Below, one piece after another: positions 1 to 64,000 of a DNA stretch of 64,000 nt. The stretch lies in NCBI RefSeq assembly GCF_028641065.1, contig NW_026576641.1, positions 186,001-250,000 of the forward strand, given 5' to 3'. Both the position numbers and the translations under genes were made by a program. Origin of the DNA: Leucoraja erinacea (taxonomy: Eukaryota). Under the pieces are notes generated by a model, which saw only the letters and a list, made by a program, of their open reading frames with translations, did not search any database and had not been told where the DNA came from. Numbering within the stretch: position 1 is the stretch's first letter; each line of letters begins with the position of its first letter.

Positions 1-500
1 AAAGTTCTTCTCTCATCTCGGTTTTAAAGGATTTCCCCTTTATCCTTAAGCTGTGACCCCTTGTCCTGGACTTCCCCAACATCGGGAACAATCTTCCTGC
101 ATCTAGCCTGTCCAACCCCTTAAGAATTTTTGTAAGTTTCTATAAGATCCCCTCTCAATCTTCTAAATTCTAGAGAGTATAAACCAAGTCTATCCAGTCT
201 TTCTTCATAAGACAGTCCTGACATCCCAGGAATCAGTCTGGTGAACCCTCCGTCTCTGCACTCCCTCTATGGCAATAATGTCCTTCCTCAGATTTGGAGA
301 CCAAAACTGTACGCAATACTCCAGGTGTGGTCTCACCAAGACCCTGTACAACTGCAGTAGAACCTCTCTGCTCCTATACTCAAATCCTTTTGCAATGAAA
401 GCTAACATACCATTCGCTTTCTTTACTGCCTGCTGCACCTGCATGCCTACCTTCAATGACTGGTGTACCATGACACCCAGGTCTCGCTGCATCTCCCCTT
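1..500 (-). mobile_element. CR1 LINE fragment
   Basis: RDLGVMVHQSLK...[15 protein letters not shown] on the minus strand. Confidence 0.85.
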
Positions 501-1157
501 CTATAAATCTAAACAATTTCTATGTTTAAAGTGTACCTTTCTATTAAGCCAATACATTTCATAAATTGTTTCACTATAAGTTTGAAATACCATTACCTAT
601 GTCTTTAAAACATTAATTATATAAGTTTTCTGAATAACAGTTTCTCAGTTCAAAACCCATTCACATCCCAACCAAGCATACATGGGTCGTAAATCTGTCA
701 ATTTACTTAATATAAGTTTGGTGCTTTTCCTGTTATCGGGAAGTAGGATTTCCAATCTCATGTACCAGGCAGAACAACAAGAGACTACATCTCAGACCAT
801 TACGTCAGAATTCCATCTGCTTCAACCTTCTATAAACTACTCCCTCAATCTAATTATTTCTCAAAGCAACTATTCCTTCACTTACATCTTATTCCTTATC
901 ACACATTATAATTGTACACAGCCAAGGCTAACTGCAGTCTATCATCTCTCAGCCTTGAATTCTGTCTCAAACCTAGCATAACAAGCCATAACGCTTCACC
1001 GTTATGTCACATTCAGAGCTCAAAAATGTGCCATAGAGACAGAGCAGATGGCCTAAGAAGAGACCCGTTATTCAGCTTCCCATTCTTCAACACAAAGCCA
1101 TATCAAATACAATTTCCTCCAGTGCTATAATTGCCCCAAACAATAACCTAAGCTAAG

Positions 1158-2108
1158 GTACACAAAATTGCTGGAGAAACTCAGCGGGTGCAGAACACTC
1201 CAATACACCTGGACCAGTTCTTCCTCGACCAGAGGAGCAACCTATACCCAGCCACTGACACTCTCCTCCGCTTAGCGGAGTTGGTCCTCACCCTCAACAA
1301 CTTTACATTTGACTCCTCCCATTTCCTCCAAACACAAGGCGTAGCTATGGGCACACGCATGGGCCCCAGCTACGCCTGCCTCTTTGTCGGGTACGTTGAA
1401 CAATCCTTGTTCAATACGTACCAGGGCCCCATCCCCGACCTCTATCTCCGTTACATTGACGACTGCTTTGGGGCCACCTCCTGCACCCACACACAACTGA
1501 CTGACTTCATCCACTTCACCACCAACTTCCACCCGGCACTCCAATACACCTGGACCATTTCCGACACTTCCCTACCATTCCTTGACCTCACCATCTCCAT
1601 CGCAGGGGACAGACTCCTGACTGACATACATTACAAACCCACTGACTCACATGGCTATCTGGACTACACGTCTTCCCACCCTGCCCCCTGTAAAGACTCC
1701 ATCCCCTACTCCCAATTCCTCTGCCTACGCCGCATCTGTTCCCAGGATGAGACATTCCATACCAGGGCATCAGAAGTGTCCTCGTTCTTCAGAGAACGGG
1801 GATTCCCCTCCGCCACCATAGATGAAGCTCACAACAGGGTCTTATCCATACCCCGTAACACTGCTCTCTCTCCCCATCCCCGCACTCGCAACAAGGGCAG
1901 AGTCCCCCAAGTCCTCACCTTTCACCCAACCAGCCGGCAAATACAACACATAATCCTCCGCCGTTTCCGCCACCTCCAACGTGACCCCACCACTCGCCAC
2001 ATCTTCCCATCTCCCCCCATGTCTGCCTTCCGCAGCTGAACCCGCTGAGTTTCTCCAGCAGTTTTGAGTACCTTCGATTTTCCAGCATCTGCAGTTCCTT
2101 CTTGAACA
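1158..2108 (+). mobile_element. Penelope-like element RT fragment flanked by an 18-bp direct repeat
   Basis: QTQGVAMGTRMGPSYACLF, YLRYIDD, LPFLDL, YKPTD; ACAATAACCTAAGCTAAG at 1140-1157 and 2108-2125. Confidence 0.85.
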
Positions 2109-2489
2109 CAATAACCTAAGCTAAGCAGGTTCCGGTTTAGGCCTCCATGTTTTGATTCATCTTTGCCTGTGTGTATCTGTCTGTTTGCACTTTATTTCAG
2201 TTCAGGAAAACTTTAAACTTTTCTTTTGCAATTTACCTAGCTTATATAAAAGTCACTATCCAAATATTTGTATAATATTTCCTCACCACTAGGGACAATT
2301 TCATTTTGCATTTACTAAGCCAATTAACCTACAAACCTGCACATCTTTGGAGTGTGGGAAGAAACCAAAGATCTCGGAAAAAACCGAAGGTAGACAAAAA
2401 TGCTGGAGAAACTCAGCGGGTGAGGCAGCATCTATGGAGCGAAGGAATAAGCGACGTGTTGGGTTGAGGCCCTTCTTCAGTTTGAACGG

Positions 2490-3320
2490 GATCCAATCTT
2501 CCCATCTCCACCCCTTACTGCATTCCGCAGAGACTGTTCCCTCCGAAACTCGCTGGTCAACTCGTCCCTTCCCACCCAAACCACCCCCTCCCCAGGTACT
2601 TCCCCCTTGCAACCGCAGGAGATACATCACCTGTCCCATTACCTCCCCCCCTTGTCTCCATCCACGGACCTAAACAGTCTTTCCAGGTGAGGCAGAGGTT
2701 CATCTGTACCTCCTCCGACCTCATCTACTGCATCCGCTGCTCTAGGTGTCAACTTCTCTACATCGGTGAGACCAAGCGTAGGCTCGGCGATCGTTTCGCT
2801 GAACACCTCCGCTCAGTCTGTCTTAACCTACCTGATTTCCCGGTGACCCAGCACTTCAACTCCCCTTCCCATTCCCAATGTGACCTTTCTGTCCTGTGCC
2901 TCCTCCACTGTCAGAGTGATGCCCAGCACAAATTCGAGGAACAGCACCTCATATTTTGCTTGGGTAGTTTACACCCCAGCGGTATGAACATTGACTTCTC
3001 CAATTTCAGATAGCCCTTACTTTCCCTCTCTCTCCATCACCTCCCCCCCACCCCCTCCACCTCTTCCCAGTTCTCCCACTAGTCTTGTAGACAAAGTGTT
3101 CAAGAAGGAACTGCAGATGCTGGAAGATCGAAGGTACACAAAAATGCTGGAGAAACTCAGCGGGTGCAGCAGCATCTATGGAGCGAAGGAAATAGGCGAC
3201 GTTTCGGGCCAAAACCGTTCCTCAGACTGAGGAAGGGTATCGGCCCGAAACGTCACCTATTTCCTTCGCTCCATAGATGCTGCTGCACCCGCTGATTTTC
3301 TCCAGCATTTTTGTGTACCT
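2490..3320 (+). mobile_element. Penelope-like 3' fragment (GIY-YIG endonuclease) with terminal repeat
   Basis: [29 protein letters not shown]...GMN. Confidence 0.85.
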
Positions 3321-3882
3321 CCCACCAATCTTACTGTCTCCTACTACATTCTATCCTTGTCCCTGCCATCAGTCTGAAGAAGGGTCTTGACCCGAAACGT
3401 CACCCATTCCTTCTCTCCAGAGATGCTGCCAGACCAGCTGACTTACTCCGGCATTTTGAGTCTATCAGTGAATTTATTTATTTGACAAGTCCACAGGCCC
3501 ACAGCACACACTCACCAACACACACCATACTGGTGGTGACACACCATGACTTACACAATTGTCCATGAACACACTCACCAACACAGGATACATGCACCCA
3601 CTGATAATTAATTTGGCCATTACAAAAACTCAGTCTGACGCACACATGAACCCAGCCACAATTTCTCCATCCTTGTCACTGTCCCGTTTCGCTCTCCGTC
3701 CTCGACAACAGAAACGTTTCACCTCCACCTCTGGAAGAACAGAACCGGAAATGCATTTCTCTTCTCCATCTGGAGCAATTGGGGAAAATTACCCCAGGGA
3801 AAACTTTCAGTTGTCCGCCCGCCTGTGCCCGAGTCTCCCCCCGACCCCCGGGGACTCTCTGATTCTCTGCTTCTCCCCCCAG

Positions 3883-4412
3883 TCTCCGTCACCCTGGATG
3901 TGGAAACAGCGAGTCCGCGGCTCGAGGTGTCTGAGGATCGGAAGAGGGTGAGATGGACCGAGACCCGGAGGGGTCTCCCTGACACCGGGAAGAGGTTTAC
4001 AGACAATGACTGTGTGCTGGGATCGGAGGGATTCACATCAGGGAGATATTACTGGGAGGTGGAGGCGGGGAGTCGGTACTGGAGTCTGGGAGTCGCCGCA
4101 GAGTCTGTGGAGAGGAAGGGATGGGTCACACCGACCCCGGAGACTGGAGTCTGGAGCATCTGGATGGATGGTGATGAGCTTCATGCAGTCACCTCCCCTC
4201 CATCCCCTCTCCCCGCCCGTCCCTTCCCCAGGAGGGTGGGAGTTTATCTCAGTTACGAGTCCGGGACAGTTTCATTTTACGACGCGGCCACCAAGTCCCA
4301 TCTCCACACCTTCACCGGGAATAAATTCACGGAGAAACTATATCCTTTCTTTGGACTTTGGGATGAAGACCAGTGGCTGAGAATCTGCTCCGGTTCCGCT
4401 CCGGGTCAGTAA
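3883..4412 (+). CDS. Terminal B30.2 (PRY-SPRY) exon of a TRIM gene (TRIM-A); upstream exons not seen in window
   Basis: Acceptor TTCTCCCCCCAG|TC; motifs [42 protein letters not shown]; close paralog of 25302-25834. Confidence 0.88.
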
Positions 4413-4479
4413 ATAATACATTCTACCCATCTTTCACCAGCACCTGGAAAATAGTCAATCACCTCCGTTCATTTAGATG

Positions 4480-6265
4480 TCAAGTCAAGACAGTTTATTG
4501 TCATGTGTCCCAGATAGGACAATGACATTCTTGCTTTGCTGCAGCACAACAGAATATTGTAAGCATGAATACAGAACAGTTCAGTGTGTCTATATAGCAT
4601 AGACTATATATATATATATATACACATCAATAAACAGATAAAGTGCAATAGGCTGTAATTGTTCAGAGTTTGTTTGAGTTGAGTTTAATAGTCTGATGGA
4701 TGTGGGGAAGAAGCTGTTCCTGAACCTGGATGTACCAGATTTCAGGCTCCTGTACCTTCTGACCTGATGGCAGTGGAGAGATGAGTGAGTGGCCAGGATG
4801 GTGTGGATCCTTGATGAAGCTGGCAGCCTTTTGAGACAACGACTGCGATAGATCCCCTCGATGGTGGGGAGATCTGAGCCGATGAGGGTCGGTGGGGTTT
4901 CTGCAAGCCGGCAGCCCTGCCAGCAGCGTGTTACTTTTTTCAACTTTTTTTTTTTTTTTTAGTGTGTTTTCAATGTTCCTCTTTGTGTCTTGTGTGCGGG
5001 GGGTAAGGGGGAAACTGCTTTGGTTGCCTGCTCCACAGAGAGGCAACTTTTTCCATGTCCCCCCCCCCATGACCTAACATCGAGCATCGGTGCAGAGATG
5101 TGCCCGGAGCTTCAGCGGCGGGTGCAGCGTGGATTCTCGTCGTGGAGCGGGCGAGCCCTCGCCGGAGGGGAGCGCTTCGTTGGCTGGCCCACGGTAACCT
5201 GAAGCCGCGGTCTGCAGAGCTCCATCTGGCACAGAGTCCACAGCCTGGGATCCCTCGTTGGGGACCCGGGAGGAGAAGAGCTCCGACCGCTGACCTGCGG
5301 CCAACTTCTACCGCTGGCGCAGCAGGGACTTACCATCAGGAGCAGGGTCCCTCAGTGAGGACCCCTGGAGAGGAGCTCCTACCGCCGGCCTTGCGGTCTG
5401 CGGTGCCTCTGGCTGAGGCGCAGCGAGGACTTTAAATCTTCGACCACTGGCCTGCACCAGCCTGAAGCCGCGATTCTGGACTTACCTGGACTTCATCTTG
5501 TCTACTTATTTAGGCGGCGGTGTGGAGGGTTGAGGTCCCGACCACGGGGAAAAATGGAGGAGGACTTGCCAATGTTTGTGTCTTCCACCACAGTGATGAA
5601 TACTGTGGTGGATGTTTGTGTGAAATTTTATTGTGTTTTTATGTGTTTTTTATCATTGTACCACTGCTGACAAATTCATTTCACTTGCACTTTATGTGCA
5701 ACGTGACCAATAAAACTGATATTGATTGATATTGATCGATTATGGACTGGGCAGTGTTAACAACTTTTTACATTCTTTTCCGCTCCCGAAAGCTCAAGTT
5801 GCCGAACCAAGCCATGATGCAACCAGTCAGCATGCTCTCTACTGTGCACCTGTAGAAGTTCGAGAGAGTCCTCTTTGACATACCGACACTCCGTAATCTT
5901 CTCAGGAAGTAGAGGCGCTGATGTGCTTTCTTTATAATTGCATCACTGCGCTGGGACCAGGAAAGTTCTTCGGAAATGTGCACGCCCAGGAATTTGAAGT
6001 TCTTGACCCATTCCACCATCATCCCATTGATACAAACGGGATTGTGTGTCCCCATCCTACCCCTTCCAAAGTCCAAATCAGTTCCTTGGTTTTGCTGGTG
6101 CTTAGGGCCAGGTTATTGTGCTGGCACCATTTGGTCAATCGTCCGATTTCACTTCTATACTCTGACTCGTCCCCATCAGTGATACACATCCCACAACAGA
6201 GGTGTTGTCGGCAAACTTGATGGTGGAGTTTGTACTATGCCCAGCTACACAGTCATGAGTATGGA
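4480..6265 (-). mobile_element. Rex1/Babar-type LINE 3' fragment interrupted by a GC-rich insertion
   Basis: [45 protein letters not shown]; host sequence is broken at about 4885 and resumes at about 5740. Confidence 0.7.
4885..5740 (+). mobile_element. Non-autonomous GC-rich retroposon of unassigned family
   Basis: Interrupts the LINE; ends in AATAAA plus a short ATTG-type repeat tail; no coding capacity recognised. Confidence 0.4.
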
Positions 6266-6658
6266 GTTTAGATGTTAAACAAGCCTGTCCGTGGAACGAT
6301 GACCATAAAACACCTTGACTTTAGCCGATGATCCATCTCATTTCATATCGTTGATCCTGAAATGGCCGAGGGAATCATTCAGTGGGCATGCGGGATGTGC
6401 AATAAATGCTGTTCCTACAGATACGCCCGACGTGTAATTTACATCATGGGTTGAATTTATTCCCTTAAAAAACGATAACTAGTGTTATTCTGTTAAGTTT
6501 CCTTCTAATTTAGTTTATTTATTGTCACATGTATCGAAGTACAGTGAAAAGCTTTTGTTGCGTGCTATCCAGTCAGTGGAAAGACTATACATGATTACAG
6601 TCGAGCCGTTCACAGTGTACACCTAAACGATAAAGGGAATGACGTTTAATGCAATATA

Positions 6659-7684
6659 TAGCAATGTTACAAAATTTTGAGATTTTAAAAGTCAAGTCTG
6701 CAATTTATCCCATCAGATAAAGCATAACAAGAAGTTTAAATTGACACCTAATTCACTTTCATATCTTCAGTATTAAAAAAGTTATGGCCATTTTCATATT
6801 CGGAAATTAGCATCTTGTTCCCGATTGCAATTGACTTAACTCAAAAGCTGTGATCAAGGACAATCAAAAGCCCATAACTTTCTTAAAAATTAAAAGACCT
6901 GAAAGAAATGTTCAGTTATTATAGATTGAAGCATCCTGAAACAAATATGAAACAATCTTACTTGGAAGACCTGAAATTAAAGCATATAATTAGTTAGTTA
7001 CCCAATTGTAGCTAATTACAAAATTCAATTACTAGATCTAAACATCTATCCATTTCTTAAGAAAAGGTTAACATTTTTAAATAGCCTAAGTGTCCAAATA
7101 ACAATCACACAATAATTCACAATATAACATGATTTTTTAATCTCATGGTCATGAATTTATAGGCCAAATGGAAGGAATTTAGTGTTTCATTCCCGTAAAT
7201 TAATGGCCATTTTAATTGTCTTGCGAGTGGGTTTTTGAGGAACGCAATCGATTGGAACGTTGCGGTTTGCGGTGAATTTAAATCCCATATCGACTGGAAA
7301 AACACTGCCGGTTCGTACGGGGCCCAAATCACATTTTTGCAACGTGAAATGTCGATTAAAGTCATCCTAAGAAGCAAGTTTGTATGTAAAATGAACGACT
7401 TACCTTGCTTTGTCCCGTACGTGAGATCCGTTCCGTTTCCTGCGTTGACGGCGTTAGAAGTCGCTTTTTATTTTACTCCAGCGCTGAAATTGTTCCGCAT
7501 TTTTTTTTTAATTCCGAGAACGGCAGTCGGAACGAATTTTCAGCATCAGGTAGTAGCCCGAGAAAATATATCTCGGACAGGCAGGAGAAAACGGCATTTT
7601 AATCCCGACCCCCACCTCAAAGTTGCGGCCACGGCCAGTGACAGAACTGCAGCGCCGCTGAAGGTGAATTTTGTGCCATTCCTA
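6659..7684. mobile_element. Non-autonomous DNA transposon (TAG...CTA ends, hAT-like)
   Basis: Imperfect 18-bp TIR (TAGCAATGTTACAAAATT vs reverse complement TAGGAATGGCACAAAATT); flanked by CAATATA/CAAGATA, a probable TSD. Confidence 0.55.
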
Positions 7685-10232
7685 CAAGATATAGTCCAGT
7701 AAAGCCAGATTAAAGATAGCCCGAGGGTCTCCAAAGAGGCAAATGGTCGTCCAGGGCCACCTTCCAGTTGGTGAGCGGATGGTTCAGTTGCAGATCAACT
7801 TGATAAGGGAATAAAGTCCAAGGTAAATCCAGCAAAGTCCGATCAAGGATAGCCCAAGTGTCACCAATGAAATTGATTGTTCAAGAAGGAACTGCAGATG
7901 CTGGAAGATCGAAGATACACAAAAATGTTGGAGAAACTCAGCGGGTGCAGCAGCATCTATGCAGCGAAGGAAATAGGCAACGATTCAGGCCGAAACCCTT
8001 CTACTATACAAGGGTTTCGGCCCAAAACGTCGCCTATTTCCTTCGCTCCATAGATGCTGCTGCGCCCGCTGAGTTTCTCCAGCAATTTTGTGTAGCAATG
8101 AAATAGATAGTAGTTTAGGTAGACAAAAATGCTGGTGAAACTCAGCGGGCCAGGCAGCATCTATGGAGAGAAGGAATTTGCAACGTTTCGGGTCAAGACC
8201 CTTCTTCAACCTTTGTCTACCTTCGATTTTCCAGCATCTGCAGTTCTTTCTGAAACAAACTGTGAAAATGGGTAGTCTGTGAAACGCATGAATGAATGGG
8301 CACAAAATGCTGGAACAACTCAGCGGGACAGGCGGCATCTCTGGAGAGAGGAGTGGGTGACGTTTTGGGTCGAGATCCTTATTCCGAATGAGAGACTCGG
8401 GGAAAGGCATGTGAGAATATATGAGATTATGGGATCACTGAGGTAGCTCTGTGAACCGCCATAGACTTTGATGGTTTGTATATGAAATATTCATTGTTCT
8501 TTATCTCCCCACATCATCATCCATGTCCCTCGTTTCCCTTATCCCTAACCACTCTGAAGAAAGGTCTCGACCCGAAACATCACCCACAGCCTACTGTCTC
8601 CGCCTCTTCCTTTCTTCTTCCCGCCCCCCACCCCCACATCAGTCTGAAGAGGGATCTTTGTGAAGAAAGGTCTCGACCCGATACGTCACCTATTCCTTCG
8701 CTCCATAGATGCTGTCTCACCCGCGGAGTTTCTCCAGCATTTTTGTCTCCCATCGACTTTCAGACCTGTATTCAATTTTCATAGTACAGTACAGCGGTTT
8801 TCAATCTGAAAATGCATTTGGATAAATGCATTATCCCTTTGGAAGAGCAACATAGCAAAGCAGATTTGAATAAATAATAATAAAACTGTCCGGGGGGGGG
8901 GGGCAGCGAGGGGGGTGTGGCAGTACACCAGTCATTGAAAGTAGGCATGCAGGTGCAGTTGTTGAGTAGAGTGACAGCGAAGAAGCTGGTATCGACCTTT
9001 CATAGTGCAAAAGGATTTGAGTATAGGAGCTGTAGCGCCTCCCTGCATGGTAGGAGGTAAACAGTCCGTGGTTGGGGTGCAGAGCAGTTTTGGTCTCCAA
9101 ATCTGAGCGCCCTCCGCAGATAGCGCTACAGAGATGGACACCAGACTCATTCCTGGGATGCCAGGAACCGTCTGATGAAGAAAGGGCAATTTTGGTTTAT
9201 ACTCTCTAGCCTTCCGGACGGAGAGAGGAGCAGTTGCCATTACCAAATACTTGAGGGGTTGGACAGGCTAGTAAGAAGATTGCTCTCGATGTTGCAGCGT
9301 CCAGACAAGTTCACAGCTTGAGGAGACAGATGGAAATCCTTCAAAACTCAGGAAAGAAGAGACGCTGATGAGCCTTCTTGATCACAGAGAGGTTTGTGAA
9401 TCCAAGAGAGGTCATCGGAGATGAGTGAGTTGAGGCCAGTTCTGAAGCTATAAACAAGAAGGACCTAGATCCCGTTAATTGTGGCTGGGGGGTCAGGGGG
9501 TGCCGCCCCTAGGCAGGTCCTGAATACTGAGTTGATGATCCTTGGTCTTCTTGAAGTTTCCAGCACCTGTAAGGGCCTTCTTAAAGATAGATAGTGCACC
9601 TAGCGCGGCTTGTTTCTATGAAAAGATAATTAACACCAATACAAATAGCATTTATTATCCCATGATCGAGAGTAGATCGGAGCTCAGTGTCAGTGTCAAG
9701 AAACTGCAGATGCTGGAGTCATCAACAGAAGACAAAGTGCTGGAGTAACTCAGTGAGTCAGGCAGTATCTGTGGAGGGAACTGGACAGGCGAGGTTTCAG
9801 ATAGGGACTCTTCTTCCACTTGTCCGCCTTTTTGTCCTTCGCCTTTTCCTCGTTGCCCGCGAGTCCATTCGTTGTGACCGGCGCTGCTCTCGACTCGTTG
9901 AAGGCGCCGAGAATCAGAGGTCTCGACCCGAAACGTCACCCAGCCCTTCCCATCCGAGATGCTGCCTGTCCATCTCTGAGTTACTCCAGCTTTTTGTGTC
10001 TATCTTCCTTTATATTCAACACGTTCTATGTCTAACTGGCCCGTTCCTCTTGTGTGAGATTGGTCGGATGTGTTCGGGAAACCTGAGTCACACTCACAAT
10101 TAACACTTGCAGCCAAATAATATTCATTCCCGAGACGGCAGCGGGCGCTATTGACACTCGCGGTACTGCAAGGGGGCGAGTAGAACCACGTCAGTGAAAA
10201 ACAGTTTGAACCAGGAAGTGGAGGAGGAAAAA

Positions 10233-10643
10233 ATGGCTGCGAAAGACAGGTTCGAGAGTTGGACCGAGGAGGCAGTTTGTCCCATCTGCCTGGATTTCTT
10301 CACCGATCCGGTGTCACTGGAGTGCGGGCACAACTTCTGCCGCTCCTGTATCACACAGAGTTGGGACAGGGAAGGGAAAAACTCCTGCCCGGAATGTAGA
10401 GAGGAATTTACAGACCGCACCCTCAGGGTGAATCGGGCCTTGGTTAGACTGTCTGAGAAAGCTCGAGCACTGAGCCTGAATCAGACAGAGAAGGAAAATA
10501 AACTTCAGTGCGAGGATCATCAGGAAGAACTGAAGCTGTTTTGTGAAACAGACAAGAAACTGATCTGCCTGATCTGCCGAGACGCGCGGGAACACAAGAC
10601 TCACAACTTCATGCCGATTAATGAAGCTGTTGCAATGTGCAAG
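10233..10643 (+). CDS. TRIM-B exon 1: RING and B-box2
   Basis: [24 protein letters not shown]...CPEC (C3HC4); [12 protein letters not shown]...ICLIC...H..H; donor AAG|GTAAAA. Confidence 0.93.
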
Positions 10644-13600
10644 GTAAAAACCAAACCCCATTTTGCTCACTTTACTTGTTCACCTTCCTGATCCGCCATT
10701 GTCTCTCTAACCCCTTTGTTCTCTGATCCCAGGATCAGGTTAAATCTTCCTTACAATCTCTCACCAAAAAGAAGTTAGAGTTCGAGGACGTGGAGCAGCT
10801 GCAGAAAGGGAAGATTTCCCGAGTTCGGGTAAGGAGGAGTTTCTGGGTTTGTGAAATTTCTCACCCATTAATGCACGAGGGACATACTGGGATAAATTTG
10901 CTGCTGTAATTAACCCTGTGCAAATGGGTAGACATAAATGCTGGAGAAACTCAGTGGGTGAGGCAGCATCTATGGAGCAAAGGAATAGAGTCAAGAGCCA
11001 TGAGTGATTTATTGTCATGTGTCCCAGATAGGACAATGACATTCTTGCTTGCTGCAGCACAACACAATATGTAAACATAATACAGAACAGGAGATAAAAG
11101 TTCAGTGTGTCTATAGACCATAGACCGTATATATATACACAATAAATAAACAGACAAAGTGAAACAGACTGTTATGGTTCAGCGTTTGTTTGATGGTGTG
11201 TTTAATAGCCTGATGGCTGTGGGGAAGAAGCTGTTCCTGAACCTGGATGTAACAGATTTCAGGCTCCTGTACCTACTGCCCGATGGTAGCGGAGAGACGA
11301 GTGTGTGGCCAGGATGGTGTGGGTCCTTGATGATACTGCCAGCCTTTTTGAGGCAGCGACTGCGATAGATCCCCTCGATGGTGGGGAGGTCAGAGCTGGT
11401 GATGGACTGGGCAGTGGTCACAACTTTCTGACATTTCAATAGGTGACGTTTCGGGTCGAGACCCTTCTTCAGACTGATTTGTGGGGTGGAGGGAGGGGGG
11501 GTAGAAGAAAAGAAGATGCGGAGACATTAGGCTGTGGGAGAGCTGGGAAGGTCATTTCTCCAGCATTTCTGTCTACCTTCGATGTTTCTCCAGCATTTTT
11601 GTCCACCTTCGATTCCTTCGCTCCATAGATGCTGCCTCACCTGCTGAGTTTCTCCAGCATTTCTGTCTACCTTCGATTTTTCCAGCATCTGCAATTCTTT
11701 ATTAAACAAACTGTGAAAATGGGTAGTCTATGAAACACATGTATGAATGGACACTAAAAAACTGGAGCAACTCAGCAGGACAGGCGGCATCTCTGGAGAT
11801 AGGAATGGGTGACGTTTCGGGTAGAGACCCTTATTCCGAATAAGAGTCTCGGGGAAAGGCATGTGAGGGCGAATATATGAGATTATGGGATTACTGAGGT
11901 AGCTCTGTGGACCGCCATAGATAGTTTGAATAACCTCCGATTGTGTAATGAAGAGAGAGATAGATGGGGCTCTTAAAGACAGCGGAGTCAGGGGATATGG
12001 GGAGAAGGGAGGAACGGGGTACTGATCGGGGATGATCAGCCATGATCACATTGAATGGCGGTGCTAAAGGCTCGAACGGCTGAATGGCCTACTCCTGCAC
12101 CTATTGTCTATTGTCTATTGAAGTATAATATGAAGAAATAATATATTAATTATTCAATGGTCTTTATCTCTCCACATCATCGTCGATAACTCTTGTTTCC
12201 CTTATCCCTAACCAGTCTAAAGAAAGGGTCTCGACCCTAAACGTCACCCATTCCTTCTCTCCCCAAAGATGCTGCCTGCCCCTCTGAGCTACTCCAGCTT
12301 CATGTGTCTATCTTCGGTTTAAACCAGCATCTGCAGTTCTTTCCTACACGATAATATCTCAATCTTCACCTTTCATCTGACAGGAACAGTCACGCAATCA
12401 CCAGTCCTTCATCGCATCCCAGTTTGCTGAACTGCGCCAGTTTCTCACCGATAAAGAGCAGCGCTTTCTCCGTGATCTGCGGGAAGACGAGGAGAGGATT
12501 CTAAAACATATGGAGGAAAATCTTCGAATGATTCAAGAAAAGTTAAATTCTATTCAGGAGGAGCTCTCCCGATTACAGGAACAGGCGGATCAAACAGACA
12601 GCCTGTTATTTCTGAAGGTGAGGAACTCGATTTCAATTTGATTCCGTAAACAAGCACCACCACAAAATGGCGAGTTATATATTTGAAATAAATCCAGCGT
12701 TCTCAATAGCCCAATATTGATCTAAACCAGTTAGCTGGATCTACATCGGTGAGACTAGGCGGAGGTTGGGCAATCGTTTTGCCGAACACCTCCGCGCTCG
12801 GTCCGCAAGAACCTACCTGACCTCCCGGTGGCTCAGCACTTCAACTCCCCCTCCCATTCCCAATCCAACCTCTGTGTCCTGGGTCTCCTCCATTGCCAGA
12901 GTGAGCAACACCGGAAATTGGAGGAACAGCACCTCATATTCCGCTTGGGGAGCCAGCATTCGACGGGCATGAAGATTGAATTCTCCCAATTTTGTTAGCC
13001 CTTGCTGTCTCCTCCCCTTCCCAGCCCTCGGGCTGTCTCCTCCCATTCCCCAGCCCTCGGGCTCCTCCTCCTCCTTTTTCCTTCCTTCTCCCCGCCACTT
13101 CCTATCAGTCTGAAGATGGGTTTTGGCCCGAAACGTTGCCTATTTCCTTCACTCCATAGATGCTGCTGCACCCGCTGAGTTTCTCCAGCATTTTTGTATA
13201 CCTTCGATTTTCCAGCATCTGCAGTTCCTTCTTGAACAGATAGCTGATTTACCTGTTCTGTTTTGTTGCTGTTTGCAAACTGGCCTCCAGTCCGAGGGAG
13301 GACCAGAAACGTCACCCATTCCTTCTCTCCAGAGCTGCTGCCTGCCCCGCTGAGTTACTCCAGCATTTCGTGTCCCTAAACTAAAGTTAGTGTCTAGAAT
13401 TAAAGGTTGTAAGTGATAAGAGTAGAATTGGGCCATTCGGCCCACCGAGCCTACTCCGCCATTCAATCGTGACTTATCTATCTCTCCCTCCTAACCCCAT
13501 TCTCCTGCCTTCTCCCCATATCCTCTGACACCCGCACTAATCCAGAATGATCATTCTTTGATTGCATGTGTAGTGGCAATTTCATTATTTTCCAATGTCC

Positions 13601-16600
13601 AACTTTCCATTTCTGTTACAGTGCAGGTAGGTAGGAGTGATTGACAGAGAAAAGAAGAAAAGATCTGCCAGTCCTTATTTCCAGTTTCCTTATTGGTTCT
13701 TAATTGAAGCTTCCCTGCCTCAGAGGGCGGTGGAGGCCGGTTCTCTGGATACATTTAAGAGAGAGCTAGACAGGGCTCTTAAAGATAGCGGAGTCAGAGG
13801 ATATGGGGAGAAGGCAGGAACAGGGAACTGATTGTAGATGATCACATTGAGTGACGGTGCTGGCTCGAAGGGCCGAATGGCCTCGTCCTTCCCCTATTGT
13901 CTATGGTCTATACATCACACACAGACCATTGAGTCCTTCTCCTGTCAATTTTTGCTGCACCAGATAAAACCACCTTACACCCATTCACCTCATTGATCGA
14001 CAATGTTCGTTGCTCCATTGATGTTCGAGTGTTTCTCCAAATCCTCCATCACACATAACCTGTGCTTCAACTACATCTGTGGTGGGAGGTTCCACATTCT
14101 CATTGCTGAATTTCTCAAGGAATATGTTGAAGACCAACTTATTTTTCATTAAAATTATAGTCCAACACCCTCAGGAACGAGCAAACCTATTGGCCAAAGG
14201 GAATGCTGAAGTTACGAGCATGCTGGAATCAAGTCAAAGTCAATAGAGTTTATTGTATTGGAGCAGGGAGGTTCTACTGCAGTTGTACAGGGTCTTGGTG
14301 AGACCACACCTGGAGTATTGCGCACAGTTTTGGTCTCCAAATCTGAGGAAAGACATTCTTGCCATAGAGGGAGTGCAGAGACGGTTCACCAGACTGATTC
14401 CTGGGATGTCAGGACTTTCATATGAAGAAAGACTGGATAGACTCGGCTTGTACGCGCTATAATTTAGGAGATTGAGGGGGGATCTTATAGAAACGTACAA
14501 AATTCTTAAGGGGTTGGACAGGCTAGATGCAGGAAGATTGTTCCCGATGTTGGGGAAGTCCAGGACAAGGGGTCACAGTTAAGGATAAAGGGGAAATCCT
14601 TTGGGACTGAGATGAGAAAAACATTTTTTACACAGAGATTGGTGAATCTCTGGAACTCTCTGCCACAGAAGGTAGTTGAGGCCACAGTTCATTGGCTATA
14701 TTTATGAGGGAGTTAGATGTGGTCCTTGTGGCTAAAGGGATCAGGGGGTATGGAGAGAAGGTAGGTACAGGATACTGAGTTGGATGATCAGCAATGATCA
14801 TATTGAATGGCGGTGCAGGCTCGAAGGGCCGAATGGCCTACTCCTGCACCTAATTTCTATGTTTCCCCGCTCCCTCCTGGCCAAATTCATCGCGTCTAAA
14901 ATTACACTCCAATAATCACAGACATCTTATCCGGCTAAAATGCATAACCACAGCCTGGTCTGATGTCTATCCCATCAGAATGGTCTAATTCTAATCATCA
15001 TTTTAATATTTTCTCCCTTTTTGCTCTGTGTGCAATGGATCTGTTTTGCCCTGTGAATCAGAGGGAGTGAGAGGTGTTAAACGGGATTGTTTAACACCTT
15101 GTAATAAATTGGGTAAACTTCCTGTTGTTAGTGTTAATAGTAAGATTAAACGAGAACTTACCAGTTTGAAGGTTGATCTGTATTTTATGAGGAGTTACGA
15201 TGAGGGATTACGTGAAGAACCCCGCTAGGACGCATGCGTGTCATTCTTCAAAGCAGCGGTGTGAAATCACAGATAACTGTAATGACTAAACATAGTAAGA
15301 TTAGAGAAAAGATACCAGTTAAGTATATGATCAGGGTGGGAGCGGAGGGCACGTAATCCCTCATCGTAACTCCTCATAAAATACAGATCAAACTTCAAAC
15401 TGGTAAGTTCTCGTTTAATCTTACTATTTTACTTCGGAGTCATGTGAGTGACTACGTGAAGATTTTAAAGCTCTGTGATTTCATGCCGTGGAAACGAGTC
15501 CATGCATCACGTCTGCCTTGACTGTGGGAGGAGTAGTGTTAACATAATTTGGACATGATTCGTCATTGAAATCATAAAATTTATTAACACAAATTATAAC
15601 CCCTTTTATGGGTTTAATTAATTTACAGAACTTAACATTTTTTCTGCAAATGTTCCAGATTTCATCACTGGTTTATTGTAAAATAACTGCAAAGTTCTTT
15701 CCCCTGACCATCCTGCTGCTTCGAGGACTTGGTCCATGGGCACATCCAGTTGTACTGCTGCCGATGTAGCTGCAGCCCTGGTGGAATGAGATTTTAAAAC
15801 GTTAGTATCCACCCCAGCCTGTGTCAGCAGCTGTTTCAGCCATCTCGAGATGGTCTGGACCATCACTCTTTTGTGAGGTTGCTTATGGCTGATCAGCAGT
15901 CCCTTCGCATTGCCTCTTAGGATTTTTGTTTTCTCTATTAATAATGACAGGTGTCTAACTATACATAGACGGTCATCTGAAGGATATGACCTGAATTGTA
16001 TATTGAGGCCTGCTGATCCCTGTCTGTTCTGCTTTACCAGTTTGTAGATGTGGAACGTAATATCGTCCGGTGAGGAGGTCATGTTGTCCAGTCTGAGTTT
16101 ATGCAGTGAGTGAACCCTCTGTGCCGTGACCAGTGCCATTAACATGACTGTTTTCAAAGTTAGTCTGTGTAGGGACACAGTTGATGCTGGAGACCAGTTC
16201 CTGAGCGTTTTCAGGACAATGCTTACATCCCAAATTTGGGAGTACCTGGTTTTTGGGGGATTATTAAATATTCTCCTCGTGAGCTTTGTTACCAGAGGGT
16301 GAGTCCCTACAGTGTAACGCTCTGTCCCTTGCCATAGGTAAGTCGACAGGGCACTTCTGGCGCTGTTGATGGCACTGTAGCTGAGCCCCTCATCAAAGTG
16401 GAGGCCTGCCAGATATTCCAGAACAGGATGTTGTTCTTATGACAGTACATTTCCCACTTCCTGATGTAGACCAGATATTGTTTATTAGTTGATTGTCTTT
16501 GGGCCGCCAAGATAGAAACATAGAAACATAGAAATTAGGTGCAGGAGTAGGCCATTCGGCCCTTCGAGCCTGCACCGTCATTCAATATGATCATGGCTGA

Positions 16601-19600
16601 TCATCCAACTCAGTATCCCGTACCTGCCTTCTCTCCATACCACCTGATCCCCTTAGCCACAAGGGCCACATCTAACTCCCTCTTAAATATAGCCAATGAA
16701 CTGTGGCCTCAACTACCCTCTGTGGCAGAGAGTTCCAGAGATTCACCACTTTCTGTATGAAAAAAGTTCTTCTCATCTCGGTTTTAAAGGATTTCCCCCT
16801 TATCCTTAGGCTGTGACCCCTTGTCCTGGACTTCCCTAACATCGGGAACAATCTTTCTGCATCTAGCCTGTCCAACCCCTTAAGAATTTTGTAAGTTTCT
16901 ATAAGATCCCCTCTCAATCTCCTAAATTCTAGAGAGTATAAACCAAGTCTATCCAGTCTTTCTTCATAAAACAGTCCTGACATCCCAGAGATCATGTTCG
17001 CTGTTCGGTCCGTTAGTCCCAGTTGTAGAAGTGGTGTTTTTAAACTCTACAAGTTAACAGGTTCAAGCTTTTATGGCATGGATGGCTATCCCCTGTCACG
17101 GATGTAGTAATAAGTCTGGTCTATGTGGGATGGTAATACATGGTTCTAATACCATGTTTTGCACCACTGGAAACCATGGTTGTGTAGGCCAATCAGGTAC
17201 TACCAAAATACCAGACGCAGAGTCTTGTTGTATTTTCCTTAATACCCGACTGATGAGGCAGAAAGGAGGGAATGCATAGATAAACAATTTCCCCCAATGC
17301 AGCGAGAATGCATCTGTTGCTGCTGCCCCAGGATCTGGTTCCCATGAAACATAGTTAGGTATCTGGTTGTTTAGTCTGGATGTGAATAGATCGATATCTG
17401 GTGTACCATATTTTGCTGTAATATCAGCAAATACCATTTTGTTCAACATCCATTCAGTGTTTTCATTAAATTTGCGTGACCTGGTGTCTGCCAGTAAATT
17501 TAGTCTCACTGGTAGGTAAGTGGCTGATATCCAAATATCTTTCTGGATGTACCATTGCCAAATTGAATTAGCAAGATTGTCACATGATATCGATTTGTAA
17601 CCACCCATGTAGTTGATGTATGCTACCACGGTGGTATTGTCTATTTGTAGTCTAACATGCTGGTGATATGACCCAGTACAATATGACTTTAGGCCAAGGA
17701 ATGCACCCAACATTTCCAAGTAGTTTATGCCCAGTGTGAGTAAGAAAGATGCATCTTGTGCTGTCCATCTACCTCCACAGCTGGTGATGGTATTGGTGGC
17801 TCCCCACCCAAGTGCACTGGCATCGGTTTGTAGTACCATAGAAGGGTTACTGACAATGATTGGGTTGGAACAAAGCCAGATGTTGTCTATCCACCATTTT
17901 AGTTCCGTTTTGGCTTAGATTGGTAGTTTCATAGGTCTATCAAAGTGACCTGTATTGATTTTTAGAGCTTGTATTTTTGTTCTCTGTAAGTTTTGGTAAT
18001 GTAGAGGTCCAAATTGTGTGGCTGGGAAAGCAGCCACCATTTTACCAATTACTTTTGCTACCAATCTGATGGATGGTTTGCTGATGTCAATGAGGTTGTT
18101 GCAAGCCTCTATTATATCTCTAGCCTTTCCCTTAGGTAGTGTCACCGTCATGTGAACTGAGTCAATGGTGAATCCCAAAAAAGTCCATTGTAGTGGACGG
18201 TGTTAGTTTAGATTTAACTGGATGGATAATAAATCCCAGTTTTTCAAATAACTGTTTTGTGGCTGTTACAGTTTGTATGGCCAATTCCAAAGTTATGCCC
18301 ACTATGAGTATGTCATCTAAATATGCCATAGCCATGTGATTACGTTTCCGTAGGAACGCTAGGGCTGGTTTTAAGATTTTCGTGAACAGCCTGGGGGCTG
18401 ATGATAGCCCATTTGGCAGTGCTTTATATTGTCAGAGTTGTCCCATCCAGTTGAATTTTAAGTAACATCTGTGGTCACCTTTTATGGGTACTGAATAGTA
18501 AGCATCTTTTAAATCGATGCTGGCCATGTAGTACCCTTTGGAAGTTAATTGTTTAGCAGTAACAAAGGTTTCCATTTTAAAGTGAAGATATTGTACAAAT
18601 GTATTTAATTTTGTCAGATCTATGATGATGCGACAACCACCATCTTTTTTGGTTTTGGTAAAAATATTGGACACGAATTCTAATGGTTCATGTTGGGTTA
18701 TCTCAATTACACCTTTTATGTAAAGCCGCTCCAGTTCAGCTTGTGCCTCTGATTTTTGTTTATCAGAGAGTACGGACACTCGGTTCAGTCTATGTTGAAC
18801 TGGAGGGCTGTATTTGTGTATAAACTCTATTGTATATCCCTGGATACTGTTTAAGATGTAAGTATCGGTTGTTAGCATGCTCCATGCATTCAAAAACCAG
18901 TGTAGTCTCCCCTCAACACCCATGCTGTCCATATTTTTTAGGGAACCAGACCCACCTACCTCCATTGTTACCAGTGGCAGGTTTACTTTTTCTTGTAGTT
19001 CTTCCGCTGTTGTTGTGCTGGTGCCTGGTTTCCCGGGTTGGTTAATGTTGGCGTTGGGGTTCCCCGCTTCTTCCAAGAAGGCCGGCCTGGGCCATGGCCT
19101 AAAAAAGACTCATGTTTGTAAAACCGTGCCTTCGAGCTTTCACCAGTTCTGCTGGTGGGTGCGTAGGGGTGCTGTCTTTGGCTGTAGTGGGTTTTTGTTG
19201 GTGTTCCTTTTATTAATCCCAAGGTTTTGGCTTCCTCATCGAGCTCTTTTACCTGCTTCGATAGGTTGCCACCGAACAAGACAATTGATGGTTTCGTGGC
19301 CCCAGGTTTGCACAGTCCCGCAAATTTTGGGTTCAGTGTGGGTTGTATGGCACTTTTCCTGATGTTATTTATTTCGTGCTGGGTGTTACAGAATAGTGCC
19401 AGCGCATCTTGTTGGTCCTGGGACATATTTCTGTCGTCCACTGTACGGGCAAATGCTGTTATCCCTGCGGTCAGTAATTTTATCACTTTTTGTAATTTCA
19501 CATCCATGCTCCTGACCCCTGTTCCAATGTGTTTCCATATACAGTTGTTGATAATTGGGACGTTTAGGGAAATGCAATTGCCCAGTGCCATATGTCTTCC

Positions 19601-22600
19601 TGTGGTGTCTAGTACAGCCTGCTCTTGTAACTGGTTTAGTGACATGTAGTCAATACTGGCAGCAAGCTTTGGCTCCAGATTTTTCCCAGTCTGTTCCAGC
19701 TGTATAAAATTGGCCACCATGTCCAGCAAGTTCTCTTTTTCTCGCACCCCATGCAGACTCATCTGTTCTTCTGCGGACCCCTCTTCCAGGTCAGCCCAGA
19801 ACTGACCCGCAGTGCTCCCCTCCGGTGAGGTGGAAACACTATGCAGCCCTTGAAAAGGTGCTGCTGTGGGTTTATCATAGGGCCCACAGTGACCCGACTC
19901 CATCTCCCGGAGTCTGTCACGTTGGAGAAAATGCTCCACACACCGCTCCATCCAGCTCCAGCGCTCTCGGTCGCTGGCCGCCCGCGGTGGTTCAAAGTCG
20001 GACTCCTCCGAGTTCACGACCTTGTTGGATTTGTATTTTGCGTTGCCGCCCGGCCGCGTGGATTAGGCCGGTGTGGCGGCATCAGGTACAGCTGATCCCG
20101 CTACGGGTGATCCAAGTGTCGTTGGCTGCTGCCGCTGGCTGCCCGCTACTCCGCGGTCCTCCCTCACCAGCTTTGTCGCAGCCCTTGTCTTCTTTGCTTT
20201 CTCCATTTCCCTGCCTGTAGTTGGGAAAGGAAACAAAAAAGACCGCAGAGTAAACCCTTACCTGCAATTAGCGGCTTTTAAACTGCCGCCGCGGAGGAAC
20301 GTCCTTCCACCGTGTCTGACGTTTCGCAATGCGTGTAGCGATATGACACGCATGCGTCCTGGCGGGGTTCTTCACGTAGTCACTCACGTGACTACGAAGT
20401 AAAATCCTGGCCAAATTGGAGAGGCTAGGACCCTAAAATTGAGTAAAAGCTTCTGGACTGCTAGGCCATTTGGTCAATTTAAATGTGCTTTCTGTAGAAA
20501 TGGGACAAGCTGCAGAATGGTGCCAGTTTGTCTAGAGCCTAGATCCGAGCTGCGGGAAAGGAATGGGAACACCTGCAGACCCTGACAATTAGGTGAAAAT
20601 GCATAGAATGTATTGGTTGAATGTAAACCAGGCATACACATTGTAAATAATGTTGCAAAGCTTTACTTTGCTGGATGATGATTGGATTAAGTATTGTGCC
20701 TTGTCTGGTTTTCTTGCATATCAGAGCACAATAGTCAATAGGTGCAGGAGTAGGCCATTCGGCCCTACGAGCCAGCACTGCCATTCAATGTGATCATGGC
20801 TGATCATCCACAATCAGCACCCCGTTCCTGCCTTCTCCCCATATCCCCTGACTCCGCTATTTTTAAGAGCCTTATCTAGCTCTCTCTTGAAAGTATCCAG
20901 AGAACCGCCCTCTGAGGCAGAGAATTCCACAGACTCACAACTCTCTGTGTGAAAAAGTGTTCCCTTGTCTCCGTTCTAAATGTTGCGATGTTCGTTTCGT
21001 TTGAGAAACACTGTTTGAATACAATGTATTAGCTACTGTATTATTGGGTTGGAAAAATGTCTGTCATGTATGTGGTTAATCGATATATGTAATTGGATTG
21101 TAATTGTTCGGCCCCTCGAGGTCCGGGGACCTATAAAAGTAGCTACCACGAGGTCCTGTGTCGATCTTCTGGGAGAGCGCTTCGGACTGCGTGACCTTCT
21201 GGAGTGTCTCTGTTTGTGCAAGGCCTAGAGAGCTTGAACAGGCAGGATTTGAGTATAGGAGCAGGGAGGTTCTACTGCAGTTGTACAGGGTCTTGGTGAG
21301 ACCACACCTGGAGTATTGCGTACAGTTTTGTTCTCCTAATCTGAGGAAAGACATTCTTGCCATAGAGGGAGTACAGAGAAGGCTCACCAGACTGATTCCT
21401 GTGACTTTCATATGAAGAAAACTGGATAGACTCGGTTTGTACTCGCTAAAATTTAGAAGATTGAGGGGGGATCTTATAGAAACTTACAAACTTCTTAAGG
21501 GGTTGGACAGGCTAGATGCAGGAAGATTGTTCCCGATGTTGGGAAAGTCCAGAACAAGGGGTCACAGTTTAAGGATAAGGGTGAAGTCTTTTAGGACCGA
21601 GATGAGAAATCATTTTTTACACAGAGAGTGGTGAATCTGTGGAATTCTCTGCCACTAAAGGTAGTTGAGGCCACAGTTCATTGGCTATATTTAAGAGGGA
21701 GTTAGATGTGGCCCTTGTGGCTTAAGGGATCAGGGAGTATGGAGAGAAGGCAGGTACAGGATACTGAGTTGGATGATCAGCCACGATCATATTGAATGGC
21801 GGTGCAGGCTCGAAGGGGCGAATGGCCCACTCCTGCACCTATTGTCTATGTTTCTATGCATGGATCGAACCCGCGCTGGTTAGGTATAATAGTGGAACTG
21901 TAATTGTGTTCTGTCAAAATAAAGTCTAGATGCGCTAGTGCTTGAATCAGTGATTTTTGACTGAAACTAGACTGGGGGGGGGAAACTTAGAATGCGCTAT
22001 TTACATGAGGATGTGGATGATCCGTTAATTCCGATTTGTGTTTTATTTATTTCAGGAGGAAGCTGACTGTAAGAGGAGGTAAGACTTGCTATTCACTGAC
22101 CCTCTGCATAGACCGGTAACATATTGCCGAGGAATAACCAATGCCCAGTTTGTAATCAGCTATTTAATATTTGCAGGGTTAGAGATGATGACTGGCCATT
22201 GTCAGTGAGAGATGATTCCATACCGTTTGAGAATTTCAACCATCTCTTTCTGTTGAAGACAGTTTTGAAGGAAACCTTTGACTCCATTAAGCAAGGTAAA
22301 GCATGTAGATTACTTCCTGTTTGTTAGGTAATTCTATTTTGGTTTCGCCCACTGGGTCCGCGCCGACCAGCGATCCCCGCACATTAACACTATCCTACAC
22401 CCACTAGGGACAATTTCATTTTACATTTACCAAGCCAATTAACCTACACACCTGCACGTCTTTGGAGTGTGGGAAGAAACCAAAGATCTCGGAAACAAAC
22501 CGAAGGTAGGCAAAAATGCTGGAGAAACTCAGCGGGTGAGGCAGCATCTATGGAGTGAAGGAAATAGGCGACGTGTTGGGTTGAGGCCCTTCTTCAGTTT

Positions 22601-25600
22601 GAACGGGATCCAACTGCAGGCCACACCTTCCCATCTCCACCCCTTTCTGCTTTCTGCAGAGACCGTTCCCTCCGTAACTCCCTGGTGAAATTGTCCCTTC
22701 CCACCCAAACCACCCCCACCCTGGTACTTCCCCCTTGCAACCGCAGGAGATACGACACCTGTCCCATTACCTCCCCCCCCGCGATTCCATCCACGGACCC
22801 AAACAGTCTTTCCAGGTGAGGCAGAGGTTCACCTGCACCTCCTCCAACCTCATCTACTGTATCCGCTGCTCCAGGTGTCAACTTGTCTACATTGGTGAGA
22901 CCAAGCGCAGGCTCGGCGATCATTTCGCTGAACACCTCCGCTCAGTCTGTCTTAACCGACCTGATCTCCCAGTGGCTCAGCACTTCAACTCCCCCTCCCA
23001 TTCCCAATCTGACCTTTCTTTCCTGGGCCTCCTCCACTGTCAGAGTGAGGCCCAGCACAAATTAGAGGAGCAGCACCTCATATTTCACTTGGGCAGTTTA
23101 CACCCCAGCGGTATGACCATTGACTTCTCCAATTTCAGGTAGTCCATTGCTTCCTCTTTCCTTCCCCTCCCCTTCCCAGCTCTCCCACAGCCCACTCTCT
23201 CTGCTTCTTCCTTTCTTCTTCCTGCCCCCGCCCTCCCGACATCAGTCTGAGGAAGGGTCTCGACCTGAAGCCTATTCCTTCGCTCCACAGATGCTGCCTC
23301 ACCCGTTGAGTTTCTCCAGCTATTTTTTTGTCTGCCTTCGATTTTTCCATCATCTGCAGTTCTTTCTTAAACATCAGACATGAATTACCTCCTTCTTCCA
23401 ATAGGTGTCCCCCTCTCTCCATTGTTCATCTCTTGTTTTCAGATTCAGATTCAGATTCAATTTTAATTGTCATTGTCAGTGTACAGTACAGAGACAACGA
23501 AATGCATTTAGCATTTTCAATGTATGTTTAATACGCCTTCAAATTGTCTTCAATCCTACTGGCCAAGCATCCTTGTAGGCCAGCAAGAGGACAATGTGGA
23601 GAGTGGATCAAATACATTTGAAACTACGCACATGTCGGGGCAGTTTCATGAACACAATGGGGTTGATGTGCTAAAAGCTACTGATTTCAATACAGTGAGC
23701 GCTAAATGGAAATATTATCCCGATTAATAAATGGACCTTAATAAAAAGAGCAAAGAGGTCCTTCTGCAGTTGTACAGAGCCCTAGTGAGACCACACCTGG
23801 AGTATTGTGTGCAGTTTTGGTCCCCTAATTTGAGGAAGGACATTTTTGCTATTGAGGGAGTGCAGCGTAAGTTCACCAGGTTAATTCCTGGGATGGAGGG
23901 ACTGTCATATACTGAGAGAATGGAGCAGCTGGGCTTGTACACTCTGGAGTTTAGAAGGATGAGAGGGGATTTTATTGAAACATATAAGATTATTAAGGGT
24001 TTGGACACGCTAGAGGCAGGAAACATGTTCCCGATATTGGGGAAGTCCAGAACTTGGGGCCATTAAGAATAAGGGCTAAGCCATTTTGAATGGAGTTGAG
24101 GAAACACTTTTTCACTCATGTAGTTGTGAGTCTGTGGAATTCTCAGTCTCAGAGGGCGGTGGAGGCCGGTTCTCTGGATGCTTTCAAGCGAGCTAGTTAG
24201 GGCTCTTAAAAATTGCGTAGTCAGGGGTTTATGGGGAGAAGGCAGGAACGGGGTACTGATCGGGGATGATCAGCCATGATCGCTTTGAATGGCCGTGCTG
24301 GCTGGAAGGGCCGAATGGCCTACTCCTGCATTTATTGTCTATAGCCTATTGATCTGTGATGTTGAAGGCATTACAAAGACGTGGTTGATAGAGGTGAAGG
24401 ACAGATAGCTGAATGAACCAGGATCCAGGTGTTTACGATGTGATTAAGCGGGATGGTAAAGATGTGGTGGAACTGTGCTGCTGAATACTGGTGATAGAAA
24501 ATGTCACACCTGCACTGAGGGAGGTTCTGCTGGAAGCTGCAACTGGAGAGGCAATATGGGTATTAATACAGGTTCAAACACCGAGCTAATGTGTAGGAAG
24601 GAACTGCAGATGCTGCTTTAAACCGAAGATTGACACAACATGCTGGAGCAACTGGTTACTAATTAAGAATCTGTCAATCTCGGCCCTAAAAATATCCATT
24701 GATTTGGCCTCCACCTGTTTTTGTGGCAATTAATTCATCAGATTCGCTACCATGTGACTATAGAAATTCCTCTTCATCTACTTTTGAAAAGTTTGTCCTT
24801 TTCTCCCAAACCTGCGGGCTCTAAACCCAGACTTTCCCACTGGGTAAACATTCACCCCACATCCATACTATCCCAATGCTGGTTGCATGTTGGTGGAGTT
24901 GCATGCGTTCTTGATGCCAATTTGTAGTAAACGCAGTCCATCATCCACATCGGGGATTCTCCACCCTTTTCTCCCGCAATCCCTAAACTGCTCCTGCTTG
25001 TCTTCCTGTCCCAGCGATCCTCCCCACTCCAGGCCTCTTCACCCTACCCGCCTAACTCGGCTGCGTTTCCTCCTCGCTCTCCCCATCTTCTTCTCTCACC
25101 ACAGCACAAGTGCAACTCCACAACGTTGAGAAAGGTTTCCCATGTCCACTGACCACGCCTGGGGTGTAACGCCGGGAAATCTCTCGTTGCCCACCTGTGC
25201 CTGATGCCGAGCCGGTCGCCCCCGGTCGCGGGGCCGCGCTGATGCCGCGAGTCTCCCCCCCGACCTCCGGGGACTCTCTGATTCTCTGCTTCTCCCCCCA
25301 GTCTCCGTCACCCTGGATGAAAAAACGGCCCATCCGCAGCTCGACGTGTCTGCGGATCGGAAGAGCGTGAAATGGATCGGGTGCTGGCGAAAATCCTATG
25401 ACAGCGGGAAGAGATTTATGCAAAAACTGTGCATCGTGGGATCGGAGGGATTCACATCAGGGAGATATTACTGGGAGGTGGAGTTTGGGGATAATCGTGG
25501 GTGTAGTCTGGGTGTCGCCGCAGAGTCTGTAGACAAGAATGGTGTGGGCGATCTGACCCCGGAGGCTGGAGTTTGGAGCATCCAGCGGCAGGATGACAAG

Positions 25601-25834
25601 TTTGTTGCACTCACCTCCTCTCCATCCCCTCTCCCCGCCCGTCCCATCCCCGGGAGGGTGGGAGTTTATCTCAGTTACGAGTCCGGGACAGTTTCATTTT
25701 ACGACGCGGACACCAAGTCCCATCTCCACACCTTCACTGGGAATAAATTCACGGAGAAACTTTATCCTTACTTCGGGACTTGGCATGTAAACCAATGGCT
25801 GAGAATCGGCTCCGGTTCCGCTCCGGGTGTGTAA
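10233..25834 (+). CDS. TRIM-B: RING/B-box/coiled-coil/B30.2 E3 ligase (TRIM39/nuclear factor 7/A33-like), 471 aa. Exons 10233-10643, 10733-10828, 12384-12617, 22056-22078, 22177-22295, 25302-25834
   Basis: All introns GT-AG; exon sizes 411/96/234/23/119/533 follow the typical C-IV TRIM pattern; total 1416 nt, open frame; AATAAA at about 25976 and 26054. Confidence 0.9.
10733..10828 (+). CDS. TRIM-B exon 2 (96 nt, coiled coil)
   Basis: CAG|GAT...CGG|GTAAGG; [32 protein letters not shown]. Confidence 0.88.
10990..11435 (-). mobile_element. Rex1/Babar-type LINE 3' fragment
   Basis: [33 protein letters not shown]. Confidence 0.7.
12384..12617 (+). CDS. TRIM-B exon 3 (234 nt, coiled coil)
   Basis: CAG|GAA...AAG|GTGAGG; [31 protein letters not shown]. 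Confidence 0.9.
12738..13240 (+). mobile_element. Penelope-like 3' fragment
   Basis: [15 protein letters not shown] followed by the terminal repeat. Confidence 0.75.
14258..14865 (+). mobile_element. CR1 LINE 3' fragment
   Basis: [15 protein letters not shown]...LGLY followed by the CR1 3' tail. Confidence 0.85.
15618..16510 (-). pseudogene. DIRS tyrosine recombinase ORF (frameshifted, interrupted upstream by CR1)
   Basis: [31 protein letters not shown] motifs. Confidence 0.85.
16513..16990 (-). mobile_element. CR1 LINE 3' fragment nested in DIRS
   Basis: [28 protein letters not shown] and (TTTCTATG)n tail. Confidence 0.85.
17096..19076 (-). pseudogene. DIRS RT / RNase H / methyltransferase-like ORF with stops
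   Basis: ORF pieces 18432-19076, 17915-18178 and 17096-17839 carry RT and RNase H motifs. Confidence 0.88.
20981..22005 (+). mobile_element. Solo-LTR-like element (TGT...ACA) interrupted by a CR1 fragment (21241-21858)
   Basis: TG/CA ends, TATA-like CTATAAAAG at about 21131, AATAAA at about 21918; no clear TSD. Confidence 0.45.
22056..22078 (+). CDS. TRIM-B exon 4 (23-nt microexon)
   Basis: TTTCAG|GAGGAAGCTGACTGTAAGAGGAG|GTAAGA. Confidence 0.85.
22177..22295 (+). CDS. TRIM-B exon 5 (119 nt linker)
   Basis: TTGCAG|G...CAAG|GTAAAG; phases 2 and 1 match the neighbouring exons. Confidence 0.85.
22610..23372 (+). mobile_element. Penelope-like 3' fragment (GIY-YIG)
   Basis: [22 protein letters not shown]. 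Confidence 0.85.
23735..24350 (+). mobile_element. CR1 LINE 3' fragment
   Basis: [15 protein letters not shown]... Confidence 0.85.
25302..25834 (+). CDS. TRIM-B exon 6: B30.2/PRY-SPRY
   Basis: [48 protein letters not shown]; ends in TAA. Confidence 0.92.
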
Positions 25835-26959
25835 AAGGGTCGGGTCCCGGGACCGGCGTCAGGAGCGGGGCTCAGGGGCTGTGGGGCAGAAACCCGGTGG
25901 ACAACAGGTCGGCGCTGAACGAACGGCTCCCATTTAATCCCAAAATTCCGCAACGTTTCAACGCCTGAGCGCGGAAATAAAACCAGGGGGAATGTAAATG
26001 TGGAAAGAGTGAAAACAAATAAGAATTGTATTGTTCTGTTTTGGGCTTATGACAATAAAACACTTTTGACTCTCGGATCGCCTTTAAAACTTCTTAGATA
26101 TAGATATGCCATTTATTGTCACTATACATGTACAGTGAAAGTGAAAGCTGCTCGTACTCAGTGCATACATACAATTTAGCACAAAAAACAAGAAACAGAA
26201 AAAACAAAAAACAGAAGGGAGATGGGGGGGGGGAATAGGTGCACAAATTCTGCGGCGCTACATACATATATACATATATACAGATGGAAGTCCGTGTTGG
26301 GCGGTGTAGTCAGTGCATGTGTGAATTAGAATTAATAGTAGTTATAATTCTCGGAAAGCAACTATTCCTGAGTGTGAGTTTCTTCCTCTGAGTGTGATGA
26401 TTTTCACTAACTTCACTATCTGTATCGTATCAGCCAAAGCAGATCACCCCATCAGTATCATTCGTTGAAAAAAAAAACAAGGCCAGCCGATTCCAATCCA
26501 TCTCCAATCGGGCAAGATCTTGGTACACCTCCTCTGCGGTCTTTCTAACCCAGCACATCCCACCTCCGATATTGGGATGGTGGGCCAAGATTGAAAAAAA
26601 AATAACAAGGCCAATTACAGCCGATTTCAATCCATCTCCAATCGGCACTCATCTTGGTTCACCATATGCCTCCTCTGAACCTGCGGTCTTTCTCTGCGTA
26701 AAGAAGTTCCCCCTCATATTACCCCTAACTTCCCCTTAGCAAGTCATCTCAATCTTCCGATATTGGCTTGTCCACATCAACTGTCGATCCCTCTCATCAT
26801 TTTAAGATCTATCAAGTCCCCCCTAGCTCTGCGTGAACCTAACTTCATGGTAACTTAGCCCCCATTCTAGTAAATCTCCATCTCTACTGCTGTTGACACC
26901 TTTCTATAGGGCCAGGGATTTGGTCTCAAACTTGTACAGCACATCCCAGAATGGGGAAT

Positions 26960-27510
26960 TAGTCTTTCCAGGTGCGGCAGAGGTTCACCTGCACCTCCTC
27001 CAGCCTCATCTATTGCATTCGCGGTCTTAGATGTCAGCTGCTCTACATCGGTGAGACCAAGCGTTGGCTTCGCCCAACACCTCCGCTCAGTTCGCAACAA
27101 CGAACCTGATCTCCTGGTGGCTCAGCACTTCAACTCCCCCTCCCATTCCCAATCCGACCTTTCTGTCCTGGGCCTCCTCCATGGCCAGAGTGAGTCCCAC
27201 CGCCAATTGGAGGAGCAGCACCACATATTTCGCTTGGGTAGTTTACACCCCAGCGGTATGAACATTGACTTGTCCAATTTCAGGTAGTCCCTGCTTTCCC
27301 CTCCCCTTCCCAGCTCTCCCTCAGCCCACTGTCTCCACCTCTTCCTTTCTTCTTCCCGACCCCCCCCACCCTCACACCAGTCTGAAGAAGGGTTACAACC
27401 CGAAACGTTGCCTATTTCCTTCGCTCCATAGATGCTGCCTCACCCGCTGAGTTTCTCCAGCATTTTTGTCTACCTTCGATTTTCCAGCATCTGCAGTTCC
27501 TTCTCAAACA
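26960..27510 (+). mobile_element. Penelope-like 3' fragment
   Basis: GIY-YIG remnant followed by the terminal repeat. Confidence 0.78.
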
Positions 27511-29856
27511 CCGAGATGGATGGTGCTGCGTGGGGTGAATCTACCAGAAATTATCAGCTGACCCAACACGGGAAGGGGTCAACGTGCAAGGTATTTTTGA
27601 CTGGTCCGTATCAGCAGTTGTTACACGCGGAGAAAATATGAACCTGCAGGAATTTGCTCAACCCACAGAGTCTCATCCCTTTGATACCAATCACCAGAGT
27701 TATTTGAGCCGGAACATCTCCCACAATCCGGACAAACATACAATAGCTTTGTGACAACAGGCTGAACCGGTCTTGCTGATCGAGTCTATGTGGGTAAACA
27801 CAAATGCTGGAGAAACTCAGCGGGTGAGGCAGCATCTCCAGAGCGAAGGAAATAGGCGACGTTTCGGGTCAAAACCCTTCTTCAGACCTGCCATATCGTA
27901 TTAAGGGGAGGTCATTTAAGACTGAGGTGAGAAAAAACGTTTTCACCCAAAGAGTTGTCAATATATGGAATTCCTTGCCCCAGGGGGCAGTGGAGGCCAA
28001 GTAACTGGATGGATTTAAGAGAGAGTTAGATAGAGCTCCAGGTGGAATCAAGGGGTATGGGTAGAAGGCAGGCACGGGTGATTGATAGGGGACGATCAGC
28101 CATGATCACAATGAATAGCGGTGCTGGCTCAAAGGGCCGAATGGCCTCCCCCTGCACCTATTTTCTATGGTTCTATGTGTTCTATTACAATGCCCCCAAT
28201 GTAATCTCCTTGGTTTTGTTGAACACGCTATCTTTCAGCCAAGACCTGTTGGGTCACCCGTTTCATAACCATAACCTCAAATCCCAATGGTACAAACACT
28301 AAATTCTTCAATTCTTCAAAAATTAATAATTACCCGCTACCCCCTTTCCCGCTTCCTCACAAGTTCATCTTATAGGATCAGAGTTAGGCCATTCGGCACA
28401 TCAAGTCTATTCCGGAATTCAATCATAGCTGATTTCTTCCCGCTAATCCCATTTTACTGCCTTTTCCTTGCAACCCTTGGCACCCGTTCAAATATAAGAA
28501 TTTGTCTATTTCTGCCTCGGATATGTCCACTGACTTGGCCTCCACAGCCCTCTGTGGCAATGAGATCCACAGATTCACCACCCTCTGACTAAATAAATTC
28601 CTCCTCATCACCTTCCTAAAGGAACGTCCTTTATTTCAAAGGCTATGATCTCTGGTCCTAGACTCTCACACCTGTCACTATTTTGGTTGACTTCACAGCT
28701 CTCTTCCTCCCAATTTCTGTCACATTAGATCTTCGGCCCAGAGACATTAGGTTAGACGAACTAGCTACCAATGTCTGACTATGGGAGTGTGTAGTGGATC
28801 ACCTGAAATGAACGGAATTGGGAGTCTGACGGGTACCACCCACTGCGTGGGGGGCAAAGAATGGGTTCTAAATAGATGAGTGAGGTACCACTTTAATCTA
28901 CTACCATGGTGAGCTCACTGCCACGCCTATATCAACAACACAAATGGCAGCCATTTTTCCCGCTGCAAAAGGCCCACCAGACCCTCCCTCACAAAGGGTC
29001 TAAATAATGGGCTAGAATATAGATGAGCAAGGTATCACTCAAAAAAATGCCATATGAACAAGTTGAGTTCGTAGAGTGCAAAATGGGTTACGCCAGACAC
29101 ATAGTCCGCTGCACTACAGGTACCAGCCACCCAAACATGGACACCATAGACCCTGCTGTCCAACTAGGCTAGCCTAGATATTGTGTGTACCAGCTAAAAC
29201 CAAGTTTAAACGATCCACCACACATTGGGGGATATAAATTGACCGTGACAGAACAAATATCTGCTGCATTGTGTCCACCAGATCCCCTAAATGGCCCCTG
29301 GGTATTTCTATCCCGGTATCTGTTCATCATTAGTTGCTTATCATTAGACTGTGGACTTCAGAGATCTGAAGAAATAGACAATAAAGAACAGGTGCAGGAG
29401 TAAGCCATTCGGCCATTCGAACCAGCACCGCCATTCAATGTGATCATGGCTGATCATCCCCAATCAGTACCCCGTTCCTGCACTTCTCCCCATATCCCCT
29501 GACTCCGCTATCTAAGAGCCCTATCTAACTCTCTCTTGAAAGTATCCAGAGAACCGGCCTCTGAGGCAGAGAATCCCACCACTCTCTGTGTGAAAAAGTG
29601 TTTCCTCGTCTCCGTTCTAAATGGCTTACCCCTTATTCTTAAAAATTTTCAGGTTTTAGATTAGACGCCCCTTGCAATCTTTACATTGAAGTATTGGGAG
29701 ATACAGCAATGATCCTTCGAGTCCGCGCCGACTACTAATCTTCAATTAACCCTATTTATTTCTTCCCGCATTCTAAAACTCTTCCCATATTCTACCATTG
29801 ACCCCACAGCGGGAAATTAAGCTCCAAAACTACACGCCTTAGAAACATAGAAAATA

Positions 29857-30561
29857 TCAATCCAAAATCTATAAAGTTTTATGCAGGAAACTAAGGAGTG
29901 TGTTATAGTTGCCTTTTGGGCTAGACATTTATCCGCCACTTGTGATAAATGTCTAGCCCAAAAGGCAACTATAACACACTCCTTAGTTTCCTGCATAAAA
30001 CTTTATAGATTTTGGATTGATATTTTTGAAATACTTACAAAATTATTCAAGACAAGAATGGAACCTAATACTGAAATGATTATATTCGGTTTAATGGAAG
30101 ATGGGAATAAATTGAACACATCTCAAAATCTATTCCTTAACTATGGTTTAATAATAGCAAAAAAATTAATACTTAAATTTTGGAAGGGTACATCAATACC
30201 AACGCTTAAAATGTGGATTGGAAGTATGTTGGACACCGCTCATCTTGAGGAAATGCGATTCCTCCTAATGGATAAATCAGACCAATTCATAATGAGTTGG
30301 TCTCCAGTCGTTTTTTTGGAATCATATGGTGCAACACAATTGTAAAAAATAGTTATTCAGGACTGGACGAGGGTTGGTCAAGACTATAAATAATTATCTC
30401 CTTTTCTTTTCACTATTTTCTCTCTCAACTTTCTTCATTCACTCGTTTTCTTTCTTCACACACTATATATTTCACATCTTTCTATCCTTTACTATCTAAC
30501 TTCTTTTTCTTATTCTCATCTTTTAAAAAAAAGAAGAATTTTTTTTTTTTTAAATAAAAAA
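29857..30561 (+). mobile_element. L1/Tx1-type LINE 3' end with 5' fold-back and TSD
   Basis: CDKC..H...C zinc knuckle, IAKKLILKFWK, pyrimidine-rich 3' UTR, A-rich tail; AGAAACATAGAAAATA at 29841-29856 and 30562-30577. Confidence 0.75.
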
Positions 30562-30673
30562 AGAAACATAGAAAATAGGTGCAGGAGTGGGCCATTCGGC
30601 CCTTCGAGCCAGCACCGCCATACAATATGATCATGGCTGATTAACCAAAATCCATACCTCAGCCGTCCCCCCC

Positions 30674-30712
<39 letters not shown>

Positions 30713-32540
30713 ATCCATTGATTCCGTTAGTCCCTAAGAGCTAAATCTAACTCTCTCTTGAAATTCCAGTGCATTGGCCTCCGCTGCCTTCTGTGGCAGA
30801 GAATTCCACAGATTCACAACTCTGTGGGTGATTTTTTCCCCTCTCCTTATCTCAGTCCCAAATGGTCTTCGGGGGTGTGCGTGGAAACAGGACCACTGGA
30901 AGAAACTCACGCGGTCACTGGAAGAACGTGCAAACTCCACATGGGCAGCATGGGATGTTGGAATTGAACTGGGCGCTCGGGTGTTGTGAGGCAGTATCTC
31001 TCTACTCGCTTCGCCACCCCCCCCCCCCCCCCCCCCAACTCGTATCACAATGTCCCAGGATTAGAGTCCGTGGAATTGTGTGTCCGTGGAATTCTCTGGC
31101 TCAGAGGGCGGTGGAGGCCGGTGAGAGAATGGAGCGGCTGGGCTTGTATATTCTGGAGTTTAGAAGGATGAGAGGGGATCTTATTGAAACATATAAGATT
31201 GTTAAGGGCTTGGACACACTAGAGACAGGAAACATGCTCCCGATATTGGGGGAGTCCAGAACCACAGTTTAAGAATAAGGAGTAAGCCATTTAGAACGGA
31301 GACGAGGAAACACTTTTTCTCACACAAAGATTTGTGAGTCTGTGGAATTCAGATGGCGACGTAGGCCGGTTCTCTGGATGCTTTCAAGAGAGAGCTAGAT
31401 AGGGCTCTTAATGATAGCGGAGTCAGGGTATATGGGGAGAAGGCAGGAACGGGGTACTGATTGGGGATGATCAGCCATGATCGCATTGAATGGCGGTGCT
31501 GGCTGGAAGGGCCAAATGGCCTCCTCCTGCACCTATAGTCTCTTGTCTCTTGTCTATTGATTACAACAAAAACCATTTAAAGTAGCAGTTTATTGAATAA
31601 AAACGTAATCAAATGACGCACCAGCATGCTGACTGTTTCTTCACGGCGGCTGTGATACAAACGTTTAATTGTCATTAAAGTTGTTAAACTCGAGGCACAT
31701 TTCAGTGGCGAAGAAATATGTGTGGTGTTCAACAATGCTACAATTCAACCTGCCGGTGCAGAACCGAGAGGTTGAGAACTGTACGGCACAAGGTAAGATG
31801 AAGGGAACCATTTGAATTCTGTTCAGGAACAATTTGCTTGTTCCGTTATCTGAACACATGGCAATTAAGCACATGTCACTCTTGCTTTCGTTCTATTAAG
31901 GTGACATTAGATCCAATCATTTACATGGAAACAGAAACATAGACAATAAGCGCATGAGGAGGCCATTCGGCCCTTCGAGCCAGCACCGCCATTTGTTGTG
32001 ATCATGGCTGATCGTCCCCAATCAATAACCAATGCCTGCCTTCTCCCCATATCTCTTGATTCCACTTGGCCTCCACTGCCCTCTGTGGCAGGGAATTCCA
32101 CAAATTCACAACTCTCTGGGTGAAAACGTTTTTTTTCTCGCCTCAGTCTTAAATGGCCTCCCCTTTATTCTAAGACTGTGGCCCCTGGTTCTGGACTTGC
32201 CCAACAATGGGAACATTTTTCCTGCATCTAGCTTGTCCAGTCCTTTTATAATTTTATATGTTTCGATAAGATTTCCCCCTCATCCTTCTAAACTCCAGTG
32301 AATACAAGCCTAGTCTTTTCAATCTTGTTCTTTTCAATTTCGTTCATTTCAGTTTTTAAAGTGACCAGTGTAACCTCCCACCATCCTCCCCACCGAACTG
32401 TGCGTTGTCTCGAAGTGAAGGCCACATTTAACAGTTAACTTCAATTATAAAGAAGGCACATTAGCGCCTCTACTTCCTGAGAAGATTACGGAGAGTCGGT
32501 TTGTCAAGGAGGACTCTCTCGAACTACTACAGGTGCACAG

Positions 32541-33795
32541 TAATAATAATAATAATAATACATTTTATTTATGGGCGCCTTTCAAGAGTCTCAAGGCCAC
32601 CTTACAAAAATTTAGCAAGTAGAGGAAAAACATGTAAGCGGAATGAAATAAATAGTAGAGACATGACTAGTACACAAAGTAAAGACAGAATTCAATTCAA
32701 AACACAATATGAGTAAATTAATGCACAGATGAAAAGGGACGGGGACGTGGGGCTAAGGATAGGCAGAGGTGAAGAGATGGGTCTTGAGGCGGGACTGGAA
32801 GATGGTGAGGGACACGGAATTGCGGATCAGTTGGGGGAGGGAGTTCCAGAGCCTGGGAGCTGCCCTGGAGAAGGCTCTGTCCCCAAAACTGCAGAGGTTG
32901 GACTTGTGGAGGGAGAGGAGACCGGCTGATGTGGATCTGAGGGACCGTGAGGGTTGGTAGGGGGAGAGGAGGTCAGTGAGATATGGGAGGGCCAGATGGT
33001 GGAGGGCTTTGTAGGTGAGGACCAGGATTTTGTAGGTGATCCGGTGGGAGATGGGAAGCCAGTGAAGTTGTTTGAGGACTGGAGTGATGTGATGCCAGGA
33101 TTTGGTGTGGGTGATGAGTCGGGCGGCTGCGTTCTGGACCAGTTGGAGTCGGTTGATGTAGGTGGAGCTGATGCCAAGGAGAAGTGAGTTGCAATAGTCC
33201 AGTCGGGAGGAGATGAAGGCATGGATGAGTCTTTCAGCAGCGGGAGGTGTGAGAGAGGGTCTGATTTTGGCGATGTTGCGGAGATGAAAGAAGGAGGTTT
33301 TAATGACATGGCGGACGTGAGGCTCAAGGGAGAGGGTGGAATCAAAGATCATGCCAAGGTTGCGGGCCTGGGGAGATGGGGACAGTGGTGCCGTCGATGG
33401 TGAGAGTGGGGTTATTGATTTTGCTGAGTGTGGATTTGGAGCCTATGAGGAGGAATTCTGTTTTATCGCTATTGAATTTGAGGAAGTTATGTTGCATCCA
33501 GGTTTTTATAGCTGACAAACAGGAGTTGATATGGGAGGGGGGATTTGGTGCCGAGGTAGATCTGGGTGTCATCGGCGTAACAGTGGAAGTCCAGGTTGAA
33601 GTGGTGGTGGAGTATCTGACCAAGGGGGAGGATGTAGATGATGAAGAGGAGGGGACCGAGTACGGAGCCTTGGGGAACGCCTTTAGTGACTGTGGCTGGA
33701 GCAGAGATGTGGTTATGGAGAGAGATACAGTGGGATCTGTTGGAAAAGTAGGAACAGAGCCAGCTGAGTGCAGAGCATGTAGACAGTGCAGAGTG
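32541..33795 (-). mobile_element. L2-clade LINE RT fragment inserted in a Rex/Babar fragment
   Basis: GVPQGSVLGPLLF, YADDTQ, RLDYCNSLL, LHWLP; (TTA)n tail. Confidence 0.85.
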
Positions 33796-34009
33796 CAGAA
33801 CAGTAGAGAGCATGCTGACCGGTTGCATCGTGGCTTGGTTCGGGCAAATTGAACGTCCAGGAGCGGAAAAGATCGGAAAAGTTGTGATCCACTGCCCAGT
33901 CCATCATCGGCTCTGACCTCGCCACCATCGAAGGGATCTATCGCAGTCTCTGCCTCAAAAAGTCTGCCAGCATCATCAAAGACCCACACCATCCTGGCCA
34001 CACACTTAT

Positions 34010-34535
34010 AGAAACATAGAAATTAGGTGCAGGAGTAGTAGGCCATTCGGCCCTTCGAGCCTGCACCGCCATTCAATATGATCATGGCTGATCATCCAAC
34101 TCAGTATCCCGTACCTGCCTTCTCTCCATACCCCCTGATCCCCTTAGCCACAAGGGCCACATCTAACTCCCTCTTAAATATAGCCAATGAACTGGCCTCA
34201 ACTACCCTCTGTGGCAGAGAGTTCCAGAGATTCACCACTCTCTGTGTGAAAAAAGTTCTTCTCATCTCGGTTTTTAAAGGATTTCCCCCCCTTATCCTTA
34301 AGCTGTGACCCCCCTTATCCTGGACTTCCCTAACATCGGGAACAATCTTCCTGCATCTAGCCTGTCCAACCCCTTAAGAATTTTGTAAGTTTCTATAAGA
34401 TCCCCTCTCAATCTCCTAAATTCTAGAGAGTATAAACCAAGTCTATCCAGTCTTTCTTCATAAGACAGTCCTGACATCCCAGGAATCAGTCTGGTGAACC
34501 GTCTCTGCACTCCCTCTATGGCTATAATGTCTCCA
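34010..34535 (-). mobile_element. CR1 LINE 3' fragment
   Basis: Near-identical to the copies at 1-290 and 16513-16990. Confidence 0.85.
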
Positions 34536-35572
34536 ATCTCTCCATTGCTATCAGGTAGAAGGTACAGGAGCCAGAAATCTGGTACATCCAGGTTCAGGAA
34601 CAACTGCTTCCCCACAGCCATCACACGACATAAAAAAAAACTGATCAATACCAGTCTATTATTACTATTACACCTTATTTGTTTATTTATTGTTTACATA
34701 TATGGTCTATGTTATATAGACACACTGAACCTTTATCTTCTGTTCTGTATTATGTTTACATATTGTGTTGTACTGCAGCAAGCAATAATTTCATTGTTCA
34801 ATCTGGCACACATGACAAAAAACATTCTTGATTCTCGTGACTTGGCATCTATGAACTCTCAAACAAAGGCGACTCTGACTGTCAAACCGGAGGCAATGTT
34901 CTGGACGAGATGAAGAGGAAATGACCGCAGGCTCGAGTCTCTAGGCCACCCGCTTCTTCCACGACACTGCTTGCTTGTTGTACTCCGGGCTGTAAAAGTC
35001 TGCAAGGGACCATGTAACAAGGCAAATGTACAGAGAATCTCAAACACGAATGGAACAAAACTCAATGCAATGTTTAGTGTGTATCTCCTTCAGCTGAAAT
35101 CTATCGAGTCCCAGAGTCGTGCAGCATGGAAACAGGCCCTTCGGCCCAACCTGTCCATGCCCACCAAGTTGGGATCCTCACAGTCATAGTCAACGCAGCA
35201 CAGAAACAGGCCCTTCGGCCCAACCTGTCCATGCCGACCAAGATGTTCTATCTAATCTAGTCCCACTTTCCCGTGTTTAGCCCATGTTCCTCAAACACTG
35301 ACCTATGCCTATCCCGGGCTGACCCTAATTACCCACTTTTGGCCCCTATCCATCTGATAAGACCGTGGCTCTTATTTTACCCCATCAATATCTACCTGTA
35401 TCAACCCCGAAACCCTTACCATGCACAACCAACACACCTCAACAGAGAGGGAACTGCAGCTGCAGGGATCTCCAGTGAAGAGCAACATGCAGGAGGAACT
35501 TGGCGGGCCAGACAGTATCTGGAGAGGAGATGTTTCGGTGGAAACCAAATAATCTTTTATATTCCCTCCATA

Positions 35573-36247
35573 NNNNNNNNNNNNNNNNNNNNNNNNNNNN
35601 NNNNNNNNNNNNNNNNNNNNNNNNNNNNNNNNNNNNNNNNNNNNNNNNNNNNNNNNNNNNNNNNNNNNNNNNNNNNNNNNNNNNNNNNNNNNNNNNNNNN
35701 NNNNNNNNNNNNNNNNNNNNNNNNNNNNNNNNNNNNNNNNNNNNNNNNNNNNNNNNNNNNNNNNNNNNNNNNNNNNNNNNNNNNNNNNNNNNNNNNNNNN
35801 NNNNNNNNNNNNNNNNNNNNNNNNNNNNNNNNNNNNNNNNNNNNNNNNNNNNNNNNNNNNNNNNNNNNNNNNNNNNNNNNNNNNNNNNNNNNNNNNNNNN
35901 NNNNNNNNNNNNNNNNNNNNNNNNNNNNNNNNNNNNNNNNNNNNNNNNNNNNNNNNNNNNNNNNNNNNNNNNNNNNNNNNNNNNNNNNNNNNNNNNNNNN
36001 NNNNNNNNNNNNNNNNNNNNNNNNNNNNNNNNNNNNNNNNNNNNNNNNNNNNNNNNNNNNNNNNNNNNNNNNNNNNNNNNNNNNNNNNNNNNNNNNNNNN
36101 NNNNNNNNNNNNNNNNNNNNNNNNNNNNNNNNNNNNNNNNNNNNNNNNNNNNNNNNNNNNNNNNNNNNNNNNNNNNNNNNNNNNNNNNNNNNNNNNNNNN
36201 NNNNNNNNNNNNNNNNNNNNNNNNNNNNNNNNNNNNNNNNNNNNNNN
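35573..36247. other. Assembly gap
   Basis: Run of N. Confidence 0.99.
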
Positions 36248-36329
36248 GCTCATTAACTTATCCCATCTACATCTCTGTGAATCACCCCTCTCTGTATCAC
36301 CCCTCACAGCTCCGGCTGCTCATGTAACC

Positions 36330-36943
36330 CTATTCTGAACCATCGGTACAGATTCTAAACGGCCGGGCTCCCAAAATGAAAGGCCAACACGCCCCACGCC
36401 ACTGACCTTTTGCGGAACAGATCCTGAGGGGCTCCGTGTTTTTCTCACCACCATTGAGACAGGGGCTGAAGAACGGGTATAGTTTCTCGGTGAAGATGTC
36501 GATGAAGGTGTGGAGGTGGGTCATGTTGTCGGCGTTGTAAAAGGACACCTGGCCCTCCTCGTAGTCCAGGTAGACTCCGATCTTCCTCGGCATCACGGTG
36601 ACGGCCAGGCGTGTGCGGGGCAGGGTGCCCGCCTTGTACTCGCTCCTTCTCAACCACACGATCCAGTAGCCGGCCTCGGGCATGGCCGTGATGTCTCCCT
36701 TCCTGTTGACCGACTCGGCCACCACTCCCAGGTCCCACTCGGTGCTGTCTCCCACCTCCACCTCCCAGTAGTGCTTGCCCGAGGTGAAACCCTCGGAGGC
36801 GAGGACGCACACACACGGGTAGAAGCGCTCCGGCGTCTCCGGCAGGAGCTGCGCCTTGTCGCCGTATCTCACGCTGGTCAGATCATCAGACAGGATGAGC
36901 CAGGAATGTGCAGTATTTGGATCCAATGTTAAGCAGGATGGAG
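36330..36943 (-). CDS. TRIM-C exon 6: B30.2/PRY-SPRY
   Basis: [60 protein letters not shown]. Confidence 0.92.
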
Positions 36944-39900
36944 CTACGAGAGAGAGAATGGGGCGAAGGAAGAAAGGAAGACATACATTAATAATGCAGT
37001 TGTACAGGGTGAGACCACACCTGGAGTATTGTGTACGGTTTTGGTCGCCTCTCCTAATCTGACGAAAGACATTCTTGCCATAGAGGGAGTACAGCGAAGG
37101 TTCACCAGACTGATTCCTGGGATGTCAGGACTTTCATGTGAAGAAAGACTGGATAGACTCGGCTTGTACTCGCTAGAATTTAGAAGATTCAGGGGGGGGG
37201 GGGGTCTTATAGAAACTTACAAAATTCTTACGGGGTTGGACAGTCTAGATACAGGAAGATTGTTCCCCATGTTGGGGAAGTCCAGAACAAGTGGGTCACA
37301 GTTTAAGGATAAGGGAGAAATCTTTTAGGACCGAGATGATAAAAACACTTTTCACACAGAGAGTGGTGAATCTGTGGAATTCTCTGCCACAGAGGTAGTT
37401 GAGGCCAGTTCATTGGCTATAGTTAAGAGGGAGTTAGATGTGGCCCTTGGGGCTAAAGGGATCAGGGGGTATGGAGAGAAGGCAGGAACAGGGTACTGAG
37501 TTGGATGATCAGATATGATCATATTGAATGGCGGTGCAGGCTCGAAGGGCCGAATGGCCTCTACTCCTGCACCTATTGTCTATGTTTCTATGTTTAAATG
37601 ATCCCTCGTGTGTCGGACAGCGTATAAAAATCATGAGAGGATCAGATCGGGCCTCTTGCCCAGAGTAGGTGAGACTACAGTGAGACCACACCTGGAGTAT
37701 TGTGTGCAGTTTTGGTTCCCTCTTTGCTCCTATACTCAACTCCTCTTGTTATAAAGGCAAATGGAGTAACTCAGCAGGTCGGGCAACACCTTGGGAGGGA
37801 ATGGCCAGACGATTTCAGATCATAGAAACATAGAAACATAGAAAATAGGTGCAGGAGTAGGCCATTCGGCCCCTCGAGCCTGCACCGCCATTCAATATGA
37901 TCATGGCTGATCATCCAACTCAGTATCCTGTTCCTGCCTTCTCTCCATACCCCCTGATCCCTATAGCCCCAAGGACGACATCTAACTCCCTATGTTCGGC
38001 ACGGACCAGAAGGGTCGAGATGGCCTGTTTCCGTGCTGTAATTGTTATATGGTTATTATATGGTTATTAAATATAGCCAATGAACTGGCCTCAACTACCT
38101 TCTGCGGCGGAGAATTCCAGAGATTCGCCGCTCTCTGTGTGAAAAAGGTTCTCCTCATCTCGGTCCTAAAAGATTTCCCCCTTATTCTTAAACTGTGACC
38201 CCTTGTTCTGGACTTCCCCGACATCGGGAACAAATGATCGGAATACAAAGCATGAGATTGCCCGACTCAATGTTCAGTTCCTCTCTACATATCAGATGGC
38301 TGTTGGCGTTTATAACTGGCCTTGCTTGATCAGCACCTTCCTGTGTAACAAATGCACCACACGAACATTTTGTTCCCTCCATATACAATGTTCATTTTTA
38401 ATCAGCGAACCTTTCCGTTACATAGTGTAGAAGGACACTCGGTCACTATCTGTGATGCTTGAATTCCAAGTGTTTCCATTGTAAAGACGTAGCATGACAT
38501 ATTTTAATTCTCAATGAGTTAAAGTAACCCTGAGAGGAAGAAAACGAGGATTACAAAGCAAGTGTAACATAGTGTTGCCTTCACTTCCTTATCATTAAAA
38601 CAGCTCACGTTCACCATAGGACAAGAGCAAGATTTGTGGAATACAAACCAAGTGTCAAATGTCACAACAGAATCGTGAGGGGCTTTATAAAAACATGAGG
38701 GGGGGGGGGGGGGGGGGGGGATAATAGAGCGAATAGATAGGGTGAATGCAAATAATATTTCATTCGTTAGGTGAATCAAGAACTCGCGGGCGTGGGTTTA
38801 AAGTGACAATAGTGGTAGGCACCTCTCGGTCACGACTGACCATGGATGTTGTTTCCTGGTCGGATGCAAGCCTGGGCGATGTCATATGGAGGACAGACAG
38901 GCTGTTGCTCATGCAGCACGTCCCCCCTCTCCACGTCGCTGATCGATCCAAAGGAACATCAGGGCCGTTACAGTTTGGCACCAGCGCCATCGCAGGAGCT
39001 GCCAGAGCGAGGTTGTAGACGATGCCTTAGGGGCTCCGACTCCGGATTTTCTCGAGGTGTACTCCTGGAGCCTTTTCCATGACTGGATGTGGCCACAAGG
39101 CAGTGGAGGTTTTAAAATCAGAGTTTTCCCTCTCCTAGATGGACCGCCTTCCCAAGCTGACGAGCCCCACCTGCCCGAGACTCGTGGGGGCGGGAGTGTC
39201 TACCTTCCTGTGTAGGTCTATAGCACCTGCCCACTGCCCACTGGTCTATAGCACTTGCCCACTGCCCACTGGTCTATAGCACCTGCCCATTGCCCACAGG
39301 TCTATAGCACCTGCCCACTGGTCTATAGCACCTGCCCATTGCCCAGAAAGTGACAGTAGACAACAGATAATAGGTGCAGGAGGAGGCCATTCGGCCCTTC
39401 GAGCCAGCACCGCCATTCAATGTGATCATGGCTGATCATCCACAATCAGTACCCCATTCCTGCCTTCTCCCCATATCCCCTGATTCCACTATCTTTAAGA
39501 GCCCTATCTAGCTCTCTCTTGAAAGTATCATGAGAACCGGCCTCCGCCGCCCACTGAGGCAGAGAATTCCACAGACTCACAACTCTCTGTGAGAAAAAGT
39601 GTTTCCTCATCTCCCGTTCAAAATGGATGACCCCTTATTCTTAAGCTGTGTGGCCCCTGGTTCTGGTCTCCCCCCAACATCGGGAACATGTTTCCTGCCT
39701 CTAACGTGTCCAAACCCTTAATAATCTTATATGTTTCAATGAGATACCCTCTCTTCCTTCTAAACTCCAGAGTATACAAGCCCAGCCGCTCCATTCTCTC
39801 AGCATATGACAGTCCCGCCATCCCGGGAATTAACCTGGTGAAATTGGATCATGTTAGATGTGGCATCGTGATCGGCATGGATGTTGTACTGAATGGCCTG

Positions 39901-42900
39901 TTTCTGTGCTGTATGACTCTATGAGTCTGCGATAATCTACGACTATTTTATTGGGTGTGTTGATCCACAGACAGATCCCAGTATTTTGGAGACAGTTTTG
40001 CAATCGTTGGTAAATCAGATAATCCAATCTCTGAATGCCACTTTCCACGTGACCCCTCTCCAAGACAGACGTAAAGATCACCGTTTCACCTGGTTTTTAC
40101 AAAATGTTAAATGGTCAGCTTGACATAGATGACCAAACCTACACCAAACCCATACCAATTAGGAGCAGACGAGGGCATTCGATCCAATTTGAGATTCCAG
40201 CTACCAAGACAGATGTGTACAGCAATTCGTTCTTCCCCCGCACAATTAAAGCATGGAATAATCTTCACCCTACCATAGTTACTCAATCAGACGCAACAAA
40301 ATTTAAGATCACTCTTTTTCTCCAAGGACCCTTTCTTGCTTAAGTCCACCCTCCGCCACCTCCAGTTTAAATTCCATTTTGAATATTTCTGAAGGTCTAG
40401 GAAATCAAGAACTAACATCCTGTTTAGTCGTGCGCTTACCCGGCCAAATGGAGTCTATCATTTGCTTCCAGACGGTGTACTGCAATGGCCCTTTGAACAG
40501 TCCCAGAGGAAGATTGTCACCCGTTATAATCCGAAGATTGTCTTCGCTAAAGATGCAAAATGAAACAGTTGAGATTAGAAAATTGGCATTACACAGTGGC
40601 ATTCATCTGGAGAGCACGGGGTTTCTATGGAAAAACATGGCCTACCTCTTCTTCTGGCACGCTTCTTCCTAAAAGTGAAACAGAAGAGATGTCTGAGGTG
40701 ACACAAATTCATTTCACTGCGTGTGATGTGTATGTGACGAATTAAAATGTGGGGAAAGGACCTGTCCCACTTGGCCGTCATTTGCGCGTAAATTACGCGA
40801 CATCATTTGCGCGTCACGACGCGCGACGCGCGCGACGTGACACGCACGTGATGCGCGCATGGTGCGCATTACGCGCGCATGGTGCGCGATGATGTGGGCA
40901 GTGACGCGCGGCCGCGCAGGATTTTGTAATGTACAAAATCCTCGTGCGCCATTGCGTGACGAGCAAATGACGGCCAAGTGGGACAGGCCCTTGCCTTGCA
41001 AGAAAGGTGCCGCAACAGGGCAATCACTGATTATCAAATGCACTAGCAGACCAGGGGCGCAATCCGCACAACATTCTTCTTCATGAATACCTCATGGGAA
41101 TAGGGGACCTCTTCCTAAATTTTGAGGAAGAGTTACGTTTTAAGGCAATTAAAACTGCTAACTATCTATCGCCCCACGGGTCAATTGTAACTGCCAAGTA
41201 CAACGCTCCGGCACAAAAAGTGCAGGGGAATCGATGGGCAGAATGGCTTTCTTCCGTCCCTTCAGAATTATGCAAAGGTTGACCACAATGACATGGTCAA
41301 CTTGGAGAAGGTGGGCCGAATGGCCCGTTTCGGTGTATACAGCTCTTTGACTCTAGGATTCTGAACGACCCTTGCAAAGACCCACGCACCTCCAGGAAAT
41401 TCAGTATCTCCCTCCGATCCATTGTCGAATGGAGTTTTGAGAGCTTCAGTTGAACAGAGTCCAGGCTCTCCTGGATCTCCTCGAAGTTCTTCTCCATCGT
41501 CTCCGAAATGTTCTCCTCGTGGCCCTTCAGCTCCTGAATTAAACTATCCTCCTTCCTCTCCAGGAAACTATGCATCTTGGCGAACTCCGAGGAAATGAGA
41601 CCCTGTAGATTGGTGGCCTTTTCCTGGAGTCGAACAAAAACAAAGAAAAGAAAAAAACAGAAGTCTCGTGTCCTACCAACCGAAAGGGTCTGGGGACACA
41701 TCAGACTGCAGATGCTGGAATCTTGAGCAAAACACAAAGTGCTGGGGTAATTCTGCGGGTCAGGCAGCATAGAAACATAGACACATAGGAAATAGGTGCA
41801 GGAGGAGGCCATTTGGCCCTTCGAGCCAGCACCGCCATTCATTGTGATCATGGCTGATCATGCACTATCAATAACCCGTGCCTGCCTTCGCCCCATATCC
41901 CTTGATTCTGCTAGCCCCCTAGAGCTCTATCTAACTCTTTTTTTCAATTCATCCAGTGAATTGGCCTCCACTGCCCTCTGTGGCAGGGAATTCCACAAAT
42001 TCCACAATTTCACAAATCTCTGGATGAAAAAGTATTTTCTCATCTCACTTCGTTATCGGGAACATTTTCCCTGCATCTAGCTTGTCTAGTCTATTTTTAA
42101 TTGTATACGTTTCTATAAGGTATATCATCCTTTTAAATCCCAGTGAATACAAGCCCAGTCCTTCCAATCTCTCCTTGTATGACAGTCCCGCCAACCCGGG
42201 GATTAATCTCGTGAACGTGGGGGGGGGGGGGGGGGGGGGGGGGGATGAACAGTGATCAGTGTGCCAGAGTACTTACCCCGATTTCAGAAAAGCTCTCCTT
42301 CTCCCTCAGTTTGGTTTCCAGAACGGTCATCTTCTGCCTCAGCATGTCCAATGAGGACTTCAGTTTATCCTGGTATGGGGATAAAAGTTTGTCAGAGACA
42401 CTTAAGGGAGCAGATAATGTGCCAATTGACAGGATTTGGACCTGACCGCTTAAAAAGGGGGTAGCGGACTCTCCAACCATTGTATCCTTACCCCCCCCCC
42501 CCCATCCCACCCCGACCTGTTGACCATCAGAATGTAGGGTGAGGGTGGGGGGAAGTAGTAGAACAGACAGCTACAAGGCTATTCTAAAGAGAGAGTCACA
42601 GAATGAGTAGGAAGGAACTGCAGATGCTGGTTTACACCGAAGATAGACACAAAATGCCGGAGTAACTCAGCGGGACAGGCAGCATCTCTGGATAGGAATG
42701 GGTGACGTTTCGGGTCGAGGCCCTTCTTCAGACTGAGAGTCCTATCTCCAGCTTCCTTGCTTCCGCGCCCCCTTTGAAGTCTCGTTTTCACACTTTACTT
42801 TTCCAAGTCGCCATGTCTCCCTCTCCCCCCCGACTCTCAGTCTGAAGAAGGGTCCCGTCCAGAAACGTCACCCATTCCTTCTCTCGAGAGAAGCTGCCTG

Positions 42901-45900
42901 TCCCACTGAGTTTCTCCAGCGTTTTGTGTCTACCTGTAGACAGAGCCATACAGGCCCTTGAGCTTAAGGATGTGCTTCAGGGTGTAAATCCCCACGTAGT
43001 CTATTGAGTGGAGAGTTAATACTGCAGGTGCCCACATGTCTGACAAATAGGTCGATATGGCTCCGATATATGAGTTGGACTCCTATTTACCCGACCGTCT
43101 CCATATGTCCTGGCCAGAGGATTTGCGTTAGTCTCATTAGTTCATGTGCATGAGTTAAAGGAGCAGAGTTGCGCCCTTCGGCCCATCGTGTCCACTCCGC
43201 CATTCATTCATGGCGAGACATATTTCTCTCTGAATCCCATTCTCCCCCTTCTCCCCGTAACATTCGACACGCTTACAAATCAAGAACCTACCCGCTTTGA
43301 AAATACACAAAGTTACAGAAAAAGGTTGAACAAGTTAGGTCTTTATTTTTTGGAGCGCGGAAGGTTAAGGGGGGACTTGATAAAGGTCTGTAAAATGATG
43401 AGAGGGATAGACAGAGGTGACGTGGATAAGCTTTTCCCTTTGAGAGTAGGGAAGATTCAAACAAGAGGACATGACTTGAGAATAAAGGAGCAGAAGTTTA
43501 GGGGTAACATGAGGGGGAACTTCTTTACTCAGAGAGTGGTAGCTGTGCGGAATGAGCTTCCAGTGGAGGTGGTGGAGGCAGGTTCGATTTTATCATTTAA
43601 AAATAAATTGGATAGTTATATGGACGGGAAAGGAATGGAGGGTTATGGTCTGAGTGCAGGTAGATGGGACTAGGGGAGGCCGAGATGGGCCTGGAAGGGC
43701 CGAGATTGCCTGTTTCCGTGCTGTAATTGTTATATGGTTTTATGTTATATGGTTATATGGTTGGGGCAGCATCTATGGAGCGAAGGAATAGGTGACGTTT
43801 CGGTTCTTCAGACTTGCCTGTGCGTGATTATTATTTTCACATCAAAATTAGAGACGGCTGGAAATAAAAGGCTAGGATCGGGTCTCGTTTTACTGTGGAC
43901 GTCTATGGTAAATGCTCTAACATACACCGATAAAAGTTGACTTTGATGGCCAATCCAAGTTAAAATTGCAATTGGAACTGTTCACATTGAGTCGGGAAAA
44001 GGGATGGGGGGTGGGGGTCCATGGGTACCCGACACAACTATATCTGATGAATAGTCTCCCTTATCATCGACTCCATCTACTGTTCACGCTGCCTCGGGAG
44101 AGCAGCTATCTTAATTTCACCATCTTTTTTTTTAACCCCTTTGTTTCTTTTTCTCCGCCTTTCGATCGGCCAAATTGACTATTTTGAGGAAGGACATTCT
44201 TGCTATTGAGTGAGTGCAGCGTAGGTTCACCAGGTTAATTCCCGTGATGGCGGGACTGTCATATGTTGAGAGAATGGAGCGGCTGGGCTTGTACACTCTG
44301 GAGTTTAGAAGGATGAGAGGAGATCTCATTGAAACATATAGGATTGTTAAGGGTTTGGACACGTTAGAGACTGGAAACATGTTCCCGATGTTGGGGGAGT
44401 CCAGAACCAGGGTGCTGTCTGTATGGAGTTTGCACGTTCTCCCCGTGACCTGCGTGGTGTTTCTCCGAGATCTTCGGTTTCCTCCCACACTCTAAAGACG
44501 TACAGGTTTGTAGATTAATTGGCTTGGTTAAAACAAAGTATAATTGTCCAAGTTGGCGATATGCGGAGTACTGCCCTGCCGACTACAACTTTCAGAAGGT
44601 TCAGAAGGATATGGGGAGAAGGCAGGAACGGGGTACTGATTGGGGATGATCAGCCATGATCACATTGAATGGCGGTGCTGGCTCGAAGGGCCGAATGGCC
44701 TACTCCTGCCCCTATTGTCTATTGTCTAAAGCATGAATGCATTTCCCACCAGATTCAGGAACAGACCGTGGGATTATTCTCTGTGGATATGCACCAGCCC
44801 TCGGTCCTACGGGCTTTGGTTTCAAGACCCGGACGACACAAGTCAAAAACTAGGGGATAAGTATTTAAGGTGAGCGGGGAAAGATATAATCGGAAACTGA
44901 GCGACAACTTGTTCACACAGAGGATGGTGGATATATAGAAGGAGCTATCGGGGAGGTAGTTGAGGCATAAGCTATAACAATATTTAAAATACATTTCCAC
45001 AGGTACATGGATATGAACATTTAGAGGGATATGGCCAAATGCGGGCAGGTGGGAGAGTGTAGATAGGGCGTCTTGGTCAACATGGGCGACCTAGGCCGAA
45101 GGGCCTGTTTCCATGCTGTGTGACTTCGTGAATCTGTGATTCAAGCATCCATGTGTAAAGTTCCATGTTCTAACATATTTATGATGTGGACCTTGTTAAA
45201 CCTCTGCGAGGCGAGAATGAGTGGATTTCTCGATACTTTAGTGCTCAGAGAGGAACGACTATCTCACAAGACATTTGCAAGATTCACCGCGCAAGTTAAT
45301 GATACTGGGTCGGATATTTGATGAGACACCACGAATGATTGAAGAACGGGCGACAGGTTTCAGATCGCGCAAAGCAGAAAGTAAATCATGTCCTGAGCGA
45401 ATGAATAGGTGACGTTTCGGGTCGAGACCCCTCTTCGTTCTGACGAAGTGTCTCGACCCGAAACCTCGCCCATTCCTTCGCTCCATAGATGCTGCCTCGC
45501 CCGCTGAGTTTCTCCAGCATTTTTGTCTACCTTCGATTTTTCAGGCATCTGCAGTTCCTTCTTAAACATTTTATCCCTGTTTGCTACGTTGATCTAATGA
45601 TCTATTCTGCATTTTCCTTGCTCTCCATCTCCTTTGATGTCTCGATTTCACACCTTACTCTTCCTTATCTCTCTCCACTGACTCTCAGCCTGGAGAAGCG
45701 CCTCGATCCGAAAAGTCGCCCACTCTTTCTATCCAGAGATGCTGCCTGCCCCGCCGAGTTACTCCAGCGCTCTGTGCCTTTATCCAAGAACGACCCGGAA
45801 TGAAAAAAGCATGCTGCCCCTCACACTCACCTTGTATTTCTCCACAGCTTCGTGGATGAGCATGAAGTCATGCTGCTTGTGGCTGCCGCCCGCTCTCCCG

Positions 45901-46358
45901 TCCAAACACATCACACAGATCAGCTCCCTGTCCGTCTCACAGAAGAGTTTCAGCTCCTCCTTGTGCTCCTTGCAGTACAGTTTGGGCGCCGCTTGTCTCG
46001 GCCGAGCGGGTGGACCCTCTTCGCCCTCCTGCCTGACCGGGGCCAGGTTGAGAGTACGGGCAGTGTCGGCCAGGTGGCCCAGCGCCCGGTTAGCCCTCAC
46101 GCTGTTGTCCCCGATCACAGTCCCGCACTGGGGACACGAGTTGGCCTCGCCGCCCTCGCAGTACACCTGGAGACATGCCTGGCAGAAATTGTGGCCGCAG
46201 TCCAGAATGACCGGCTGGTCGAACAGCTCGATGCAGATAGGACAGTTCAAGTATTCGGCCAAACTCCCCGCCTGTTCCTTGAACGCTGTGTTCAGCCGTA
46301 CCTTGTGTGGTTTGTCCCCCTCTTCACCCTCGTCCTGCCGCCCCGGTGTCGTGTCCAT
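36330..46358 (-). CDS. TRIM-C: TRIM69-like RING/B-box/coiled-coil/B30.2 protein, 532 aa. Exons 46358-45831, 42369-42277, 41623-41390, 40668-40646, 40546-40440, 36943-36330
   Basis: GT-AG introns; exon sizes 528/93/234/23/107/614, total 1599 nt, open frame. The [20 protein letters not shown] linker and N-terminal extension resemble TRIM69/NF7. Confidence 0.88.
36995..37595 (+). mobile_element. CR1 LINE 3' fragment in TRIM-C intron 5
   Basis: RPHLEYC...[10 protein letters not shown]. Confidence 0.82.
39215..39345. repeat. Minisatellite GGTCTATAGCACCTGCCCACT(GCCCACT), about 5 copies
   Basis: Direct tandem repeats visible in the sequence. Confidence 0.85.
40070..40410 (+). mobile_element. LINE 3' fragment
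   Basis: YKMLNG...[16 protein letters not shown]. Confidence 0.6.
40440..40546 (-). CDS. TRIM-C exon 5 (107 nt)
   Basis: TTTAG|C...G|GTAAGC; [24 protein letters not shown]. Confidence 0.85.
40646..40668 (-). CDS. TRIM-C exon 4 (23-nt microexon)
   Basis: TTTTAG|GAAGAAGCGTGCCAGAAGAAGAG|GTAGGC. Confidence 0.82.
40758..40990. mobile_element. PIF/Harbinger-like MITE, CpG-rich
   Basis: TIR GG(A/G)CCTGTCCCACTTGGCCGTCATTTGC at both ends. Confidence 0.75.
41390..41623 (-). CDS. TRIM-C exon 3 (234 nt)
   Basis: CAG|GAA...GAG|GTGCGT; [23 protein letters not shown]. Confidence 0.88.
42277..42369 (-). CDS. TRIM-C exon 2 (93 nt)
   Basis: CAG|GAT...GGG|GTAAGT; [31 protein letters not shown]. Confidence 0.85.
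45831..46358 (-). CDS. TRIM-C exon 1: RING and B-box2
   Basis: [24 protein letters not shown]...CPQC; [15 protein letters not shown]; donor AAG|GTGAGT. Confidence 0.92.
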
Positions 46359-48879
46359 GTTTATCCCCCAACCTGGCCCGGGCAAGTCTCCTTCAGCAGC
46401 CGAATCGCCAATACTCTGGCAGGGTAGAGACCAAATGAACGGGGCATCTTTCTGGGAGATCTTCCCCTCCCAACATGCTCACCATTGGTTGACAAGAAAC
46501 ATTGCCCAATCATAACATTGATTTCGTTGATACATTTTATATCCGCGATTGTGGGCTTCCGGGACAATAGACAATAGACAATTGGTGACGGAGTAGGCCC
46601 TTCGGCCCCACCATTCAATGTGATCATGGAAAAAGTGTTTTCTCATCTCCGTTCTAAATGGCTTACCCCTTATTCTTAAACTGTGTGGCCCCTGGTTCTG
46701 GACTCCCCCAACCTCAGAGGGCGATGGAGGCCGGTTCTCGGAATACTTTCAAGAGAGTGCTAGGTAGGTCTATTATAGATAGCGGGCTGCGGGGAGAAGG
46801 CAGAAAAGGGGTACTGATTGTGGATGGCATAAGATTGGTATGGGATTGGACACACTAAATGCAGGAAACATGTTCCCGATGTTGGGGGAGTCCAGAACCA
46901 GGGGCCACACACAGTTTAAGAATAAGGGGTCAGCCATTTAGAACGGAGACGAGGATACACTTTTTCTCACAGAGAGTTGTGAGTCTGTGGAATTCTCTGC
47001 CTCGGGGGGCGGTGGAGGCCGGTTCTCTGGATACTTTCAAGAGAAAGCTAGATAGGGCTCTTAAAGATAGCGGAGATATGGGGAGAAGGCAGGAACGGGG
47101 TACTGATTGGGGACGATCAGCCATGATCACATTGAATGGCGGTGCTGGCTCGAAGGGCCGAATGGCCTCCTCCTGCACGTATTGTCTATTGTCTATTGTC
47201 TATTGTCTATTGTCACAGAGTCACGGTCATAACGTCATGCGTGACAGACAATAGATAATAGACAATAAACAATAGGTGCAGGAGTAGGACATTCGGCCCT
47301 TCCAGCCAGCACCGCCATTCAATGTGATCATGGCTGATCGTCCCCAATCAGTACCCCGTTCCTGCCTTCTCCCTATATCCCCTGACTCCGCTATATTTAA
47401 TACCCTATCCAGCTCTCTCTTGAAAAGAGAATAACTAAGTCATTCGGCCCATCAAGTCTACTCCGCCGTTCTATAATGGATGATCTATCTCTCATTCCTA
47501 AGCCCATTTTCCTGCGTTTTCCCTTAACCCCTGACACCCGTCCTAATCGAGAATCTATCTATCTCTGCCTTCAAAACATCAATTGACTTGGCAGCCTCCC
47601 GTGACTAAGAATTCACCACCCTCTGACTAACGACATTTCTCCTCATCTCCTGCCAGACGAAACGTCCTTTAACTCTGCAGCTATGACCACTAGTCCTGGA
47701 CTCTCCCACTAGTAGAAACATCCTCTCCACACCTACTCTATCGAATCTATCGAATGAATGAATGAATGAATGAATGAATAGGTTTATTGGCCAAGTACTC
47801 GCATACAAGGAATTTGCCTTGGTGCTCCGCCCGCAAGTGACAACAACGTAGAGTGACAGTTAGGTACCCTGAGCATCCAACCTGAGCATGCACGAACAGT
47901 CTGGGTGAGGGAGGCGATGGGAGTCAAGATTTACAAGATTTACAAGGTTAAATCCCGAGATGGCGGGACTGTCATGTGTTGATAGAATGGAGCGGCTGGG
48001 CTTGTACACTCTGGAGTTTAAAAGGTTGAGAGGGGATCGTATTGAAACATATAAGATTGTTAAGGGTTTGGACACACTTGAGGCAGGAAACATGTTCCTG
48101 ATGTCGGGCGAGTCCAGAACCAGGGGCCACACAGTTTAAGAATAAAGGGGAGGCCATTTAAGACTGAGGTGAGAAAAAAACTTTTTCACCCAGAGAGTTG
48201 TGAATTTGCCACAGAGGGCAGTGGAGGCCAAGTCACTGGATGGATTTAAGAGAAAGTTAGATAGAGCTCTAATGGCTAGTGGAATCAAGGGATATGGGGA
48301 GAAGGCAGGCACGGGTTATTGATTGGGGCCGATCAGCCATGATCGCAATGAATCGAAGGGCCGAATGGCCTCCTGCATCTATTGTCTATTGTCTATTGAG
48401 TCGCTCTCTACGAATTATGAGCGGAGTCAGGTTTATTACTCCGCATGGGGTGAATATGCCATTCTAGCATATGCGGCAAAGTGTCGCTCCTAACACCCCA
48501 AGTGTCCCGGGGTATAAGCAGCGAACATCGCTCTGCAGACTACCCACATTCGAGTGGACGGTAGCTCTGATAGCCATTGTACCGGGATGCCTGTTTCAGC
48601 TTCTGTGTCAGTTCGCGGTCAGCTTGTTATTCAGTCAGCCTTATAAACACGAGCGGCCTTTGGACTTGGATTTTACTTTAAACCGACGGGTTGCAGGATA
48701 CTCGGCTTATCAACTGTGTGCATTTCAACCATGACCCCGGAGCGGGTCAAAGCCAGATGGAAGCTCAAGTGGCCTTGAGGCTGTGTTATGCCAGCGCCCA
48801 GTAGATTCTGTGTTTCACTGCGATTTTTCAATTGCACTGCCTCTTGCCGGCAGTCAGGTTTTGTTTTTACATTTCAGGC

Positions 48880-49552
48880 AGATACAGCGGGCAGTGAAGA
48901 AAGCTAATGGAATGTTGGCCTTCATAACAAGATGATTTCAGTATAGGAGTAAAGAGGTTCTTCTGCAGTTGTACAGGGCTCTGGTGAGACCACATCTGGA
49001 GTATTGTGTACAGTTTTGGTCTCCTAATTTGAGGAAGGACAGATCCTTGTGATTGAGACAGTGCAGCGTAGGTTCACGAGATTGATCCCTGGGATGGCGG
49101 GACTGTCATATGAGGAAAGATTGAAAAGACTGGGCTTGTATTCACTGGAGTTTAGAAGAATGAGGGGGGAATCTTATTGAAACATGTCAAATTATAAAAG
49201 GACTGGACAAGCTAGATGCAGGAACAATGTTCCCAATGTTGGACGAGTCCAGAACCAGGGGCCACAGTCTTAGAATAAAGGAGAGGTTTTTTAAGACTGA
49301 GGTGAGAAAAAAACATTTTCACCCAGAGCGTTGTGAATTTGTGAAATTCCCTGCCACAGAGGGCAGTGGAGGCCAAATCACTGGATGGATTTAAGAGAGA
49401 GTTAGATAGAGCTCTAGGGGCTAGTGGAGTCAAGGGGTATGGGGAGAAGGCAGGCACGGGTTATTGATTGGGGACGATCAGCCATGATCACAATGAATGA
49501 CGGTGCTGACTCGAATGGCCTCCTCCTGCACCTATTTTCTATGTTTCTATGT
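48880..49552 (+). mobile_element. CR1 LINE 3' fragment
   Basis: KKANGMLAF...RPHLEYC followed by the CR1 tail. Many further CR1 pieces lie between 27900 and 56700 and are not listed individually. Confidence 0.82.
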
Positions 49553-52436
49553 TAAAATGCTGGAGTAACTAGGCGGATGAGGCAGAACGTATGGAGAGAA
49601 GGAAAAGGTGACGTTTCGGGTCGAGACCCTTCTTCAGACTTTCTTCTTCAGACAAGGCCAACTGTCACAGCCCTGCCATAATTGCCCTTGAGAAGGCCAA
49701 GTGTTGCAGTGCGCCTCACACCACTTTCTCGGCCAGTTCAGAGCTCCATGTTTGCCACTGGTCTAGAGTCACATCCAAGCGTGGGTAAGAATGGCAGGTT
49801 GTTAAATGATCCGAAACGTTGCTTATCCGTTCCCTCCACAGGTCGACACAAACAACTGGAGTAACTCAGTGGGTCAGACAGATTATTTGGAGAAAAGGAA
49901 ACAGGTGACGTTTTTGGTAGAGACCCCCCCCCCCCCCCCCCCCCCCCCCTCCCCGCCGCCCAGTTATTTCCCGGGACTGTCGTATATGCTGAGAGAATGG
50001 AACGGCTGGGCTTGTATACGCTGGAGTTTAGAAGGATGAGAGGGATTCTTATTGAAACATAAAGATTATTAAGAGTTTGCACACGCTAGAGGCAGGAAAC
50101 GTGTTCCCGATGTTGGGGGAGTCCAGAACCAGGGGCCACACACAGTTTAAGAATAAGGGGTAAGCCATTTTGAACGGAGACGAGGAAACACTTTTTTTCA
50201 CCCAGAGAGTTGTGAGTCTGTGGAATTCTCTGCCTCAGAGGGCGGTGAAGGCCGGTTCTCTGGATACTTTCAAGAGAGAGCTAGATAGGGCTCTTAAGGA
50301 TAGCGGAGTCAGGGGATATGTGGATATGAAGGCAGGAACGGGGTACTGATTGGGGATGATCAGCCATGACCACATTGAATGGCGGTGCTGGCTCGAAGGG
50401 CCGAATGGCCTAGTCCTGCACCTATTGTCTATTGTCTATTGTCTATTGTCTCAGGGCACATTTAGAGAGGGGATCTTTTATGAACCATAAAAGATTATCA
50501 AGGGTTTGGACACGCTAGAGGCAGGAAACATGTTCCCGAAGTTGAGGGGAGCCCAGAACTAGTGGCCACCGTTTATAACCATATAACAATTACAGCACGG
50601 AAACAGGCCACCTCGGCCCTTCTAGTCCGTGCCGAACACTTACTCTCAAGTAGTCCCATCTACCTGCACTCAGACCATAACCCTCCATTCCTTTCCCGTC
50701 CATATACCTATCTTTAAGAATAAGGGGTAGGCCATTCAGAACGGAGATGTGGGTGCAGCTCCATGCGTCTCCGTGCAGTTCCGGTCATCTCCGTTCTAAA
50801 TGGCTTACCCCTTATTCATAAACTGGGGCTCCTGGTTCTGGACACCCCCAACATCGGGAACACGTTTCCTGCCTCTAGTGTGTCCAAGTGTGAGATGTTG
50901 CTCTTTAGGAGATTGAATGTTAGGGGAAGTAATACCCTTATCGGTAAGACCATTAACAGCGTTGATCTGTACAGGGACCCAGTTCAGAGTTTGCCGCATG
51001 TGACAGCACAAATATATAGGGTGGTAAATACGGTATGCTTGCCTTCCTTGCTAGGGCCATGGAATATTGAGTAAGGGAGTTATGATGCAGTTCTATGCGT
51101 CTTTAGTTTGGTCCACATCTGGTGCATTGCGTGCAGATCTGGTCATCTCATTACAGGAAAGACGTAGAGGCTTTGGAGAACGCACAGTTAATCAGAATGC
51201 TACCTGGATTGGTGGATCTCAGACACATGGAGAGTTTGGATACACTTGTATTCTTTCCTCTGGAGCGGCCCAGGTTGAGGATTGACTCGGCACAGACCTT
51301 GTTCTGTGCTGCACTGTTCAATGTTCTACGCTCTAATTTCCCCAGCAAATGATCCTCACCTTCCCTGACGGGATTCGTCTGAGAGCTGGCACCGACTCGA
51401 TGGGCTGAATGCACTCTTGGCAACTCGTGAGTAAATATGAGACGGAGACTTCAGACACGGTGCACGGTGCAGCTGAATGTCGGTGTCAGCGTTGCTTTCA
51501 TTGCCATTTCACAATGGCTGGGGTGAACCCGAGTTCATATCCAAAGGGGCTTACTCAGTAACACAGGGCTCAGTGAAACACGAAGGAACTCTGATCGTAC
51601 ACTACACGTGTCGCCTCAACCTCACCTGTAAGACCTGGCGCTATCTCTGCAAGTTCAGAAGCCGACAAACTTTGCAAATCTTTAATGAGATATTCAGCCT
51701 TCAGACATCTATTGCATTAAGCTGATTGCGTCAATCCATTTGCTTTCCTCCATATTTCCTGTGCAAGTCAAGTGATGTAGGGAGAAGGCCGGAACGGGGT
51801 ACTAATTGGGTGCCAGGCACCACAGTTTAAGAATAAGGAGTAAGCAATTGAGAACGGAGACGAGGAAACGCTTTTTCTCACAGAGAGTTGTGAGTCTGTG
51901 GAATTCTCTGCGTCGGGGGGCGATGGAGGCCGGTGCGCTGGATACTTTCAAGAGAGAACTAGATAGGGCTCTGAAAGATAGCGGAGTCAGGGGATTATGG
52001 GGAGAAGGCAGGAACGGGTACTGATTGGGGATGATCAGCCATGATCACATTGAATGGTGGTGCTGGCTCGAAGGGCCGAATGGCCTCCTCCTGCACCTAT
52101 TGTCTATTGTCTATTGTTTACTTCTTTGCGACGTTAAAAAGGGGCGTGGGTCAATGTGCTCGTTGCCTGAATGAATGAGACTTGTGCAGCAAAAAAATGT
52201 AACATTGGGGTGTCCTGGCCCAATTAATAAGTTAGCCATTAATTTGTACATTGGACTCTTGCCAGGAGCAGATAGTCTCCACAGTGCGCAAGTCGGGATT
52301 CAATCAACTCCCGTCCTCTTGGATCTAAGCCTCTTGCCTCTGAGAATTGGTCCGACCCGTTTGAGTGCCCGGTTCCCTGCTCGCCCGGGACCCCAGAAGC
52401 CCCGACATCCTCCAGCCGGGTGGCGGCGCTCAGAAG

Positions 52437-52473
52437 ATGTGGTGCCTCTTGATGCCGTTCCTTGTTTTTCCAG
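52437..52473 (+). CDS. Ig-like gene leader (signal peptide) exon, MWCLLMPFLVFP(G)
   Basis: AAGATGT start context, hydrophobic 12-residue peptide, phase-1 donor CAG|GTATGG; joins the V exon in frame to give MWCLLMPFLVFPGLART-DD. Confidence 0.75.
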
Positions 52474-55400
52474 GTATGGCTCTCGTGGTCGTGAGGCAGA
52501 GCGGCCTTGTGTCTCTCCTCTCTACCGGACAATGCTCTGACCAGCTGCATAGTTCTAGTTGGCGGGACCCCACCTAACGTCTCACCCCCGTCGGATTGAG
52601 ACTGCGCCGGGAGTCGTGAACAGTCTCTGAGAACGTTGTTACGACGCCAATGCGCGGGTTGATACAAGTGGCAGTACAATAGAGAATAGAATAGAATAGA
52701 GAATAGGCAATAGGTGCAGGAGGAGGCCTTTCGGCCCTTCGAGCCAGCACCGCCATTCAATGTGATCATGGCTGATCATCCGTGAGACAGGGCTGAATCC
52801 TAGTTTGGAATCCTAGTAATACATGATTGAATGGCAGAGTAGATTTGATGGGCCGAATAACCTAATTCACGTACGACCTTATGACCTGATGTAAAACAAA
52901 ATATGAGAATCTCTGCTCCTGCTATCTCTGACTCGCTGTGCTTTCCACTAAATGTGTGTCACTCTGCGTTTATCTACAGGCCTCGCTCGGACAGACGACA
53001 CCCTATACATCTCCCCCATCTCCATGACCCGCCGTGAGAATGAAACGGTGACGCTGGACTGCTTCACGTCCAGGAATCTAGATGATCACTTCTTCATCTG
53101 GGGGTCGGCGAAACCCACCGACCAACTCATCTCCTGGATCCTGTACTGGACCCCGGGCTCAGCGGGGTCTCTGTACTCGGTGCCCGGCACGGACAGGTTC
53201 AGCGGGTCCAAGGACTGGGCCAGCAAGCGGTTCTCACTCACCATTAAGGACCTGCAGCGAGAGGACTCGGCCAGGTACTACTGTGGCAGCTCCAACACCT
53301 ACTTCCCCTACAGTACCGACTGGAGCGGATGTGGAGTTACCCTCACCGTCAACTCTGGTAGGTTGAGTCCTCCACCCGAGGTTGCCGCCGCCGTGCAGTT
53401 TCCAGGGAATGTGTGTTGGATAGACCTGGTCATAGAGTGATACAGTGTGGAATCAGTTCCTTCGGCACCAACATGCCCACACCGGCCAACATGTCCCAGC
53501 TAGACTAGTTCCACCTGCCAAGGTTTGGTCCAAATCACAGGTCCTATCCATATACCTGTCTAACTGTTTCTTAAATGTTAGACAATAGACAATAGGTGCA
53601 GGAGTAGAGGCCATTTGGCCCTTCGAGCCAGCACCGCCATTCAATGTGATCATGGCTGATCATCCCCAATCAGTACGCCGTTCCTGCCTTCTCCCTATAT
53701 CCCCTGACTCCGCTATTTTTACGAGACCTATAAGGCTCTCTCTTGAAAGCATCCAGAGAACCGGCCTCCGCCGCCCTCTGAGGCAGAAAATTCCACAGAC
53801 TATCCACTCTCTGTGAGAAAAAGTGTTTCATCGTCTCCGTTCTAAATGGCTTACTCCTTATTCTTAAACTGTGGCCCCTGGTTCTGGACTCCCCCAACAG
53901 CGGGAACATGTTTCCTGCCTCTAGCATGTCCAAGCCCTTAACAATCTTAACAATGTCGGGATAGTCCCTGCCTCAACTCCATCCTCTTGCAACTTGTTCC
54001 ATACACCCACCACCCGTTGTGTGAAAAAGTTATCCCTCATCCTCTTGCGCTCCAAGCAATAGAGTCCCAGCCTACTCAAGCTCTCCCTATAGCTCAGACC
54101 CTCCAGCCCAGGCAACATCCTCGCAAATATTTTCTGTACCCTTTCCAGCTTGACAACATATTTCCTAAAGCATGGCGCCCAGAACTGAATACAATACTCT
54201 AATGGCCTAGTGTGAAGGTGAACGCTGGCCAGCGCGGGCAGGATGGGCCGAGGGACCTGTTTCCACCCTGTATCTCTAAAACAAAAAACACAAACTATAA
54301 CAGCGGATAGACACCAAAAGCTGGAGTAACTCAGTAGCTGGGTCAGACTCTGGATAAAAGGAATAGGTGAGGTTTCGGAACAAGAGTCGAGTCAAAAGAG
54401 TGTTTTATTGTCATGTCCTAGATAGAACAATGAAAATGTTTCCGGTTTTCACGACCTAATTCACGAGCTCTGCCGAGTTTGCCCTTGACATACTCGCAGC
54501 ATGGTCGTCACGAGGTCGTAGGAGGTCGTGGGTAGGTCGTGATGCTGGTCGTGGGTACTCGTGGCGTCAAGTAACCTGAAGAAAAATATCCACGAGTAAA
54601 AAAGGTCGTGATTTAGGTCGTGAAAGTGGGGCAGGCCCTTAACAGACTCACGACCAAAAACGTCACCGATTCCTTCTCTCCAGAGATGCTGTCTGAGTTA
54701 CTCCAGCCTTTTGTGTCTATCTTCGGGAAATACACCAATCGTCTACTTCGGTCTTCTTTGGGACATGATCCTGAACATTCTTCAAGACAAGTCAACTTTA
54801 TTTGTGACATACGCATACAAGATGTGCAGTGAAATGAAAGTGGCAATGGTGCAGATTGTGCAAAGGCTACAGGACAACAGAACAGAATCAGTATTTACAT
54901 TTAACAAAAAGGCACAACAGTATTTACACACTGGAAGGATCAGCAGAGAGACTCTGAATGTCCTCAGCTGCCTGAGGTGGTAAAGGCGTTGCCTTGCCTT
55001 ACTCACCAGTGCGGCAGCGTGGACAAATTCTGGAACAGCTGCGGCATATTTATCTAGGTCAGCCGCAGTCTATCTTTGGTTCAAGCGAGGGTCTGCAGTT
55101 CCTTCCAACACAACTATAACTTGGTACTTTCATTCCAGCCCCACCCCAGTCGCCTCCGCTGGTTCACTTCCACCACCCAAGCCCCGAGGACGTTCTTCAG
55201 CAGCGGGAGATTGCCTTGCTGTGCGTGGCCGAGGACTTTTACCCCGAGGCCATCTCCATTACCTGGTCGGTGGACGGGCAGGTGGTGAGCGCGGGTGTCT
55301 CTCATTCAGAGTCCCTGTTGGGGCCGAACTCCACCTACACCAAGATCAGCAAGTTGTCCACCGGCACATCTCACTGGATCAAGGGCTCCGTCTACAGTTG

Positions 55401-58400
55401 CCACGTGGCCCATGAGACTCTCGACTCGCCCATCTCCAAACACGTCAGCAATGCCGGTAAGCTCATGTTCATAACGCCTAGGAGCAGAATTAGGCCATTC
55501 GGCCCATCAAGTCCGCTCCGCCATTCAATCATGGCTTATCGATCTCTCCCTCTCAACCCCCATTCTCCTTCCTTCTCCCCACAACCCCCTGAACCCGCAC
55601 TATTCAAGAATTTATCCATCTCAATAGACAATGGACAATAGGTGCAGGAGTAGGCCATTCGGCCCATCGAGCCAGCACCGCCATTCAATGTGATCATGGC
55701 TGATCATCCCCAATCAGTACCCCGTTCCTGCCTTCTCCCCATATCCCCTGACTGCACTACCTTTAAGAGCCCTATATAGCTCTCTCTCTTGAAAGTATCC
55801 AGAGAACCGGCCTCCACCGCCCTCTGAGGCAGGGAATTCCACAGACTCACAACTCTGTGCCTTATAAATATCCATTGAAGGCCTCCACAGCTGTGGCAAT
55901 GAATTCCACAGGTTCACCGCCCTCTGACTAGAGAAATTCCTCCTCATCTCCTCACCAATGGTATGCCCTTTTATTCTGAGGCTGTGGTCCCCGATCCTAG
56001 ACTCTCCCACTAGTGGAAACATCGTCTCCACATCCATTCTATCCAGGCCGTTCGCGATGCGGTAAGTTTCTATGTCTTCTCTCATCCTTCTGGACTCCAG
56101 AGAGTAGAGACCCATCGGCCCATCGGCCCATCGGCCCATCGGCACACTTGCGCCGACCAACATATCCTCAGCCACACTCGTCCCACCTGCCCGCTCTTGG
56201 CCCATAGCCCGCTAAGCCTATCCTGTCCATAGAAACATTGAAACATAGAAAATAGGTGCAGGAGGAGGCCATTCGGCCCTTCGAGCCAGCACCGCCATTC
56301 ATTATGATCATAGCTCATCATCCCCAATCGATAACCCGTGCCTGCCTTCTCCCTATATCCCTTGACTCCACTAGCCCCTAGAGCTCTATCCAACTCTCTC
56401 TTGAATCCATCCAGTGACTTGTCCTCCACTGCTCTCTGTGGCAGGGAATTCCACAAATTCACAACTCTCTGGGTGAAAACGTTTTTTTTCTCACCTCAGT
56501 CTTAAATGGTCTCCCCTTTATTCTAAGACTGTGGCCCCTGGTTCTGGACTCGCCCAACATTGCACTGCCTCAATCACAAGGATGTCCGTCCTCAAATTAG
56601 GAGACCAGAACTGTTCTCCAGATGTGGTCTCACCAGAGCCCTATACAACTGCAGAAGAACCTCTTTACTCCATGTACCAGTAAATGCTTCTCAAACGCTA
56701 CCTACAGCACCCTCTATGTAATCCAATATGGTTGTGTTTCTACAGGGCAGTACCCTAAGGTGCCCGCGGTCTACGTGTTGCCAGCGGGCCGCGGGGAAAT
56801 GGATGTAAAGGAGACCACTATCTCTTGCCTGGCGGCCGGGTATTACCCCGGTGAAATCTCCTTCCGCTGGTCTGTCAACGGAGATCCGGTGGTGAATGGA
56901 GCCAAAAGTTTCGAGCCCATTCGGAACGACAACGGCACCTACAGCGCCCGGAGCGACTTGGTGACATCCACGGACATGTGGAACCTGGGATCCGTCTACA
57001 CCTGCAAGGTCCAACATGTCTCGGTGCCAGACGGGCTGGTCAGAAGCGTTAATAAGACACGGGGTAGGAAGCCTCGTCGTTTCTCCCGTCCCGCGCATTC
57101 CCGTTGTTCGCGCCGTGAAAATATGNNNNNNNNNNNNNNNNNNNNNNNNNNNNNNNNNNNNNNNNNNNNNNNNNNNNNNNNNNNNNNNNNNNNNNNNNNN
57201 NNNNNNNNNNNNNNNNNNNNNNNNNNNNNNNNNNNNNNNNNNNNNNNNNNNNNNNNNNNNNNNNNNNNNNNNNNNNNNNNNNNNNNNNNNNNNNNNNNNN
57301 NNNNNNNNNNNNNNNNNNNNNNNNNNNNNNNNNNNNNNNNNNNNNNNNNNNNNNNNNNNNNNNNNNNNNNNNNNNNNNNNNNNNNNNNNNNNNNNNNNNN
57401 NNNNNNNNNNNNNNNNNNNNNNNNNNNNNNNNNNNNNNNNNNNNNNNNNNNNNNNNNNNNNNNNNNNNNNNNNNNNNNNNNNNNNNNNNNNNNNNNNNNN
57501 NNNNNNNNNNNNNNNNNNNNNNNNNNNNNNNNNNNNNNNNNNNNNNNNNNNNNNNNNNNNNNNNNNNNNNNNNNNNNNNNNNNNNNNNNNNNNNNNNNNN
57601 NNNNNNNNNNNNNNNNNNNNNNNNNNNNNNNNNNNNNNNNNNNNNNNNNNNNNNNNNNNNNNNNNNNNNNNNNNNNNNNNNNNNNNNNNNNNNNNNNNNN
57701 NNNNNNNNNNNNNNNNNNNNNNNNNNNNNNNNNNNNNNNNNNNNNNNNNNNNNNNNNNNNNNNNNNNNNNNNNNNNNNNNNNNNNNNNNNNNNNNNNNNN
57801 NNNNNNNNNNNNNNNNNNNNNNNNNNNNNNNNNNNNNNNNNNNNNNNNNNNNNNNNNNNNNNNNNNNNNNNNNNNNNNNNNNNNNNNNNNNNNNNNNNNN
57901 NNNNNNNNNNNNNNNNNNNNNNNNNNNNNNNNNNNNNNNNNNNNNNNNNNNNNNNNNNNNNNNNNNNNNNNNNNNNNNNNNNNNNNNNNNNNNNNNNNNN
58001 NNNNNNNNNNNNNNNNTCCCAAACAATAACATCCTTACTTGCAACAGCTGTAAGCATCGTGGCAAATACAACATGTTCAGTACATATACATCTGTAAACA
58101 CACCTATACATATCATTATTTTGCACTGTTATCATCTCATCCTTCTAAACTCCAGAGGGTACAAGCCCAGCCGCTCCATTCTCTCAGCATATGACAGTCC
58201 CGCCATCCCGGGAATTAACCTGGTAAACCTCAATAGCAAGAACTCCCTCAATAGCAAGAATGTCCTTCCTCACATCAGGGGACCAAAACTACACATGATA
58301 AAACACTCTTCGTGTCTCTAACCTCCAATGGTTTGATGTGCTTTATTTCCTGTCTCCTGCCAGTCCTGGTCTTCCGCCAGCCGACCATCACCCCAATCAG

Positions 58401-58686
58401 ACTTCCGTCTGACAACTCGGTGCAAGCGCAGACGGTGACCCTCGCTTGCTACATATCAGGATTCTACCCGCCCGACATCTACGTGACGTGGAAAACCGAG
58501 AGGGGGGTGCAGGAGCTGGGCTGGGTGACCAACTTCCCGGTGGTGGCGGACGCCAGCGGGTCCTACAGTACCGCCAGCCAGATGACCATCCCCTTGTCCG
58601 ATGTGGACCGCTCGCTCACCTACGTCTGCATGGTGGCCCACGACTCCATCTCCTTTCCCATCGAGGAGTGGTTTCAGATCAGGTAA
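52437..58686 (+). CDS. UrIg: Non-rearranging secreted immunoglobulin-like gene, leader-VJ-C1-C1-C1, about 457 aa; UrIg-like. Exons 52437-52473, 52980-53357, 55139-55456, 56746-57063, 58364-58686
   Basis: Five exons with canonical GT-AG sites, all joined by phase-1 introns as in Ig/TCR genes; total 1374 nt, open frame, ends in TAA. The V exon includes the G strand (J-like SGCGVTLTV). No TM exon is visible. The symbol is assigned from architecture only, not by alignment. Confidence 0.8.
52980..53357 (+). CDS. V-set Ig domain exon with germline-contiguous J-like segment (VJ exon)
   Basis: Acceptor TCTACAG|G and donor G|GTAGGT. Motifs VTLDC, FIW, DRFSGSKD, FSLTIKDLQREDSARYYC, then a CDR3-like GSSNTYFPYSTDW and SGCGVTLTVNS in one uninterrupted exon. 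Confidence 0.92.
55139..55456 (+). CDS. Ig C1-set domain exon 1
   Basis: Acceptor TTCCAG|CC and donor G|GTAAGC; motifs PSPEDV, LLCVAEDFYPEAISITW, NSTYTKISKL, W..GSVYSCHVAHETL. Confidence 0.92.
56746..57063 (+). CDS. Ig C1-set domain exon 2
   Basis: Acceptor TCTACAG|GG and donor G|GTAGGA; motifs PAVYVLP, ISCLAAGYYPGEISFRW, NGTYSARSDL, WNLGSVYTCKVQH. Confidence 0.92.
57126..58016. other. Assembly gap inside the Ig-like gene (between C1 exons 2 and 3)
   Basis: Run of N. Confidence 0.99.
58364..58686 (+). CDS. Ig C1-set domain exon 3 (last coding domain)
   Basis: Acceptor CTGCCAG|TC; motifs TLACYISGFYPPDIYVTW, GSYSTASQMTI, YVCMVAHDS; in-frame TAA overlaps a donor-like AG|GTAAAG. Confidence 0.9.
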
Positions 58687-58769
58687 AGATCTCAACTTTT
58701 CAAATGTTCAAGAAAGAACTGCAGATGCTGGAAAAAAAATCATCAGGGCAGCATCCCAGGTATCTGAAC

Positions 58770-59585
58770 GTTTAAGAAGGAACTGCAGATGCTGGAAAAT
58801 CGAAGGTAGACAAAAATGCAAGAGAAACTCAGCGGGTGCAGCAGCATCTATGGAGCGAAGAAAATAGGTGACGTTTCGGGTCGAGACCCTTCTTCAGACT
58901 TATGTGAGGGGGGGGGGGGGGGGGGGGGGGGGAGAAGAAAGGAAAAGGTGGGACCAGTGGGCTGAGGGAGAGCTGAGAAGGGGAGGAGAAAGCAGGGGGA
59001 CTATCTGAAATTGGAGAAGTCAATGTTCATACCGCTGGGGTGTAAACTGCCCAAGGGGAATATGAGTTGCTGCTCCTCCAATTTACGGTGAGCTCACTCT
59101 GGCCATGGAGGAGACCCAGGACAGAAAGGTCGGATTGGGAATGGGAGGGGGAGTTGAAGTGCTGAGCCACCGGGAGATCAGGCTGGTTATTGCGAACTGG
59201 GCGGGGGTGTTGGGCGAAACGATCGTCAAGCCTGCGCTTGGTCTCACCGATGTAGAGCAGCTGACATCTAGAGCAGCGGATGCAGTAGATGAGGTTGGAG
59301 GAGATGCAGGTGAAACTCTGTCGCACCTGGAACGACTGCTTGTGGTCCTTGGATGGAGTCGAGGGGGGAGGTAAAGCGACAAGTGTAGCATTTCATGCGG
59401 TTGCAAGGGAATGTGCCAGGGGACGGGGTGGTTTGGGTGGGAAGGACCGAATTGACCAGGGAGTTACGGAGGGAACGGTCTCTGCAGAAAGCAGACAGGG
59501 GAGGAGATGGGAAGATGTGGCCAGTGGTGGGATCACGTTGGAGGTGGCGAATATGACGGAGGATTATCTGATGTACGTGACGGCT
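58770..59585 (-). mobile_element. Penelope-like 3' fragment
   Basis: [22 protein letters not shown] on the minus strand. Confidence 0.82.
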
Positions 59586-60843
59586 GGGGGGGGGGGGGGG
59601 GGGGGGGGATGGTAACATGGTAATATAAGGACATAGGAAGCAATACTCCGGGGCTGGGGATGGGGGCAAGGGAGGGGGGGGGGGGGGGGGGGGGGGGGGG
59701 TGTGGATGGGCCTACCGAGCCGCCCAACCGTTCAACGCGATCAAGACTTTTTCCATCACCGGCTGAGCCCTATTGAGCGTAAATGTAACCCCTCAAATCG
59801 AATATCCATCGCAGCTATGAATATATCCACAGCCCTCTACCGTAAAGGATTCTAATGATTTGCAATCTTCTGAAAGCACAAGTTAACCATATATAACCAT
59901 ATAACAATTACAGCACGGAAACAGGCCATCTCGGCCCTTCTAGTCCGTGCCGAACACTTACTCTCACCTAGTCCCATCTACCTGCACTCAGACCATAACC
60001 CTCCATTCCTTTCACGTCCATATAACTATCCAACTTATTTCTAAATGATAAAATCGAACCTGCCTCCACCACTTCCACTGCAAGCTCATTCCACACAGCT
60101 ACCACTGTCTGAGTAAAGAAGTCCCCCTTCATGTTACCCCTAAACCTCTGTCCCTTAATTCTCAATTAATTTCCCTCTGAAGCCCTGTCAATGGTGCAAG
60201 CACAAACGTGCATTTCTTGCTCTGTATACAGTAAGGTTCAAAGCTAGCAGTATGACAACAACCCTTTACAAGGCTGTTCCATGAGGCATCACTATCACTG
60301 AAGGAAACTTTCATTTGGAATCAATTCTTTGTGATTGAGACGTCACACACAAAACCATCATTTTTGCCCAACCCTGCCTTCCCCTATAAAAATGTCGCCT
60401 TATCACCTTAATCCAGTGCTTCTTAAACTGGTGAATGGCTCTCCCAAGGGCGAATGGAATTATTTTTGGGGTGAATGGAACTAGAGGAGTGAATGACTTA
60501 ATTTATTCAGATTTTTTATTTTTTCTATACTTAACATAGCATTGCCGTTAAGGTCAAGTCAAGTCGCGAAGTCGATTTTATTTCTGTCTGAAGTCTGAAA
60601 AAGGGTTTCAACCTGAAACGTTGCCTATTTCCTTCGCTCCATAGATGCTGCCTCACCCGCTGAGTTTCTCCAGCAATTTTGTCTACCTTCGATTCTCCAG
60701 CATCTGCAGTTCCATCTTAAACATCATTTTTTTAAATTCTATAGCACATTGAAAAACAACTCTCGTTGTTCAAAGTGCTTTACATCAGTGCATGTGCTTA
60801 CGTGCCACATACAATGGTACATAGATCTAACAATACATACATA

Positions 60844-62139
60844 CAGTGGTTCTCAACCTTTTTTCAGTGATGTACCCCCTGTGAAATATTTTTTCAGCCA
60901 AGTACCCCCTAACCAGCGCAAAGCATTTTTGGTTGAAAAAAAAAACTTAAAACAGAGCACTGTGCCATCAGTGTCTGATTTATTAAACTTTGGAACTGAT
61001 AAACACATACAAAATTCAAACATTTGAAAAAAAACTTATTTCGAACATTTTAAATGTTAATAATCCATGACTAAATTTATTGCAAATATTTCTCATCACT
61101 AAAATGTAGTGATTTAAACTAATGTAGCGAAAACAGTGACCATATAACCATTTAAAACTATAAAATGAACCATTTAAAACTCCATAAATGTACAAAACAC
61201 TGCTCATTTGTTGTGGTCTCTCTTGAACTATTTGGAAATAAAAAGATATAACTAAAAAAAAAGAAATAAATAATTAACTTAATTATAAATAAAGATTTGT
61301 GCACATAAAAATAATTATCAACATAAAGTGTCCTCTTTTGGGATCATAGTAAAGATCTGTGCACAAAAAGAAATCATTAACTTAATTTTAAATAAAAGCA
61401 GATATTGCTAAAAATAAAAAATATATATATTTATCATCGGTTTGCTAGATATGAACTGTTTTGGGAGAGAAAAATGCTCACGGCAGACCAAACGTGTTAA
61501 ACAGAAATTGGTCAGATATTGAGCTTTACACAGTAAGAAATCATGTGAAATCATCACTGACTTTAATTTTAAATGAATGTACCTGTATGTTATACTGTTT
61601 AGTTTGGAGAAACAACCAGATAGTTACTGAGTTCGCACCGACCAGCGATTTTTGTTACAGATTTGACCATGTTATTTGGCGGCCAATCAAACGCAGTCTC
61701 TAAGGGGGTTGCATCCAATCACCAACCAGCTCACCTTAAAATACCCGTCCAATCAACAACTAGGTCTCCTCCCGTCCAATCAGCCGCTGTCTCCAAGGGC
61801 ATTGTGTCCAATCACATAATGCAGTTTAATGGTAATTAGCAGCTACAGTAAAGGTTGGAAGCCGCGGAGCTACTGACAGTCAAACGGGAGGGAGCAGGAG
61901 AGATTCACACAGTGTAGAATCCATAGCACCTAGTGTACAATTTCATAATATATACTAAATAACTGGGCTGACACACCTTGGCTGGGAATCTGGGGTTCAC
62001 CAAAATTGTTCCCAATTGGGCCCCGCACATCCTAAGGCCGGCCCTGTATATGTAGCCCTATATTTTAAAATCTCACGTACCCCCTGGAGTGCCTTCACGT
62101 ACCCCCAGGGGTACGCGTACCCCCATTTGAGAACCACTG
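60844..62139. mobile_element. hAT-Charlie-like non-autonomous DNA transposon
   Basis: TIRs CAGTGGTTCTCAA / TTGAGAACCACTG with GTACCCC subterminal motifs; AT-rich interior. Confidence 0.65.
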
Positions 62140-62471
62140 TTATAAATACATACATACAGCGCTCCCTCAGAGGACTTAGAGATAGGCTTGTGAGTAGAAA
62201 TAGGTTTTGAGTCTCGACTTAAAGGAGTAGATTGAGGGGGCAGTTCTGATGAGTAGAGGGAATCTGTTCCACAGTATAGGAGCTGCAACTACAAAGGCGC
62301 GACCCGTCGTCTGAAGTAACGTCACCTGTTCCTTCGCTCTATAGATGCTGCCTCACCCGCTGAGTTTATCCAGCATTTTTGTCTACCTTCATGTTTTCAA
62401 AGATCTTTCAACTAATTGGCCCGGGAAGAAAGATTAAAGGCGGAACTATTCCCAGGAATCCGTCGCCACAA

Positions 62472-62530
62472 TGTCGCAGTGGTAGAGCCGCGAACTCACA
62501 AAGCATTCGACCCGGGTTCGATCCTGAACT
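62472..62530 (+). mobile_element. tRNA-derived SINE head remnant
   Basis: A-box-like TCGCAGTGGTAGAG and B-box GGTTCGATCC. Confidence 0.45.
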
Positions 62531-63390
62531 TTAGATAGGAGATGGGGAGAAATGTCTTTAGTAATTTGGGTGGCGAGTCTGTGGAATTCATTGAAAGAGG
62601 CGGGCGCCGCAATGAATCCAGTTCTTTCACCGCAACAGACAGACGGTGATGGAGGCCAAGTCGTTGGGTGTTTTTCAGCTGGAGGTTAACATATTTTCGG
62701 TTAGTGGGGGTGTCAAGAGTGTAGGATGGAAACTGCAGATGCTGCTTTACAAGGAAGATATACATAAAATGCTGGAGTAACTCCGCGGGACAGGCACCAT
62801 CTCTGGAGAAAAAGGATAGGTGACGAAATAATTTAAGAATAAGGGGCAAGCCATTTAGAACGGAGACGAGGAAACACTTTTTCTCACAGAGAGTTGTGAG
62901 TCTGTGGAATTCTCTGCCTCAGAGGGCGGTGGAGGCCGGTTCTCTGGATACATTCAAGAGAGAGTTAGATAGGAAGAGCAGAACCCTTCTTCTGACTGAT
63001 GTGGTGGGGAGGTGGGGGGGGGGGGGGGGAAGAAGGAAGGCAGAGGTGGAGCCAGTGGGTTGAGGGAGAGTTGAGAAGGGGAGAAGACAGTAAGGACTAC
63101 CTGAAATTAGAGAAGTCAATGTTCATACCCTGGGGTGTAAACTATCCAGCGCTCCCACCCAGTCTGACCTTCAGAAATATTCTGAAAAGTGAAAATTCCC
63201 CAAAGTGAAAAACAAATAACTGGGTGAAAAGTAATGTTCGCTACAGGGAAAAATAGGTCCATACAGGAATAATGTGTGGGAAGGAACTGCAGATGCTGTT
63301 CTGTCAAAGTGCTGGAGTAACTGGGCGGGTTTAGCAGCATATCTGCAGAAAAGGAATAGCCGCGTTTCGGGTCGAAGCCGAAGAAGGGTA

Positions 63391-63580
63391 AGGGGCTGTC
63401 CCACTCTAGCGTAATTTGTGCGTAATTTACGCGGCATCATTCACGCGTCACGACGCATGGTGCATGGTGACGTAGGCAGTGACCCGCGGTCGCGCGCGGC
63501 GCCCCAGGATTTTGGGATGTACAAAATCTTCGCGTGCCATCTGCGTGACGCGTAAATGACGCCCAAGTGGGACAGGCCCT
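63391..63580. mobile_element. PIF/Harbinger-like MITE (second copy)
   Basis: GGGGCTGTCCCACT...AGTGGGACAGGCCC; interior similar to 40758-40990. Confidence 0.7.
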
Positions 63581-63667
63581 TGATTGCGAAAATTCGTAAA
63601 TCGGGCGTTCGTAAGTCAAGTTCGTCAATGTTGAGTTGGTGATCGATGGAACTCTCTTATATTTCAG

Positions 63668-63804
63668 CTGAATGTCGCCCGGTCAGAGATTCATGTTGCC
63701 CGGAATTCGCGCCGACCTGCACCTGTGCAACCGGAGTAACATTAGTGTGTGCAATTGGAAGTACCAAGGTGGCATTTCGCCACTCCTGATCTACAAACAA
63801 TAAA
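63668..63804 (+). other. Candidate terminal (stop plus 3' UTR) exon of the Ig-like gene
   Basis: Pyrimidine-rich acceptor CTCTCTTATATTTCAG|C TGA. Splicing from the phase-2 donor after 58682 gives ...FQIS*. AATAAA at 63799-63804 is followed by T-rich sequence, in non-repetitive DNA. Confidence 0.45.
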
Positions 63805-64000
63805 CATATTTTCTCCTGTCCGATCAAACTCAGTATTCTGTTAATTAAAGAGAGAGATGTTTGCTTCATGGAGCGTGGGTGGCTGACTAAAGTACATTTA
63901 ACCCTCGAGATGTGACCAGCTTCAACTAAATCACTGATTTTAAATATCTTTTGATTATCTACAGTTGTACAGGGCCCTCGTGAGACCACACCTGGAGTAT

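What the first reader, a model, noticed from the sequence alone, without database searches (positions are those of the whole stretch)
53270..53357. Unpaired cysteine in the J-like di-glycine bulge (WSGCGVTLTV): candidate V-V dimer disulfide
Seen: the usual (F/W)GxG motif reads SGCG. This is the only Cys in the visible mature protein outside the four canonical intradomain pairs; there is no hinge Cys and no light-chain-linking Cys in C1-1. The C-strand motif is also atypical (WGSAKP instead of WYRQ). Established: the GxG bulge lies at the V-V interface, and UrIg is reported as a disulfide-linked homodimer. Inference: a light-chain-independent homodimer linked through its V domains.
Basis: partly seen in the sequence, partly recalled or inferred. 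Interest (0 to 1): 0.7.

Follow-up and report, generated by a model that had tools for sequence, protein, structure and literature searches.

The report
Cysteine staple of shark-ray antibody UrIg
The extra cysteine is real and sits in the non-rearranging shark-and-ray antibody-like protein UrIg at the same position that staples two tips together in the solved structure of its sister protein UrIg2, so it likely links two UrIg chains into a dimer; this is a known family feature, not a new one.

Summary
The window encodes an orthologue of UrIg (tsIgH): leader, one-exon VJ, three C1 exons. TGT at 53330-53332 gives the only mature-chain Cys outside four canonical pairs. The N stretch between C2 and C3 is a purine simple repeat, and spliced contigs join the four Ig exons directly, so there is no hinge exon. 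The Cys is invariant in 13 of 13 aligned UrIg-family V domains. It aligns with UrIg2 Cys114, which forms a 114-114 inter-chain disulfide in crystal structure 9DMX. Kondo 2023 already noted the single extra Cys, and UrIg is described as a disulfide-linked homodimer. A V-V disulfide is therefore very likely (about 0.83), though not shown for UrIg in what I could read. One correction: the pairing is probably not antibody-Fv-like. In an Fv this position faces residue 44 of the other domain. UrIg2 pairs through its A and G strands and has no G-strand bulge. Complex prediction gave no verdict. Already known; low interest. In passing: a third, membrane-anchored UrIg-like group in sharks carries the same Cys.

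The parts
52437..52473 (+). Leader exon (split leader, 12 codons + 1 base); its Cys3 lies in the predicted signal peptide
   Evidence: matches the start of P0001 and the loose ends in front of the V exon in X7 and X19 contigs
52980..53357 (+). Single-exon VJ domain of UrIg (Pfam V-set), no D/J split
   Evidence: 74-80% identity to UrIg orthologues; best structural match 9DMX UrIg2
53099..53116 (+). Atypical C-strand motif WGSAKP (no Tyr/Gln of the Fv interface)
   Evidence: 5 of 5 UrIg; UrIg2 and the third group mostly have WGYVPP
53060..53062 (+). Canonical B-strand Cys
53282..53284 (+). Canonical F-strand Cys
53330..53332 (+). Extra G-strand Cys (TGT), x of GxG; equivalent of UrIg2 Cys114 and of VH105/VL100
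55139..55456 (+). C1 exon (C1-set), two canonical Cys only; no light-chain Cys and no equivalent of nurse shark UrIg2 Cys182
56746..57063 (+). C2 exon (C1-set), two canonical Cys
57064..58363 (+). Intron C2-C3; its N stretch is a purine simple repeat in G000, no hinge exon
58364..58682 (+). C3 exon (C1-set), two canonical Cys
63668..63671 (+). Likely start of the terminal exon: completes a Ser codon, then TGA; no Cys, no membrane anchor (inferred)
   Evidence: best of 4 candidates, the only one with polyA-like hexamers behind it; P0001 ends FQIS; junction not seen directly

Best explanation
The TGT at 53330 encodes the one spare cysteine of this animal's UrIg, a non-rearranging V-C1-C1-C1 protein with no membrane anchor, and it likely bonds to the same cysteine of a second UrIg chain, stapling two V domains G strand to G strand as in UrIg2 rather than face to face as in an antibody Fv. 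Shown: gene anatomy, the Cys count, no hinge exon, conservation, and alignment to UrIg2 Cys114. [quoted passage not shown] Inferred: that UrIg uses the same geometry with one bond instead of the three of nurse shark UrIg2; that the C domains add non-covalent, Fab- and Fc-like contacts; that the protein needs no light chain.
For: Only spare Cys in the mature chain. No hinge exon. Invariant in 13 of 13 family rows covering UrIg, UrIg2 and a third group. DWSGCG aligns with UrIg2 DFCSCG; the second Cys is chain position 119 = paper residue 114, which forms A114-B114 and packs in line with Trp36 and the canonical disulfides across the dimer (fig. S4 legend). The AlphaFold2 model of the window's V (pLDDT 88) ranks both 9DMX chains first among PDB chains, rmsd 1.6-1.7 A against 2.1 A or more for the other listed chains. 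Fv-interface residues are replaced: Ser at the J-Trp/Phe position, Gly and Ala in the C strand (role of these positions recalled). UrIg homodimers are reported recombinantly and in vivo (PMC12227049).
Against: No structure or mutant of UrIg itself was seen; the 2023 J Immunol paper is not held. UrIg and UrIg2 V domains are only 26-38% identical. UrIg lacks the Cys112 and Cys182 equivalents, and keeps both glycines (GCG) where the crystallised UrIg2 has SCG, so the bulge and the interface may differ. The alignment used for the model held UrIg2 rows, which may pull it towards 9DMX. The margin over ordinary VH domains is small (E 3e-10 against 7e-10).
Confidence: 0.83

Rival explanations
1. The V domains pair face to face like VH-VL, and the Cys in a retained di-glycine bulge forms the bond within that geometry.
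For: UrIg keeps both glycines of GxG. PMC12227049 cites an AlphaFold model of UrIg that resembles IgG.
Against: In an Fv this position is bridged to residue 44 of the opposite domain, and UrIg has no Cys there. J-Trp/Phe and the C-strand Gln are absent. The only solved family member is not Fv-like.
Confidence: 0.05
2. In the animal the Cys is mainly a reactive thiol that is free, capped, or bonded to matrix or serum proteins, and the covalent dimer is a minor or recombinant form.
For: UrIg is reported in the extracellular matrix. One spare Cys with no flanking second bond is less locked than in UrIg2.
Against: Homodimers are reported both recombinantly and in vivo. The position is invariant across paralogues whose solved member uses it for a self-bond.
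Confidence: 0.07
3. UrIg forms mixed disulfide dimers with a membrane-anchored paralogue (UrIg2 or the third group) through the shared G-strand Cys, which would tether the secreted chain to cells.
For: All three groups keep the Cys. UrIg and UrIg2 are both expressed in liver. The paralogues carry hydrophobic anchors.
Against: Only homodimers are reported. No UrIg2 or third-group V exon was found in this genome with four queries, though the search is a lower bound and the assembly may be incomplete. C-domain interfaces have diverged (33-40% overall identity).
Confidence: 0.05

Closest known systems
UrIg / tsIgH of elasmobranchs (Flajnik 2023 as cited in PMC12227049; Kondo 2023, PMC10331284)
   Same: One-exon VJ plus three C1 exons, split leader, no membrane anchor, one extra Cys; 60-65% overall and 74-80% V identity to shark and stingray orthologues. 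Nurse shark UrIg has the same DWSGCG motif.
   Different: Only species-level substitutions. Kondo placed the Cys in a 'linker/hinge' between V and C1; it lies in the G strand inside the V exon, eight codons before the exon's end.
UrIg2 (PMC12227049; PDB 9DMX)
   Same: Same VJ type, related C-strand motif, Cys at the same G-strand position, where it forms an inter-chain bond.
   Different: UrIg2 has a second G-strand Cys (112), a C1 Cys (182) in nurse shark, more C domains and a membrane anchor; V identity to the window's protein is only 28-36%.
Engineered disulfide-stabilised Fv (VH44-VL100)
   Same: A Cys at the x of the J-motif GxG is tolerated and can form an inter-domain bond.
   Different: There the partner is residue 44 of a different chain in Fv geometry; here the likely partner is the same residue of an identical chain.
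IgNAR and camelid heavy-chain antibodies (recalled)
   Same: Homodimers without light chains.
   Different: They rearrange, their V domains are unpaired, and the inter-chain bonds lie in constant or hinge regions (recalled, not tested).

Membership tests
UrIg | [quoted passage not shown] | tested here: met
   no exact RSS heptamer in the exon
UrIg | Three C1-set domains, one exon each, no hinge exon | tested here: met
UrIg | Secreted form only, no membrane anchor | tested here: met
   P0001 ends after C3; no 19-residue window above hydropathy 2.0 in the three + frames of 9.9 kb from C3 onward; a more distant anchor exon is not excluded
UrIg | V domain about 80% identical among elasmobranchs and grouping with UrIg, not UrIg2 | tested here: met
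   74-80% to four orthologues; UrIg branch support 91/89
UrIg | One extra Cys beyond the four canonical pairs | tested here: met
UrIg | Location in the MHC class III region | not tested
   Neighbours seen in the window are TRIM/B30.2-like exons and repeats; no linkage search was made
UrIg | Liver expression and disulfide-linked homodimer | not testable with these tools
   Spliced contigs exist in related organisms but tissue and oligomer state cannot be read from them
UrIg2 | Two G-strand Cys (CxC) and a membrane anchor | tested here: not met
   Window has S-G-C; no anchor
Rearranging IgH (IgM, IgW, IgNAR) | Split V-(D)-J with RSS; light-chain Cys in CH1 or inter-chain Cys in constant regions | tested here: not met
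   Single-copy fused VJ exon in G000, no spare Cys in C exons

The most novel reading that the evidence does not exclude
The G-strand Cys is a family-wide coupling site shared by three paralogues (secreted UrIg, membrane UrIg2 and an apparently undescribed third membrane-anchored group), so secreted UrIg could be stapled covalently to a membrane paralogue: a heterodimer of non-rearranging VJ chains that foreshadows heavy-light or TCR pairing.
Probability: 0.07. Interest if true: 0.7.

Novelty: already known. Interest (0 to 1): 0.2.

Why it matters
It names the one residue that almost certainly makes UrIg a covalent dimer and predicts a UrIg2-like, non-Fv V-V geometry. That gives a single-mutant test of how the proposed precursor of antibodies and T-cell receptors paired before light chains existed. 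The Cys is in print for UrIg and the bond is solved for UrIg2, so the gain is a clarification, not a discovery.

Tried and rejected
Complex prediction of two V copies gave no verdict (scores 0.03 and 0.02, mark 0.32, alignment not used); not used as evidence either way. The primary UrIg paper could not be read by DOI, PMC id or PubMed id; it or its supplement may already assign the bond to this Cys. A search for V-length orthologues found none (3 candidates). A hinge exon in the N stretch was rejected. No RNA holder was on record for the stretch, and the raw RNA run X24 (about 5 in 100 read) showed no reads at the listed exon positions; no conclusion drawn. DNA-level check of the codon: unchanged in X7 (all 3 differences of the covering contig listed); no change listed in X8 and X11, where 2 and 5 differences near the ends are unlisted; inconclusive in X19 (6 of 26 unlisted, codon near the end). 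The motif survey (Cys in 14 of 153 matches, all family members) used a loose pattern and missed P0028, so it is only indicative. From 13 hits picked, P0005 was dropped as a multi-V protein and P0011 and P0097 were dropped without being printed. The bulge could not be judged: the model gives one continuous strand 112-121, which does not exclude a bulge. UrIg2 or third-group V exons were not found in G000. Literature searches 'UrIg3', 'UrIg'+'shark', 'tsIgH' and searches gave no paper on a third paralogue.

Full report
Observation. The finding covers the end of a + strand exon, 52980-53357, bounded by AG and GT. It encodes a V-set domain that ends DWSGCGVTLTVNS. Cys codons lie at 53060, 53282 and 53330. 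HMMER alignments to antibody heavy chains put Ser on the J-Trp and Cys on the x of WGxG. Three C1-set exons follow, each with two Cys. The leader exon at 52437-52473 has a Cys at residue 3, in the predicted signal peptide. All four junctions from leader to C3 are GT-AG and in frame.

The N stretch. In the window's own genome that stretch is 891 nt of G/A simple repeat (859 purines) with no polypyrimidine-AG acceptor. Contigs of two runs from two other organism labels cover V, C1, C2 and C3 in consecutive record positions (X6: 170-549, 550-867, 868-1185, 1186-1501; X19 likewise with 0-2 letters between). P0001, a 457-residue protein whose V is identical to the window's, has no hinge and ends after C3.

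Identity. The V exon has one strong match in its genome, itself; the next is at E 2.5e-7. Protein searches return orthologues from a stingray, houndshark and whale shark, and a bamboo shark member. V identity is 80% to the stingray and 74% to the sharks, so the animal is probably a batoid (inference). The houndshark protein is named immunoglobulin heavy chain-like protein, the gene Kondo et al. describe as tsIgH; PMC12227049 cites that paper together with the UrIg paper for the same gene. The nurse shark UrIg sequence in its fig. S2 carries the same WGSAKP and DWSGCG motifs.

What is in print. Kondo 2023 (PMC10331284; abstract and Results section read) states that the protein has only one extra cysteine besides the domain pairs and places it in a V-C1 linker. 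Flajnik 2025 (PMC12227049; passages, sections 7, 9, 14, part 1 of the PDF supplement and UrIg rows of table S1 read) calls UrIg a disulfide-linked homodimer. It reports the UrIg2 crystal structure with V-V bonds at 112-112 and 114-114 and a C1-C1 bond at 182-182. The V domains meet through A and G strands, unlike an Fv, and the G strand has no bulge. The 2023 UrIg paper itself was not held, so I saw nothing of it beyond citations. PMC10751288 (passages) places UrIg in the MHC class III region. PMC8243740 (passages) documents the VH44-VL100 bond.

Equivalence of the Cys. In chain 9DMX_A the motif DFCSCG has Cys at chain positions 117 and 119. The construct begins with five leader residues, so these are 112 and 114. 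The window's Cys aligns with the second. It is invariant in 13 of 13 rows: 4 UrIg, 5 UrIg2 and 4 of a third group. The Cys112 equivalent is Ser in all 5 UrIg and Cys in all 11 others (those 16 were cut out by a pattern that holds the Cys, so that count is not an independent test). Controls are small but clean: 0 of 9 non-family V domains covering the column and 0 of 4 other VJ exons of this genome. An AlphaFold2 model of the V domain (pLDDT 88) ranks 9DMX first in the PDB (rmsd 1.6-1.7 A), by a small margin and with UrIg2 rows in the alignment.

Mechanism. A disulfide-linked homodimer with one spare Cys per chain leaves one symmetric option: Cys to the same Cys. The paralogue shows that bond at that position. 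I put this at 0.83. The geometry is probably UrIg2-like. In an Fv the x of GxG is bridged to residue 44 of the opposite domain, and UrIg has no Cys there. It has also lost the J-Trp/Phe and the C-strand Gln that pack VH on VL (their role is recalled). Open points: UrIg keeps both glycines, where the crystallised UrIg2 has Ser for the first, so a bulge may persist; and UrIg would have one bond where nurse shark UrIg2 has three.

Rivals. Fv-like pairing (0.05), a thiol used mainly for other partners (0.07) and mixed dimers with a membrane paralogue (0.05) are set out above. None has direct support. No paralogue V exon was found in this genome, but those searches are lower bounds.

Third group. 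The wide search returned four shark proteins, P0028, P0033, P0038 and P0071, with a WC-x-C G strand. They are 32-46% identical in V to both UrIg and UrIg2. Whale shark has all three types (P0004, P0018, P0038). P0028 is V-C1-C1-C1 with a membrane anchor and 40% identical to P0001 over 418 columns. All 16 family rows form one branch (98/98); the four form one side of a branch only weakly (60/75). I found no paper on them, and an earlier unreviewed note of this scan reports a third such gene in another genome; I did not check that it is the same gene. This lies outside the window.

Verdict. Real, conserved and very likely the dimer-forming cysteine, but already known at family level. Interest 0.2.

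Noticed in passing
Proteins P0028, P0033, P0038, P0071 (not in the window): A third group of shark UrIg-like VJ proteins with two G-strand Cys; P0028 and P0033 have membrane anchors; whale shark holds all three types. Not found in print by my searches and not found in G000. P0028 differs from the other three (37-45% in V) and may be a fourth type.
   Followed up: partly
P0002 (stingray gene model); window 10155-10688, 45783-46478 and nearby: The stingray model fuses a TRIM RING/B-box protein to UrIg, probably an annotation error. The window also has TRIM-like RING and B30.2 exons upstream of UrIg, which suggests a conserved neighbourhood.
   Followed up: no
G000 whole genome: No UrIg2 V exon was found with catshark UrIg2 queries, although other batoids have UrIg2; an assembly gap, divergence or loss.
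   Followed up: partly
window 56931-56939 and other NxS/T sites: N-glycosylation sequons: NET in V, NST in C1, NGT and NKT in C2, none in C3. The C2 NGT may be the interior Fc-like glycan that PMC12227049 mentions for UrIg.
   Followed up: no
L002, L007, L008: Other germline-joined VJ exons in this genome, one VH-like (L002) and two within 3.3 kb in L008; all have ordinary GxG motifs without Cys.
   Followed up: no
window 15621-20062 (- strand): Open frames resembling a DIRS-type retroelement (reverse transcriptase, RNase H, tyrosine recombinase), named from recall of the motifs.
   Followed up: no
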